Source: a virus
Taxonomy: Duplodnaviria > Heunggongvirae > Uroviricota > Caudoviricetes
Length of the DNA stretch: 40,276 nt
Virus record (IMG/VR): IMGVR_UViG_2713896903_000005
Reading direction: 5' to 3' (one strand)
Shown here: positions 1-40,276 of the stretch, piece by piece
How the letters are laid out: each line of letters begins with the position of its first letter
Position numbering within the stretch: position 1 is the first letter of the stretch
Translations under genes and position numbers: made by a program
The notes under the pieces: model-generated
What the model was told of the DNA's origin: nothing
The model's input: only the letters and a program-made list of their open reading frames with translations
Databases searched by the model: none

Positions 1-195
1 TTAATTATTCTGCTGATTTTCTTCCATCTCGGCTTCTGCTGCCAGTGATTCTATTTTATCTGCGAATATTGCTGACAGTGTTGCAAATTCAGCATCAGTG
101 ACAGCGGGAATTGGAACAAACCTGATCCCGCTGTGTGCAAGCATGTTTGCAGTTTCAAGGCATTTCCTTAAATCTGCTGGTGATGCCCTGTTCAT
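1..195 (-). CDS. hypothetical small protein (64 aa)
   Basis: Minus-strand ORF; its ATG (195..193) overlaps the methyltransferase stop in an ATGA arrangement, suggesting translational coupling; no recognisable domain. Confidence 0.35.
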   Translation of the reverse strand: MNRASPADLRKCLETANMLAHSGIRFVPIPAVTDAEFATLSAIFADKIESLAAEAEMEENQQNN

Positions 196-842
196 GCTGC
201 ACGCTCCCGCCCCTGGTTGTCTGTTGGTGACAGCGGAGCATTGCTGAATGCATTTGTTAATTCGCCAATATCCAACGCGTATCCAGGATGTAGTTGCACT
301 GCCGGGTCTTCGCACTGATTACCCCAAACATCGAAACCATGAGACGACTGGCGGGCGAACAGTTCAATGCGAGAAACATCGCCTAACAATTGCACAAGTT
401 TTTCACGAACGACATCTGGTTTTCTTGAATGCTCAAGCCGCGGTGCGGTAAATGACTGAACGATCCCTGCATTAATGCGTGGAGGTAGTTTTCCCTTTAC
501 TGCAAACAGGCAATCTTCACTATTGGCGCGAGTCATGTGTCCCATACCCATAACCAGTTTATCTGGTTGTCGACTACCACATTTTATCCACGTGAAGCCC
601 TTCATGGTCATCAGACGGAATCCCCAGGCTTCAACAACTTTTAGTGCTTCGAGTGGTTGTGTTGGCACCCACCACATGGCCAACAGACAGTTTTCATCGG
701 CCAAATCCCACACAGGAAGGCGGCAGATATCCAGCACACTCATAACCGGATATTTAAAACCGGCACCGCGATTACCATCTGCGGCTTTGTCCCGGTATAC
801 CCAGGGTGGATCTGCATAGATTAGTGTGTATTTCTTAGTCAT
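192..842 (-). CDS. DNA N6-adenine methyltransferase (phage orphan MTase, MT-A70/Dam-like)
   Basis: IYADPPW motif near the N-terminus is typical of N6-adenine MTases; ATG at 842 preceded by GGGGTGG; the ORF-track GTG at 854 is probably an upstream extension. No adjacent restriction endonuclease gene seen. Confidence 0.75.
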   Translation of the reverse strand: MTKKYTLIYADPPWVYRDKAADGNRGAGFKYPVMSVLDICRLPVWDLADENCLLAMWWVPTQPLEALKVVEAWGFRLMTMKGFTWIKCGSRQPDKLVMGMGHMTRANSEDCLFAVKGKLPPRINAGIVQSFTAPRLEHSRKPDVVREKLVQLLGDVSRIELFARQSSHGFDVWGNQCEDPAVQLHPGYALDIGELTNAFSNAPLSPTDNQGRERAA

Positions 843-1134
843 AAACCACCCCACAACATCCTATGCCGCTATAGTCGCCACGGCGAAGGCCGTTACCTTT
901 TGTGATACATTGATCCCTGCGAACCGCGATCCTTGCACGCTCAACATCACCAGAAGCAACATCCATACACTGAAGCCAAAGGTGGGCGGCAATGCGGAAC
1001 TGCCCTTTTTTCTCTCTTTCAATCGCGCGTTTTTCGATCTCTATCGCCGCAGGAGTAACGGCGACAATCTTTGACGGACTGCGCATTGAAACCTTGTTCA
1101 TGTGATATTTTTCAAGTCGGCTTAACTTTCTCAC
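835..1134 (-). CDS. hypothetical protein
   Basis: 99-aa ORF with GTG at 1134; alternative ATG starts at 1101 and 1086; no recognisable motif; start uncertain. Confidence 0.3.
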   Translation of the reverse strand: MRKLSRLEKYHMNKVSMRSPSKIVAVTPAAIEIEKRAIEREKKGQFRIAAHLWLQCMDVASGDVERARIAVRRDQCITKGNGLRRGDYSGIGCCGVVYD

Positions 1135-1243
1135 TTAATCCAACCCTCTCTGAAAATTAATGCCAGCAGATAAAGCCATGCTGAAACAGAGGCCAGGAAT
1201 AAGTACCATCCTGACCATTTGCTCCAGTGCCTTAGCAGCGCAC

Positions 1244-1492
1244 TCATGCAGCGTTGCTCACAGGACGATATACACGTTGCTGAACAGGAGGTTTTTTTCC
1301 CTGGAACTCTGCCGGGCTTGCTGCCTGACGTTCATCAAGCCAACGCTCAACTTCGTCACGGTTCCATGCGCAGCGTTTATCGGTGATATACCAGCGTTTA
1401 GGAAATTCCCCTGCGCGCTCCATACGGTCGATAGTGCTCCATGACAGTGGCACCACCGCCAGGAGTTCCTTCTTACCTAATGCACCTTTCAT
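1244..1492 (-). CDS. AlpA/Xis-family small DNA-binding protein (possible excisionase or regulator)
   Basis: 82 aa; pattern (LSWSTIDRMERAGEFPKR...W...EVERWL) resembles AlpA-type winged-helix proteins; good SD (GAGAGGT) before the ATG. Confidence 0.6.
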   Translation of the reverse strand: MKGALGKKELLAVVPLSWSTIDRMERAGEFPKRWYITDKRCAWNRDEVERWLDERQAASPAEFQGKKPPVQQRVYRPVSNAA

Positions 1493-1541
1493 AAATACCT
1501 CTCTTGGTTGCAGTGCGGCGCGCGTGGCGCCGCGGTGGTGG

Positions 1542-2423
1542 TTACATAGATGTTTCGTTTAATTCTTCCCGACGAACGCTGTAAACGTCGGTGGCTTTTG
1601 CCAGCAGTTCGTCATCATCTGAAAGTTTTTGTGCAATGTATTTGTAAGCCTTATCCAGTTCGGAGACAGTGCTGTAATTCATCGCTGCGTTGGTAAAGGC
1701 CATCAGCATTTCTTCTGGATCACGGCTATCCGCTTTACGCGTTTGCTCATCAGGCTTTTTCACTGTTTTAGCGTTGATCAGACTATTAATTCCCGCAGCC
1801 GTAGTTGTTTGCGGAGTAATGTCTCGCTCTACACGCGGTGTCGTTTCCTGTAATTCGTCAGGGGTGTAAACACCGAGAAGTACATCAGGAGCGTGCAGGC
1901 GAGCCCATCGTTTCGTGCAAAGATAGGCAAGCTGCTGGCGCGGATCCTGTTCCCACAATGGAGAGTTACGCACTCCGGCTTGCGCCATACTGATGGTAAG
2001 CTCACGGGGTTCTGCTTCTCCTTTAAGAACTGCTGACACAGTTACCGTCAGATTCGGTGATTTATCTGTTTTGCCGTTAACATTCGACCAGTCACCGCTC
2101 CAGCGATAATTCAGGCGTGTCGCTAGCAGGCTGGAAGAGGATACGACCGCGTTTACCAACTGCGCTTCGTAGCCTAACGTTCCGTTTACCACATGCGTTT
2201 TCTGCGCCACGGCGAAAGGGTTCATTCCCCACTGTGCCGCCTGCATGGTCACCGCCAGACAATCGGCAGGTTTGCCTTCAAGATGTTTCGGTACAGTCGC
2301 TTTGCTTTGTGACATCAACTCAGCGAAACGCACCAGTTGATTCATGCCCTCGGGGCTGAAGATTGCCGCAGCAGTGCCTACAGTTGCGCCTGGTTGTGAT
2401 GTGATTGCGATATCATTGCTCAT
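1542..2423 (-). CDS. RecT/Red-beta family single-strand annealing recombinase (Bet-like)
   Basis: 293 aa; C-terminal region (CTKRWARLHAPDVLLGVYTPDELQE...ERDITP) resembles the lambda Bet C-terminus; ATGA overlap with the upstream exonuclease gene. Confidence 0.8.
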   Translation of the reverse strand: MSNDIAITSQPGATVGTAAAIFSPEGMNQLVRFAELMSQSKATVPKHLEGKPADCLAVTMQAAQWGMNPFAVAQKTHVVNGTLGYEAQLVNAVVSSSSLLATRLNYRWSGDWSNVNGKTDKSPNLTVTVSAVLKGEAEPRELTISMAQAGVRNSPLWEQDPRQQLAYLCTKRWARLHAPDVLLGVYTPDELQETTPRVERDITPQTTTAAGINSLINAKTVKKPDEQTRKADSRDPEEMLMAFTNAAMNYSTVSELDKAYKYIAQKLSDDDELLAKATDVYSVRREELNETSM

Positions 2424-3241
2424 ACGTACATATCCTGTTTACGTGCCCAGTCAGGGCGTTTAATAATTTCCACGCCGCCCCATTCATCATTTATGCGGCA
2501 TTCGTGATAGGTATTCAGATCCCGGCGGAACAGAGCGTGCCCGGCATCGACATCCTGCGCATCCAACTCGAACACGCGTACCGGATACCGACCACAATCA
2601 ATGCTTTCGCTCACGGCAAGAAATAAAAAACCATGCGGTTGACCAGTAACCCTCATTGCGCCTTCGCGGTACATTGCGTCCTGCACGTGGTAGCGGAATT
2701 CCTCGATGTGGCGTGCAAAACGGTCCATATCTGCAACCTTTTTCACGTCGACGATCACGTTGTGCTCGTTCAGCCATTTGTCTGGACGAATGCGGCACAA
2801 CTCACCAGTATCTTCATCGTTCCAGTACATTGATGCTTCGCAGTAACCAGGTGCTTCCAGCATCCAGCGTGCCGCCGGGTGAGCCATTGCGCTATCACGC
2901 ATCAGCTCCAGTTTCCGCCACTGCTCGGCATCAAGTACCGTAATCCCCATATCCGCCACATCACGAAGAAATGCCTCTTCGTCAGCTTTACCTAGTTTCG
3001 TCCGACGATCGAATTTCGGTGAAACAATGAAGCGTTTGTCGAACTCTCCAGGCTCCAGAAGCAGACAGTGCAATGCGGTTCCCATATCCAGTGCAGACTT
3101 TTTCTCTTCGTCTTCTGGTGCTGCCTGAACCCATTTAAGAAGCGCCGGATTCTTGGCAACCATGTCCAGTTGCGATTTACTCACGCCGTCACCGGCGTGG
3201 TAGTCTTCGTTGCTGATGTCGAAATAAATTCCCGGTTTCAT
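2420..3241 (-). CDS. PD-(D/E)XK recombination exonuclease (exonuclease VIII-like)
   Basis: 273 aa; N-terminus MKPGIYFDISNEDYH and D...E.K-type nuclease core are typical of prophage PDDEXK exonucleases partnered with RecT; SD GAGGGA. Confidence 0.75.
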   Translation of the reverse strand: MKPGIYFDISNEDYHAGDGVSKSQLDMVAKNPALLKWVQAAPEDEEKKSALDMGTALHCLLLEPGEFDKRFIVSPKFDRRTKLGKADEEAFLRDVADMGITVLDAEQWRKLELMRDSAMAHPAARWMLEAPGYCEASMYWNDEDTGELCRIRPDKWLNEHNVIVDVKKVADMDRFARHIEEFRYHVQDAMYREGAMRVTGQPHGFLFLAVSESIDCGRYPVRVFELDAQDVDAGHALFRRDLNTYHECRINDEWGGVEIIKRPDWARKQDMYV

Positions 3242-3537
3242 GCCGCGTCCCTCTGTCCATCAAGCTGATCCGCCAGATCCCAGCGGGCGATAATTGCCAT
3301 TGCCTCTCGCCGATAGGCATCCATCAGTTCTTCGAACTCAGGGCTGTCTTTAGCAGCCTCCAGTACTTCCTGACGAACGCCTTTGCCTGTTACAACGTCG
3401 AAAGTTGAGGACAGTTGATGAAGTCGGATGCTCTCAATCAGTTCAACTTGTCGGTCATATAGCTGTTCTGACAGGCGGTAGTCCTTGTCGAATGCCAGCA
3501 TGATTTTTTGAAGATTTTTCTGCTGATTAACGTTCAT
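3238..3537 (-). CDS. putative host-nuclease inhibitor (Gam-like), weak call
   Basis: About 99 aa; C-terminal segment (PEFEELMDAYRREAMAIIA) loosely resembles lambda Gam (EFQERMAEHIRYMVETIA); sits directly upstream of exo/bet; SD GGGAGGG before the ATG at 3537. Confidence 0.4.
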   Translation of the reverse strand: MNVNQQKNLQKIMLAFDKDYRLSEQLYDRQVELIESIRLHQLSSTFDVVTGKGVRQEVLEAAKDSPEFEELMDAYRREAMAIIARWDLADQLDGQRDAA

Positions 3538-3539
3538 TA

Positions 3540-3692
3540 TCAGCCCTCCCATATCTCGTTATCGTTGGCCACATCGCGAGCTTCTTTGCTGACGAAAGCC
3601 CACTTAATGCCTTCCTGTAAGGTGCGGAACTTCCAGCTCGTGAATCCGCATGCAGTAACGCAGTACCAACCGTTGATGATTTTCCACTGCAT
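3540..3692 (-). CDS. small Trp-rich protein (50 aa) in the Kil-like position
   Basis: Not in the ORF track (below its size cut-off); ATG at 3692 with SD GAGGT 8 nt upstream; first gene after the putative PL promoter; stop lies 2 nt before the next start. Confidence 0.35.
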   Translation of the reverse strand: MQWKIINGWYCVTACGFTSWKFRTLQEGIKWAFVSKEARDVANDNEIWEG

Positions 3693-3725
3693 AACTTGTT
3701 ACCTCGGTCTGTTATCGTTGAGGTA

Positions 3726-3754
3726 ATAATTATGCGTATTTGGTTTGGTGTCAA
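3726..3754 (-). promoter_or_regulatory. putative leftward early promoter (PL-like)
   Basis: Minus strand: -35 TTGACA (3754..3749), 17-nt spacer, -10 AATTAT (3731..3726); flanked by TTACC-N5-GGTAA sites at 3774..3788 (perfect) and 3712..3726 (one mismatch, over the predicted start site). Confidence 0.45.
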
Positions 3755-3773
3755 TAGATATGAGTTAAAAAAA

Positions 3774-3788
3774 TTACCCGCAAGGTAA
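3774..3788. promoter_or_regulatory. operator-like palindrome TTACCCGCAAGGTAA (OL-like)
   Basis: Perfect TTACC-N5-GGTAA just upstream of the PL-like -35. Confidence 0.5.
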
Positions 3789-3800
3789 TTGCGTGGGCAA

Positions 3801-3823
3801 TAAAAAAGCCGCCAGAAGGCGGC
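3801..3823 (-). terminator. intrinsic terminator downstream of the repressor gene
   Basis: Minus strand: GCCGCC-TTCT-GGCGGC hairpin followed by TTTTTTA. Confidence 0.6.
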
Positions 3824-3845
3824 TTACTTTCTGAAAACTATAGTT

Positions 3846-4430
3846 TTATTGTTTGCTTTTTTCGTTCTGGTTGATGACAAATTCAATGTAACTTTCGATC
3901 TTTGCTTTCTCGGTTTCGGGTAACAATGCGTAGCGCGAGCGGTCATAGTTGATGGTTGCAGGGTCGTGCGGGTGAATCAGTAATTCATAGCCGTGACGCC
4001 CGAATGCGGATGCCACATTCTCCAGGGTGGAAATGGAAACGCTAACCTCATTGTTTAACAGGCGGCTGATTGTCACCTGGGCGACGCCGGATGCGCGGTG
4101 TAGTTTTCCCTGCGTTGAAAGGTCGCGGCTTTCGCTCATCCAGCGTTCCAGGTTGTGAGCCGCCAGCTGACCTATATCGCTTGGTCCGACAGGCTGAAAA
4201 CCTTCCTGAGAAAGCGAGCGATCGATATCAAGCCAGTTACGGGGTTTATTGGCGGCAGCTTCAATTTTTCGAGCAACCTGGTCGCCGATAACCTTTTTGC
4301 CAAGAGCCCAGCGGTTTACCAGATTTGCCTGAGTTCCAAGTTTTTCTGCCATCCGCGTCTGAACACCATTGAATTCACGGTCGATCAAGTCGTTGAGATT
4401 TTGCCTGCGGACGTCCTGGATACTTTTCAT
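3846..4430 (-). CDS. prophage repressor (CI-like), tandem HTH, no peptidase domain
   Basis: 194 aa with two XRE-type HTH-like segments (residues about 10-60 and 105-150) and no S24/LexA-like Ala-Gly...Ser...Lys signature; divergent from the Cro-like gene. Confidence 0.7.
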   Translation of the reverse strand: MKSIQDVRRQNLNDLIDREFNGVQTRMAEKLGTQANLVNRWALGKKVIGDQVARKIEAAANKPRNWLDIDRSLSQEGFQPVGPSDIGQLAAHNLERWMSESRDLSTQGKLHRASGVAQVTISRLLNNEVSVSISTLENVASAFGRHGYELLIHPHDPATINYDRSRYALLPETEKAKIESYIEFVINQNEKSKQ

Positions 4431-4485
4431 TTTCTGGAAAATCGCCTCATATATGAATCAGTAGATGATTCAATTTAAAGCAATA

Positions 4486-4500
4486 TTACCCAACAGGTAA
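4486..4500. promoter_or_regulatory. operator-like palindrome TTACCCAACAGGTAA (OR region)
   Basis: Perfect site in the repressor/cro intergenic region; weaker sites at 4503..4517 and 4534..4548. Confidence 0.5.
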
Positions 4501-4530
4501 ATGCACCTCATAGGTAACTATCCTTGATTT

Positions 4531-4559
4531 TTGTTACCTTATGGGTGAATATTTATTAT
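4531..4559 (+). promoter_or_regulatory. putative rightward early promoter (PR-like) with overlapping operator
   Basis: -35 TTGTTA (4531..4536), 17-nt spacer, -10 TATTAT (4554..4559); one-mismatch site TTACCTTATGGGTGA (4534..4548) lies between the -35 and -10. Confidence 0.45.
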
Positions 4560-4584
4560 CTGAAATAAATATCAGGCAATAGCT

Positions 4585-4815
4585 ATGAGCGATAACGGAC
4601 ATTTCGATTTCAAAAAGCACTGGCTTGCACTTACTCCGGATGAGCGTGAAGCCTTCGCACAGGAAGCCGGAACGACGAGTCACTATATCCAGACTCACTT
4701 AACAGGTAAGCGCAAAATGCCAGGTAAGGTATTGATGAATGGGCTTTTTAAAGCCTGTAAAACAAGACAATGGCTGCGCTCAAAAGCAGAACTGGCATAC
4801 TTCTTCTACTCATGA
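4585..4815 (+). CDS. Cro-like small HTH regulator (YdaS/Cro-type)
   Basis: 76 aa, divergent from the repressor and first gene of the rightward operon; central helix-turn-helix-like region. Confidence 0.6.
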   Translation: MSDNGHFDFKKHWLALTPDEREAFAQEAGTTSHYIQTHLTGKRKMPGKVLMNGLFKACKTRQWLRSKAELAYFFYS

Positions 4816-4836
4816 TATCCAGCCACAAACCTCTGT

Positions 4837-4860
4837 AGACCGCCATCCGGCGGTCTTTTC
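4837..4860 (+). terminator. intrinsic terminator after cro (tR1-like)
   Basis: GACCGCC-ATCC-GGCGGTC hairpin followed by TTTT. Confidence 0.6.
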
Positions 4861-4965
4861 ATATCTATTCGTACCTCAAAGGTAATAAAAAACCAAATCT
4901 GGTTGATCTTTTTTTTGTGTCAGCACAAAATAACCGTAATCCCAATACTAATAACAGGGCTTACC

Positions 4966-5166
4966 ATGGAAATCATTACACGTATTGATGCCGCAAAGCG
5001 CGGGCTTAAACGCTACTACACCGGAAAACCATGTAAGCACGGACATGACAGTGAACGCTGGGTTTACAACGGACACTGTGTTGAGTGCACCATGGAATCA
5101 AACCGTCGCATCAGGGCAGAGATTAAGCAGATCATGATTAATTCCTCCCCACAACATTCAAGCTGA
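4966..5166 (+). CDS. small zinc-ribbon protein (66 aa), function unknown
   Basis: CKHGH...CVEC motif; internal ATG at 4966 chosen over the TTG at 4903; in the position of cII-like genes but without obvious HTH. Confidence 0.45.
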   Translation: MEIITRIDAAKRGLKRYYTGKPCKHGHDSERWVYNGHCVECTMESNRRIRAEIKQIMINSSPQHSS

Positions 5167-5181
5167 TAGCGGAGATTAATC

Positions 5182-5997
5182 ATGAGCAGACATGCAACAG
5201 ATTGGGCCTGGGAGACAGATCCAGGTAGCTCGTCATTAAAGCTCATACTGCTCTCGATGGCTGACAGAGCCGATGAATATAACCTCTGCTACCCCAGCAT
5301 AGAACGCCTCGTTAAAGACACTTGCCTGAATAAAAAAACCGTACAGGCCGGGCTTATATCGCTCATGAAAATGGGGCTTATTTCAGATACCGGAGAGAGA
5401 AAGGGAGCGACGAAAAGAGTGCGGGTTTTCTCTCTTAATATAACCAAAAACGGGAACATTAAAGGCAACCGGGAAGGGAGCAATGAACCCGAAAACGGTA
5501 ATGTTCCCGAAAACGGGAATATACCCAAAAACGGGATGTTGAATGATCCCAAAAACGGGATGTTGAATGATCCCAAAAACGGGATCCAGAACCAGTCATA
5601 TAACCAGTCATTTAACCAAGAGAGGGAGAGCAGGACAAAAACCGGGGATTCTGTGCCTCATGACCCCGGCGCAAACAACGCCGTGATGAATAACTTTGTT
5701 CCTCCTGGTGGGCCAGGGCAATTAGGCAAATTTGTCATGCATGAACAATGGCAGCCATCAGATGACTTTCTTCGGAAAAGCTCATTGCAGGGGATCTACC
5801 TGGACAGTCTGCCAACGGCACAGGAACTTGCAGAGTTCAGAATTTACTGGATGGCTGAGGGTAAGGCATACCATCAGGCACAGTGGGAGCAGAAGCTGGC
5901 AAGGCGGCTGCAGATTAGCAGACAGAAGCTATCAACATTACCTGATAACAACGTTCCGCACTGGAACAGCCCTGAAGCATGGGAGGATTTCTTGTGA
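5182..5997 (+). CDS. replication initiator (lambda O-like)
   Basis: 271 aa; HTH-like N-terminus; central peptide repeats (PENGNVPENGNIPKNGMLNDPKNGMLNDPKNG) encoded by DNA iterons; SD GGAG; immediately upstream of the P-like gene. Confidence 0.7.
   Translation: MSRHATDWAWETDPGSSSLKLILLSMADRADEYNLCYPSIERLVKDTCLNKKTVQAGLISLMKMGLISDTGERKGATKRVRVFSLNITKNGNIKGNREGSNEPENGNVPENGNIPKNGMLNDPKNGMLNDPKNGIQNQSYNQSFNQERESRTKTGDSVPHDPGANNAVMNNFVPPGGPGQLGKFVMHEQWQPSDDFLRKSSLQGIYLDSLPTAQELAEFRIYWMAEGKAYHQAQWEQKLARRLQISRQKLSTLPDNNVPHWNSPEAWEDFL
5488..5584. repeat. iteron array (putative ori) inside the O-like gene
   Basis: Five copies of CCC(G/A)AAAACGG(G/T)A starting at about 5488, 5506, 5524, 5548 and 5572 (spacing 18, 18, 24, 24 bp), followed by a more AT-rich stretch. 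Confidence 0.6.
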
Positions 5998-6779
5998 ACA
6001 ACGTTTTTACCGCGATACAAAACCGTGACGGAGAAGCCCTTTCTCGCATGTCAGGTTATGAGCATCAGTACACCAACAATGACAACGTGGTGAACATGTC
6101 AGCAGAGAGGCTTGTTGATGCCCTTTTCAAACAGCTGAAACAACTGTTTCCGGCGGCAGTGGTAACCAACCTGAAGACGCCAGAGCAGGAAGTTGCTGCA
6201 AAACAGCAGTGGATTGCTGCGTTTGCCGAAGGGGGGATCCGAACCCGTGAACAGGTTTCTGCTGGTATGCGCCACGCCCGCGCCAGTGAATCTCCGTTCT
6301 GGCCGTCGCCAGGGCAATTTATCAAGTGGTGCAAAGACAGCAAGATGGTTCTTGGCGTCACCATTGACGATGTGATGGCGGAGTTTCACCGGTACAGCAA
6401 GGAAAAAAGTTTATATCCTGGTGGTCCCGAAAGATTCCCGTGGCGGCATCCAGTTATGTACTGGGTCGTATGTGATACCCGCCGTGCAATGTATCAGCGC
6501 CAGCTTAGCGAGATTGAGGTTGAGAAACACGCGCGCAGGCTGCTCGATGATTGGGCGAAAAAGGTGGCTTCCGGACAGCAGATACCCGATCCGGTGATCA
6601 GCATACAAGCAAAGCCAGAACCCATGAGTACACCTCCGGACACAGGGAGAGACGTTTACCATCCACTAGGGCGAAGTTTCGGGTGCATGCCTAATGCCGC
6701 CACCCTGGGTGGAATAACACCGGCGCAGTGGCTGATGGAGGAATACAGGCGAGGAAAGGCGGCAGGATTTATCAAGTAA
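5979..6779 (+). CDS. replication protein P-like (DnaB helicase loader)
   Basis: Segment WIAAFAEGGIRTREQVSAGMRHARASESPFWPSPGQFIKWCKD parallels lambda P (WVLAFRENGITTMEQVNAGMRVARRQNRPFLPSPGQFVAWCRE); start 5979 versus GTG at 5994 unresolved. Confidence 0.75.
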   Translation: MGGFLVNNVFTAIQNRDGEALSRMSGYEHQYTNNDNVVNMSAERLVDALFKQLKQLFPAAVVTNLKTPEQEVAAKQQWIAAFAEGGIRTREQVSAGMRHARASESPFWPSPGQFIKWCKDSKMVLGVTIDDVMAEFHRYSKEKSLYPGGPERFPWRHPVMYWVVCDTRRAMYQRQLSEIEVEKHARRLLDDWAKKVASGQQIPDPVISIQAKPEPMSTPPDTGRDVYHPLGRSFGCMPNAATLGGITPAQWLMEEYRRGKAAGFIK

Positions 6780-6816
6780 TACCAGCGCGATAGCGCATTT
6801 TTTTACGCCCCAATAG

Positions 6817-6831
6817 TTACCTATTAGGTAA
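6817..6831. promoter_or_regulatory. operator-like palindrome TTACCTATTAGGTAA
   Basis: Perfect site, part of the 17-bp palindrome GTTACCTATTAGGTAAC, upstream of a candidate promoter. Confidence 0.5.
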
Positions 6832-6850
6832 CAAAATATTCTAAAATCTA

Positions 6851-6879
6851 TTGATTTCGTGTCTTATGTGGTTTTTAAT
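6851..6879 (+). promoter_or_regulatory. candidate promoter for the nin-like operon
   Basis: -35 TTGATT (6851..6856), 17-nt spacer, -10 TTTAAT (6874..6879); operator-like sites upstream and immediately downstream. Confidence 0.35.
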
Positions 6880-6893
6880 TACCTTAGAGGTAA
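6879..6893. promoter_or_regulatory. operator-like palindrome TTACCTTAGAGGTAA
   Basis: Perfect site overlapping the predicted start site and the SD of the 6897 gene. Confidence 0.45.
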
Positions 6894-6896
6894 ATC

Positions 6897-7241
6897 ATGA
6901 GAAAACAGATACAGGCTCTTGGTCGACTCAAAACAGGCCAGATGAACAAAACAGAATCTGCGTATTGCCAGCACCTTGAGCAGCGTAAACGTGCAGGGGA
7001 AATCGCCTGGTATCGATTCGAGGGTATCAAGCTACGGTTAGCTGACAACACGTTCTATACGCCCGATTTTGCTGTGATGCTCGCCACCGGCGAGATGGAA
7101 CTGCACGAAGTGAAAGGTTTCTGGACCGACGACGCCAGGGTGAAAACCAAAGTCGCCGCAGATCAGTATCCGTTCCGAATCATCGGGGTAACGGTTAAGC
7201 CAAAGAAAGCAGGTGGTGGCTGGAACATCGAAGAGTTCTGA
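6897..7241 (+). CDS. DUF1064-like phage protein (predicted PD-(D/E)XK-type nuclease)
   Basis: 114 aa; YTPDF...ELHEVKG pattern resembles D...E.K nuclease cores found in this phage family. Confidence 0.5.
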   Translation: MRKQIQALGRLKTGQMNKTESAYCQHLEQRKRAGEIAWYRFEGIKLRLADNTFYTPDFAVMLATGEMELHEVKGFWTDDARVKTKVAADQYPFRIIGVTVKPKKAGGGWNIEEF

Positions 7242-7302
7242 ATCGACGATCTTTTTAGTTATCAATGTAATCAATAAGTTATGTGGATAAGCGAGGGTAA
7301 AG

Positions 7303-7923
7303 ATGGAAAGTAATATCAAAGGGTTAGTTTCCGCCGGGCATGAGATGGCTTCGGAACTAAAAGCAGAATGTGGTGCCGTTGATATGCGCAGTGTGGCAAA
7401 GCTGATCAGCGATTTGGCAACGCAACTGGAAGTGCAACTGGTGCGTGCTAATGCGCTGGCCGAAGACCACCAGAGAGCGATTGAGTCAATTAAGCAGGCT
7501 GATGCAGCTGTTAAGTTGGCACACGAGAAGTTTTCGGCGCTGGCTGCGGAGAATGCGGCGCTGAAGTCTGCACACCCTCAGCAATTCGGTCAGAAAATGA
7601 TGGATGCATTGGTTGCATATGAGGAATGCCAGGACGATGTACCAGAAAGAGGAATGCTTAATGCGTTCTTCATCCTTCGTGACAGTGTTTGCATTGACAC
7701 TCCTGCTACTGGCGCTTTCCTGGCTGAAGTGCGGGCGCAGGGGGTGGATGCTGCTATAGAAGCTGCAAAAAATCTGGTGGCCCAAGAATATGAGTATAAG
7801 GATTTCAAAGCGGCGCAGAGTGATTGCTGTATGCACCTTGGTTCAGACCTGGTAGGGAAGGTTGAAATGACTGAGTGGTTAGTTGACTTTGCTGCCCAGC
7901 TTCGCAAAGGAGGCAACCAGTGA
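7303..7923 (+). CDS. hypothetical protein, possibly Ea22-like
   Basis: 206 aa, helix-rich; position and composition resemble ead/Ea22-like lambdoid accessory proteins; weak. Confidence 0.4.
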   Translation: MESNIKGLVSAGHEMASELKAECGAVDMRSVAKLISDLATQLEVQLVRANALAEDHQRAIESIKQADAAVKLAHEKFSALAAENAALKSAHPQQFGQKMMDALVAYEECQDDVPERGMLNAFFILRDSVCIDTPATGAFLAEVRAQGVDAAIEAAKNLVAQEYEYKDFKAAQSDCCMHLGSDLVGKVEMTEWLVDFAAQLRKGGNQ

Positions 7924-8726
7924 GCAAGATTGACTATCAGGCACTGCGTGAGGCGGCAGAGCGTGCAATTCCGGCAATGGAACGCCTGTTAATGTTGCCA
8001 GTTGATGATGATCTGATAAGCGAACAGGAACTTAAAGATAGCGGTGTTGATATTGATGCCCTCAACGCCTTCAAATTTCTGGCCGGACCAGAAACCGTGC
8101 TGGCACTACTGGATGAGATCAACGCATTAGAGGAAACGCGTATCAACGATGTTTGCCGTATTGCGGAACTAACAAAACAACTGGAGTTGGCAAAATCAAA
8201 ACTCAACGAGCAGCGTGAGTATTACGAAGGTGTTATCTCGGATGGGAGTAAGCGCATAGCAGAGTTGCAGACAAAATCTGCACCAGATTCATTTGGCATC
8301 ATCGGTGAAAATATTCGAACACAGGATAATCGAATAACGTCAGAACCTATGTTTTGTGTGTATCAAAAGCGCGAAATCGTTGTTGATTCTGATTATGACT
8401 ATGACCGGATTGTCTGGGTTGATGAAGATGGCAATGAAGCCAATAAACGCCAAAGTCGTCGTCTCGAACTACTTCACGAAAACTTTCGAGAGCCACCAGA
8501 AAAATGGCGGCGCGTTGCTGTGAAAGATATTGATGAATTCGTTACCTGCTGTTTCACCGAACAGGGTTGTAAAGACTACCTGGCAGCCAATGGTCACAAT
8601 CTTCGCTTGCCATTTATATATGTAAAAAACGGTTTCAGGAACGCTGAATATATCGGCATAAGAAACTGGCTTGCTGGCATTCGCATCAAAGGAGACGCAG
8701 GAGAGCAAAACGATGAAAAACCGTAA
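7920..8726 (+). CDS. ead/Ea22-like family protein
   Basis: 268 aa; N-terminus MSKIDYQALREAAERA typical of Ea22-like proteins; GTG start with strong SD (AAAGGAGG), GTGA overlap with the upstream gene. Confidence 0.5.
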   Translation: MSKIDYQALREAAERAIPAMERLLMLPVDDDLISEQELKDSGVDIDALNAFKFLAGPETVLALLDEINALEETRINDVCRIAELTKQLELAKSKLNEQREYYEGVISDGSKRIAELQTKSAPDSFGIIGENIRTQDNRITSEPMFCVYQKREIVVDSDYDYDRIVWVDEDGNEANKRQSRRLELLHENFREPPEKWRRVAVKDIDEFVTCCFTEQGCKDYLAANGHNLRLPFIYVKNGFRNAEYIGIRNWLAGIRIKGDAGEQNDEKP

Positions 8727-8889
8727 AGCAAAATTACTTCTTTTATCGCGTTCGACGGGGTACGAGAAGCTACCAATCAGCAATCACAAACGGGCGGTGA
8801 TCGGCATGTTTGGTAGGGTGGTATTCGCATTTAACTATAAAACCACCGCGTCGCGTAACAGACGAGAGAAGGGGTACGCAGTGCGATGA
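8713..8889 (+). CDS. small basic ORF (58 aa), hypothetical
   Basis: Begins MKNRKAK inside the 3' end of the Ea22-like gene; its first 25 bp recur as a direct repeat at the next ORF. Confidence 0.25.
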   Translation: MKNRKAKLLLLSRSTGYEKLPISNHKRAVIGMFGRVVFAFNYKTTASRNRREKGYAVR

Positions 8890-9071
8890 AAAACCGTAAA
8901 GCAAAAATTCTTTTGACCTGTAGAAATGCTCGCGGCGTCCAGCAATGGTTAAAACTCAGTAACCGCAGAATGGGGCTGTTCAAAAATACGGCTGATATTG
9001 TGATGTGTTCACTTAACAAGCCCAGCGCGGCGCAAAACCGCTGGAAAAACCACTTGCGCACTAAAGGATAG
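8886..9071 (+). CDS. small basic ORF (61 aa), hypothetical paralogue of the previous ORF
   Basis: Same MKNRKAK start; ATGA overlap with the previous ORF. Confidence 0.3.
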   Translation: MKNRKAKILLTCRNARGVQQWLKLSNRRMGLFKNTADIVMCSLNKPSAAQNRWKNHLRTKG

Positions 9072-9075
9072 TGAT

Positions 9076-9627
9076 ATGACCACTATAACCGATAAGAAAC
9101 AGTATCCAGGCGAGCAATATCTTAATGAGCTAATCACCAACATAGAGTTTGCTGCAAGGGCACCAGTTGAAGTCGTGAGAGCGATGGCAGCAGAGCTACA
9201 GAAGCGGCGCGAAGCTGATAGTGCAGAACCTGTAAGCCAAACTTACAAGTTGCCTCCCCTGTCATCCAACGAAGTAAACGACGCGGCATGGAAATTACAC
9301 AACATGCTGACTGAACACGGCCCGCTAAATGGGCGTCAGTTCAACAATCTGAAAGGTTGCTTCTATGAGGCATTAAAGGTCGCAATGCGCAACTCTCCGG
9401 TAACTCCGGATGGTTGGATAAGCTGTAGTGAGCGAATGCCGGATACCAAAATAGCCGTTCTTGTTGCTAGGGAGTTTGACAGGAAAGGTGACTGGCGAAT
9501 GAAATGGGCGACTTATATCCCGGGTCATCCTGACGCTAATGATGGGTGGCTAATTCCTGGGGCGTCGTGGAAACCGTCACACTGGATGCCGCTACCAGAA
9601 CCACCGCAAGAGGTTAACCGTGGCTAA
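9076..9627 (+). CDS. DUF551-domain phage protein
   Basis: C-terminal WISCSERMPD...W.P...SHWMPLPEPP pattern typical of DUF551; SD AAGGA. Confidence 0.65.
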   Translation: MTTITDKKQYPGEQYLNELITNIEFAARAPVEVVRAMAAELQKRREADSAEPVSQTYKLPPLSSNEVNDAAWKLHNMLTEHGPLNGRQFNNLKGCFYEALKVAMRNSPVTPDGWISCSERMPDTKIAVLVAREFDRKGDWRMKWATYIPGHPDANDGWLIPGASWKPSHWMPLPEPPQEVNRG

Positions 9628-9901
9628 CCTGCAGCTTGCCGTCAAAGGTGAATACTTCGACGCCATGATTCGCGGAGATAAAACGGAAGAGTATCGCCTG
9701 TGTAATGACTACTGGAATAAGCGAATCATGTTCCGGGAATATGACCGCCTGATTATCACAAAGGGATATCCGAAGCGCGACGACTTCAGTCGCAGAATTG
9801 ACGTCCCGTATAACGGATATGAAATAAAAACAATCACACATCCCCACTTCGGCGATAAACCGGTAAAGGTGTTCGCGGTAAAGGTAAATATTGATGGCTA
9901 A
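9620..9901 (+). CDS. hypothetical protein (possible ASCH/PUA-like fold)
   Basis: 93 aa; GTG start with SD AGAGGT; 8-nt overlap with the upstream gene. Confidence 0.4.
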   Translation: MANLQLAVKGEYFDAMIRGDKTEEYRLCNDYWNKRIMFREYDRLIITKGYPKRDDFSRRIDVPYNGYEIKTITHPHFGDKPVKVFAVKVNIDG

Positions 9902-10232
9902 ATCAGCAGCAGAGCGCAAAGCCGCTCAGAGAGCCAGACAAGCTGCATCTGGTGTGCGTAAGCTGGAAATTGTGCTTGATGCTCAGGAAATTGAAATGCT
10001 GGAGCGTAACTGTGCCACGCGTCGCCCCGGGCGTGCGCCTTACGAATTTGGTGAGTATATAGCGTTACTGATCCGCCAGGATGATGCACGCGTGCGCGGG
10101 CGTATAAAATCGATCAGCAGAAAACGTTGCGGTAAGTGCGGCGAGAGAGTTCCAGTTAATTCATGCCCGTGTAATGGTGACTCGCAATGCTGGGTGACTA
10201 AAGGCTGGCATGAAACGAAATTAATAGTGTGA
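9894..10232 (+). CDS. hypothetical protein with C-terminal Cys cluster
   Basis: ATG at 9894 (ORF-track TTG at 9891); CGKCG...CPC motif near the C-terminus. Confidence 0.4.
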   Translation: MAKSAAERKAAQRARQAASGVRKLEIVLDAQEIEMLERNCATRRPGRAPYEFGEYIALLIRQDDARVRGRIKSISRKRCGKCGERVPVNSCPCNGDSQCWVTKGWHETKLIV

Positions 10233-10240
10233 CATGTCAC
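10229..10240. repeat. 12-bp perfect palindrome GTGACATGTCAC (copy 1 of 3)
   Basis: Identical 12-mer also at 12680..12691 and 30539..30550; all three sit at gene or module junctions. Confidence 0.6.
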
Positions 10241-10249
10241 GAAGGTGTT

Positions 10250-10462
10250 ATGCCAAAAATACGCTACGACCTTGAAGATATGAGAGATAACTCAGCAAAT
10301 TTTCCGAAAGAGGTTAAATTTCTCATGCATAAGTATGGTTGCGCTAGGAGGGATATAGTTATCGACAGTCAGCACCCTTGCGGCGAGGATGTAATTTTCA
10401 TTCGCGGTAAATGGGAAGGGTATCTTGACGAGAGTTTTTACGATGAATTTGATGGACTTTGA
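10250..10462 (+). CDS. hypothetical small protein (70 aa)
   Basis: ATG at 10250 preceded by AAGGTG; the ORF-track GTG at 10229 lies inside the palindrome. Confidence 0.4.
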   Translation: MPKIRYDLEDMRDNSANFPKEVKFLMHKYGCARRDIVIDSQHPCGEDVIFIRGKWEGYLDESFYDEFDGL

Positions 10463-10467
10463 ATACT

Positions 10468-10493
10468 GCCGCCAACTATGGCGGCTTTATTTT
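10468..10493 (+). terminator. intrinsic terminator upstream of the packaging genes
   Basis: GCCGCC-AACTAT-GGCGGC hairpin followed by TTTATTTTG. Confidence 0.6.
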
Positions 10494-10504
10494 GCATGGT
10501 ACTA

Positions 10505-10519
10505 TTACCACAACGGTAA
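10505..10519. promoter_or_regulatory. operator-like palindrome TTACCACAACGGTAA
   Basis: Perfect site; an adjacent one-mismatch site at 10523..10537 ends at the terS start codon. Confidence 0.5.
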
Positions 10520-10536
10520 CTATTACCACGGTGGTT

Positions 10537-11133
10537 ATGATGCCTGCTGAACCTAAAACCTATAAACGCAAATCAACGCAATTTAAGCCACTAACAGCAA
10601 TGCAGGAGGCTTATTGCCAGTCATACATCAAAACGCCTGAAAACCAGACTCAGGCAGCGATTAACGCAGGATTCTCCCCAAATACAGCGGCAGTTAAAGC
10701 CAGTGTCATGATGCGCGATGAACGCATTCAAAAACGCATTGCCGAGTTGATGGAGGAGCGCAACAAACGAATGCGCGTCAGTGCTGATTACGTTCTCATG
10801 CGCCTGGTGGAGATCGACCAGATGGACGTGATCGACATCCTCAACGACGATGGGAGCCTTAAACCAATCCGTGAGTGGCCGAAAATCTGGCGCACTACGC
10901 TTAGTGGCTTTGATCTGTCATCGACCATCATGAACATGAACGAGGATTCGATAGAGACAATCCTCAAAAAAATTAAATGGCCTGACAAGGTGAAGAACCT
11001 TGAGCTGATTGGTAAGCATGTTGATGTCAACGCGTTCAAAGAACGCCTGGATGTTAATGTGAATGTGACAATTGCTGATCGCATAGCGGCAGCCAGGAAG
11101 CGACTCAAAGAACGTCAGGATGGTAATCAGTGA
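10537..11133 (+). CDS. terS: terminase small subunit
   Basis: Segment AYCQSYIKTPENQTQAAINAGFSPNTAAVKASVMMRDERIQKRI is typical of Terminase_2-type small subunits; ATG at 10537 chosen because the ORF-track TTG at 10459 would read through a terminator and operator sites. Confidence 0.7.
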   Translation: MMPAEPKTYKRKSTQFKPLTAMQEAYCQSYIKTPENQTQAAINAGFSPNTAAVKASVMMRDERIQKRIAELMEERNKRMRVSADYVLMRLVEIDQMDVIDILNDDGSLKPIREWPKIWRTTLSGFDLSSTIMNMNEDSIETILKKIKWPDKVKNLELIGKHVDVNAFKERLDVNVNVTIADRIAAARKRLKERQDGNQ

Positions 11134-12605
11134 CAGATACAGCGTTATCTCCTGAAGAGCAGTTGATCGAGGATATTGCAGGGTTCACTCACGATCCGCT
11201 TGGCTATGCCCTCTATGCGTTCCCGTGGGGGGAAGAGGGGACTGAACTGGCACATGCCACCGGCCCACGTCAGTGGCAGGCTGATGCGTTCCGAGAGATA
11301 CGTGATCACCTGCAGAATCCAGAGACGCGCTATCAGCCGCTTATGCTGGCACGCGCTTCTGGTCACGGTATTGGTAAATCCGCATTCATCTCAATGCTGA
11401 TCAACTGGGGCATGTCCACTTGCGAGGATTGTAAGGTCGTGGTGACCGCCAACACCGACAACCAGCTACGAACGAAGACCTGGCCGGAAATTATCAAGTG
11501 GTCGAACCTTGCTATCACGAAAGACTGGTTTACCTGTACCGCTACCGCGATGTACAGCAATGACCCTGGGCACGACAAGCGGTGGCGAGCTGACGCAATC
11601 CCCTGGTCTGAGCACAACACTGAGGCATTCGCCGGACTACACAACGAGCGAAAACGCATCATCGTGGTATTCGATGAAGCGTCGAACATTGCGGATCTGG
11701 TGTGGGAAGTTGCTGAGGGTGCGCTTACGGACGAAGACACTGAGATTATCTGGGTGGCGTTCGGAAACCCTACACGTAACACCGGACGTTTCCGCGAATG
11801 TTTCCGCAAATATAAACACCGCTGGAAAACTGCGCAGATTGACAGCCGGACGGTGGAAGGCACTAACAAACAGCAGTTGCAGAAATGGGTTGATGACTAC
11901 GGGGAAGACAGCGACTTCGTTAAAATCCGTGTGCGCGGCATATTCCCTGATGCATCTGAATTGCAGTTTATCCCTACCGGTCTTACTGATGAGGCAATGA
12001 AACGGGTGGTAACCGCTGCGCAGGTGGCGCATGCTCCGGTGATAATCGGTGTTGACCCGGCATATTCAGGCGTTGATGACGCGGTGATATACCTGCGGCA
12101 GGGGCTACACAGTAAGGTGCTGTGGACTGGCAACAAGACTACCGACGATCTGATTATGGCGAAGCGTATCGCTGACTTTGAAGACCAGTATCAGGCTGAC
12201 GCAGTGTTCATCGACTTCGGTTACGGAACCGGTTTGAAGTCAATCGGTGATGGCTGGGGACGTACATGGCAACTTGTTCCGTTCGGCGGTGCGTCCACTG
12301 ACCCGCAGATGCTTAACAAGCGTGGGGAGATGTTCAACTCATGTAAGACATGGCTGAGGCTGGGCGGCATGCTGGATGACCAGGAAACTGCAGACGACCT
12401 GTCGGCGGCAGAGTACAAAGTTCGTGTGGACGGTAAAATCGTTATCGAACCGAAGGAAGATATCAAAGAGCGTCTTGGGCGTTCGCCGGGTAAAGGCGAT
12501 GCGCTACTGCTGACGTTTGCTTTCCCGGTGTCGAAGCGCCTGCGACTTCCCGGGCAGCAGAACCAGCAAGGAAAGGCCATTACAGATTACGATCCCTATG
12601 CTTAA
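11130..12605 (+). CDS. terL: terminase large subunit
   Basis: 491 aa; Walker A-like ARASGHGIGKS and Walker B-like IIVVFDEAS; GTG start with SD overlapping the terS stop. Confidence 0.85.
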   Translation: MTDTALSPEEQLIEDIAGFTHDPLGYALYAFPWGEEGTELAHATGPRQWQADAFREIRDHLQNPETRYQPLMLARASGHGIGKSAFISMLINWGMSTCEDCKVVVTANTDNQLRTKTWPEIIKWSNLAITKDWFTCTATAMYSNDPGHDKRWRADAIPWSEHNTEAFAGLHNERKRIIVVFDEASNIADLVWEVAEGALTDEDTEIIWVAFGNPTRNTGRFRECFRKYKHRWKTAQIDSRTVEGTNKQQLQKWVDDYGEDSDFVKIRVRGIFPDASELQFIPTGLTDEAMKRVVTAAQVAHAPVIIGVDPAYSGVDDAVIYLRQGLHSKVLWTGNKTTDDLIMAKRIADFEDQYQADAVFIDFGYGTGLKSIGDGWGRTWQLVPFGGASTDPQMLNKRGEMFNSCKTWLRLGGMLDDQETADDLSAAEYKVRVDGKIVIEPKEDIKERLGRSPGKGDALLLTFAFPVSKRLRLPGQQNQQGKAITDYDPYA

Positions 12606-12679
12606 TCCGCTGGAGGGGATAATGCTGCTGATATCCTCTGATGAGGGTAAAACAAAGCCAGCTCATAGGCTGGCTGTTT

Positions 12680-12691
12680 GTGACATGTCAC
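12680..12691. repeat. 12-bp perfect palindrome GTGACATGTCAC (copy 2 of 3)
   Basis: Between the convergent terL and gp49-like genes, immediately after hairpin AGCCAGC-N6-GCTGGCT (12656..12675). Confidence 0.6.
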
Positions 12692-12695
12692 GGTG

Positions 12696-13076
12696 TTATT
12701 GCTCGCTTAACTTCTGCTTCAGCAAGTAACCTTCGAGCATCCAGATTTTGTTTACAGCATTCTGCCGGGCAATCTTCCGACCAATTTCTGCATCAAAGTT
12801 TTCCGGGCTTGCACAGGCACTCTCTCCGGTGACGGTGAAGCCATTCTTCAGCACCAGTACGCAGAAAGTGAGCAACTTCAATGGTGATAAATCACGATCG
12901 CCTTCTTCTGGTTTCTCTCTGCCACAATATTCGTTGCTGGAAATGGCACCATTTCGTCCATCATAAGCAGTAAAGTAATGCTCGCTTTTAATCACGTCTT
13001 CGATGTGCTGAGGAGTGATTCGCGGGGCTGTTTTGCCTTTCTCAACGATTTCTTTTTCGATTTGCTGGTCGTTCAT
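12696..13076 (-). CDS. Gp49-like (Phage_gp49_66 family) protein, moron
   Basis: 126 aa; C-terminal VTGESACASPENFDAEIGRKIARQNAVNKIWMLEGY pattern typical of the gp49/gene-66 family; opposite orientation to the packaging and head genes. Confidence 0.55.
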   Translation of the reverse strand: MNDQQIEKEIVEKGKTAPRITPQHIEDVIKSEHYFTAYDGRNGAISSNEYCGREKPEEGDRDLSPLKLLTFCVLVLKNGFTVTGESACASPENFDAEIGRKIARQNAVNKIWMLEGYLLKQKLSEQ

Positions 13077-13085
13077 AATCTCACC

Positions 13086-13111
13086 TTAAAAAAATGCCCG
13101 GCGAACCGGGC
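13086..13111 (-). terminator. terminator-like hairpin between the tRNA and the gp49-like gene
   Basis: Minus strand: GCCCGG-TTCG-CCGGGC followed by ATTTTTTT, only about 10 nt before the gp49-like SD and start; a second hairpin plus T-run lies at about 13190..13231. Confidence 0.45.
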
Positions 13112-13274
13112 GAACTGGAAGCAATGAGTTATGCCTTCCGTGGCTGTACTGGTTTACAGCATGAAGTCATCGCAATGGCGTCCTGCTGTAAAAAGGGCGG
13201 TGATAGTCCTTCAAGGGAAACCATCACCGCCAATCACCTGGAACTTCTGGTATTACGGTCCTTAGGCGTGATTC

Positions 13275-13351
13275 TGGCGTGGCATGCAGGATTCGAACCT
13301 GCGACCAACCGCTTAGAAGGCGGTTGCTCTGTCCAGCTGAGCTAATGCCAC
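13275..13351 (-). tRNA. tRNA-Arg (anticodon UCU)
   Basis: 77-nt cloverleaf read by hand on the minus strand: acceptor GTGGCAT/ATGCCAC, D-stem GCTC/GAGC, anticodon stem ACCGC/GCGGT with loop CTTCTAA, T-stem GCAGG/CCTGC with loop TTCGAAT, discriminator G, encoded CCA. Confidence 0.85.
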
Positions 13352-13673
13352 AACGCTGAGAGCACTTAGCCTGTTAAGGCGCCACACTTTGTCGCGGCTC
13401 CATAAATGCTCTCATCGTTGTACCATCGTCTCTTCCGAGGCGTCACACCGAATCGCCGGGATGGTGAATCCCCGTGCGCGGAATAAAACCGCTCGACTTG
13501 CACATTCCGGCTACCTGGTTCGTTTGCCCGAGCAAGGGAGGGTTCCCCTTAAACGTATCCAGACCGCTATCGGCGCATGTGCCATACGCCGTACTGCTCA
13601 AAATAAAAGCTCACTCCACCTGTTCAATTTAACGACAAGCCAGTCAGGTTAGTAACCGGAATGAACTCTTTGG

Positions 13674-13688
13674 TTACCCGAAAGGTAA
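13674..13688. promoter_or_regulatory. operator-like palindrome TTACCCGAAAGGTAA
   Basis: Perfect site in the 430-bp noncoding region upstream of the portal/head operon. Confidence 0.5.
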
Positions 13689-13778
13689 TAATTTGTGCGT
13701 TAAATGTCAACTATCTACGATAAATAAATCATATATGGTTAAATTGGTAATAATTTAATTGCGTACGGAGTCATTGAT

Positions 13779-13985
13779 ATGTGCATGGGTAGCTCACCAT
13801 CAGTGCCTGCAACACCAGAAGTTCAGGCAGCACCACAGGAGCAGGATGCCGCCGTTGTTGATGCCCGCGACGAAGAAACTCGTCGCCGTCGCGCTGCTGC
13901 TGGTCGTAGTTCTACGCTGCTTACCGGTTCTCAGGGCGACACATCAACCGCTAATACCAGCGGTAAAACGCTGCTTGGTCAGTAA
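13779..13985 (+). CDS. hypothetical small protein (68 aa), first gene of the head operon
   Basis: ATG with SD GGAG; acidic, Ala/Arg-rich; no recognisable domain. Confidence 0.4.
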   Translation: MCMGSSPSVPATPEVQAAPQEQDAAVVDARDEETRRRRAAAGRSSTLLTGSQGDTSTANTSGKTLLGQ

Positions 13986-13999
13986 CCGGAGTCATTGAA

Positions 14000-15679
14000 A
14001 TGGCGGAAACAACTAAAGAGCGATTGAACAAACAGTTCGCACAACTTGAAAGCGAGCGTCAGTCGTTCGAGCCGCACTGGCGCGAGTTGAGTGATTACAT
14101 CAACCCGCGTGGTTCCCGCTTTCTGACTTCTGAGGTCAACCGTAACGATCGACGCAATACACGCATTATTGATTCGACCGGGACTATGGCGGCGCGTACT
14201 CTCGCCAGCGGCATGATGTCTGGCATCACAAGCCCCGCGCGTCCGTGGTTTCGCCTGGCTACGCCAGATCCTGAAATGATGGATTATGGCCCTGTTAAGT
14301 TGTGGCTTGAGGCGGTGCAGAACCGCATGAACGATATGTTCAATAAGTCGAATCTCTATCAGTCGCTGCCGCAGTTATACGGAAGCCTCGGCACATACAG
14401 CACTGGCGCAATGGCGGTGCTGGAGGATGACGAGGACATCATTCGTACAATGCCATTCCCGATAGGAAGTTACTACCTGGCTAACTCACCTCGTGGCAGT
14501 GTGGACACCTGTTTTCGTAAGTTCTCTATGACTGTTCGTCAGCTTGTTCAGGAATTCGGACTAAATAACGTCAGCGAATCCGTAAAAAGCATGTGGGAAA
14601 GCGGCACCTACGAGAAGTGGATTGAAGTGATGCATTCGGTTTACCCGAACATTGACCGCGATACATCGAAGCTGGATAGCAAGAACAAGCCATTCAAATC
14701 GGTTTATTACGAGGTTGGTGGCGATAACGACAAGTTGTTGCGTGAGTCCGGATTCGATGAGTTTCCAATTATGGCTCCGCGCTGGGAAGTTAACGGCGAA
14801 GATGTTTATGGATCATCATGCCCGGGTATGCTGGCGCTTGGACCTGTTAAGGCATTGCAGCTTCTCCAGAAGCGCAAGTCGCAGTTGATTGATAAAGCCA
14901 CCAATCCGCCGATGGTTGCTCCGACTTCCCTCAAGAATCAGCGTGCCTCCCTTCTTCCTGGCGACATCACGTATATCGATCAGATTACTGGTCAGGATGG
15001 TTTCAGGCCTGCTTATCTGGTTAACCCCAGTACAGCAGATTTGGTGGCAGACATTCAGGACACTCGTCAAATCATTAACAGCGCCTACTTTGTCGATCTG
15101 TTCATGATGTTGCAGAACATCAACACCCGCTCGATGCCTGTTGAAGCGGTGATCGAAATGAAAGAAGAAAAACTTCTGATGTTGGGGCCGGTTCTGGAGC
15201 GTCTGAACGACGAATGTCTTAATCCTCTCATTGACCGCGCTTTCTCGATGATGGTGCGTAAAAACATGCTGCCGCCACCGCCTGACGCGATGGAAGGTAT
15301 GCCCCTGAAGGTCGAATACATTTCCGTCATGGCTCAGGCGCAGAAGTCTATCGGCCTGTCCAGTCTGGCATCCACGGTCAACTTCATTGGTCAACTTGCG
15401 CAAGCGAAACCAGAAGCTCTCGACAAACTCAACGTTGATCAGGCGATCGATGCATTCGCTGATATGTCCGGAGTGTCTCCAACCGTCATTGTTCCGCAGG
15501 AACAGGTTGAGCAGGCTCGCCAGCAACGGGCACAGCAACAACAGCAGCAACAAATGATGGCGATGGGGATGGCGGCGGCACAGGGTGCCAAGACGCTAAG
15601 CGAAGCTAAAACTTCGGATCCGAGTGTTTTGTCAGCTATGGCGAATGCAGTTAGTGGTCAGGGTGGGCAATCACAATGA
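14000..15679 (+). CDS. portal protein
   Basis: 559 aa, downstream of the terminase genes and upstream of scaffold and capsid genes; Gln/Ala-rich C-terminal tail; size and position typical of portal proteins. Confidence 0.7.
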   Translation: MAETTKERLNKQFAQLESERQSFEPHWRELSDYINPRGSRFLTSEVNRNDRRNTRIIDSTGTMAARTLASGMMSGITSPARPWFRLATPDPEMMDYGPVKLWLEAVQNRMNDMFNKSNLYQSLPQLYGSLGTYSTGAMAVLEDDEDIIRTMPFPIGSYYLANSPRGSVDTCFRKFSMTVRQLVQEFGLNNVSESVKSMWESGTYEKWIEVMHSVYPNIDRDTSKLDSKNKPFKSVYYEVGGDNDKLLRESGFDEFPIMAPRWEVNGEDVYGSSCPGMLALGPVKALQLLQKRKSQLIDKATNPPMVAPTSLKNQRASLLPGDITYIDQITGQDGFRPAYLVNPSTADLVADIQDTRQIINSAYFVDLFMMLQNINTRSMPVEAVIEMKEEKLLMLGPVLERLNDECLNPLIDRAFSMMVRKNMLPPPPDAMEGMPLKVEYISVMAQAQKSIGLSSLASTVNFIGQLAQAKPEALDKLNVDQAIDAFADMSGVSPTVIVPQEQVEQARQQRAQQQQQQQMMAMGMAAAQGAKTLSEAKTSDPSVLSAMANAVSGQGGQSQ

Positions 15680-15972
15680 CAGATTACGAAGACGATCAAC
15701 TGAAAGAAGAAAACGCCCGTAAGCAACGTGACATGGCACAGCGTGAAATTGATGACATTCGCTTTGTCATGAGCAGTGAACAGGGGCGTCGCGTTGTCTG
15801 GTCTGTGCTGGAGAAAGGCCGGGTGTTTTCCGCTATCTCTCCGATTGATGCTATGGCAATGGCATTTAATGAGGGGCAACGCAATCTGGCGCTGGAACTG
15901 TTTCAGCGCGTTATGGCGCATTGCCCTGAACAGTATTTGAAGATGGCCAAAGAGGCCAGTGAACAGGAGTGA
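15676..15972 (+). CDS. hypothetical head-assembly protein
   Basis: 98 aa; ATGA overlap with the portal stop; SD GGGTGGG. Confidence 0.45.
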   Translation: MTDYEDDQLKEENARKQRDMAQREIDDIRFVMSSEQGRRVVWSVLEKGRVFSAISPIDAMAMAFNEGQRNLALELFQRVMAHCPEQYLKMAKEASEQE

Positions 15973-15974
15973 TC

Positions 15975-16670
15975 ATGAATTTATTTGAGCGTTTGCTGTA
16001 TCGCCGTCTTTGCAATGAGCAACCAGTCGATGGTGGAGCAGCTCCGGCTGCGTCAGAACCATCAGCGCCTGCAGGTGATAACCCTGCTCCAGTTGGTGAT
16101 CCATCACAACCGGAAGGTGATAAGCCACAACCTGTTGCTGATGGCGATAAACCTGCTGATGACAAAAAGCCTGAAAACGATAAGCAGGATGAAAAAAAGG
16201 ACGGCGATAAACCAGAGGGTGCGCCTGAGAAGTACGAGTTTCAGGCTGCCGAAGGCGTAGAGCTGGATACAGAAGCGTTGAAGGAATTCGAGCCGGTGGC
16301 GCGAGAACTTAACCTGACCAACGAGCAAGCGCAAAAGCTGGTTGATGCTTATCCGAAGATTCTGGCAGGTGTTCAGCAGCGCCAGGCAGAAGCCTGGCAG
16401 AAAACAACCGAGCAGTGGGCTGCGGATGTAAAAGCTGACAAAGAAATCGGTGGCGACAAGTTGATTTCTAACCTTAGCGCCGCACAGCGTGCGCTTGACC
16501 AGTTCGGGACACCTGAACTCAAAGAATATCTGAACACCACCGGGCTGGGTAATCACCCTGATCTGGTCAAAACGTTCGTGAAAATCGGAAAGGCGATGTC
16601 TGAAGATGGCATGGTCACCGGTGGTAATGAAGGCCAGCGTAGTGCGGCCGAAGTGCTCTATGGCAAATAA
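15975..16670 (+). CDS. putative scaffolding protein
   Basis: Pro/Asp/Lys-rich acidic N-terminal half and helical C-terminal half, immediately upstream of the capsid gene; ATG at 15975 with SD AGGAG (ORF-track GTG at 15969). Confidence 0.5.
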   Translation: MNLFERLLYRRLCNEQPVDGGAAPAASEPSAPAGDNPAPVGDPSQPEGDKPQPVADGDKPADDKKPENDKQDEKKDGDKPEGAPEKYEFQAAEGVELDTEALKEFEPVARELNLTNEQAQKLVDAYPKILAGVQQRQAEAWQKTTEQWAADVKADKEIGGDKLISNLSAAQRALDQFGTPELKEYLNTTGLGNHPDLVKTFVKIGKAMSEDGMVTGGNEGQRSAAEVLYGK

Positions 16671-16678
16671 GAGAGGAA

Positions 16679-17671
16679 ATGACAATGGCTGTTAAAGGCT
16701 TAACTGCGCTAACGCTGGCTGACTGGGGTAAGCGCGTCGATCCAAACGGGAAAGTCGATAAGATTATCGAGCTTCTCGGTCAAACAAACCCGATCCTTCA
16801 GGATATGCCTTTTGTCGAAGGGAACCTTCCTACCGGACACCGAACCACCATTCGTTCTGGTTTACCTTCAGCTACCTGGCGTTTGCTGAACTATGGCGTA
16901 CAGCCAAGCAAATCAACCACAGTGCAGGTAACCGATTCCGTTGGCATGCTGGAAACCTATGCTGAAGTCGATAAGTCACTGGCTGATCTGAACGGTAATA
17001 CCGCCGAATTCCGCCTGTCTGAAGACCGCGCATTTATTGAAGCGATGAATCAGCAGATGGCGCAGACACTGTTTTATGGTGATTCCAGCGTTAACCCTCA
17101 GCAGTTTATGGGACTGTCCTCCCGCTATTCCAGCCTGTCTGCGGGTAATGCTCAGAACATCATTGATGCTGGTGGCACGGGTACAGATAACACCTCAATC
17201 TGGTTAGTGGTGTGGGGCGAAAACACCGTGCATGGCATCTTCCCGAAAGGGCAGAAGGCTGGCATCCAGATGGAAGATAAAGGCCAGGTGACACTGGAAG
17301 ATGCGAATGGCGGCAAGTACGAAGGCTACCGTACCCATTACAAATGGGACAACGGACTTGCTCTGCGTGACTGGCGTTATGTTGTTCGCATTGCAAACAT
17401 CGATGTCAGCAATCTTTCAGAACCTTCCTCTGCCGCAAATATTGCGAAGTTGATGGTTAAAGCACTGCATCGCATTCCAAATCGTGGCATGGGTCGCCCG
17501 GTGTTCTACATGAACCGCACTGTAGGCCAGGCTCTTGATCTGCAATCTCTGGAGAAAACATCTCTGGCGATCAGCGTAAAAGAGACAGAAGGCGAGTGGT
17601 GGACTTCATTCCGTGGTGTACCAATCCGTGAAACTGATGCGCTTCTGGAAACAGAAGCCCGCGTGGTGTAA
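16679..17671 (+). CDS. major capsid protein
   Basis: 330 aa directly after the scaffold-like gene; size and position typical; start may be the second ATG at 16685. Confidence 0.65.
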   Translation: MTMAVKGLTALTLADWGKRVDPNGKVDKIIELLGQTNPILQDMPFVEGNLPTGHRTTIRSGLPSATWRLLNYGVQPSKSTTVQVTDSVGMLETYAEVDKSLADLNGNTAEFRLSEDRAFIEAMNQQMAQTLFYGDSSVNPQQFMGLSSRYSSLSAGNAQNIIDAGGTGTDNTSIWLVVWGENTVHGIFPKGQKAGIQMEDKGQVTLEDANGGKYEGYRTHYKWDNGLALRDWRYVVRIANIDVSNLSEPSSAANIAKLMVKALHRIPNRGMGRPVFYMNRTVGQALDLQSLEKTSLAISVKETEGEWWTSFRGVPIRETDALLETEARVV

Positions 17672-17722
17672 CGCCTGTTATTAACCTGTGGGTCGTAACA
17701 GACCCACTAATGGAGAAAGAAG

Positions 17723-18160
17723 ATGATAACCGACAAACTGTTGATGTTCTCCGAAGCTCAGGCGGTTACGAATACCGCGGCTTCTACTGACGTAATCGAT
17801 CTCGGTCCAATTGACGGAAAACGTCGTGATATCGGCGTTGGTTACCCGCTTGAGTTTTGGGCGCTGGTTAACACAGCCGCCGCGGCAAGCGGTGATGCAA
17901 CTGTAAACATCCAGTTGCAGACGAGTGAGAATAACAGCTCATGGACCACTATTTATGATAGTGGCGCACTGGCAAAGACCGCCCTGACAGCAGGTAAACG
18001 AGTTGTTTCTGCAAAGGTGCCTGCCGGTGTTCAGCGATATCTGCGTGTTAACTACTCCGTCGCAACTGGCCCACTGACGGCTGGCGAATTCACTGCTGGT
18101 ATCAGTCTTGATGTTGATGCCAATACGCCGTATCCGATCCGCTCAAAAGTAACTGGTTAA
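17723..18160 (+). CDS. hypothetical capsid-associated protein (possible decoration protein)
   Basis: 145 aa after the capsid gene; SD GGAGA; beta-rich composition. Confidence 0.4.
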   Translation: MITDKLLMFSEAQAVTNTAASTDVIDLGPIDGKRRDIGVGYPLEFWALVNTAAAASGDATVNIQLQTSENNSSWTTIYDSGALAKTALTAGKRVVSAKVPAGVQRYLRVNYSVATGPLTAGEFTAGISLDVDANTPYPIRSKVTG

Positions 18161-18170
18161 GGTGATATCG

Positions 18171-18506
18171 ATGTCAGGTGAGAAACCAAGATACCGCGTT
18201 CTGCGCCTCTCTCATATCCATAACACTCTGTGGCCGGAGGGGGCAGAAATCGAATACGAAGGTGAGCCTGGTAGCGCACTGGAACCTGTTAACGATGCAG
18301 CCAGACAGGCAAAAGCAAAAGTTGCAGGAAAGGTGTCAATGGCAGCAACCAGCACCAAAATCATCAACGATGTGTCAGATGATGGTGAACTGGATAAGCT
18401 CCGTGAAGAGTACGAATTGCTCTTTAACGAGAAGCCACACCATAACGCTAAAGCCGAAACGCTCCGCGAGAAGATCGCAGATAAGCGTAAAGAACTAGGC
18501 GTGTAA
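18171..18506 (+). CDS. hypothetical protein
   Basis: ATG at 18171 with SD AAGGTGA (ORF-track GTG at 18162); followed by a strong terminator. Confidence 0.4.
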   Translation: MSGEKPRYRVLRLSHIHNTLWPEGAEIEYEGEPGSALEPVNDAARQAKAKVAGKVSMAATSTKIINDVSDDGELDKLREEYELLFNEKPHHNAKAETLREKIADKRKELGV

Positions 18507-18522
18507 GCCTCGCGAATCCGAC

Positions 18523-18544
18523 AAGGGGCTTCGGCCCCTTTATT
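18523..18544 (+). terminator. intrinsic terminator
   Basis: AAGGGGC-TTCG-GCCCCTT hairpin followed by TTATTG. Confidence 0.65.
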
Positions 18545-18556
18545 GCAGGAGTGTAT

Positions 18557-18880
18557 ATGGAACTCGTAAACCTCAAAACCGGCACTGACAGCTACCAGGA
18601 TGAGAGCGGAGAAACCAGAACTCGCGATGAATATCCGTGGGGGCTGTGCATCACTCTTAATAACGACACATTGAATAAGCTGAAGGCGCAACCTCAGGGC
18701 GTCGGAACAGAAGTGATGATAACTGCAAAGGCTGTTATTCGAGGCCTGTCTGCCAGAGAAACTGACGATGGTGTTAATCGCAGCGCCGATCTGCAGATCA
18801 CTGATATGGCAATCGCTCCTGTTTCCGGTGATGTAGAAAAATCAGCGGCTGAAACCCTCTACGGTAACGGGGGTGAGTGA
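18557..18880 (+). CDS. hypothetical protein
   Basis: ATG at 18557 with SD GCAGGAG; no recognisable domain. Confidence 0.4.
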   Translation: MELVNLKTGTDSYQDESGETRTRDEYPWGLCITLNNDTLNKLKAQPQGVGTEVMITAKAVIRGLSARETDDGVNRSADLQITDMAIAPVSGDVEKSAAETLYGNGGE

Positions 18881-19485
18881 TGGCCTCTGTAGTAGAGATC
18901 TGTAATCGTGCGCTGTCCAATATTGGCAACAGCCGCAGCATTAACAGCCTGACGGAAGCCAGCAAGGAAGCGGGGGAGTGTTCGCTGCACTTTGAGGCCT
19001 GCCGTGATGCTGTGCTTTCTGATTTTGACTGGAACTTTGCTACCAAACGCGTGGCGCTTGCAGATACGAACAATCCACCGCCTGACTGGGAATATGCGTA
19101 CCAGTACCCGTCAGATTGTCTGCGCATTACTGAAATTATGCTTCCTGGTGTACGCAATCCAACAGCAGCAATGCGCGTTCAGTACGAAGTTGGTGCAGAC
19201 ACCAACGGAACAGGAAAGTTGATCTACACAGACCAGCCGCAGGCATGGCTCAAGTATGTATCTCGCGTTTCAGATGTGAACATGTTTGATGCCATTTTTA
19301 TGGAGGCGTTGGCCTGGCGTCTTGCGGCAGCTATTAACATGGCGCTGACTGGGAATGCAGACCTCGGTACGTTTGCCCTCAATATGTACAATCGCGTGAT
19401 TCTTAGTGCTGGCTCGCATAGCCAGAATGAATCACAGGAACCACAGCCACCGGTTGACGAGTTTACCATTGCGAGGTTGTCCTGA
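18880..19485 (+). CDS. tail tubular protein A-like (T7 gp11-type adaptor), tentative
   Basis: About 200 aa directly upstream of an about 820-aa protein, mirroring the T7 gp11/gp12 size pair; N-terminal region loosely resembles gp11-type proteins. Confidence 0.45.
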   Translation: MASVVEICNRALSNIGNSRSINSLTEASKEAGECSLHFEACRDAVLSDFDWNFATKRVALADTNNPPPDWEYAYQYPSDCLRITEIMLPGVRNPTAAMRVQYEVGADTNGTGKLIYTDQPQAWLKYVSRVSDVNMFDAIFMEALAWRLAAAINMALTGNADLGTFALNMYNRVILSAGSHSQNESQEPQPPVDEFTIARLS

Positions 19486-21956
19486 TGGCTATCAGTTGGA
19501 TCCAGCCCAGCTTTGCCGGTGGTGAGATTGGACCGTCGTTGTACGGTCGTATCGACATGGCGAAGTACCAGGTGGCATTGCGCAAGTGCGATAACTTTAT
19601 CGTGCGGCAGTATGGCGGCGTTGAGAATCGACCTGGTACGCGTTTTGTCGGTGCCGCCAAATACCCAAATCGGAAATGCCGCCTGATCCCGTTCCAGTTC
19701 TCGACGGTTCAGACCTATGCTCTGGAGTTCGGGCACCAGTACATGCGCGTTATCAAAGATGGTGCATTGGTGCTGAACAGCAGCAATGTTATTTATGAAA
19801 TTGCCACGCCATATACTGAAGCCGATCTGTTCCGAATTAAATTCACGCAAAGCGCCGACGTGCTTACGCTGGTTCACCCTGCATACCCGCCGAAAGAGTT
19901 GCGCCGCTATGCGCATGACAACTGGCAACTGGTTGATGTGGTAACGAAGAACGGGCCATTTGAAGATATCAATATTGACGAGTCAGTGACGGTTTATGCC
20001 AGCGCCAGCACCGGGACAATTACGTTAACGGCAAGCGCCTCTATTTTTGGCGCGGAGCAGGTAGGCAAATTGTTCTATCTGGAACAGCCTGCAGTGGATT
20101 CGGTGCCAGTATGGGAAACCAGTAAGAGTACGTCGATTGGCGATATTCGCCGTGCAGACAGTAACTACTATCGCGCCGTTACAGCAGGCAAAACAGGTAC
20201 TTTGCGCCCTTCGCATACAGAAGGCACATCATGGGATGGCTGGGGCGGATCCGGTGATGATGATACTGGCATTGAGTGGGAATATCTGCACAGTGGTTTT
20301 GGCATTGCCCGTATCACTGCTGCAAATGGAACTACTGCAACTGCCGAGGTGATTTCCTATATCCCTTCGCAGGTAGTTGGCGAGGATAATGCCAGCTATA
20401 AATGGGCTAAATATGCCTGGAACAGTGTTAATGGTTATCCTGGCACTGTTGTTTATTATCAACAACGTCTTTACTTCGCCGCATCGACTGCGTTCCCTCA
20501 GACTATCTGGGCCAGCCGTACCGGGGATTATAAGGATTTTGGCAAAAGCAATCCTACGCAGGATGACGACAGAATTATCTACACCTATGCCGGGCGTCAG
20601 GTTAATGAGATCCGCCACCTGATTGATGTTGGTTCGCTGGTGGCGCTGACTTCCGGAGGTGAGTACGTCATCACCGGCGACCAGAACAAAGTGTTAACCC
20701 CATCATCATTTGCATTCAGCTCTCAGGGATCAAATGGCTCAAGCAACGTCCCACCAATTGCTGTGGCGAATATTGCTCTGTTCGTCCAGGAGAAAGGCAG
20801 CGTTGTCCGTGATCTGGCCTACTCATTCGATGTTGACGGCTATCAGGGGAACGACCTGACCATCCTTGCTAATCATCTTTTTCAGAAGCACAGCATTGTT
20901 GACTGGTGCTTCTCGATTGTCCCTTACTCCAGCGCCTTCTGTATTCGTGATGACGGTAAATTACTGGTGATGACCTATTTGCGTGATCAGCAGGTTTTTG
21001 CATGGGCACCACAGTCCAGTACCGGAAAATATGAAAGCACATGCAGTATCAGCGAAGGCAATGAAGATGCGGTGTATTTCGTCGTTAACCGAACCGTTAA
21101 CGGGCAAACAGTGAGATACATCGAGCGGCTGTCCAGCCGTTTATTTACCAGCGATGAAGATGCTTTCTTTGTTGATTCTGGCCTTAGCTATGATGGAAGA
21201 AATACGTCTGACAGAACGATGACCATCACCGGTGGTTCTGGTGAATGGGATTACCGTGCGGAATATACAATCAGTGTTTCTGGTGGTGCGTACTTCACCA
21301 GTAGTGATGTCGGCGCGCAACTACAGTTCCCTTATACCGGAACTGATCCTGATACTGGCGATGAAGTGTCAAAAGAATTACGTTGCGACATTATTTCTGT
21401 AACCAGCAATACCGCTGTAGTGGTTCGTGCTAACAGGAACGTCCCTCCATCCCTCAGGAATGTGGCCACCACGAACTGGCAGATGGCGCGCCGGACATTT
21501 GGAGGCCTGTCTCATCTTGAAGGCCAGACCGTAAACATTCTCTCTGATGCGAACGTGGAACCACAGAAAGTGGTTTCCGGAGGTGCCGTCACGCTGGAAT
21601 CTCCGGGGGCTGTAGTGCACATCGGCCTGCCAATAACTGCTGAATTCGAAACACTGGATATCAACATTAACGGACAGGAAACGCTGCTGGACAAAAAACA
21701 GGTGATCTCCTCCGTTACTCTGGTTGTGAATGCCAGTCGCGGCATCTTGGCGACTACGCCCGGCGGTAAATGGTACGAATATCCACAGCGTGAATTCGAG
21801 TTCTACGATGATCCTGTTGATGATGCTACCGGAAAAGTAGAAGTGAAACTGGACAGTAACTGGGGCAAAAACGGACGTGTAAAAATCCGTCAGCTTGATC
21901 CGTTGCCGCTGTCTGTTCTTGCCGTTATTCCTCGCCTTACTGTTGGGGGGTTCTGA
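19485..21956 (+). CDS. tail tubular protein B-like (nozzle), tentative
   Basis: 823 aa; TGATG overlap with the upstream gene; size and position match gp12-type tail tube proteins. Confidence 0.45.
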   Translation: MAISWIQPSFAGGEIGPSLYGRIDMAKYQVALRKCDNFIVRQYGGVENRPGTRFVGAAKYPNRKCRLIPFQFSTVQTYALEFGHQYMRVIKDGALVLNSSNVIYEIATPYTEADLFRIKFTQSADVLTLVHPAYPPKELRRYAHDNWQLVDVVTKNGPFEDINIDESVTVYASASTGTITLTASASIFGAEQVGKLFYLEQPAVDSVPVWETSKSTSIGDIRRADSNYYRAVTAGKTGTLRPSHTEGTSWDGWGGSGDDDTGIEWEYLHSGFGIARITAANGTTATAEVISYIPSQVVGEDNASYKWAKYAWNSVNGYPGTVVYYQQRLYFAASTAFPQTIWASRTGDYKDFGKSNPTQDDDRIIYTYAGRQVNEIRHLIDVGSLVALTSGGEYVITGDQNKVLTPSSFAFSSQGSNGSSNVPPIAVANIALFVQEKGSVVRDLAYSFDVDGYQGNDLTILANHLFQKHSIVDWCFSIVPYSSAFCIRDDGKLLVMTYLRDQQVFAWAPQSSTGKYESTCSISEGNEDAVYFVVNRTVNGQTVRYIERLSSRLFTSDEDAFFVDSGLSYDGRNTSDRTMTITGGSGEWDYRAEYTISVSGGAYFTSSDVGAQLQFPYTGTDPDTGDEVSKELRCDIISVTSNTAVVVRANRNVPPSLRNVATTNWQMARRTFGGLSHLEGQTVNILSDANVEPQKVVSGGAVTLESPGAVVHIGLPITAEFETLDININGQETLLDKKQVISSVTLVVNASRGILATTPGGKWYEYPQREFEFYDDPVDDATGKVEVKLDSNWGKNGRVKIRQLDPLPLSVLAVIPRLTVGGF

Positions 21957-22420
21957 TGATCGATGTTCAAATTATTCCCGCTACCGAAGAGCATCTTCAG
22001 ATGATTTTGCCGGATGTTCGTCAGGCTGATATTGACGAACTGTATGCGGTATCGCTGATGACTACCGAAGATGCGCTGCGTGTTGGTCTTCGCACTGCGA
22101 CTATGGCCTGGTCAGGGTTCGCGAACGGAGAACTGGTAACCATGTTTGGTGTATCTCCGGCGTCAATGATCGGTGGCAATGGTACGCCCTGGCTGGTCGG
22201 AACCAGCCGTATTGAAAAATATCAGAAGACATTTCTTCGCCACTGCCGCCCTGTATTGCAGCAGATGCTGGCAGTTTATCCGCGCCTGGAAAACTACGTC
22301 GACGAGCGAAACCATGTTGCCAAAGCATGGCTGCACTGGCTTGGATTCAGGCTTGAAGAAGCCGCGCCTTATGGTGCTCTTGGTCTTAATTTCCACAGAT
22401 TTCACATGGAGAGAAAATAA
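21956..22420 (+). CDS. hypothetical virion protein
   Basis: 154 aa, start overlaps the upstream stop; position corresponds to small internal virion proteins of T7-type tails. Confidence 0.4.
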   Translation: MIDVQIIPATEEHLQMILPDVRQADIDELYAVSLMTTEDALRVGLRTATMAWSGFANGELVTMFGVSPASMIGGNGTPWLVGTSRIEKYQKTFLRHCRPVLQQMLAVYPRLENYVDERNHVAKAWLHWLGFRLEEAAPYGALGLNFHRFHMERK

Positions 22421-22995
22421 TGTGCGATCCGGTTATTGCTGGTGGCGCAATGCTCGCCATGAGTGGCATTCAGGCATACACCCAGTACCAACAGGGAAAG
22501 TATGCCTCGAAGGTTGCAGAAGCGAACGCAGATATAGCCACTGCTCAGGCAAATGATGCAATAAACAGAGGTAACGCTGAAGCTGAGCAACGGCGCAGAG
22601 AGACCCGACAGCGGCTTGGTACACAAGCGGCGACAATGGGGGCGACCGGTGCTGATTTATCTACCGGTAACGCGCTGGATATATTTGGCGACACTGCCCA
22701 GTTTGGCGCTCTTGATTCTCTGACGACGGTGAATAACGCGCAACGCGAGGATTACGGTTATCAGGTTCAGGCTGCCAACTATAAAGCAGAAGCCAGTTCA
22801 GCCCGTAAACAGGGGAATGTGGGAGCAGCAACAACATTGCTCACTGCGCCTCTGAAGGCATACGGTGCGTACCAGATGTTTGGTGGGACGTGGAGTCCGT
22901 TCTCTAAAGGAAGTACATCTGGTGGTGGGACGCCAATGTTATCTAACTCAGGTTTTATGAATTCTGACTCCCGATTCAAAATAGGAGGTTACTGA
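22420..22995 (+). CDS. internal virion protein (gp14-like), tentative
   Basis: 191 aa; Ala/Gln-rich with MC... N-terminus, reminiscent of T7 gp14-type proteins. Confidence 0.4.
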   Translation: MCDPVIAGGAMLAMSGIQAYTQYQQGKYASKVAEANADIATAQANDAINRGNAEAEQRRRETRQRLGTQAATMGATGADLSTGNALDIFGDTAQFGALDSLTTVNNAQREDYGYQVQAANYKAEASSARKQGNVGAATTLLTAPLKAYGAYQMFGGTWSPFSKGSTSGGGTPMLSNSGFMNSDSRFKIGGY

Positions 22996-25616
22996 TGCCA
23001 GTCGTACCAACAGTATCCGGACGTCAGGTTGAGAGTCGTGGAGTTCAGTCAGCAGGCTTGCAGACGTTTTCTCAGCCAGGTATTGGTGATGCTTTTGTTC
23101 GGGCAGGGACAGAGGCAATTGATGTTCTGGGTCAGGAAAAACAGCGTGCCAATATTGCCTTGGTTCAGGAGGCATCCCTTAAACTCAGTCAGACAGGCAG
23201 CGATCTGCTGAATAACCCTGAAACAGGTTTGCTTAACCTGAAAGGGAAAAATGCTATTGGAAAAGGTCAGGAGTATACGCAGCAGTTTGATGCTCAGGTC
23301 GAACAACTGGCTATGTCGCTGCCGGATGAACAGGCTCGTAATGCTTTCATGCAGCAGGCGCAGCAGCAGCGTATTCAGTTCACTACGCAGGCCGGGAGGT
23401 ACGAAATAGGACAGGTTCGCCAGTATGAGGCGAATATGCAGGATGCGACACTAAAAAACCTATCGATGCAGTTCCGTAACCCGACAATGGCAAACCAGGC
23501 AGGATTGAAGGCATATCATAGCATCATCGCTTACGGCGAAGCCCACGGCCAGAGTCAAGAAGAGATCGAACAGAACTGGGTTTCGTGGCGCGAGAATGCC
23601 GCGAACGGTGCGGCGGAGGCGTGGTATGTGCCGATGTATCAACAGATGATGGGGCCGAACGGCAAGATTGAGGTAACCGATACACCGAGTGAGGCGCAGT
23701 TATTCTCTGCAATAATCTGGCAGGAGAGTGGCGGAAATCAGTACGGAAAGGACGGAACACCTCTGGTGTCGCCAAAAGGCGCTGTTGGCGTAGCGCAGGT
23801 GACGGAAGATACTGGCCCCGAAGCTGCCCGCCTTGCTGGTGTGCCGTGGGACCGAGATAAATGGTTGAATGACCCGCGCTATAATGCCCGCTTGGGGCAA
23901 GCTTATTTCGGCGCGCAGATGAAGAAATACGACAATAACCCGGTTCTGGCAGTAGCTGCCTATAACGCTGGCCCAGGAAAGGTTGACGGCTGGATTAAAC
24001 AGATTGGCGATCCGCGCACAGGCGAAGTCAGTAACGCCCAGTTTGCCGCAGCTATCCCATACGACGAGACGCGCAATTATGTGGCAAAAGTAACTGGCAG
24101 TGCTGGAGCTATTCCTGGATCTGCGACGATGGAAAACCTCATCGCACAGCCATTCTGGAACGCCATGAGTCCGGACAAAAAGTCGCAGATGATGAGCAAG
24201 GTTGCTGGCATGTACGACATGCAGGCTTCAGCCGGTCGCGTTGCGCTACAGAGTCGAATGCAGGACGACCTATCCAAAATTGAGGCCGGTAAGCAGGTGA
24301 CGCCTATTTCAGCGCACGAATGGGCCGCCGTTATGCCGCTTCAGGCAGCGCCTGCCGAGCGCCTGCAGATGGAAAAAACCTTCCAGCAATACCAGCAGGC
24401 AATGACGCTACAACCTGTTTATCAGACCATTATGCAGGGCAACGTCCAGCAGGGTACCGCCGCCGTGCAGGCAATGGCACCGCAGGAAAACGACCCTGAC
24501 TTTAAATACAAAGCCGAGCTTTATGCATCGGCAAAGGTCAAGCTTGGGCAGGTACTGAAGGCGCGGGAAGCGGATCCGGGGGCGTGGCTGCAACAAAACT
24601 CTCCGGTTGTGCAGGCTGCATTCCAGCAGTACCTCAATGACCCTTCATCTGGTGAATACCTAGTTTCCCGCATACAGTCTGAAAAAGACCGCTTGGGGAT
24701 AATGAGCAAAAAAGTTTTACCGGAGTCCATGGTCAACGACGTACTGCAGCGTATTGACAACACGCAGGAATCTAGCGTAAAGGCCATTCAGTCGGTGGCG
24801 CAGTCGTTCGGCAAATACTCGGACCAGGTGATGCGGCAGGTGCAAAATAAAGCATTCCCAGCTTTAAAGGTTGTAATGTCTACAGAAAACCAACGGGCAG
24901 CAGATGCGTTGTGGCAAATACGGAATGTACCTACTTCTGATTTGAGATCTGGCTTGGATAAAAACCAGGCAGACAGTGCAGACTCATCGTGGACAGATCA
25001 ATTTAAAGATTTTTCTTCAACTCTTATTCCTCAGAGAAATGGTGCTGAAAACTGGACTATTTATAACGAGCAGGGAAAACGCTTGACCTACAACTACATG
25101 CAGCGCGGAATGTCGGCGTCTGATGCAGCAAAACAGGCGTATCAGGACCTTCTCGGCGAGCAGTACCAGACCAATGGCACTTGGCGGCTACCTAATCGTG
25201 CAGGGATAGATATTCGTGACGTTAACGATGGTGCCAATGCGTATCTGAAAAACCTGTCAGCAGATCAGATTATGCCGCTTATTGGTGACCCAAGGCTACC
25301 TGATGAGGTCAACCGTGAGCAGAGTATCTCCCGCATTCGTGATAATGCGCAGTGGGTTACCAACAGCGACGAAACAGGACTTACCCTGATGCTCAACGGG
25401 CTGATCGTCAACGGTGCCGACGGCAACCCGATTACGGTGACGTTCAACGATCTGGCGAAACTGGGAACAACCAACCGATCAGTATGGAACAGCATTACCA
25501 AGTTCATTGATACTCCGGTGAAATATACTCCCGGACAGTCTAAGGAATACAGCGCAGAAAGTCAGCGCGACAACCTGATTAACATTTTCCAGAACGGCCA
25601 GCAATCAGGACGATAA
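22995..25616 (+). CDS. internal virion protein with lytic transglycosylase (SLT) domain
   Basis: 873 aa; SLT-like motifs IIWQESGGNQY...GAVGVAQV...AYNAGPG at about residues 235-330; SD GGAGG. Confidence 0.7.
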   Translation: MPVVPTVSGRQVESRGVQSAGLQTFSQPGIGDAFVRAGTEAIDVLGQEKQRANIALVQEASLKLSQTGSDLLNNPETGLLNLKGKNAIGKGQEYTQQFDAQVEQLAMSLPDEQARNAFMQQAQQQRIQFTTQAGRYEIGQVRQYEANMQDATLKNLSMQFRNPTMANQAGLKAYHSIIAYGEAHGQSQEEIEQNWVSWRENAANGAAEAWYVPMYQQMMGPNGKIEVTDTPSEAQLFSAIIWQESGGNQYGKDGTPLVSPKGAVGVAQVTEDTGPEAARLAGVPWDRDKWLNDPRYNARLGQAYFGAQMKKYDNNPVLAVAAYNAGPGKVDGWIKQIGDPRTGEVSNAQFAAAIPYDETRNYVAKVTGSAGAIPGSATMENLIAQPFWNAMSPDKKSQMMSKVAGMYDMQASAGRVALQSRMQDDLSKIEAGKQVTPISAHEWAAVMPLQAAPAERLQMEKTFQQYQQAMTLQPVYQTIMQGNVQQGTAAVQAMAPQENDPDFKYKAELYASAKVKLGQVLKAREADPGAWLQQNSPVVQAAFQQYLNDPSSGEYLVSRIQSEKDRLGIMSKKVLPESMVNDVLQRIDNTQESSVKAIQSVAQSFGKYSDQVMRQVQNKAFPALKVVMSTENQRAADALWQIRNVPTSDLRSGLDKNQADSADSSWTDQFKDFSSTLIPQRNGAENWTIYNEQGKRLTYNYMQRGMSASDAAKQAYQDLLGEQYQTNGTWRLPNRAGIDIRDVNDGANAYLKNLSADQIMPLIGDPRLPDEVNREQSISRIRDNAQWVTNSDETGLTLMLNGLIVNGADGNPITVTFNDLAKLGTTNRSVWNSITKFIDTPVKYTPGQSKEYSAESQRDNLINIFQNGQQSGR

Positions 25617-25617
25617 C

Positions 25618-27315
25618 ATGCCAATTTACACAGATGATCCGGGACAGGGAATTAACCAGCCAATTGGCAACGCGCCAGCAGGGCTTGGCGAATCGCTGCT
25701 TTCTTCCCTTAAGCAGGGATTTGAAGAGGGGCCGGTCATGTCCGGCTACCGCTTTGCGCAGGCCGACTCGCTGGCGAATGACCCAAACTCTACAGTTATC
25801 AGTAAGCAGGAAGCGGATGAGCTCCTGAAGCAGTACGGCGTAAAGAGCATAAACGTGCCAGATTCTGGCGTTACGCAGGCTTTTCTCGATCATGTTATTG
25901 CCGAACGCAAAGATTCTCTGGCACGCCAGCAGATCGCGATGTCGGCACCGAGCGGATGGGTAGCCACGCCGCTTAATTTCGCAGCCAGCCTAGCTGGTTC
26001 AATGGCAGATCCTGGTAACGTGGCGCTGGCGCTGGTTCCGTTCGCTGGAGAAGCAAAGGCGGCTTCTGTGCTTGGCCGATTTGGCGAGCGATTTGTTGCT
26101 GGTGCACGCATGGGGGCAGCGCAGGCGGTGGTGACCGTGCCGCTTACCGGGCTGGCAGCGGCGGCGGAAGGTGACGACTTCACCTATAGCAACGCGTTGG
26201 AAAGTACTTTCTTTAACACGATGGCTGGCGGTCTAATGCATGCCGGCGGCGGCCTTATCGCCGATATCGTGCGACCGCGTCGCGTTCCCGATGCTGCAAC
26301 GGGAGAGTCCCCGGCGTTTTCTGGCGATGCGCAGCCAACCCCGGTGATAACGCCTGACAACATTCCGGCGGGCGTGAATATCCCTGAGGTTGGCGCTAAC
26401 GCAGATCTGGCGGCTGCCATTTCCAGTGAAGCGGAGAGCTACGCATACAGCCGGGCTTATGACGACGTGGTTCCTGACTATATGGCGCGCCAGCAGGAGT
26501 TACAGAGCGGGCAGATCGGTAACGTTGCCGACCTGCGTGCCGAGCTTGCGGCTAATCAACGTCATGCTGACTCTCTTGATGCGACGCTGCAGCAGCGCAC
26601 CAAAAAGTATCAGGGGCAGCGGATGAAGTTTAAGGATGCGCGCTCTAGGGCACTGAAAGAGATTCAGGCCGAGAAAGACGCCATCGCTGCACGCAATCAG
26701 GAGATCAACACATCGCTGGAGCAGAACGCGACAGCAGAGCAGGCGCGCTGGCGCCAGTCTCAGATTTCCCGCGGCGAGATCCCCGACGACCTGAAAGTCA
26801 CCATTTCCGAGCGTGCGCAGCAGATCCTGGACGGCATGCAGATGTCGCCGGTCGCTGGCGCAGTTCGCACTGCCGCAAGCGCCATCAGGGATGCTGACTG
26901 GAGCGTGAACCAGCAGGCGTATCGCGCTGCGCTGGCACACATGATGGAAGGACGTAGCCCAGATGTTGAGCCCTTCTATGAACTGCACAAACCGGCACTG
27001 CGTGAACGCGCCATCCATCGCATACAGAACCCGGCACGGCAGGTTGATGAAACGGCTCGCCCAGCAAGCGAAACAGCCGATCGGGTTTATCAAGAAACGC
27101 AAAAGGCAGATCATGAAATTACCGCTGCCGCTGCAGACCTTGATAACGAGCTCAACCTGAGTAACGCCCTGCTTGACGATATCGCTGTCGATAACCCTGA
27201 TCTTGCGACCACGTTGCGCCAGAAACTCAATGATATTCGTGCAGACGCCAGCGACAATAGCATGAGCAACGCTTTCCGGGCATTTGCCGCCTGTATGATT
27301 AACCGGGGGATGTGA
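25618..27315 (+). CDS. internal virion / ejection protein
   Basis: 565 aa, Ala-rich, between the SLT protein and a large ejection protein. Confidence 0.45.
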   Translation: MPIYTDDPGQGINQPIGNAPAGLGESLLSSLKQGFEEGPVMSGYRFAQADSLANDPNSTVISKQEADELLKQYGVKSINVPDSGVTQAFLDHVIAERKDSLARQQIAMSAPSGWVATPLNFAASLAGSMADPGNVALALVPFAGEAKAASVLGRFGERFVAGARMGAAQAVVTVPLTGLAAAAEGDDFTYSNALESTFFNTMAGGLMHAGGGLIADIVRPRRVPDAATGESPAFSGDAQPTPVITPDNIPAGVNIPEVGANADLAAAISSEAESYAYSRAYDDVVPDYMARQQELQSGQIGNVADLRAELAANQRHADSLDATLQQRTKKYQGQRMKFKDARSRALKEIQAEKDAIAARNQEINTSLEQNATAEQARWRQSQISRGEIPDDLKVTISERAQQILDGMQMSPVAGAVRTAASAIRDADWSVNQQAYRAALAHMMEGRSPDVEPFYELHKPALRERAIHRIQNPARQVDETARPASETADRVYQETQKADHEITAAAADLDNELNLSNALLDDIAVDNPDLATTLRQKLNDIRADASDNSMSNAFRAFAACMINRGM

Positions 27316-29864
27316 TGGCAGCAAACGAATTTTTGACGCAGTGCGAGCGCAGTGTAAATGCTGCCGCTGGTCGCGAGCTTTCTTCCGATGAGATGGAGTC
27401 GCTGGTGCGTGACATGAACGACACCACTAGGCGAATTCTGGCGACCAATGAGGCGCTGTCTCTGGAAGAGGCCGCTATGCGCGCAGCGGAAGAACTGGGC
27501 AATGCCGATATGCTGGCAAAACAGATTGAGGCTCGCAATAAGGCAATCAACACCCGTATTGCCGCACAACGACTTAGAGAGCTTCGTACTATCTGGAAAG
27601 ACCGCCCGGATATCGGGCTTGAAGCAATGCTGGTTGGCCGCAACGATGCGCGTACCGGCGCCCGCCGGTCGGTATCTTCGGAGGTGGCGCAACTGCGCGG
27701 CAAGTATCATTCCGGTATCAACTACGATTTTGACCGTGCCGGGCTGGTGCAATTCATCGCCAGCGGCAGCAATGACAGGGAAATTGCCGATGCAATGTGG
27801 CGCATAGGGCGCGGGCAGTCAACTGACGGTATGACAAAGCAATCCGTAAGCGCTGCACAAATCATCATGAAATGGCAGGAAACTGCGCGCATTGATGAGA
27901 ACCGCGCCGGGGCATGGATACGCAAAGAGCCGGGCTATATAGTGCGCCAGTCACACTACATCATGAAGATCCGCGCCGCAGGTTATGAAGCATGGCGAAA
28001 TGCTATTCTCCCGCGCCTTGATGAGCGCACTTTTGACGGCGTGGCTGACCGCGAGCAGTTCATGCGTAACATTTATAACGGGCTGGCTTCCGGCGTGCAT
28101 CTTACATCTGAAAAGCCAGATTGGATGAATGGCTTTAAGGGATTGGCGAACGCAGCTAAACGCGCCAGCCAAGAGCGAATTTTGCACTTCAAAGATGGTA
28201 TCTCGTGGCACGAGTACAACCAGCAATTCGGCACCGGCAGCCTGCGAGAGGCGCTGTTTGGTGGCTTAAACAGCGCTGCCCGCACAACGGGCATGATGCG
28301 CGTACTGGGCACTAACCCACAGAACATGTTTAAGTACCTGACGGACACCATTGCTGAAGATATCAGCAAATCCGGAAGACCGGCAGCGTTGGCTGACTAC
28401 ATGACGAAGGTGCGTCGCATTAACCGTACCGTAATGCCGCAGGTTGACGGCTCGCTAAATATTCCTGGCAGCGTAGGCTGGGCCAATGCGTCGGCGGCTG
28501 TACGCGGCTGGTTGCGTATGAGCCAGCTTGGTGGCGCGGTAATCTCATCGTTTAACGACGTGCCTATCGCCGCTACCGAGATGCGCTACCAAGGGCAGAA
28601 TTTTATGCAGGCGTTGCTTGGTGCTATGAGAGGCCGCTTAACGCGTTACAACAGCGCGGAGCAGAAAGAGATCCTTTCCTCTATCGGAGTTTATTCCGAC
28701 TCCATGACGCAGGAAATCATCCGGCGCATATCTGGTGATGACACGCTGAATGGAAAACTTGGTCGCGCGCAGCAGCTTTTCTTTAAGTACAACCTCATGA
28801 ACTTCTGGACCGAGAGCGGTCGTAACAGCAACGCCATGATGATAACCAACTGGCTTGCAAAGAATGCTGACCAGTCTCATGCGCGGCTACCGGAAGACCT
28901 GCGACGCGTGCTGGATCTGCACGGTATTGGCGAACGTGAGTGGGAAATTTTTCGCAACATGGACATGGCCGATAGCGAAGGTCGTAAGTTCATGACGACC
29001 AGCGGCATCCGCGGCGTGCCTGACGAAGTGATTGCCGGTTATGTAGAGAGTAAGGGGATCAAACCAACGCAGCGCGCTATCGCTGACGCACGCGATCAAT
29101 TGGAAGGGCAGTTGCGCGGCTACATCCTTGACCGCCTGAATATCGCCATGTCAGAGCCTGGCGATCGCACGCAGGCGTTTATGAAGATGGGCACGGTGCC
29201 AGGAACGGTGGCTGGGGAAGCAATACGATTCGCTGGTCAGTACAAATCGTTCACTGCAAGCTTCATGCAGAACGTACTAGGACGCGAAGTATTCGGGCGT
29301 GGTTATATTCCTGCTGGGCTTGGTGAGTCGAAAACCGGATCGCTGACGAATGCGCTGCTACGTAACGGGAAGGGGGCTTTCCTTGGTGCTGCAAATCTCT
29401 TTGTCTGGGCGACTATGTTTGGTTATATCTCCATGCAGTCAAAACTCATGCTGAAAGGGCAAACACCACGCCCGGCAGATGCCAAGACGTTTCTCGCAGC
29501 CGCATCTCAGGGGGGCGGTCTTGGCATCTTGGGTGACTTCATGTTTGGCGAGGTCAACCGCATGGGGGCCGGGCCGGTTACGTCGCTAATGGGGCCAGCA
29601 GCATCGAACGCTGACAGCATTATCACGCTGCTCCAGCAGACCACGAGAGGGGATGCAGATTTGGGTGACTGGTATCGCACGGCACTTGACAATACGCCAT
29701 TCCTCAACGTGTTCTGGCTTCGTACGGCGATGAATGGTTTAATATTGAACCGGATACAAGATGCCCTTGACCCAGGCTCTCTTGAGCGTTATCAGCGCCG
29801 TGTTGAGCGTGAACAGGGTAACGACTTTCTGATCCCACCATCGCAGTTCATGCTAGGGAAGTAA
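27315..29864 (+). CDS. large internal virion / ejection protein
   Basis: About 850 aa; ATG at 27315 overlaps the upstream stop (ORF-track GTG at 27312); hydrophobic segment near the C-terminus consistent with membrane insertion during ejection. Confidence 0.45.
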   Translation: MAANEFLTQCERSVNAAAGRELSSDEMESLVRDMNDTTRRILATNEALSLEEAAMRAAEELGNADMLAKQIEARNKAINTRIAAQRLRELRTIWKDRPDIGLEAMLVGRNDARTGARRSVSSEVAQLRGKYHSGINYDFDRAGLVQFIASGSNDREIADAMWRIGRGQSTDGMTKQSVSAAQIIMKWQETARIDENRAGAWIRKEPGYIVRQSHYIMKIRAAGYEAWRNAILPRLDERTFDGVADREQFMRNIYNGLASGVHLTSEKPDWMNGFKGLANAAKRASQERILHFKDGISWHEYNQQFGTGSLREALFGGLNSAARTTGMMRVLGTNPQNMFKYLTDTIAEDISKSGRPAALADYMTKVRRINRTVMPQVDGSLNIPGSVGWANASAAVRGWLRMSQLGGAVISSFNDVPIAATEMRYQGQNFMQALLGAMRGRLTRYNSAEQKEILSSIGVYSDSMTQEIIRRISGDDTLNGKLGRAQQLFFKYNLMNFWTESGRNSNAMMITNWLAKNADQSHARLPEDLRRVLDLHGIGEREWEIFRNMDMADSEGRKFMTTSGIRGVPDEVIAGYVESKGIKPTQRAIADARDQLEGQLRGYILDRLNIAMSEPGDRTQAFMKMGTVPGTVAGEAIRFAGQYKSFTASFMQNVLGREVFGRGYIPAGLGESKTGSLTNALLRNGKGAFLGAANLFVWATMFGYISMQSKLMLKGQTPRPADAKTFLAAASQGGGLGILGDFMFGEVNRMGAGPVTSLMGPAASNADSIITLLQQTTRGDADLGDWYRTALDNTPFLNVFWLRTAMNGLILNRIQDALDPGSLERYQRRVEREQGNDFLIPPSQFMLGK

Positions 29865-29865
29865 T

Positions 29866-30237
29866 ATGAACAGAATTATATTAATGATTATTCTTATGCT
29901 TTTAGTTGTAGAATCTTTTGCAGATACTACCTCACCGTTAATGATTCAGCCTAAAAATGGGGAAACACTGGAGGATTCTAAAAAGCATACAATGGAATAT
30001 TTTGGATGTATAAAAGGGCAGGTCGTAAAATACGCTAAGACAGGAGAAAGTGTTGATTCTATATCCAAAGCTTCGGTTGTGTCATGCGAGTCGTACATAC
30101 AAAAGATTGCTGAATCAAATATATACTATTTAAATTCCTCTCAAGACGGTAAGCGGAAATTTATTGGAAGGCTTAAATCAGATGGTGAAAATTTAGCAAC
30201 GAAATTTGCTATGGATGAAAAGCTAAAAAATAAATAG
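29866..30237 (+). CDS. AT-rich moron: small secreted protein
   Basis: 123 aa; N-terminal signal-peptide-like segment MNRIILMIILMLLVVESFA; visibly lower GC than the flanking virion genes. Confidence 0.5.
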   Translation: MNRIILMIILMLLVVESFADTTSPLMIQPKNGETLEDSKKHTMEYFGCIKGQVVKYAKTGESVDSISKASVVSCESYIQKIAESNIYYLNSSQDGKRKFIGRLKSDGENLATKFAMDEKLKNK

Positions 30238-30245
30238 GTGACTAC

Positions 30246-30542
30246 ATGCAAGCGATAGGATTCATTGTTTATATCGTCGTTGGTCTTTTTCAGTTGGCAG
30301 CAATTATGGCTGGGCTTGAATCATGGTGGGGATTGCACTGGATAATTGCAGCCCCCATTGCTTTCATCGTGAGCTATATTCCATTTGTTGGAGCGATTGT
30401 TGGTATGGTTGGCGCTGTGGATGTATGGCGGTGGGAGTGGTGGCAGGCTGGCCTTCTCTTCTTTGGTGGGATCATCTTTGCTATTGTCTGCGGTGGAATG
30501 TCATCATTTTTCGAATGGCTATCATTCAGAAAAGGGACGTGA
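30246..30542 (+). CDS. AT-rich moron: small integral membrane protein
   Basis: 98 aa with two to three hydrophobic helices; SD AGGTGA; followed by a palindrome and a strong terminator. Confidence 0.5.
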   Translation: MQAIGFIVYIVVGLFQLAAIMAGLESWWGLHWIIAAPIAFIVSYIPFVGAIVGMVGAVDVWRWEWWQAGLLFFGGIIFAIVCGGMSSFFEWLSFRKGT

Positions 30543-30550
30543 CATGTCAC
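30539..30550. repeat. 12-bp perfect palindrome GTGACATGTCAC (copy 3 of 3)
   Basis: Overlaps the stop codon of the membrane-protein moron and directly precedes a terminator. Confidence 0.6.
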
Positions 30551-30575
30551 AGGCCGCTTTCGCGGCCTTGTTTTT
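30551..30575 (+). terminator. intrinsic terminator ending the virion/moron operon
   Basis: AGGCCGC-TTTC-GCGGCCT hairpin followed by TGTTTTT. Confidence 0.7.
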
Positions 30576-30804
30576 AACGAATGCCACCGCCGCCAGGGCG
30601 GGAATCCGCAGAACGCCCACCGCAGCGGGAGCCGTCAGCGGCAGTATCGCTGTCGTGCTGACAACGACCGGCAAAGGCCTGAGTTGAAGCTACCAGAGAC
30701 AACAAAACGAACAGTGCAGCAAATGCTTTTTTCATTGTGAAATTTCCATCTATAAGCCACCTCAATGTGGCGTCAATGAGTGTAGCACTGACTTTTGTTT
30801 CGTC

Positions 30805-30830
30805 CACAAAAAAGCCCGCGGCGCGGGCTA
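30805..30830 (-). terminator. intrinsic terminator ending the leftward antirepressor operon
   Basis: Minus strand: GCCCGCG-C-CGCGGGC hairpin followed by TTTTTTGTGG. Confidence 0.6.
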
Positions 30831-31343
30831 TTCTTCATCTTGATTATTTTTATTTGGTCTGTCGTTTCTACCAAGAATAAATACAGAAGCCAAACCAATT
30901 AGATCAACAGTTATTAATGTACCAGCAAATACTGTATCACCGTTCCAAGCAAAAAGAGTGGCAATAGCAAGAATAAGAATTGTGACAGTGAAAGCCATCC
31001 ACTGACCGCGCTTATCTTTATATATTGCACCAGACATAGCCATATATTCCATGCTATGACGATGAGCCTGTTCCTTTTCGCTCCTGACCATTATTCTTTC
31101 GGCTCCGTTATCTACGATTTCGTTGTATTCACGGAGCATTGATGGTGGAGGCAGAGGTCCGCTAAAAGAACTCTTCTTTACAATCGCCATGAACTGAGGC
31201 CGTTCAAGTAAGCGTTGGAGAATGGCTGGGTTTTCAACCAACTCTCCTTCGATTTCCTTGACCTTTTCCTCAGTTACCTTTTCCTGCTCATCACCGGGCT
31301 GTGGCAAGCTGACGTCTTGCTTTTCTTGCACGCAGTCGCTCAT
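30828..31343 (-). CDS. DUF2335-like membrane protein
   Basis: 171 aa; soluble N-terminal region with PPPSMLREYNEIVDNGAERIMVRSEKEQAHRH followed by two C-terminal transmembrane helices. Confidence 0.5.
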   Translation of the reverse strand: MSDCVQEKQDVSLPQPGDEQEKVTEEKVKEIEGELVENPAILQRLLERPQFMAIVKKSSFSGPLPPPSMLREYNEIVDNGAERIMVRSEKEQAHRHSMEYMAMSGAIYKDKRGQWMAFTVTILILAIATLFAWNGDTVFAGTLITVDLIGLASVFILGRNDRPNKNNQDEE

Positions 31344-31506
31344 ATGGCCTCATACTTATCCTTAAGTCATCACCTACAGCCTGAAAGTCATTTCTTATTG
31401 ACTCTGCATCTGAATTACTAGATAGCAGCTTTGTATAATCTGTAGATGGAACCAAATCCAAGATACTACCTGCTGCACGCATAATCCTGCGGGTTGAGCG
31501 CAACAT
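31291..31506 (-). CDS. hypothetical small protein (71 aa)
   Basis: Strong SD AGGAGGT 5 nt before the ATG at 31506; 3' end overlaps the start of the DUF2335-like gene by about 50 nt in another frame. Confidence 0.35.
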   Translation of the reverse strand: MLRSTRRIMRAAGSILDLVPSTDYTKLLSSNSDAESIRNDFQAVGDDLRISMRPYERLRARKARRQLATAR

Positions 31507-31565
31507 ATCGTACCTCCTATTTAACCAAAGGCTTAATTACCTTTGGAGTAAACTTAATTAAAAAA

Positions 31566-31775
31566 CTACTTCCTTACAGTGGCAAGATCCTGTTTAACAA
31601 TTGCAGCAGCGAGACGACGCATCTCCTTAACTTCAGGAAGCTCAGAAATTTGCTGTGATGAAATATATACACCACCACGCTTGTTAACCTGCGCTGACGC
31701 CGGAACTTCTGCATTTTTTGCCTGAGGGCTGAGTGCATTATCCCTCGTTTTTGTACGAGCGGACCAAAATCCCAT
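31566..31775 (-). CDS. hypothetical small protein (69 aa)
   Basis: Strong SD GAGGAGGAG before the ATG at 31775; promoter-like TTGCAG-17-TACTAT upstream with an operator-like palindrome over the start site. Confidence 0.45.
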   Translation of the reverse strand: MGFWSARTKTRDNALSPQAKNAEVPASAQVNKRGGVYISSQQISELPEVKEMRRLAAAIVKQDLATVRK

Positions 31776-31801
31776 ATCTCCTCCTCATGTAAACACATGG
31801 T

Positions 31802-31816
31802 TTACCTTTAGGGTAA
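31802..31816. promoter_or_regulatory. operator-like palindrome TTACCTTTAGGGTAA
   Basis: Perfect site immediately downstream of a minus-strand -10-like TACTAT (31822..31817). Confidence 0.5.
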
Positions 31817-31888
31817 TAGTACGCTATTCACCCCCAGTCTGCAATCTGTACAGAATTATTTAAAGGCACATCCCTGTGCCGCCGCCCG

Positions 31889-32599
31889 TCAGAAGAACCC
31901 TGCCTTGTCGTTGATGTACTCCGCGTGCGTCTGGATATCACGCAGGCATTTGCTCACACCAACGATGTAGCAGAACATGGTGGTCAGCTCCGCCGCCGCG
32001 CCCGATACGTCGTGCCCGTCGTCCTGCAACTGGTTTAGCAGATTCATCAGCAGTGAGTTCTCCGTCAGGCCGAGAACACCAGACGGCGAGTGAATCAGGC
32101 TGCGGTAGCCGGGCTTCAGCGGGGCGCTGTAGGTTTTGTTCTCTATCTTCATTGCCTGCATCACTGCTGACGCCGTGGCGTTGGCTACCTGGTCGGCAAC
32201 CATCTTTATGCGTTCTTCCTGCGGGAGCGAGTTTTTAATGTAACTTCCGGTGCGGCGGATCTGAGGAAGTACCTCACCTGTAACCCATTTACGAAAGCGG
32301 TAGGGGATAGTGCCTGGTGTCACTGCGTCGCGGCAGCGGAGGATCAGTGTGTAGAGGCCTGACTCGGAGATGATGTTGATCTCTTTTACTCGGCGGTCAA
32401 AAATTACACGATGTTCATGCCCTATGTTGAACATAGACCTTTCATCATCATCCAGTTTTTCAAGTGCTTGGGTGACGTTTTGGATACGCAGCGCACTACA
32501 AACGTCTTGGGCTACAAACCATGGTTGGCCATCGATAATGATGGAACGGATAGGGTTAACAGATTCAAATTTGAAGATGGCAGTTTGAGCATTAGCCAT
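31889..32599 (-). CDS. Bro-N domain antirepressor
   Basis: N-terminal Bro-N-like segment (FKFESVNPIRSIIIDGQPWFVAQDVCSAL); C-terminal domain shared with the short 33748..34005 product; ATG at 32599 with SD GGAG (ORF-track start 32614). Confidence 0.65.
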   Translation of the reverse strand: MANAQTAIFKFESVNPIRSIIIDGQPWFVAQDVCSALRIQNVTQALEKLDDDERSMFNIGHEHRVIFDRRVKEINIISESGLYTLILRCRDAVTPGTIPYRFRKWVTGEVLPQIRRTGSYIKNSLPQEERIKMVADQVANATASAVMQAMKIENKTYSAPLKPGYRSLIHSPSGVLGLTENSLLMNLLNQLQDDGHDVSGAAAELTTMFCYIVGVSKCLRDIQTHAEYINDKAGFF

Positions 32600-32753
32600 G
32601 GTGGTTATCTCCACTTAGTGATTTTAATCACCACCGCAACGCCAATTACTGGTGGTGAACTGGACAAGGTTGGCGTACCGGCCTAAGTGGTACCGGCGTC
32701 CTTTCGGACCCCTGCCCAGCCCACCATAATTCGGATATAGCTGTGCTTAACGC

Positions 32754-32777
32754 ATAAAAAAACCACGTCTGGCGTGG
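32754..32777 (-). terminator. intrinsic terminator or attenuator inside the antirepressor leader
   Basis: Minus strand: CCACG-CCAGA-CGTGG hairpin followed by TTTTTTTAT, about 150 nt upstream of the Bro-N start. Confidence 0.5.
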
Positions 32778-32868
32778 TATGCGCCACTTAGTAACTCGGG
32801 ACGCCAATCCCGGCACTGGATTTTGCCAGTGCCCGATTACTATGGCACAAGAGGAGTGCTATGTAAAT

Positions 32869-32883
32869 TTACCGCAAAGGTAA
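32869..32883. promoter_or_regulatory. operator-like palindrome TTACCGCAAAGGTAA
   Basis: Perfect site overlapping the predicted start site of a minus-strand promoter (-35 TTGATT, -10 TTATCA region, about 32890..32918). Confidence 0.5.
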
Positions 32884-32961
32884 TGATAAACGCGAAGAAA
32901 TATTAAAATCAACCGTATTTGGTTGATTGCGTTTAACGCTTGATCACCTGAAAGCAAGATA

Positions 32962-32976
32962 TTACCTTTAAGGTAA
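32962..32976. promoter_or_regulatory. operator-like palindrome TTACCTTTAAGGTAA
   Basis: Perfect site 20 nt upstream of the 32997 start codon. Confidence 0.5.
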
Positions 32977-32996
32977 TGTTATTGTGAGGAAAAGCA

Positions 32997-33725
32997 ATGG
33001 AAGTTTTCTGGATAGTTGTTGGTGTGGTTGCGGTGATTATTTACGTTATCAACCAGAACAAGACTAAGATCTCTGATCGTACGGTCGTTAATCATAACAA
33101 AACGATAAAGACCGAAGATGGGGAGATAACGATTAATCGTACACAGGTGATAGAACACACCTCCACTCAGTTTCAAAAAACGGGAGATAATGCGCCTAAT
33201 ATTTCCGTACCTCCTGCTTATGATAGCGCGGTAATCCAGACATATTATAAACAGCAGGAGTTAGCAAAAGAGAGGCAACTGATTCAGCCAAAGCCATTTA
33301 CAGCAGAGCTTCCACCTGGAGTGTCAACGCGTCCGGCATATCATGGAAGATTCCCTGGTGATGACGTATCGTCTCAGTCACCTAAAAAAGCACCTCAGGC
33401 AGTATCAGAGCCAGCAAGAATACCTTCTGTATCGCCGTCAAAAGAAGAATCAGCTAACGAAGTTTCAAGTGCCCGCAAGCAGTGTTTGCGATGCAGAATA
33501 AACCTTCCATATGAAAAATTCAGGAAATCGTCAAAAAATCCAGATGGATTGACTAAGTGGTGTGCAAGGTGTCTAGATGGCCCAAAGAATACACGTCATA
33601 TGAAGTGGTGCCCAATTTGTAATGTCCGCAGAAAACGAACCAGCTTTTACCCTAATAATCAAAATGCGGACGGCTTAATGGCATGGTGCAAAACGTGCTG
33701 GGATGAGCACAAAGCGAAACGATAG
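32997..33725 (+). CDS. membrane-anchored protein with duplicated Cys-rich zinc-ribbon-like motifs
   Basis: 242 aa; N-terminal transmembrane helix (FWIVVGVVAVIIYVI), Pro/Ser-rich linker, two C-terminal repeats (CLRCR...DGLTKWCARC and CPIC...DGLMAWCKTC); AT-rich. Confidence 0.5.
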   Translation: MEVFWIVVGVVAVIIYVINQNKTKISDRTVVNHNKTIKTEDGEITINRTQVIEHTSTQFQKTGDNAPNISVPPAYDSAVIQTYYKQQELAKERQLIQPKPFTAELPPGVSTRPAYHGRFPGDDVSSQSPKKAPQAVSEPARIPSVSPSKEESANEVSSARKQCLRCRINLPYEKFRKSSKNPDGLTKWCARCLDGPKNTRHMKWCPICNVRRKRTSFYPNNQNADGLMAWCKTCWDEHKAKR

Positions 33726-33750
33726 GCCGCTCTTGCGGCCTTTAAATTTA
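33725..33750. terminator. terminator hairpin between convergent genes
   Basis: GGCCGC-TCTT-GCGGCC hairpin followed by TTTAAATTT on the plus strand and a T-rich run on the minus strand. Confidence 0.55.
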
Positions 33751-34005
33751 CCGGGTTTGTTTTCGTAATTGTTCGGCACAATAGTCGAGATGTGTTTGCA
33801 GATCCTGCATAGACATCTGCGAGCTGGTGACGTAGTTAATCAGTGCAGTCAGTTCGGCAAGTGGGCCATCGACATTAAATCCATCCTTATCGAGATCCCG
33901 GAGTAATTTCATCAAGTGCGATCCCTCCACCAGTGACCTGACGCCTCCCGGCGTGTGAATCCTTTCGGTAAATCCGTCTTCCAGTGGATAGTGATACTGC
34001 TGCAT
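33748..34005 (-). CDS. short antirepressor-like protein, probably SOS-regulated
   Basis: About 85 aa from the ATG at 34005 (SD GGAGAAG); matches the C-terminal domain of the Bro-N antirepressor (TPGGVRSLVEGSHLMKLLRDLDKDGFNVDGPLAELT vs SPSGVLGLTENSLLMNLLNQLQDDGHDVSGAAAELT); a LexA box lies 20-40 nt upstream. Confidence 0.5.
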   Translation of the reverse strand: MQQYHYPLEDGFTERIHTPGGVRSLVEGSHLMKLLRDLDKDGFNVDGPLAELTALINYVTSSQMSMQDLQTHLDYCAEQLRKQTR

Positions 34006-34024
34006 CTTATCTTCTCCATGCAAT

Positions 34025-34044
34025 AACTGTATATTTATACAGTA
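34025..34044. promoter_or_regulatory. LexA (SOS) box
   Basis: AACTGTATATTTATACAGTA matches the CTGT-N8-ACAG consensus with an AT-rich spacer; overlaps the promoter region of the short antirepressor gene. Confidence 0.7.
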
Positions 34045-34081
34045 GCAAATAATTTGTTTGCTATCCAGCACGTTTTGCAAA

Positions 34082-34096
34082 TTACCTGAAAGGTAA
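34082..34096. promoter_or_regulatory. operator-like palindrome TTACCTGAAAGGTAA
   Basis: Perfect site between the antirepressor gene and the tailspike gene. Confidence 0.5.
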
Positions 34097-34200
34097 TATC
34101 TATTCGTATTTATGGGTTATCTATCCATATATGATTTTTAAGGTAATAGAATAACCGGATATGCGGCGCAACGGGTGCTGCGACTATCTGGAGATTTAAC

Positions 34201-36111
34201 ATGACGGTCTCAACAGAAGTTGACCACAACGAATATACAGGTAACGGTGTTACAACTACGTTCCCTTATACCTTTAGGATTTTCCAGAAATCTGATCTGG
34301 TAGTACAAGTGGTTGACCTTGATGAAAATATCACAGTTCTTGCTCTTGATACTGATTACACAGTTACCGGGGCGGGAGGGTATAACGGTGGTAATGTAAT
34401 TCTGTCGAAGGCGTTGGCTAACGGTTATCAGATTTCTATGTATCGAGAGCTACCGGTTACGCAGGAAACCGATCTGCGCAATCAGGGTAAGTTCTTTGCA
34501 GAGGTGCATGAGGATGCGTTTGATAAGCTAACGATGCTGATCCAGCAGGTTCGCAGTTTGTTTACCTTGGCGCTTCGCAAGCCATCATTCGTGGCAAACT
34601 ATTATGATGCTTTGAATAATTACATCCGTAATCTTCGTGACCCGTCTCATCCTCAGGATGCAGCCACCAAGAATTATGTAGATACGCTGGCCAACGGAAA
34701 CCTAAACAGGGTGCTAAGAGTTCCAGAAGCATCCATACCTTCTCTTCCTGACGTTAATGGAAGGAGAAATAAAGCATTAAGTTTTGATGCATCTGGTAAC
34801 CCCTTGCTTTTAGATCCTGCAGGCAGTGGATTATGGGGATATGTTCTTATCGATTCGTTCCAGGCTGGAGCAAAAATATCAACCCGTTACGAAGCATTGC
34901 ATTGGCCTCTTCCTGATGGGGATGGTGAATATTATCGTTGGGATGGAGTATTGCCTAAGGAAGTCCCTGCAGGATCAACCCCTGACTCAACTGGTGGAAT
35001 AGGAATTGGGGCGTGGGTTGGTATAGGTGATGCATCATTAAGATCTGACTTGGCAGATAATCTAATCCCAGGAGCAAGCTTGGTATCAATACATTCTGGG
35101 ACGGTTAACGATGCTCTTGTGTATAACACTCCAGAAATGTTTGGCGCGCGACCAGACGGTTCTGTAGATGCATCTTCAGCTATTATTGCAGCAGGAAAGG
35201 ATGGCATTGGTAGTTATGGTGTAAATAAAGTTCTCCTCACAGGAGGTTCAGAAAGAACATTTGATATACAGTCTGATACAAATTCTCTTATCCTGTCATT
35301 CGGAAGACCATTTATTAATGGTATGGGAAATGGTGAGATAATCGATGTAAGAAGAACGATAAATCGCCCTATTAATAATAAAGGCCATTCTTCTTATCTT
35401 ATAGCTCACCGTGGGTATGTGAATGTACATGCTGAAAATACGGTCGCATCAATTAGTCTTGCGGCAAAATCTTGCCATGCTGTAGAGGTTGATGTTCAGA
35501 CCACATCTGACGGTCGATATGTTGTTTTTCATGACTTTACCACTGGTAATTTAATGAATAATGATCTAACTGTAGCAACATCAACCCTAGAACAACTTCA
35601 GGCATTAAAATATAAGAAAATGATTGGTACAAAATATGAGTACCATTGCAGGATTCCTACATTTGAGCAAGTTCTTGACGCTTGCCGTAGAACAGGCACT
35701 GAAATTTGGTGGGAGATTATGTCAACCAATACACCAGATCAAGTTGATGGTATGATACAGGCCGTCATTGATTATGGAATGGAACACAATGCTGTTTGCA
35801 CCACCGGAGTAGTATCTAACTTATATCTTCTCCGCAATAAATCTGAAGATATGAGAGTTCAATTAACTTCATCCAGCGCGACCCCCGATGAAACAGTGAA
35901 AGATATGGTTCGTCATCTTCGCCATATTGGTAATGGAACTCTTGCAATTGAGTATATTGACATGACAAACAGGCCATGGATACCTGAATATTGTTACCAA
36001 CGAGGCGTGGATATTGTTGTTTACACATTGTTTGCGTCTTATCAGGCGGTTCAAGCAAGAAACATCGGGATTCGGCAGATCATGTGTAACCAACAAGTAG
36101 GAGTTGAATAA
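34201..36111 (+). CDS. tailspike with C-terminal glycerophosphodiester phosphodiesterase (GDPD)-like domain
   Basis: N-terminus (NEYTGNGVTTTFPYTFRIF) matches the conserved particle-binding domain of podovirus tail fibres and tailspikes; C-terminal region carries GDPD-type motifs (IAHRG...ENT...VEVDV...DGRYVVFHD, later RIPTFEQVL...EIWWEI); SD GGAG. Confidence 0.7.
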   Translation: MTVSTEVDHNEYTGNGVTTTFPYTFRIFQKSDLVVQVVDLDENITVLALDTDYTVTGAGGYNGGNVILSKALANGYQISMYRELPVTQETDLRNQGKFFAEVHEDAFDKLTMLIQQVRSLFTLALRKPSFVANYYDALNNYIRNLRDPSHPQDAATKNYVDTLANGNLNRVLRVPEASIPSLPDVNGRRNKALSFDASGNPLLLDPAGSGLWGYVLIDSFQAGAKISTRYEALHWPLPDGDGEYYRWDGVLPKEVPAGSTPDSTGGIGIGAWVGIGDASLRSDLADNLIPGASLVSIHSGTVNDALVYNTPEMFGARPDGSVDASSAIIAAGKDGIGSYGVNKVLLTGGSERTFDIQSDTNSLILSFGRPFINGMGNGEIIDVRRTINRPINNKGHSSYLIAHRGYVNVHAENTVASISLAAKSCHAVEVDVQTTSDGRYVVFHDFTTGNLMNNDLTVATSTLEQLQALKYKKMIGTKYEYHCRIPTFEQVLDACRRTGTEIWWEIMSTNTPDQVDGMIQAVIDYGMEHNAVCTTGVVSNLYLLRNKSEDMRVQLTSSSATPDETVKDMVRHLRHIGNGTLAIEYIDMTNRPWIPEYCYQRGVDIVVYTLFASYQAVQARNIGIRQIMCNQQVGVE

Positions 36112-36923
36112 TGAATATTTCAAGAATGGGGTGGAAACATTACGTAACCTCTGGAACTGGTACAATAAATATCAGTGAAGATAGAGAAACTTTATACATG
36201 TCTGCAAGCGCTGGGCTAACAACTTTAGCAACAACGGAAATTGTTGCTGATGCTGAGAGTGAAATTGAGGTGACATTCGAGGCTAGATATATAGCCAATT
36301 CAATCACAGGTACTGATTATGCGATTTGTGGTATTTATTATTTTGGATTTCAGAACGAGAACGGTGGTGGTTTAGGTAACAGCTTCTCGGAGTTGCGCAT
36401 AACATCTAACGAGCTACAAACATATACGGCGAAATTGATTGTGCCAGCTACTAAAAACGAACTTAATTCTAATAGAATTGAGATCAGGTTTAATATTCCT
36501 AACAATGCTGACGGTTCTCTTTATGTTATTGGATATCCACGGGTGTCTATTAAGCGTTCTGCAATTGGGGTTTCGAGAATTATCGCAAAAGGTATCATAG
36601 ATCTCGTTCAGAATTCCGGCTCTGATGAAGTAGTTGTTAAGTTAATTAGTTGTAACAATGTTTCCAATGTTACGATGACATCAAGTAATCAAAATGTAGA
36701 AATAAATCTTGAAAGTTTTCCGAGAATTTACCCGGAAACGCCAATGTTTACCGCTACGATGATTCCGCAGGGAGATGAAGTTCCTGGAATGTATCAGCCC
36801 TTATATTTAACGTTTGATGCAAAAAGCAAAAAACTAACAATGGCATTTAAAAATGCATCTGGATCACGAATTGCAATATATCAAGCAAGACATCTGCGGT
36901 TTAACTTCACAATAACAATCTGA
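36111..36923 (+). CDS. hypothetical protein translationally coupled to the tailspike
   Basis: 270 aa; TAATG stop/start overlap with the tailspike gene and SD AGGAG; AT-rich, beta-rich. Confidence 0.45.
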   Translation: MNISRMGWKHYVTSGTGTINISEDRETLYMSASAGLTTLATTEIVADAESEIEVTFEARYIANSITGTDYAICGIYYFGFQNENGGGLGNSFSELRITSNELQTYTAKLIVPATKNELNSNRIEIRFNIPNNADGSLYVIGYPRVSIKRSAIGVSRIIAKGIIDLVQNSGSDEVVVKLISCNNVSNVTMTSSNQNVEINLESFPRIYPETPMFTATMIPQGDEVPGMYQPLYLTFDAKSKKLTMAFKNASGSRIAIYQARHLRFNFTITI

Positions 36924-37130
36924 GTTTACACAAACACAATCACAAACCCATTATGGCTCATATTGGAGAAAGATTAGCACAAAACACCCCATAACCTTAA
37001 CAAGGTATGATTCTGGGAAAATAACCCAAAAGGTAATTTCCACAATGGTGTTAGCTTGTTTTAATACATATACGGTTTGTTGTGTATAATTGACTCACCA
37101 ACTAAGGGGGTTATTCATGTACAGTAAACG

Positions 37131-37535
37131 ATGGTCACTATGGCTCATGTGCTAACAACAGAGTCGGTTAATCAGGGGCTTAGTATGACTGCTCTGGCTT
37201 CGGTTTTTGTTGGTATACCACCAGAAGTGGCGCTTGGTGCTTTATCAGGTGCGGTAATATTTATTACCTCTGCTGTTGAATATCCAATACGCCGCCGGGT
37301 TATCCTGTCGATGCTCAGCTTCCTCTGCGGGCTTCTCTTCTACAAACCAACAGCATCAATCCTTATCGGCGTAGCCAGCCTGATCCCAACTATCACGCAG
37401 GATTCATTCGAGAAAGGGATCGTTTTCTCTGTCGGCGCATTTGTTTCGGCAATTGTTGCAGTACGCATTGGTATCTGGCTCTATCATCGTTCCGACAATC
37501 CACGCGATTTAATCCCGGGGGAGAAAAGACGATGA
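37131..37535 (+). CDS. holin-like membrane protein
   Basis: 134 aa with several hydrophobic helices, first gene of the lysis cassette; start could be 37140; a 12-codon ORF (37117..37155) with strong SD overlaps the start. Confidence 0.45.
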   Translation: MVTMAHVLTTESVNQGLSMTALASVFVGIPPEVALGALSGAVIFITSAVEYPIRRRVILSMLSFLCGLLFYKPTASILIGVASLIPTITQDSFEKGIVFSVGAFVSAIVAVRIGIWLYHRSDNPRDLIPGEKRR

Positions 37536-37840
37536 CAACTCATGAGCTGCTTTTACTCATTGTCAATGCGGTTATCTGTTCTGTGATAGCAATCCGCGTC
37601 GGAACCTTCCAGCGTAATGGATCGCAACACCGTCGGTGGGGAGGTTGGATAGCCTACTTCCTTATCGTAGCGTCAGCCAGCATCCCAGTCCGGGCTGCAT
37701 ATGCAATCTGGTTACACACGACAATGGCTGTGGATTTATCTGAGGTAATTATTAACGCTGTCATGCTTGCTGCGGTTCTTAAAACTCGCGGTAACGTCGT
37801 TCAAATTTTCAAAATAACGAGGTCTAAACATGGAGATTAA
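37532..37840 (+). CDS. holin or antiholin
   Basis: 102 aa with about three transmembrane helices; immediately upstream of, and overlapping, the endolysin gene. Confidence 0.5.
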
Positions 37841-38459
37841 ACAATTCCAGCGAGCTGCTGGTATTAGCGAGGCGCTGGCCGAACGCTGGTTCCCGCATAT
37901 AACTTCAGCGATGAAAGAGTTTGGAATCAGCAAACCCGAAGATCAGGCAATGTTTATTGCTCAGGTCGGGCATGAGTCTGGGAGCTTCACTCGGTTGCAG
38001 GAGAATTTCAACTACAGTGTCTGTGGACTGGCTAACTTCGTTCGGGCTGGGCGCCTCACTCAGGGGCAGGCTAATGCACTGGGTCGCCGTGCTGGTGAAC
38101 CGCCATTACCACTCGAGCGACAGCGCGCGATCGCAAATCTGGTGTACAGCAAACGCATGGGTAACAATGCTCCTGGCGATGGCTGGAATTACCGTGGGCG
38201 CGGACTTATCCAGATTACCGGTTTGAATAATTATCGTGACTGTGGAAACGGTCTGAAGGTTGACCTGCTGGAGAGTCCTGAACTGCTGGCGCAGGACGAA
38301 TATGCGGCTCGTAGCGCGGCGTGGTTCTTCTCCAGCAAAGGCTGCATGAAGTATACCGGCGATATTGCACATGTAACTCTGATTATCAATGGTGGCAGGA
38401 ATGGCATCGACGATCGGCTCGCGCGGTACGTCACTGCCAGTAAGGTGATGGCTGTATGA
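37830..38459 (+). CDS. endolysin, glycoside hydrolase family 19 (chitinase-like lysozyme)
   Basis: GH19-type motifs [12 protein letters not shown] and [15 protein letters not shown]; located between the holin and spanin genes. Confidence 0.8.
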
Positions 38460-38944
38460 TCTGGGCATTCGTAAAAGCATACCGGAAACAGTTGCTTATC
38501 GTGGCGATGCTTGCTGTTCTGGTCATGTTTGGAGTTGTTACATGGAATTTACATGGCAGTCGTCAGTACGACGCCGGGTATGCGCAGGCGAAGGAAGATC
38601 AGAAACAGGCTGATGATAAGTTCAGGTCACAGCGTGAGCAGGAGAAAACACAAATTGAACGTGAAGCACAATCCCGTATTGATGCGGCGCGTGCTGATGC
38701 TGAGTATGCTAATACCGCTGCTGACAGCATGCGCGCCGAGATTGACAAAACCAAGCGACTCGCCGAACACTATACCGGATCTTTCCCCCCTGGCACGCCA
38801 GCCAGCAAGGTCATCGGTGTGCTCGCCGACATGCTTGAAGAAAGCAACCGAGTTTACAATGCAACAGCAGTTGAGGCTGAAAAGTATCGTATCGCAGGGG
38901 AATTCTGCGAGCAGCAATACGACTCATTGAAGAAGCAAAAATAG
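38456..38944 (+). CDS. i-spanin (Rz-like)
   Basis: 162 aa; N-terminal transmembrane helix, charged coiled-coil periplasmic domain; overlaps the endolysin stop. Confidence 0.65.
38682..38930 (+). CDS. o-spanin (Rz1-like) embedded in the Rz frame
   Basis: +1-frame ORF inside Rz starting [17 protein letters not shown], with lipobox LLTAC, followed by a Pro-rich mature region. Confidence 0.55.
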   Translation: MRRVLMLSMLIPLLTACAPRLTKPSDSPNTIPDLSPLARQPARSSVCSPTCLKKATEFTMQQQLRLKSIVSQGNSASSNTTH

Positions 38945-39115
38945 GGGTATTGATTTCCGGTGACGGTATATAAAACGGTACGGGAAAAATTTAGTTTTTG
39001 AAAAATGTTATCACTCAATTGGTTATGGTATCCGTAAATAATTGAGTGGGGAATAAATCCGACAACGCATTGCAACATTTTCTTGTCGGGTAGGGCTGCC
39101 GTATATTTTAGTCAC

Positions 39116-39146
39116 AAAACCCTCCGTTCTCTGGAGGGTTTTTTTG
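39116..39146 (+). terminator. intrinsic terminator downstream of the lysis cassette
   Basis: CCCTCC-GTTCTCT-GGAGGG hairpin followed by TTTTTTT. Confidence 0.65.
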
Positions 39147-39185
39147 TATATATAAAAAAGCCCATAATTCTTACGAATCATGGGC
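39146..39185 (-). terminator. intrinsic terminator for the convergent minus-strand operon
   Basis: Minus strand: imperfect hairpin GCCCATGATTC-GTAA-GAATTATGGGC followed by TTTTTTATATATA. Confidence 0.5.
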
Positions 39186-39204
39186 TTTATGGTAGAGAAA
39201 GCAA

Positions 39205-39744
39205 TTAGTTAAACCAGCTATCAGATTTATTTTCTTCTGCTTTGCCGGCACTTTTCATCAAATCGCGTCCGCCTTCCGACATATTGCGGTTCGCATCGGC
39301 TTCTGACTGAACAACATCAGTATGCGCAGCCTGACGCTTAAGCTCCTGATCGATGTACTCGTTTTCCCTTTTTACTCGCGCTTCTTCTTTCGCCAGTGCC
39401 AGTTTTTGCTTCTGGATTTCTAAACTGCGCAACTCATCTTCATAACCTTGATCACGCTGTTTATCTTTGGTGGCTTCAGCATCCAACTTGTCCTGACGAG
39501 CTTGTCGTGCTGCCGCAGCAGCTGCGGCTTTCTTATTCGCTGCTGCCTGCGCATTTGCGCGTCGTTGCCTTTCTTGTTGGACTTCTCTGTTGCGCTCCGC
39601 TACCCATTCATCATGCTCTTTTTTCTCTTCATTTTTGCCCTGCTGTTCAGCTTCTGCAACTGCGGAGAGCTGATCCTGTAATGAAGAGGCAAAGGTTGTG
39701 TTGCTTAGCGTAGCCAGAATTGCGCACAGCAGTATTTTCTTCAT
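39205..39744 (-). CDS. secreted coiled-coil protein (periplasmic), function unknown
   Basis: ATG at 39744 gives signal peptide MKKILLCAILATLSNTTFA; the rest is highly charged, Ala/Gln/Glu/Lys-rich; SD AGGGGGGGG. Confidence 0.45.
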   Translation of the reverse strand: MKKILLCAILATLSNTTFASSLQDQLSAVAEAEQQGKNEEKKEHDEWVAERNREVQQERQRRANAQAAANKKAAAAAAARQARQDKLDAEATKDKQRDQGYEDELRSLEIQKQKLALAKEEARVKRENEYIDQELKRQAAHTDVVQSEADANRNMSEGGRDLMKSAGKAEENKSDSWFN

Positions 39745-39760
39745 GACCCCCCCCTGATGA

Positions 39761-40276
39761 TTATTTTTTCTCAGGGCATGTCGCGTTTGGCTGAATGCGG
39801 GTTTCATTGTAAGCAGTGGAGATAACAACTGCTAAACCAGTAGTGAATTGGCACTGTTTGCCAACCTGGGTTGAGGTATAAACTTTTTTCCCGTCTTTAT
39901 AGGTTAAAGACACACCTTCAACTAAAGTTTTATCACTTACCATGGAGCCTGCTGCCGCACCTGCCGCACCACCTCCGACTGCACCAGCCGTGGTATTCAG
40001 GCTGCTGCCGGAACCTACGTTATGGCCCACAACACCACCTGCCACTGCACCAAGAACAGCGCCAAAAGTCTGTGCTGCTTGTTTATTTTTCGTATTATCT
40101 ACCGCTACTTTTGCTGGTAGCACGGAAATAATATTAACTGTTTTGGTCTCTTGTTTTGAGTTCAGCTGATCTGTTTGATAAACATCAGCAGCATGATCAT
40201 CTGCATTGGATTGACAGCCAGCGAGAGTGAAAGAAGCCAAAATAGCTACAGGTAAGAAACATTTTTTAAAGTTCAT
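39761..40276 (-). CDS. SlyB-like glycine-zipper outer-membrane lipoprotein
   Basis: Lipoprotein signal with lipobox LAGC; Gly-zipper segment (GAVLGAVAGGVVGHNVGSG...AGAVGGGAAGAAAG) and overall pattern like the SlyB/Pcp family; may be host flank or phage cargo. Confidence 0.55.
   Translation of the reverse strand: MNFKKCFLPVAILASFTLAGCQSNADDHAADVYQTDQLNSKQETKTVNIISVLPAKVAVDNTKNKQAAQTFGAVLGAVAGGVVGHNVGSGSSLNTTAGAVGGGAAGAAAGSMVSDKTLVEGVSLTYKDGKKVYTSTQVGKQCQFTTGLAVVISTAYNETRIQPNATCPEKK

Follow-up and report, generated by a model that had tools for sequence, protein, structure and literature searches.

A predicted tandem of IsrK-like and C4-type RNAs upstream of the Bro-N antirepressor gene of an epsilon15/phiV10-like phage

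The C4 antisense RNA of bacteriophage P1 is processed by RNase P. The annotated P1 record places this 77-nt RNA behind the C1 operator, two promoters and the sites a1 (7 nt) and b1 (8 nt), with a2 three nucleotides after C4 and b2 ten nucleotides before the ATG of icd, over the Shine-Dalgarno sequence. In Gifsy-1, IsrK is a structural homologue of P4 seqA, and the processed RNA STnc1160 that lies downstream is complementary to IsrK (PMC4825925). Pairing of IsrK with the read-through transcript at G28-C162 and G31-C159 has been proven there by compensatory mutation, and AnrP translation rose 139-fold when IsrK was provided in trans (PMC4825925). Gifsy-1 is the only case in which Hfq binding by IsrK and its trans-activation of antirepressor translation are known (PMC4825925). 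The Rfam C4 and isrK models also detect relatives of P4 CI and seqA (PMC10111431), and the c4 and c4-a1b1 motifs were defined by Weinberg et al. 2010. With PMC4825925, these reports mean that the kinship of these RNAs is already in the literature.

We have analysed a 40,276-nt stretch of phage DNA, referred to here as the window, which belongs to an epsilon15/phiV10-like E. coli podovirus (Uetakevirus) and has ~98% identity to PAS61, phiv142-3 and ZX5 over most of its first 23 kb. Read from its sequence, the leader before the Bro-N antirepressor gene is a tandem of an IsrK-like RNA with a C4 antisense RNA of the P1 type, together with their putative target sites. The module is a regulatory switch of an already described kind (P1 immI, P4 immunity, Gifsy-1 IsrK) and not a new class of mechanism. 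It is real and functional-looking, and its RNA genes are unmarked in all the phage and RefSeq records inspected.

In P1/P7 immI, and in the predicted layout of the window, an operator, two tandem promoters, a1, b1, C4, a2 and b2 follow each other in the same order on one strand; the Rfam C4 model matches both loci, and both carry an antirepressor as cargo. Unlike P1, where ant expression requires translation of icd, the window has no icd-like ORF: the interval from the end of C4 (32648) to the ant ATG (32599) is free of ORFs, which puts b2 right at the ribosome-binding site of ant. In the window, the a1/b1 region matches isrK and is closed by an intrinsic terminator of its own, whereas the P1 locus gave only a c4-a1b1 match in its place. 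The putative operator of the window is a palindrome for another repressor, in contrast to the asymmetric C1 site of P1. The antirepressors are also unrelated: P1 Ant1 gave no significant match to Bro-N, and the Stx and Gifsy-1 antirepressors are likewise unrelated to it. As the cargo differs in this way among phages, the RNA module behaves as a portable cassette.

Gifsy-1 (IsrK/STnc1160/orf45-anrP) has isrK, C4 and c4-a1b1 matches in the same order upstream of its antirepressor, with a1 and a' identical in sequence to those of the window, the same proximal promoter register, and an IsrK ended by an intrinsic terminator. The experimentally studied Gifsy-1 residues can be placed on this layout: G28 and G31 fall in a1 (UUGGCGU), C159 and C162 in a' (ACGCCAA), A107 belongs to the AUG at the C4 5' end, and the C4 basal stem contains the pair G114-C175. 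The two loci differ in b' (CGGUGAU in Gifsy-1, CCACUUAG in the window) and in antirepressor family, and the window has neither an orf45 coupled to the antirepressor nor an isrJ downstream, while it adds a putative repressor operator and a distal promoter. Its locus adjoins a podovirus tail-spike gene, whereas that of Gifsy-1 follows the lambdoid Q antiterminator. The local particulars of the window are thus the lack of icd or orf45, b2 on the antirepressor ribosome-binding site, the palindromic operator with the distal promoter, and Bro-N cargo beside the tail-spike gene. Satellite phage P4 (CI RNA, seqA, seqC), compared here by description, is alike in having a processed RNA between two target copies, and unlike in that CI acts via premature transcription termination and controls replication genes.

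Layout of the leader RNA

A search of the whole window with Rfam at gathering thresholds gave three matches, namely a tRNA-Arg elsewhere, isrK and C4 antisense RNA; there is no tRNA or tmRNA in the leader region. The isrK match scored 67.2 bits (gathering score 50, E = 2e-12, model positions 1-77), and that to C4 was full-length at 66 bits (gathering score 45, E = 9e-11, model positions 1-87). With two curated families matched on the minus strand, the leader can be read as two RNA genes in tandem (Table 1). A permissive scan added c4-a1b1 (RF03163) at 32845..32793; its 44.3 bits fall slightly short of the gathering score (46.7), and the match overlaps the first two IsrK hairpins; the Rfam description of this family is "a1, b1 targets of C4 antisense RNA".

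Table 1. Features of the Bro-N leader module, in coordinates of the window
Feature	Position	Strand	Basis or remark
Distal promoter-like site TTGATT-18-TATCAT	32883..32912	-	promoter-like scan; predicted start ~32876
Operator-like palindrome TTACC-N5-GGTAA	32869..32883	.	motif count; conservation in relatives
Proximal promoter (candidate) TTTACA-17-CATAGT, TG upstream of -10	32839..32867	-	start = IsrK 5' end, 32832
IsrK-like small RNA: two 5' hairpins, linker, intrinsic terminator	32756..32832	-	Rfam RF01394
a1 UUGGCGU, loop and 3' side of IsrK hairpin 2	32801..32807	-	complementary to a'
b1 CUAAGUGG, IsrK linker	32784..32791	-	complementary to b'
Intrinsic terminator ACCACG-CCAGA-CGUGGU and U-run	32756..32778	-	stem -7.6 kcal/mol; last helix of isrK model
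C4-type antisense RNA gene	32648..32731	-	Rfam RF01695
b' CCACUUAG, loop of C4 hairpin 2	32683..32690	-	exact complement to b1 and b2
a' ACGCCAA, single-stranded C4 junction	32670..32676	-	exact complement to a1 and a2
a2 UUGGCGU	32639..32645	-	2 nt past Rfam C4 match, ~4 nt past predicted mature 3' end
Conserved GGUGGUGA box	32628..32635	-	predicted to pair with 3' strand of C4 stem or with ACCACC at start codon
b2 CUAAGUGG	32611..32618 (32609..32618 with Shine-Dalgarno)	-	overlaps Shine-Dalgarno GGAG, 32612..32609
Bro-N antirepressor gene, 236 aa, ATG at 32599	31889..32599	-	Pfam Bro-N, E = 1.6e-19

The 253-nt leader from 32832 to 32580 has a predicted fold of -105.8 kcal/mol (z = -5.6 against 200 shuffles), in which IsrK and C4 form separate domains; taken alone against shuffles, C4 gave z = -5.0 and IsrK z = -3.0. 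These values and the Rfam E-values put the features well beyond chance. The C4 part folds as a long basal stem enclosing two hairpins, in agreement with the model consensus, and a' and b' are predicted to be unpaired in it, each with two exact complements (7 nt and 8 nt, respectively). Since the annotated P1 C4 RNA is 77 nt long, mature C4 is predicted at ~32725..32650, 76 nt with a tRNA-like ACCA end (32653..32650). The Bro-N ATG follows ~50 nt past the C4 domain, preceded by GGAG. Between them lies the conserved GGUGGUGA box, which 16 of the 17 loci in the complementarity scan possess (14 have the full 8-mer and 3 a 7-mer) and which is missing from P1. Gifsy-1 has the box as well, and it shows no covariation across loci.

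The original prediction had described a noncoding leader of about 270 nt with several stable hairpins and an internal terminator, yielding either a separate small RNA or an attenuator. The length agrees well with the ~277 nt between the distal start (~32876) and the Bro-N ATG, and the terminator is present as described (stem 32778..32762, T-run to 32756). The loose hairpins are better replaced by two defined RNA genes and four short target sites. One of them, GGCACTGG-N6-CCAGTGCC (as RNA, GGCACUGG-N6-CCAGUGCC), does exist, at 32833..32812 (-), ~9 nt off the 32803..32824 first given, and IsrK hairpin 2 (CGGGA-UUGGCG-UCCCG) lies downstream of it. The other, TCACCACC-N15-GGTGGTGA, lies where it had been placed (32658..32628), but the fold predicted for the entire leader lacks it because the C4 basal stem uses its 5' arm as 3' strand, and as such it may be an alternative pairing at most. 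The sequence also bears out a discrete small RNA ending at the internal terminator, which forms the last helix of the isrK model; the size of this RNA would be ~77 nt from the proximal promoter, and the predicted 120 nt would arise only from the distal one. An antiterminator overlapping b1 (UGGCG/CGCCA in the window) was considered as a further element and rejected as not convincingly conserved in phiV10-type sequences.

It is very unlikely that the leader is a cis attenuator or a single ~120-nt small RNA comparable with P22 sar/ant, despite the terminator inside a long leader and the length that a transcript from the distal promoter to this terminator would have. The region after the terminator is a conserved, covarying RNA gene with trans-type targets on both sides, which a plain attenuator fails to explain, and the terminator, being the 3' end of IsrK, would split the output into short IsrK and a read-through RNA with C4 and ant. 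In P22 immI (sar, Arc, Mnt, Ant) antirepressor control is likewise at the RNA level and in a secondary immunity region, but sar is read off the other strand, over the start of ant, and works without separate copies of its target. A sar-like antisense RNA was ruled out for the window by the lack of any plus-strand promoter-like site in 31400..33200, and the putative regulator here lies on the same strand as its target and upstream of it. The proper analogues are P1 c4, P4 CI/seqA and Gifsy-1 IsrK; P22 sar is the wrong one. The broader proposal that the antirepressor gene is gated at the RNA level is nevertheless supported by these sequence features.

The ZX5 record labels part of C4 as a 37-aa "ash family protein", and Pfam Phage_ASH matches translations of the isrK-C4 region in Hafnia and Yersinia phages. 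That the region encodes an Ash-like or icd-like small protein instead of RNA genes is, however, scarcely credible. The spanning ORF of the window (56 aa, 32816..32646) has no Pfam match and the reading frame is not conserved, on which grounds the coding reading was ruled out; moreover, substitutions among the loci keep base pairs rather than codons.

Promoters and operator

Two promoter-like sites precede the IsrK-like RNA. The distal one, which matches the consensus at 9 of 12 positions, is the promoter of the original prediction; it exists, but it is the distal member of a pair, and its position is kept solely in Uetakevirus-type loci. There, its -10 hexamer ends at -51 from the IsrK +1 in 9 of 10 loci, window included; the site is absent at the locus of Klebsiella phage ST512-KPC3phi13.3. 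The proximal register, with a -10 hexamer ending 7 nt before the IsrK +1, is found in 15 of 16 loci, including Gifsy-1 (TTGACA-18-TATATT). A promoter-like scan of the 1.8-kb region gave 2 sites where 2.8 were expected, and because this count is not above expectation our promoter calls rest on conserved position in relatives.

The operator-like palindrome, TTACC-TTTGC-GGTAA in the leader, is likewise present where it had been described, over the expected distal start. With up to one mismatch, TTACC-N5-GGTAA occurs 16 times in the window against 0.53 expected, and two of the copies lie between the gene for a 194-aa HTH protein (3846..4430, -) and a small divergent cro-like gene. The over-represented palindrome is therefore found both in the repressor/cro intergenic region and at the leader promoter. 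In relatives its half-sites are conserved while the spacer is free, the distal -10 abuts it at a fixed position, and the distal promoter and palindrome together are confined to Uetakevirus-type loci. An inverted repeat of the TTACC-N5-GGTAA type is reportedly described as a repressor operator in the epsilon15 genome paper; our search of the literature for a published epsilon15 or phiV10 operator returned nothing usable. These sequence patterns suggest that the prophage repressor probably has TTACC-N5-GGTAA as its operator, and that in the lysogen the distal promoter would be repressed, comparable with the P1 C1 operator, which controls the upstream one of two c4 promoters. The palindrome overlaps the last base of the distal -10 hexamer and stops two bases short of the proximal -35 hexamer, on its upstream side; as it leaves the latter uncovered, repression of the proximal promoter is uncertain.

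Covariation of target sites among relatives

For comparison we collected 17 related loci from Uetakeviruses of Escherichia, Enterobacter and Klebsiella, TL-2011b, Hafnia and Yersinia phages, two Stx phages, two Salmonella phages, P1 and Gifsy-1. Rfam detects C4 in all 17, and isrK with C4 in tandem upstream of an antirepressor-type gene in 15, Gifsy-1 among them; SW-37 has C4 and isrJ, with no isrK match at gathering score. Sequence similar to a 441-bp region covering the module, the promoter and the Bro-N start was found in 472 of 5,426 complete E. coli genomes, some with two to three copies, and in 241 phage records, many of them of Shiga-toxin phages.

The helices of both RNAs are kept and covary in 15 loci, so that the folding and covariation check called for with the original prediction came out in favour of structured RNA. 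The 17-bp C4 basal stem is 100% paired, with four pairs changed on both sides, and IsrK hairpin 1 reaches 99% pairing, with 5 of its 7 pairs showing compensatory changes. The a'-a2 helix is also 100% paired in these loci, with double changes at 4 of 7 pairs. Column-based counting gave no such result for b'-b2, since MAFFT misaligned these regions and left helices 7-8 just 40-45% paired; because the b regions vary in length and misalign, this approach was dropped, and b pairing was tested instead by a search for exact words in each locus and by comparison of cognate and non-cognate duplex energies.

Over the 17 loci a' takes four forms (ACGCCAA, AGACCAA, GUCUCAA and CUGUCAA) and b' at least nine, and a1/a2 and b1/b2 track a' and b' phage by phage, as exact complements in most loci; the exceptions concern b, where four loci match at one site only or via G-U wobble. 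Cognate b duplexes have mean energies of -11.5 (b1) and -11.0 kcal/mol (b2), against -4.4 and -5.7 kcal/mol for non-cognate ones, and the b1 duplex of the window reaches -12.6 kcal/mol with its cognate loop against -4.8 kcal/mol with the best non-cognate loop. In 200,000 shuffles of the flanking sequences, the full set of four sites was never reproduced. The three-way covariation among the loci is strong evidence that the pairings are under selection.

The a' heptamer is common to many phages, and specificity would therefore rest mostly on b. In the window itself the a-type is the common one that Stx phages and Gifsy-1 also have, and the b-type is one that among the sampled phages otherwise occurs only in phiv142-3.

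Regulation of the antirepressor gene

We consider it probable that the locus is an RNA immunity module of the P1 immI type, in which C4 blocks translation of the antirepressor and IsrK is a target mimic that relieves this block. Transcription would start from two tandem promoters, with the operator of the phage repressor overlapping the distal one, and most transcripts would end at the intrinsic terminator to give the ~77-nt IsrK-like RNA. Read-through would produce an RNA containing the C4-like RNA and the antirepressor mRNA, from which C4 is probably excised at its tRNA-like stem and ACCA end. Loop b' and junction a' of C4 would then pair with b2 and a2 before the Bro-N gene and, as b2 overlaps the Shine-Dalgarno sequence, we propose that the antirepressor is not translated when C4 is bound. 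IsrK bears exact copies of a1 and b1 and is therefore proposed to compete for C4, such that an excess of IsrK would free the ribosome-binding site and allow the antirepressor to be made. Family membership, complementarities, covariation and shared geometry are what is seen here, and we infer from these the processing of C4, the direction of each regulatory effect and the binding of the repressor. The scheme is supported by an order and spacing nearly equal to those of the annotated P1 operon, by the position in a1 and a' of the residues proven to pair in Gifsy-1, and by the action of a close cargo homologue as an antirepressor (PMC9782041). This homologue is ORF4 of ZX5, to which the Bro-N protein is 80.7% identical, and its overexpression pushed the phage toward lytic growth and lowered both lysogeny and repressor transcription (PMC9782041).

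A simple decoy model fits poorly with one observation from Gifsy-1, since constitutive expression of STnc1160, the C4-like RNA, strengthened the toxicity of IsrK and did not weaken it (PMC4825925). The authors of that study explain their data by a conformational switch of the long transcript and translational coupling through orf45, and not by titration of C4 (PMC4825925). In their published model the long transcript is inactive through pairing in cis of the IsrK sequences with downstream sequences, short IsrK opens it in trans, and antirepressor translation is coupled to that of an upstream ORF whose AUG lies in the C4 5' end. This model has experimental support in Gifsy-1 (PMC4825925), and the window retains both the AUG (AUUAUGGUGGG) and the a1/a' pairing. 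However, the corresponding ORF has only 14 codons here and stops at a UAG in the b' loop, which leaves 83 nt to the ant ATG. Its length varies from 3 to 271 codons among 18 loci, and Gifsy-1 is the sole locus where it ends at the downstream start codon. Coupling through an upstream ORF is therefore not transferable to our locus, where the predicted fold also keeps IsrK and C4 as separate domains, and we regard the Gifsy-1 model as improbable for the window.

Termination control of the P4 type, either as an alternative to the P1-type reading or as an extra layer, is a tentative possibility. A C4/CI-like RNA would here pair with nascent a1/b1 and enforce termination at the IsrK terminator; pairing at a2/b2 might also promote Rho-dependent termination, and immunity would act mainly via ant transcription and less via translation. 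This would be consistent with the detection of P4 seqA and CI relatives by the two Rfam models, with the end of b1 just 5 nt ahead of the terminator stem, and with the similar suggestion made by the Gifsy-1 authors for STnc1160 (PMC4825925), in whose experiments IsrK in trans raised a transcriptional fusion 8-fold (PMC4825925). In contrast, that effect was far smaller than the translational one of 139-fold (PMC4825925), a conserved antiterminator structure was looked for and not found here, and b2 lies over the Shine-Dalgarno sequence as it does in P1, for which the annotation gives a translation block as the primary effect. We retain translational control of the P1 type as the probable mechanism, with a P4-style effect on termination as a possible second layer.

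The a and b sites can be viewed as a modular two-part address, with four a-types, at least nine b-types and several combinations in the sampled phages. Diffusible IsrK could then derepress the antirepressors of co-resident prophages with the same address; we think this unlikely, but if true, prophages within one cell would be joined in a shared induction circuit. The value of the present findings lies mainly in annotation and interpretation, and no new kind of mechanism is involved. The covarying a and b sites offer a clean natural test set for the specificity of RNA-based immunity, and the module suggests how antirepressor-driven induction is probably restrained in epsilon15/phiV10-like prophages.

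Candidate operators and the genes beside them

The palindrome TTACC-N5-GGTAA occurs 16 times in the window when up to one mismatch is allowed, against 0.53 copies expected, and all of these sites fall within 3712..13688 and 31537..37036. Most lie directly 5' of genes, which may be on either strand, and they look like a genome-wide set of candidate operators for the 194-aa HTH protein (3846..4430), the putative prophage repressor. Such a set would be comparable to that of P1, which has many C1 operators.

Several copies accompany genes near the antirepressor locus. Two small ORFs 3' of the antirepressor gene, neither of which gave a match in a Pfam search, each have a palindrome upstream (31802..31816 and 31537..31551), and another copy (32962..32976) lies within the upstream region of the divergent 242-aa gene. 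The product of the latter carries a hydrophobic segment near its N-terminus and is rich in Cys toward the C-terminus, with a weak match to Stc1, under the cut-off. The gene is present in TL-2011b and absent from phiV10 and ZX5, which have a 258-bp ORF in its place.

Features of the window and of related loci
Feature	Position	Strand	Remarks
TTACC-N5-GGTAA, example sites	4486..4500, 6817..6831, 32962..32976, 34082..34096		
tRNA-Arg	13275..13351	minus	anticodon TCT; Rfam 71.7 bits; ARAGORN
DUF2335 membrane protein gene	31343..30828		follows the 69-aa and 71-aa ORFs
Two small ORFs downstream of antirepressor	region 31291..31816	minus	69 aa, 31775..31566; 71 aa, 31506..31291
isrK/c4-a1b1 overlap	window 32845..32756; L013 and L016 782..871; L019 1031..1120		
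242-aa gene	32997..33725	plus	divergent from isrK promoter region
Small ORF	33748..34080	minus	probable start ATG at 34004
Tail-spike gene	34201..36111	plus	
Ash family CDSs	L005 (ZX5) 972..1085; L011 (Hafnia phage yong2) 588..1271; L012 (Yersinia phage) 939..1226		

RNA genes and their annotation

Matches to Rfam isrK (RF01394) and c4-a1b1 (RF03163) overlap in the window and in three related loci, and the two families are two descriptions of one element. The Rfam scan output places c4-a1b1 in clan CL00128 together with C4, and gives isrK no clan. The annotations of ZX5, Hafnia phage yong2 and a Yersinia phage each include a CDS named Ash family protein that overlaps the isrK-C4 RNA genes, and translations across this region match Pfam Phage_ASH (PF10554); the Ash protein family may be largely conserved RNA sequence read as protein. 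The phage genome itself also encodes a tRNA-Arg.

Tail-spike and antirepressor domains

The tail spike combines an epsilon15-type N-terminus and a Tail_spike_N domain with a glycerophosphodiester phosphodiesterase (GDPD) domain at its C-terminal end (Pfam E = 3e-22). For a tail spike this is an uncommon type of receptor-degrading domain, and it suggests that the phage receptor may be a surface polysaccharide with phosphodiester linkages.

The small ORF at 33748..34080, with its own operator palindrome immediately 5' (34082..34096), resembles the Bro-N antirepressor in the C-terminal domain only, where 74 aa align at 42% identity (E = 7e-19). It could be an antirepressor module that has been truncated or that serves as a decoy. 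The phiv142-3 antirepressor has only its C-terminal half in common with the window protein (31889..32599; 72.8% over 125 aa) and differs at the N-terminus. The C4 RNAs of the two phages have identical b' and different a' target-complementary segments. The comparison points to shuffling of both domains and specificity at the antirepressor locus.

What the first reader, a model, noticed from the sequence alone, without database searches (positions are those of the whole stretch)
32997..33725. Membrane-anchored protein with duplicated Cys-rich motifs flanked by operator-like sites
A single N-terminal transmembrane helix, a long low-complexity linker and two tandem CxxC...WCxxC units. It sits between two perfect palindromes and a terminator inside the antirepressor region and is AT-rich. 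The architecture resembles membrane-tethered zinc-binding regulators or exclusion proteins, but I know of no specific family it belongs to.
Basis: inference. Interest (0 to 1): 0.45.

Follow-up and report, generated by a model that had tools for sequence, protein, structure and literature searches.

The report
Membrane-tethered double zinc-finger prophage accessory protein
This is a real, conserved but uncharacterised accessory gene of enterobacterial prophages, encoding a protein anchored in the inner membrane that holds two basic, nuclease-type zinc fingers in the cytoplasm on a long flexible tether; its genomic company suggests, but does not prove, a role in excluding or defending against other phages.

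Summary
The ORF (32997-33725, +, 242 aa) is real. The described anatomy holds: one N-terminal TM helix, a variable Pro/Ser-rich linker, and two CxxC-x22-CxxC units.

The window is an epsilon15/phiV10-like phage, 96% identical to TL-2011b here. The gene, with its promoter region and terminator, is an ~875-nt cassette that phiV10 lacks.

The palindrome just upstream, ATTACCTTTAAGGTAAT, is one of 16 copies of ATTACC-N5-GGTAAT. The epsilon15 GenBank record annotates that motif as repressor-binding sites. Another nearby hairpin belongs to isrK/C4 antisense RNA genes of the antirepressor operon.

The protein matches only PHROG 6762 (unknown function). It has no hit at or above threshold in Pfam, NCBIfam, PADLOC or PDB sequences.

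Its fingers are the Stc1-type C4 fingers found next to HNH/endonuclease VII nucleases and on two defence-type helicases. They lack a catalytic His and are very basic (pI 10).

Homologues occur only as prophage cargo in Enterobacterales and Aeromonas. One lies directly downstream of cI and one directly downstream of mnt.

Best reading (confidence about 0.4): an N-out/C-in membrane-tethered nucleic-acid binder acting in superinfection exclusion or defence. The function is inferred, not shown.

The parts
32940..32945 (+). Candidate -35 hexamer TTGATC of the ORF's own promoter
   Evidence: It lies 17 nt upstream of TACCTT (32963-32968). The same layout occurs upstream of homologues: TTGAAC-17-TACCTT in Serratia L004 and TTGACA-16-TACCTT in Pectobacterium L011. 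It is weak by consensus and was not picked up by the promoter scan. Inferred.
32961..32977 (.). Operator ATTACCTTTAAGGTAAT, a perfect 17-bp match to the phage-wide ATTACC-N5-GGTAAT motif. It contains the candidate -10 TACCTT and ends 19 nt before the ATG.
   Evidence: The same motif is annotated as protein_bind 'repressor' in epsilon15 AY150271.
32986..32989 (+). Shine-Dalgarno GAGG, 7 nt before the ATG
   Evidence: Read from the sequence.
32997..33725 (+). Coding sequence, 242 aa plus stop
   Evidence: The family is conserved, and all amino-acid differences among E. coli alleles fall in residues 33-160.
33003..33059 (+). Transmembrane helix (residues 3-21), followed by NQNKTK; predicted N-out/C-in
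   Evidence: Hydropathy. AF2 helix 3-21 with pLDDT ~90. The basic residues after the helix are conserved in the family. The topology itself is inferred from the positive-inside rule.
33060..33167 (+). Conserved juxtamembrane segment (residues 22-57), predicted beta-hairpin 29-52
   Evidence: Nearly invariant T36, K38, T39, G42, E43, T49. The AF2 strands have low confidence, pLDDT 50-60.
33168..33467 (+). Variable, probably disordered Pro/Ser/Ala-rich tether (residues 58-157)
   Evidence: Length and sequence vary among homologues, including PAPAPA runs. pLDDT is mostly below 60. 14 Pro and 12 Ser in 97 residues.
33477..33575 (+). Zinc finger 1 (residues 161-193): K-x-C163-x2-C166 ... D183-G184 ... 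W188-C189-x2-C192
   Evidence: Invariant columns. pLDDT above 90. Sub-threshold Stc1 match over 159-193.
33603..33701 (+). Zinc finger 2 (residues 203-235): K-W-C205-x2-C208 ... D225-G226 ... W230-C231-x2-C234, with the conserved basic run R211-R212-K213-R214
   Evidence: PHROG endonuclease VII and HNH profiles match residues 197-241 at 1e-10 to 1e-6.
33724..33750 (+). Intrinsic-terminator-like hairpin AGGCCGC-TCTT-GCGGCCT overlapping the stop codon, followed by a weak T-tract
   Evidence: The same stem follows the gene in TL-2011b, H10407 and the Providencia locus L013.
32868..32884 (.). Second operator copy, TTTACCGCAAAGGTAAT, at the left edge of the cassette, facing the antirepressor operon
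   Evidence: phiV10 has a single copy here, inside an 18-bp perfect inverted repeat.
32874..33747 (+). Extent of the cassette that is absent from phiV10 (about 875 nt here against about 42 nt in phiV10)
   Evidence: blastn of the window against phiV10 locus L002. Sequence of the empty site.

Best explanation
The ORF is a self-contained accessory ('moron') cassette of an epsilon15/phiV10-like prophage, with its own promoter, a repressor operator, the gene and a terminator.

The protein is anchored in the inner membrane by an N-terminal helix. Only two residues lie outside; the rest is cytoplasmic. After a conserved juxtamembrane hairpin, a flexible tether of about 100 residues carries two C4 zinc fingers.

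The fingers are of the Stc1 type, the kind attached to HNH and endonuclease VII nucleases. They are strongly basic (pI 10) and lack the nuclease's catalytic histidine. They should therefore bind a polyanion, most likely DNA or RNA, without cutting it.

Proposed mechanism: the fingers sweep the cytoplasmic face of the membrane and capture nucleic acid there, most plausibly the DNA of an incoming phage as it emerges from the ejection channel. This would block or delay its establishment, as a superinfection-exclusion or defence function.

Shown: the gene is real and conserved; the anatomy; the finger homology; the cassette nature; the operator motif; the genomic contexts.

Inferred: topology, zinc binding, nucleic-acid binding, the timing of expression, and the exclusion function.
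For: A real gene under selection:
- 54 homologue clusters have the same architecture.
- The gene is present in 129 of 5426 complete E. coli genomes.
- All amino-acid differences among three E. coli alleles fall in residues 33-160. None falls in the TM or the fingers. dN/dS is 0.09-0.68.

Anatomy:
- Hydropathy and AF2 support the TM and the fingers.
- NQN[KR]T[KR] after the TM is conserved.
- The C-terminal domain has 21 K/R in 85 residues, pI 10.0.

Finger kinship:
- PHROG endonuclease VII and HNH profiles match at 1e-10 to 1e-6.
- Among 61 distant multi-finger relatives, 32 match Stc1, 10 HNH, 10 HNH_5 and 8 Endonuclease_7.
- 38 BFVD hits at E<=1e-3 are mostly HNH, beta-beta-alpha-Me, endonuclease VII or Stc1 proteins.
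- The same double finger sits on a MkoC-like SF1 helicase and a PbeA-like ResIII helicase.

Accessory status:
- The gene is absent from phiV10 at the same site.
- One homologue is on the opposite strand inside a siphovirus tail operon.
- Another is in a small resolvase-bearing island.

Company typical of lysogen-expressed exclusion genes:
- One homologue starts 18 nt after cI in Aeromonas phage phiARM81mr, with no terminator between them. This is the position of rexAB in lambda.
- One starts 11 nt after an mnt-like gene in a P22-like immI region, converging on the ejection-protein genes. This is the position of sieA in P22.
- In the epsilon15-like prophages sampled (Serratia, Providencia, Salmonella, Yersinia and an unnamed host), it sits beside the ejection-protein genes.
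Against: - No experiment exists on any family member. Every source calls it hypothetical.
- No PADLOC defence model matches.
- In this window the operator overlaps the candidate -10. If the prophage repressor binds it, the gene would be shut off in the lysogen and made only on infection or induction. That fits an early (T4 Imm-like) exclusion role, but not a classical lysogen-expressed one. It also differs from the cI- and mnt-linked homologues.
- Stc1's own fingers are, from my own memory and not checked here, protein-binding adaptors. The ligand could therefore be a protein.
- Zinc fingers this small give no specificity clue. The juxtamembrane hairpin and its function are unexplained.
Confidence: 0.4

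Rival explanations
1. Membrane-tethered player in the lysis-lysogeny switch. The fingers would bind a protein, such as the repressor, the antirepressor or a host factor, and sequester it at the membrane. This would tune immunity rather than exclude other phages.
For: - The gene lies between the antirepressor gene and a paralogue of its C-terminal domain.
- It carries the same operator as those genes.
- Homologues abut cI or mnt.
- From my own memory, not checked here, Stc1-type fingers act as protein adaptors in fission yeast.
- The letters H201-x3-C205-x2-C208 mimic the ZAS anti-sigma motif.
Against: - phiV10 and epsilon15 lack the gene yet are working temperate phages.
- Homologues also occur away from any immunity region, in a tail operon and in a small island.
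- The predicted fold is beta-rich C4 fingers, not a helical anti-sigma domain.
- The closest finger relatives are on nucleases and helicases.
Confidence: 0.15
2. Host-directed accessory function unrelated to other phages. An example would be tethering or perturbing the nucleoid, or blocking division or another membrane-proximal process during lytic growth (a kil-like takeover function or a fitness factor).
For: - The operator overlapping the -10 predicts expression on derepression, together with early genes.
- The basic fingers could bind host DNA or RNA or acidic phospholipid.
- A copy is retained in a widespread Salmonella prophage remnant, indexed in 1337 blocks of the collection.
Against: - Co-transcription with cI or mnt in other phages implies that the product is tolerated continuously in lysogens.
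- There is no similarity to known kil or division inhibitors in Pfam, PHROG or NCBIfam.
Confidence: 0.15
3. Membrane anchoring of the phage's own DNA for replication or packaging, as with phi29 p16.7.
For: The layout is the same as I recall for p16.7 (own knowledge): N-terminal TM, middle spacer, C-terminal nucleic-acid-binding module. AF2 also suggests a helix at 77-95.
Against: - The gene is dispensable, since close relatives lack it.
- It is scattered among unrelated phage types with different replication modules.
- It is linked to repressor genes rather than to replication genes.
Confidence: 0.08
4. An active, minimal HNH-like nuclease tethered to the membrane.
For: Each finger superposes on the zinc-bound core of beta-beta-alpha-Me nucleases, namely PacI and Hpy99I. 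There are also many HNH hits in BFVD.
Against: - There is no His between the CxxC pairs of either finger (residues 167-188 and 209-230).
- There is no Pfam HNH or Endonuclease_7 match.
- In relatives, these fingers accompany a separate nuclease domain.
Confidence: 0.04
5. Opposite topology: the Cys-rich domain is periplasmic and disulfide-bonded, masking a receptor or an envelope component.
For: The tether is proline-rich, which is reminiscent of TonB-type periplasmic spacers.
Against: - There is no positive charge before the TM (Met-Glu only), and there are three K/R just after it.
- Exporting a domain with 21 K/R would violate the positive-inside rule.
- Homologous fingers belong to cytoplasmic nucleases and helicases.
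Confidence: 0.04

Closest known systems
Accessory C4 zinc fingers of phage and giant-virus HNH / endonuclease VII proteins (Pfam Stc1-type, PF12898)
   Same: The unit is the same: CxxC, a beta-hairpin with a conserved Phe, then D-G...CxxC at the start of a short helix. Evidence comes from sequence matches and from fold matches to Hpy99I, PacI and many viral HNH proteins.
   Different: Here there is no nuclease domain at all and no catalytic His. The fingers are tethered to a membrane anchor. This protein scores 21.2 bits against Stc1, below the 24.8-bit cut-off.
P22 SieA (inner-membrane superinfection exclusion protein of the immI region)
   Same: Both are prophage accessory inner-membrane proteins encoded between the ejection-protein genes and the tailspike/immI genes. 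In one P22-like prophage the homologue lies downstream of mnt and converges on the ejection-protein genes.
   Different: SieA is a 162-164-aa protein with three predicted TM segments and no zinc fingers. No sequence relationship was seen. The only Sie-like PHROG match has E 0.73.
Lambda rexA/rexB, genes co-transcribed with cI
   Same: In Aeromonas phage phiARM81mr the homologue starts 18 nt after the cI stop codon on the same strand. From my own knowledge, this is the position that lambda uses for lysogen-expressed exclusion genes.
   Different: There is no sequence or architectural similarity. In this window the gene is not next to the repressor gene.
phi29 p16.7 (membrane-anchored DNA-binding protein)
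   Same: From my own knowledge, p16.7 has an N-terminal TM anchor, a spacer and a C-terminal nucleic-acid-binding domain facing the cytoplasm.
   Different: p16.7 serves replication of its own phage and is not a zinc-finger protein. The present gene is dispensable cargo. Homology was not tested.
ZAS-type membrane anti-sigma factors (own knowledge: RsrA, RslA, ChrR class)
   Same: Both are zinc-binding and often membrane-attached. The letters H-x3-C-x2-C occur here at H201, C205 and C208.
   Different: The order of domains is reversed. The predicted fold is beta-rich C4 fingers rather than a helical anti-sigma domain. There is no Pfam match.

Membership tests
PHROG 6762 (phage protein family, function unknown) | Full-length match to the family profile | tested here: met
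   E 7.5e-148, residues 1-242 on profile positions 1-242 of 242.
Pfam Stc1 domain (PF12898) | Score at or above the curated gathering cut-off (24.8 bits) | tested here: not met
   21.2 bits, E 4.4e-4, and only profile positions 50-83 of 84. By contrast, 32 of 61 distant multi-finger relatives match at E<=1e-4, and one Morganella homologue carries a precomputed PF12898 hit.
Pfam Stc1 domain (PF12898) | Eight conserved cysteines forming two C4 sites | tested here: met
   C163, C166, C189, C192, C205, C208, C231 and C234 are invariant or nearly invariant. Actual metal binding is not testable here.
HNH / beta-beta-alpha-Me nucleases (including endonuclease VII) | Catalytic His at the end of the first strand and a metal-binding Asn/His in the helix, between the two CxxC pairs | tested here: not met
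   There is no His in residues 167-188 or 209-230. There is no Pfam HNH or Endonuclease_7 hit. The fold of the zinc core does match.
P22 SieA-type exclusion proteins | Polytopic inner-membrane protein of about 160 aa with three TM segments, homologous to SieA | tested here: not met
   Only one TM segment is present. No significant Sie-like profile match was found (E 0.73). A direct alignment to SieA was not run.
P22 SieA-type exclusion proteins | Blocks DNA delivery by superinfecting phage | not testable with these tools
   This needs plating and DNA-entry assays.
Known anti-phage defence systems (PADLOC-DB 2.0) | Match to any defence protein model | tested here: not met
   0 families at E<=0.01. 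Two proteins that carry the same finger module match MkoC and PbeA through their helicase parts.
Lar-like restriction alleviation proteins (PHROG 5558) | Match beyond the shared zinc finger | tested here: not met
   Only residues 201-241 match profile positions 7-47 of 130. Pfam gives no Lar family hit up to E 10.
ZAS anti-sigma factors | N-terminal helical anti-sigma domain with H-x3-C-x2-C, followed by the TM | tested here: not met
   The motif letters are present at 201-208. However, the TM is N-terminal and the region is predicted as beta-rich C4 fingers.
Repressor regulon of epsilon15-like phages | ATTACC-N5-GGTAAT site at the promoter | tested here: met
   A perfect 17-mer at 32961-32977. 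The motif is identical to the sites annotated 'repressor' in AY150271. Binding and repression are not testable here.

The most novel reading that the evidence does not exclude
A previously unrecognised class of phage-encoded exclusion or defence protein. It would be an inner-membrane anchor that uses a long disordered tether to 'fish' with nuclease-derived, catalytically dead zinc fingers for nucleic acid entering at the cytoplasmic face of the membrane. It would move as a promoter-operator-gene-terminator cassette between unrelated prophages and be wired into each resident phage's repressor circuit.
Probability: 0.3. Interest if true: 0.6.

Novelty: new variant of a known kind. Interest (0 to 1): 0.42.

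Why it matters
Prophage cargo genes next to immunity genes have repeatedly turned out to be exclusion or defence functions, such as rexAB and sieA.

This family is common. It occurs in about 2.4% of complete E. coli genomes and in a Salmonella prophage remnant listed in 1337 blocks of the assembly index. It also occurs in Serratia, Providencia, Morganella, Pectobacterium, Dickeya, Yersinia and Aeromonas.

It has no annotation anywhere, and its architecture has no studied counterpart that I could find. It is small and easy to clone and test.

If it does block incoming DNA from the cytoplasmic side, that would add a new mechanism to superinfection exclusion. It would also give a function to the widespread Stc1-type fingers that decorate viral HNH nucleases and some defence helicases.

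If it does nothing of the kind, it is one more ordinary hypothetical moron.

Tried and rejected
**Searches that gave nothing**
- Pfam gave only sub-threshold Stc1.
- NCBIfam and PADLOC gave nothing.
- The PDB sequence search gave no hit up to E 10.
- Foldseek of the full-length model against PDB had no hit at E<=0.001, best E 1.3. I therefore modelled the finger domain alone.
- The afdb50 fold library was unavailable.
- A literature search by accession or PHROG id returned 0 papers. A search for 'zinc ribbon' with 'superinfection exclusion' returned nothing relevant.
- The epsilon15 genome paper is not held. The operator assignment therefore rests on the GenBank annotation, which I take to be a prediction.
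- The vB_EcoP_ZX5 paper says nothing about operators.

**Ideas rejected**
- SieA homologue: the architecture differs.
- Active HNH nuclease: no catalytic His.
- ZAS anti-sigma factor: wrong order of domains and wrong fold.
- TonB-like periplasmic protein: the charge distribution is wrong.
- Lar-like protein: only the finger matches.
- Cleavable signal peptide or lipoprotein: there is no basic n-region and no lipobox Cys.
- The 32812-32833 palindrome as an operator: it is a hairpin of the isrK/c4-a1b1 RNA.
- The 32907-32928 hairpin as a conserved element: it is degenerate in TL-2011b.

**Caveat**
- The candidate promoter TTGATC-17-TACCTT is weak and failed the scan's criteria. I keep it only because the same layout recurs in Serratia and Pectobacterium.

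Full report
**1. The observation**

The ORF at 32997-33725 (+) exists. It has an ATG start and a GAGG ribosome-binding site 7 nt upstream.

Its product has one strongly hydrophobic segment, residues 2-19, with mean hydropathy 2.7. Nothing else exceeds 0.23.

A Pro/Ser-rich middle part follows. The protein ends with two units of CxxC-x22-(W)CxxC: C163/C166/C189/C192 and C205/C208/C231/C234.

Upstream lie three perfect palindromes with 8-bp arms. A G+C-rich hairpin overlaps the stop codon.

The gene is mildly AT-rich, 43.6% GC against 49.3% for the window.

**2. Where it sits**

The window is an epsilon15/phiV10-like podovirus genome. The region is 96% identical to Escherichia phage TL-2011b. 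The ORF is intact there but is annotated only as a misc_feature.

The exact protein is on record from Escherichia marmotae and as a multispecies Escherichia entry, always named 'hypothetical'.

To the left, on the minus strand, is a Bro-N antirepressor gene at 31889-32614. It is preceded by two RNA genes that pass Rfam's curated thresholds:
- a C4 antisense RNA at 32648-32731, 66 bits against a cut-off of 45;
- an isrK-type RNA at 32756-32832, 67 bits against a cut-off of 50.

A near-threshold c4-a1b1 element overlaps the latter. This is a P1-type immI arrangement. One palindrome near the ORF, 32812-32833, is simply a hairpin of that RNA.

To the right, on the minus strand, is an 85-aa gene at 33748-34005. 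Its product is 42% identical to the C-terminal domain of the antirepressor. Beyond it lies the tailspike gene.

Compared with phiV10, window 32874-33747 (about 875 nt) replaces about 42 nt. The ORF, its upstream region and its terminator therefore form an insertion cassette.

**3. The 'operator-like' sites**

The palindrome 19 nt upstream of the ATG is ATTACCTTTAAGGTAAT (32961-32977). The core TTACC-N5-GGTAA occurs 16 times in the window with up to one mismatch, 11 of them perfect. The chance expectation is 0.53.

The copies lie in front of nearly every transcription unit:
- between the repressor and cro-like genes;
- before the replication, terminase, portal and lysis genes;
- before each small operon of the variable region.

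The GenBank record of epsilon15 annotates seven sites of exactly this form, ATTACC-N5-GGTAAT, as protein_bind 'repressor', at the equivalent places.

A second copy (32868-32884) faces the antirepressor operon.

Upstream of the ORF, the operator contains TACCTT exactly 17 nt after TTGATC. The same layout is found upstream of the Serratia homologue (TTGAAC-17-TACCTT) and the Pectobacterium homologue (TTGACA-16-TACCTT). Those phages also carry the dispersed motif.

I infer a weak sigma-70 promoter whose -10 lies inside the operator. The consensus scan did not accept this promoter. If the inference is right, this copy of the gene is repressed by the prophage repressor and is made on infection or induction.

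**4. The protein**

AlphaFold2 on a 30-sequence alignment gives:
- a confident helix at residues 3-21;
- a low-confidence beta-hairpin at 29-52;
- a low-confidence middle part;
- a confident C-terminal domain, pLDDT above 90 from residue 160.

The finger domain modelled alone reaches pLDDT 89. It consists of two beta-hairpin-plus-short-helix units.

The N-terminus before the helix is only Met-Glu. The helix is followed by NQN[KR]T[KR] throughout the family. By the positive-inside rule, the bulk of the protein is therefore cytoplasmic.

The finger domain has 21 Lys/Arg in 85 residues (pI 10.0) and a nearly invariant RR[KM][RK]T run.

Among three E. coli alleles, every amino-acid difference lies in residues 33-160. 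None lies in the anchor or the fingers. The ends are thus conserved, while the tether is free to vary in sequence and length.

**5. What the fingers are**

The only full-length family match is PHROG 6762, of unknown function. Each finger matches the N-terminal fingers of PHROG endonuclease VII, HNH and 'endonuclease' families at 1e-10 to 1e-6.

A profile search of 1.8 billion representatives found 1735 proteins at E<=0.001. Many of the listed hits have 3-10 matched stretches. Of 61 long ones:
- 32 match Pfam Stc1;
- 10 match HNH and 10 match HNH_5;
- 8 match Endonuclease_7.

The same double finger ends a MkoC-like SF1 helicase. Ten copies of the finger precede a PbeA-like ResIII helicase.

Neither finger has a histidine between its CxxC pairs, and no nuclease profile matches. 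I read them as catalytically dead relatives of the zinc core of HNH nucleases, used as binding modules.

**6. Distribution and company**

Homologues with the same architecture form 54 clusters in Escherichia, Salmonella, Citrobacter, Enterobacter, Serratia, Providencia, Morganella, Pectobacterium, Dickeya, Buttiauxella and Superficieibacter. They also occur in Yersinia phages YeP4-6 and Aeromonas phage phiARM81mr.

129 of 5426 complete E. coli genomes carry the cassette, always on the chromosome. A Salmonella version sits in a prophage remnant listed in 1337 blocks of the assembly index.

Every context examined is phage-derived or mobile-element cargo:
- In the other epsilon15-like prophages, the gene lies in the variable region beside the ejection-protein genes, usually convergent with them. 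In this window and in E. coli H10407 it sits further along the same variable region, next to the antirepressor gene.
- In Pectobacterium, it follows a HicAB pair.
- In a siphovirus, it lies on the opposite strand inside the tail genes.
- In Buttiauxella, it lies in a small island with resolvases.

Two contexts are telling:
- In a P22-like immI region, it starts 11 nt after an mnt-like gene and converges on the ejection-protein genes. P22 keeps sieA in this region.
- In phiARM81mr, it starts 18 nt after the cI stop codon with no terminator in between. From my own knowledge, lambda keeps rexAB in this position.

**7. Mechanism and rivals**

I commit to the following model. The protein is an N-out/C-in membrane-tethered binder of nucleic acid. 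It acts at the inner face of the membrane as an accessory exclusion or defence function, most plausibly on phage DNA emerging from the ejection channel.

The anatomy, the homology and the contexts are shown. Zinc binding, topology, the ligand, the timing of expression and the phenotype are inferred. I put this model at about 0.4.

Rivals, with rough confidences:
- a membrane-sequestering regulator of the immunity switch (0.15);
- a host-directed early function (0.15);
- a phi29 p16.7-like anchor for the phage's own DNA (0.08);
- an active mini-nuclease (0.04);
- a periplasmic Cys-rich domain (0.04).

An unresolved tension remains. In this phage the operator predicts repression in the lysogen. 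The cI- and mnt-linked homologues should instead be expressed in the lysogen. A function useful in both states, such as exclusion, would reconcile the two, but this is an argument and not evidence.

**8. Comparison and novelty**

The protein is a member of PHROG 6762 and of nothing else.
- It falls just below the Stc1 Pfam cut-off, although its relatives pass.
- It fails the defining catalytic feature of HNH nucleases.
- It has neither the architecture nor any detectable sequence similarity to SieA.
- It has the wrong domain order and fold for ZAS anti-sigma factors.

The parts are known: a membrane anchor, a disordered tether, nuclease-type fingers, and moron organisation under a repressor operator. 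I could not find the combination described anywhere.

I class it as a new variant of a known kind, namely prophage accessory membrane proteins, and as of moderate interest until a phenotype is found.

Noticed in passing
window 32648-32845 (-): The antirepressor gene is preceded on the minus strand by a C4 antisense RNA (32648-32731, 66 bits) and an isrK-type RNA (32756-32832, 67 bits, ending in a terminator hairpin at 32762-32778). A near-threshold c4-a1b1 target element lies at 32793-32845. This is a P1-like immI control region in an epsilon15-like phage.
   Followed up: partly
window 3712, 3774, 4486, 4534, 4871, 6817, 6879, 10505, 10523, 13674, 31537, 31802, 32869, 32962, 34082, 37022: There are 16 copies of TTACC-N5-GGTAA against 0.53 expected, lying in front of nearly every transcription unit, late and lysis genes included. 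The motif equals the 'repressor' sites annotated in epsilon15. Several copies overlap the ribosome-binding site of the next gene (6879, 10523). The repressor regulon looks P1-like in being dispersed.
   Followed up: partly
window 3846-4430 (-): The candidate prophage repressor (194 aa) has an HTH_3 domain in its C-terminal half and a weaker YdaS-like HTH in its N-terminal half. No S24 peptidase domain was found. Induction therefore probably runs through the antirepressor rather than through RecA-mediated cleavage.
   Followed up: no
window 33748-34005 (-): The 85-aa gene (homologue of phiV10p24 and epsilon15 gp19) is a stand-alone paralogue of the antirepressor's C-terminal domain: 42% identity over 74 aa, E 2e-15. 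It has its own operator copy at 34082-34096.
   Followed up: partly
L002 (phiV10) 4150-4195; window 32868-32884 and 33744-33750: At the empty site, phiV10 has one operator in the centre of an 18-bp perfect inverted repeat. In the window only the left arm remains, and a TTTACC half-site recurs at the right edge of the cassette. Operator copies may serve as recombination points for cassette exchange. This is speculative.
   Followed up: no
window 34201-36111 (+): The tailspike carries a Tail_spike_N domain (E 2.7e-17) followed by a C-terminal glycerophosphodiester phosphodiesterase (GDPD) domain at residues 403-627 (E 3.3e-22). This is an unusual candidate receptor-destroying activity.
   Followed up: no
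window 4966-5166 (+): A small ORF just upstream of the replication gene encodes ...YYTGKPCKHGHDSERWVYNGHCVECT..., which looks like another small Cys/His metal-binding protein. It has no Pfam match.
   Followed up: no
window 30828-31775 (-): A minus-strand set of small genes (31566-31775, 31291-31506) ends in a DUF2335 predicted membrane protein (30828-31343). Operator copies lie at 31802 and 31537. This is further uncharacterised cargo in the same variable region.
   Followed up: no
L021 (Yersinia phage YeP5) 1900-2634: The YeP5 homologue has a (TK)9 repeat directly after the TM helix. Its annotated start is probably about 29 codons too far upstream, since the family start MEIFW is internal.
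   Followed up: no
L013 6634-6660; window 33724-33741: The terminator stem AGGCCGC-N4-GCGGCCT overlapping the stop codon is the same in the E. coli and Providencia cassettes, although the proteins are only 54% identical. This suggests that gene and terminator travel together.
   Followed up: no
L008 3330-4193: In the P22-like prophage, the gene after the homologue encodes a 287-aa protein with an N-terminal signal-like segment and a C-terminal TM. It may be a second envelope-associated cargo protein in the sieA position.
   Followed up: no

What the first reader, a model, noticed from the sequence alone, without database searches (positions are those of the whole stretch)
34201..36111. Tailspike carries a glycerophosphodiesterase-type catalytic domain
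The N-terminal about 120 residues match the conserved particle-binding domain of podovirus tailspikes. The C-terminal about 240 residues carry the hallmark GDPD motifs (HRG, ENT, E.D, HD, then PT.EQVL and an EI... strand), as in UgpQ/GlpQ-type enzymes. Tailspike depolymerases are usually glycosidases, lyases or esterases. A phosphodiesterase domain suggests the receptor is a surface polymer with phosphodiester-linked glycerol or ribitol phosphate, such as some capsules or O-antigens. The gene and its coupled downstream ORF are AT-rich relative to the virion genes, consistent with horizontal exchange of the receptor-binding module.
Basis: partly seen in the sequence, partly recalled or inferred. 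Interest (0 to 1): 0.7.

Follow-up and report, generated by a model that had tools for sequence, protein, structure and literature searches.

The report
Phage tailspike ending in a phosphodiesterase domain
A prophage of the gut bacterium Escherichia albertii has a tailspike whose usual sugar-cutting beta-helix is replaced by a glycerophosphodiesterase (GDPD) domain, which is inherited as a mobile two-gene cassette with a conserved unknown partner gene; such enzymes are known on phages of Gram-positive bacteria but, as far as I could find, have not been described on tailspikes of Gram-negative phages, and what it cuts on this host is still unknown.

Summary
ORF 34201-36111 (636 aa) is the tailspike of a phiV10/epsilon15-like prophage of Escherichia albertii. 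Residues 1-~210 are the conserved virion adaptor and 219-277 are a Tail_spike_N domain. Residues 398-636 are a bona fide GDPD TIM barrel (Pfam 80 bits against a cutoff of 23.6; model pLDDT >90; TM 0.86 to TtGDPD). The HR..EN..ExD..HD motif and all five residues published as required are intact. The otherwise near-invariant phosphate-binding Lys is Met (M507).

New findings:
- Window 35087-36919 (tailspike codon ~296 to the end of the 270-aa downstream ORF) is a cassette, 99.3-99.4% identical in P22-like E. albertii prophages.
- The GDPD gene plus a translationally coupled ~250-270-aa partner ORF is a conserved pair in every partner-bearing locus examined: podoviruses, T1-like siphoviruses (phages DTL and Snitter) and Gram-positive siphophage baseplates.

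The receptor inference is not established. The only typed lysogen (NIAH_Bird 25, EAOg29) is serologically O8, a polymannan without phosphate, although it carries an extra wzx/wzy gene set.

Verdict: a new variant of a known kind. Domain identity is near certain; catalytic activity and substrate are open.

The parts
34201..36111 (+). Tailspike gene, 636 aa including the stop codon
   Evidence: ORF list. The exact protein is found in 3 independent assemblies, including E. albertii GCA_001514745.1. PHROG 1640 'tail protein' E=3e-151.
34201..34830 (+). N-terminal virion-binding adaptor (about residues 1-210), epsilon15/phiV10 type
   Evidence: 74-84% identity over residues 1-206/218 to tailspikes of phiV10, TL-2011b, SPN1S, PAS61 and Tyrion. 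88-92% nucleotide identity over the first ~490 nt in 153 E. coli genomes. PDB Dpo31 residues 1-166, E=3e-26.
34855..35031 (+). Tail_spike_N (TSP1/Gp66-type) domain, residues 219-277
   Evidence: Pfam PF18668, 63.1 bits against a cutoff of 25. PDB tailspikes 4oj5, 9vvr and 5w6h align here.
35087..36919 (+). Horizontally exchanged cassette: tailspike codon ~296 to the end of the partner ORF
   Evidence: 1,833 bp, ungapped, 99.3-99.4% identical to P22-like E. albertii prophages L001/L002, with no other similarity in window 33000-38000. P0001 is Head_binding + the same C-terminus.
35035..35391 (+). Neck region, residues 279-397, containing an 'FGARPDG...' motif; fold not resolved
   Evidence: No Pfam hit. 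Model pLDDT <45. Two GDPD relatives (P0066, P0169) carry PF12708 (Pectate_lyase_3) plus GDPD, as precomputed; P0066 and two other relatives (P0005, P0045) align to this stretch.
35392..36108 (+). GDPD TIM-barrel domain, residues 398-636 (Pfam match 403-627)
   Evidence: Putative catalytic residues are H403 (35407-35409) and H444; metal ligands are E429, D431 and E505.
35719..35721 (+). Codon M507, the position of the near-invariant phosphate-binding Lys of the E-x-K motif
   Evidence: Lys in 84/84 other sequences of A2 and in 266/288 aligned GDPD domains. Met occurs only in the E. albertii copies. The homologous Lys-93 of SMaseD/PLD coordinates the phosphate.
36099..36113 (+). Coupling junction: AGGAG, 7-nt spacer, then ATG overlapping the TAA stop (TAATG)
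   Evidence: Sequence read. The same -1/-4 overlap or a gap of at most 16 nt is seen in all 23 partner-bearing loci tabulated.
36111..36923 (+). Partner ORF, 270 aa, a member of a conserved family found only directly downstream of tail-type GDPD genes
   Evidence: Homology to L008 (E=1e-9) and L010 (E=2e-6). HMM hits in 12 of 16 IMG/VR GDPD loci. Gram-positive examples L109 and L110. Weak CBM_4_9 and 1gui signals.

Best explanation
This is the receptor-recognising tailspike of an epsilon15/phiV10-like temperate podovirus of Escherichia albertii. The usual beta-helix depolymerase has been replaced by a metal-dependent glycerophosphodiester-phosphodiesterase (GDPD) TIM barrel.

Shown:
- Residues 1-~210 are the virion adaptor and 219-277 are a Tail_spike_N domain. 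Residues 279-397 are a short neck and 398-636 are a GDPD fold.
- The two catalytic His (H403, H444), the phosphate-binding Arg (R404) and the three metal ligands (E429, D431, E505) are intact.
- The C-terminal part from about codon 296, together with the next gene, is a mobile cassette shared with P22-like prophages. That gene pair is conserved in many unrelated phages.

Inferred:
- The spike binds a phosphodiester-containing surface glycoconjugate of the host.
- It cleaves it by the GDPD mechanism. The metal and one His activate a hydroxyl next to the phosphodiester, a cyclic phosphate forms as the leaving alcohol is protonated by the other His, and water then opens the cyclic phosphate.
- This trims or depolymerises the receptor layer so that the virion can reach the outer membrane.
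- The translationally coupled 270-aa partner, probably a CBM-like beta-sandwich, is made in step with the spike. It acts either as a carbohydrate-binding subunit of the spike or as its dedicated assembly factor.

My estimates: GDPD identity about 0.97; virion receptor-binding module about 0.85; catalytically active about 0.6; substrate is a glycerol/ribitol-phosphate O-antigen or capsule about 0.35.
For: - Domain identity: Pfam GDPD 80 bits; confident model plus Foldseek TM 0.86 to 2pz0, 9f5m (phage K gp155 C-terminal domain) and 5t9b (BsGlpQ).
- Active site: the HR..EN..ExD..HD motif as defined in PMC4926365 and the five residues stated as required in PMC10194240 are all present.
- Tailspike role: synteny and N-terminal identity with epsilon15-like tailspikes.
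- Selection for function: the intact ORF occurs in at least 7 assemblies on two different virion adaptors.
- Wider family: the nearest relatives are also C-terminal GDPDs on phage tail-fibre N-termini.
- Partner: the partner gene is directly downstream in 12 of 14 assessable IMG/VR loci, and also in L008-L010, Snitter, DTL, L109 and L110, always coupled.
- Mechanism: taken from PMC10404611.
- Precedent: teichoic-acid-directed GDPDs on Gram-positive phage tails.
Against: - The near-invariant E-x-K lysine is Met507 and G456 is Leu. In the related SMaseD/PLD enzymes this Lys coordinates the phosphate.
- The only O-typed lysogen is O8-like, and the O8 polymannan has no phosphate.
- No substrate, no trimer model and no evidence that the partner is in the virion.
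- The neck (279-397) could not be modelled.
- Phage DTL carries a homologous module yet was propagated on E. coli K-12, which to my knowledge lacks O-antigen (background knowledge). The module is therefore not necessarily an O-antigen depolymerase.
Confidence: 0.55

Rival explanations
1. Binding-only pseudo-enzyme. The GDPD barrel is kept as a lectin-like receptor-binding head that recognises a phosphorylated glycan but no longer hydrolyses it, or turns it over very slowly.
For: Lys507 is replaced by Met at a position that is Lys in 266/288 aligned GDPD domains, and G456 by Leu. The equivalent Lys coordinates the phosphate in SMaseD/PLD. A few other tail-fibre GDPDs have also lost it (DTL Ala, L018 Ser, P0113 Ser), which suggests the residue is dispensable for the tail-fibre role.
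Against: Both His, the Arg and all three metal ligands are retained. The five residues stated in the literature as required do not include this Lys. A pure binding module would not be expected to preserve the whole catalytic set across 30%-identical relatives.
Confidence: 0.2
2. The substrate is not a serotype-specific polymer but a conserved envelope phosphodiester. Candidates are the phosphoglyceride anchor of enterobacterial common antigen or of capsules, phosphoethanolamine or phosphoglycerol decorations of LPS, or lysophospholipids. The enzyme would then help envelope penetration rather than O-antigen or capsule depolymerisation.
For: The typed lysogen has a phosphate-free O8-type O-antigen. 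A homologous module sits on phage DTL, grown on E. coli K-12. Some GDPDs have lysophospholipase D activity and low head-group specificity. The module is spread over hosts as different as Escherichia, Erwinia, Moraxella and Oceanobacillus.
Against: The position at the tip of a tailspike or lateral fibre, and exchange as a cassette between phages of one species, are the hallmarks of serotype-specific receptor modules. The module is very rare: 3 close hits in 5.8 billion proteins and none in 5,426 complete E. coli genomes. That argues against a universal target. EAOg29 carries a second, uncharacterised wzx/wzy gene set.
Confidence: 0.2
3. Non-functional relic: a decaying prophage gene in which a truncated tailspike became fused by accident to a bacterial GDPD gene.
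For: No beta-helix is present. The composition is foreign (GC3 about 29%).
Against: The ORF is intact and the protein identical in at least 3 epsilon15-like and 4 P22-like prophage assemblies. The same architecture (tail adaptor + C-terminal GDPD + coupled partner) recurs in dozens of unrelated phage contigs and in the cultured phages DTL and Snitter. The closest cellular GDPDs are only about 30% identical.
Confidence: 0.03

Closest known systems
Baseplate glycerophosphodiesterase of Lactobacillus delbrueckii phage Ld17 and related Lactobacillus phage GDPDs
   Same: A GDPD domain carried on a virion tail or baseplate protein. tblastn finds these as relatives at about 25% identity and they have the same fold (phiLdb and Bromius). 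The cited paper's title reports a baseplate glycerophosphodiesterase, and PMC10194240 describes such phage GDPDs as degrading teichoic-acid phosphodiester bonds (Cornelissen et al. 2016).
   Different: The host is Gram-positive and the substrate is (lipo)teichoic acid. The virus is a siphovirus and the enzyme sits in the baseplate, not on a podovirus tailspike. The Lys of E-x-K is conserved in the family consensus.
[quoted passage not shown]
   Same: A trimeric tail spike ending in GDPD barrels. The structural match is TM 0.86 to 9f5m. That GDPD is combined with a putative saccharide-binding knob, as the CBM-like partner may be here.
   Different: It is a myovirus central spike, and the proposed target is wall teichoic acid. 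The lectin-like domain is on the same polypeptide. Activity is proposed there, not shown.
Cellular GDPDs and teichoicases: TtGDPD (2pz0), B. subtilis and S. aureus GlpQ (5t9b, 2oog), UgpQ (2otd)
   Same: The same fold and the same catalytic and metal residues. The mechanism is taken from this family.
   Different: These are soluble, stand-alone nutrient-scavenging enzymes. The window protein is 16-23% identical to them, lacks the conserved Lys (M507), and has a diverged loop after the HD motif (LMNNDL instead of LTNGTG).
Tailspikes of epsilon15-like podoviruses (phiV10, TL-2011b, SPN1S, epsilon15)
   Same: The same genome position and 74-84% identical N-terminal ~210 residues.
   Different: Several of those proteins are annotated as beta-helix or tailspike proteins (e.g. 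'right-handed parallel beta-helix repeat-containing protein'). Here, no beta-helix was detected and only ~120 unassigned residues separate the adaptor domains from the GDPD barrel.
Lateral tail fibres of the T1-like phages Escherichia phage DTL (YP_009795742) and Erwinia phage Snitter (QXG07653)
   Same: A C-terminal tail-type GDPD (30-31% identity; DTL model rmsd 2.5 A) followed by the partner ORF. The hosts are Gram-negative. DTL also lacks the Lys (Ala).
   Different: These are siphovirus lateral fibres with different N-termini. They are annotated only as 'tail fiber protein' or 'putative tail protein', with no function assigned.
Phage phi29 appendage gp12
   Same: A podovirus tail appendage that degrades a glycerol-phosphate polymer (reference title cited).
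   Different: To my knowledge it uses a beta-helix fold, not a GDPD barrel (background knowledge, not tested here). The host is Gram-positive.

Membership tests
GDPD family (Pfam PF03009) | Profile match above the curated gathering score over most of the domain | tested here: met
   80.2 bits against 23.6; residues 403-627 cover profile positions 1-237 of 244.
GDPD family (Pfam PF03009) | GDPD-type TIM-barrel fold | tested here: met
   AF2 pLDDT >90 over residues 398-636. Foldseek top 40+ PDB hits are all GDPDs; 2pz0 TM 0.86, rmsd 2.4 A.
GDPD family (Pfam PF03009) | Motif HR(X)nEN(X)nEXD(X)nHD, with two catalytic His and three metal ligands (E, D, E) | tested here: met
   H403 R404; E412 N413; E429 D431; H444 D445; E505.
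GDPD family (Pfam PF03009) | Conserved Lys two residues after the third metal ligand (E-x-K), a phosphate ligand | tested here: not met
   M507. Lys is found in 84/84 other rows of A2 and in 266/288 aligned domains. The role is inferred from Lys-93 of SMaseD/PLD.
GDPD family (Pfam PF03009) | Metal-dependent hydrolysis of a phosphodiester next to a free hydroxyl | not testable with these tools
   Needs an enzyme assay.
Epsilon15/phiV10-type podovirus tailspike | Homologous N-terminal adaptor at the syntenic position after the virion genes | tested here: met
   (e.g. phiV10 20996-21610, TL-2011b 35716-36345).
Epsilon15/phiV10-type podovirus tailspike | Right-handed beta-helix receptor-binding or catalytic body | tested here: not met
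   No beta-helix or pectate-lyase Pfam hit. Only ~120 residues lie between Tail_spike_N and the GDPD barrel. The distal domain is an alpha/beta barrel.
Epsilon15/phiV10-type podovirus tailspike | Homotrimer incorporated in the virion | not tested
   No multimer prediction was available, and there are no proteomics data.
Tail-associated GDPDs of Gram-positive phages (Ld17, phage K/812, enterococcal phages) | GDPD domain on a tail or baseplate structural protein | tested here: met
Tail-associated GDPDs of Gram-positive phages (Ld17, phage K/812, enterococcal phages) | Host wall contains teichoic acid as the substrate | tested here: not met
   The host is Escherichia albertii, which is Gram-negative. 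The flanking host genes are yfgI/yfgH.
GDPD + partner two-gene tail module (defined here) | Tail-type GDPD at the C-terminus, immediately followed by a coupled 244-316-aa (mostly ~250-270-aa) homologous ORF | tested here: met
   Window junction TAATG. Partner homology. Junctions. Reverse test 2/2.
CBM4/9-type carbohydrate-binding module (for the partner ORF) | Profile match above threshold, or a confirmed beta-jelly-roll fold | tested here: inconclusive
   3 of 15 family members hit PF02018 with best E=0.001, below the cutoff. The window protein itself has no hit. The profile matches 1gui CBM4 at E=0.021.

The most novel reading that the evidence does not exclude
The GDPD head and its coupled CBM-like partner form a two-subunit, receptor-destroying tail module. 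The module is ancient and portable, being shared between Gram-positive siphophage baseplates, where it attacks teichoic acid, and Gram-negative podovirus tailspikes and T1-like lateral fibres. In Escherichia it would target a phosphodiester-containing surface structure that is not the classical O-antigen backbone. Candidates are the product of the extra wzx/wzy locus of EAOg29, a terminal or side-chain phosphodiester, or a phosphoglyceride-anchored glycan. This would reveal a class of phage receptor chemistry in enterobacteria that has not been described.
Probability: 0.3. Interest if true: 0.8.

Novelty: new variant of a known kind. Interest (0 to 1): 0.6.

Why it matters
To my knowledge, the characterised tailspike and tail-fibre depolymerases of phages infecting Gram-negative bacteria are glycosidases, lyases or esterases. 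A phosphodiesterase head would add a fourth chemistry. It would point to phosphodiester-linked surface structures as phage receptors in Escherichia and its relatives.

Because the module is a self-contained cassette that works on at least two different virion adaptors (P22-type and epsilon15-type), it is also a natural building block for engineering host range. If active, it could serve as a reagent for cutting phosphodiester-linked glycans.

The strictly conserved, translationally coupled partner gene is an uncharacterised protein family with a clear and testable association. The loss of an otherwise near-invariant active-site Lys, in this protein and in phage DTL, gives a direct handle on whether such heads are enzymes or lectins.

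Tried and rejected
- Single-sequence AlphaFold2 of residues 300-636 failed (pLDDT 33). It was replaced by an alignment-based model.
- The search for related loci with the partner alignment A3 in viral contigs found nothing, because the window ORF used for confirmation is too divergent.
- Alignment A1 was too diverse to seed a scan. A narrower alignment, A4, worked.
- The single genome-contig scan was swamped by cellular cyanobacterial GDPDs at about 32% identity. Only Moraxella caviae and one Bacillota MAG looked tail-type.
- The word-indexed homology search is insensitive here: 3 hits for the module and 4 for the partner. The exhaustive HMMER search was needed.
- I tried to find glycerol- or ribitol-phosphate genes in the EAOg29 O-antigen cluster from the paper and its supplement. 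No gene-level annotation is held, and the other lysogens could not be O-typed.
- Two papers were not held: Clarke 2011 (PMC3308851) and Cornelissen 2016 (PMC4974393).
- The idea that the 242-aa ORF at 32997-33725 is shared with the P22-like prophages, which have an ORF of the same length, was tested and rejected (E=9).
- A methyl-phosphate cap as substrate was considered. It fits O9/O9a but not the O8 type of this lysogen.
Full report
**What is there.** The window is a phiV10/epsilon15-like temperate podovirus genome integrated next to yfgI/yfgH.
- Window 10000-34200 is about 97-98% identical to Escherichia phages HEMP4, TL-2011b and phiV10 over the aligned ~55-61% of that stretch.
- The right flank encodes yfgI/yfgH at only about 75% identity to E. 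coli.
- The exact tailspike protein is encoded in Escherichia albertii GCA_001514745.1 (contig BBVN01000003.1), in one metagenome contig and in one read-archive assembly, always in the same context.
- ORF 34201-36111 (+) encodes 636 aa and starts 8 nt after a GGAG.

**Check of the observation.**
- Pfam gives GDPD (PF03009) at E=3.3e-22 and 80.2 bits against a cutoff of 23.6. Residues 403-627 cover positions 1-237 of the 244-position profile. Tail_spike_N (PF18668) lies at residues 219-277.
- PHROGs place residues 1-471 in tail-protein family 1640.
- Sequence search of the PDB finds tailspike N-terminal domains for residues 1-166 and 209-330, and a dozen GDPD enzymes for residues ~397-535.
- A first single-sequence structure prediction failed.
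- A second, built on 87 sequences, gave pLDDT >90 for residues ~398-636 with the alternating strand-helix pattern of a TIM barrel.
- Foldseek against the PDB returns only GDPDs at the top: T. tengcongensis GDPD 2pz0 (E=5e-20, TM 0.86, rmsd 2.4 A), B. subtilis GlpQ, the C-terminal domain of phage K gp155 (TM 0.86) and the phage 812 central-spike petal domain.
Residues 1-206/218 are 74-84% identical to the tailspikes of phiV10, TL-2011b, SPN1S, PAS61 and Tyrion at the syntenic position.
- 153 E. coli genomes share only the first ~490 nt, and none of 5,426 has the C-terminal part.

**Active site.**
- I aligned the protein with its 18 nearest relatives and then with 84 further GDPDs. It keeps A402-H403-R404-G405, E412-N413-T414, E429, D431, H444-D445 and E505.
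- This is the HR..EN..ExD..HD motif plus the five residues described as required: two His and three metal ligands.
- Two departures stand out.
  - The Lys two residues after the last metal ligand (E-x-K) is Met507. It is Lys in 84/84 other rows of the alignment and in 266/288 aligned domains, and Met occurs only in the E. albertii copies.
  - G456, which is Gly in 82/84 rows, is Leu, within a diverged loop (LMNNDL for LTNGTG).
- In the related SMaseD/PLD toxins the equivalent Lys-93 coordinates the substrate phosphate together with the metal.
- Three other tail-fibre GDPDs have also lost the Lys: phage DTL (Ala), L018 (Ser) and P0113 (Ser).
- I read this as an intact catalytic core with one altered phosphate ligand, which makes activity likely but unproven.

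**A mobile cassette.**
- The C-terminal module is extremely rare. A search of 5.8 billion proteins with residues 300-636 returned three hits, all from E. albertii.
- One of them, P0001 (470 aa), joins a P22-type Head_binding domain to the identical C-terminus. It sits at the gene-9 position of P22-like prophages in at least four assemblies.
- At the DNA level, window 35087-36919 is 99.3-99.4% identical, without gaps, to those prophages. Nothing else in window 33000-38000 matches.
- The exchanged unit therefore runs from tailspike codon ~296 to the last codons of the downstream ORF.
- Its GC content is 37-40% (GC3 about 29%), against 52% (GC3 52-61%) in the virion genes.

**A conserved partner gene.**
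- The 270-aa ORF 36111-36923 overlaps the tailspike stop (TAATG) and has AGGAG 7 nt upstream. It has no Pfam or PHROG match.
- The exhaustive HMMER search found 477 proteins at E<=1e-10. The best, at about 30-32% identity, almost all carry the GDPD within 0-5 residues of their C-terminus.
- Of the ten best that I scanned, several have recognisable phage tail-fibre N-termini, and all ten match the GDPD part of PHROG 16641 'tail fiber protein'.
- In two such contigs (L008, P22-like tail genes; L010, SU10-like) the next gene, again overlapping by one base, is homologous to the window ORF. The window scores E=1e-9 against L008 and E=2e-6 against L010, and the two score E=3e-43 against each other.
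- Of 16 IMG/VR loci with a tail-type GDPD, 12 have the partner directly downstream, and two of the other four are cut at the contig end.
- The cultured T1-like phages Erwinia phage Snitter and Escherichia phage DTL have the pair at their lateral tail-fibre locus. In DTL the partner is not annotated.
- In all 23 partner-bearing loci tabulated, the partner start overlaps the GDPD stop by 1 or 4 nt, or follows it within 16 nt.
- In the reverse direction, two partner homologues found by protein search lie directly after a GDPD gene, between Dit and Tal, in Gram-positive siphophage modules. One is in Oceanobacillus neutriphilus.
- I never saw the partner without the GDPD.
- Its function is unknown. 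Three of 15 members give sub-threshold hits to CBM_4_9 (best E=0.001), and the family profile hits the CBM4 of laminarinase 16A at E=0.02. These are weak but concordant hints of a carbohydrate-binding beta-sandwich.

**Receptor.**
- BBVN01000001-113 is strain NIAH_Bird 25, O-genotype EAOg29. It agglutinates with O8 antiserum, its wzm/wzt are 98% identical to those of E. coli O8, and it uniquely also carries an unrelated wzx/wzy set.
- The O8 polymannan ends in a methyl group and has no phosphate. The related O9/O9a ends in a methyl phosphate.
It is not excluded either: a second polymer could come from the wzx/wzy set, or the O-antigen may have been replaced after lysogeny.
- E. albertii does have O-types related to E. 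coli O130 (EAOg27), whose O-polysaccharide contains glycerol phosphate (title cited).
- Phage DTL, which has a homologous module, was grown on E. coli K-12. To my knowledge K-12 lacks O-antigen. This keeps a conserved-envelope target in play.

**Mechanism proposed.** By analogy with characterised GDPDs, the metal held by E429/D431/E505 and one His activate a hydroxyl next to the phosphodiester. The other His protonates the leaving alcohol, and a cyclic phosphate is formed and then hydrolysed. On a tailspike this would cut or trim a phosphodiester-containing surface glycan and let the particle approach the outer membrane. The coupled partner would supply carbohydrate binding or assembly help. 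The domain identities, cassette structure and gene-pair conservation are shown; binding, catalysis, substrate and the partner's role are inferred.

**Comparison with what is known.**
- GDPD domains on tail proteins are documented for Gram-positive phages. Examples are the Ld17 baseplate glycerophosphodiesterase (cited), the phage 812/K central spike, and 22 enterococcal phage and prophage proteins.
- Three full-text searches found no description of a GDPD tailspike or tail fibre in a phage of a Gram-negative host. The one Gram-negative phage mentioned (YerA41) has a non-structural GDPD.
- In BFVD, the only named Gram-negative-phage match is the unannotated DTL tail fibre.
- The finding is therefore a new variant of a known kind: a known enzyme-on-tail principle on a new virion scaffold and host type, with a previously unnoticed obligate partner gene.

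**Verdict.** Interest is 0.6.

Noticed in passing
L027:6702-7548 (Escherichia phage DTL, NC_047893.1 about 37734-38580): The RefSeq record leaves an ~850-nt gap with no annotated gene right after the GDPD tail-fibre gene. The gap holds a 265-aa ORF homologous to the partner family (HMM E=1.8e-8 in the identical IMG/VR copy L024).
   Followed up: partly
L024 (phage DTL), L018, P0113: Besides the E. albertii protein (Met), three other tail-type GDPDs lack the near-invariant E-x-K lysine (Ala, Ser, Ser) while keeping both His and the metal ligands. These look like independent losses in tail-fibre enzymes.
   Followed up: partly
window 33748-34005 (-) and 31889-32614 (-): A small ORF just upstream of the tailspike, on the opposite strand, is 42% identical over 74 residues (E=2e-15) to the C-terminal part of the Bro-N-type antirepressor-like protein 1.2 kb away. 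It appears to be a duplicated or split C-terminal domain in the immunity/antirepressor region.
   Followed up: partly
window 32997-33725 (+): A 242-aa ORF with a Cys-rich C-terminal half (repeated C-x2-C pairs) and no family assigned by the precomputed Pfam annotation. It is conserved at this place in all three epsilon15-like loci (L005-L007). It is not related to the equally long ORF in the P22-like prophages (E=9).
   Followed up: partly
window 39205-40276 (-): The host flank (yfgI/yfgH homologues) is only about 75% identical in DNA to every E. coli genome. This is low for E. albertii and marks this junction as a divergent chromosomal spot next to the prophage end.
   Followed up: no
L109:4865-6750 and L110:5024-6741: In two Gram-positive siphophage-type prophages, the GDPD + partner pair sits between the Dit (Sipho_tail) and Tal (Prophage_tail) genes. 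The same two-gene module is therefore used in baseplates of phages of teichoic-acid-bearing hosts.
   Followed up: partly
L008:8464-13729: In this P22-like-tail metagenomic podovirus, the GDPD protein (340 aa) is not fused to the head-binding domain. It follows a separate 396-aa Head_binding protein and a 117-aa PKD-like protein, and is followed by the partner and a 635-aa ORF. This suggests a branched, multi-protein spike.
   Followed up: no
window 26001-27000: There is a local GC peak (60.4%) inside the virion gene block, well above the ~51% of its neighbours.
   Followed up: no
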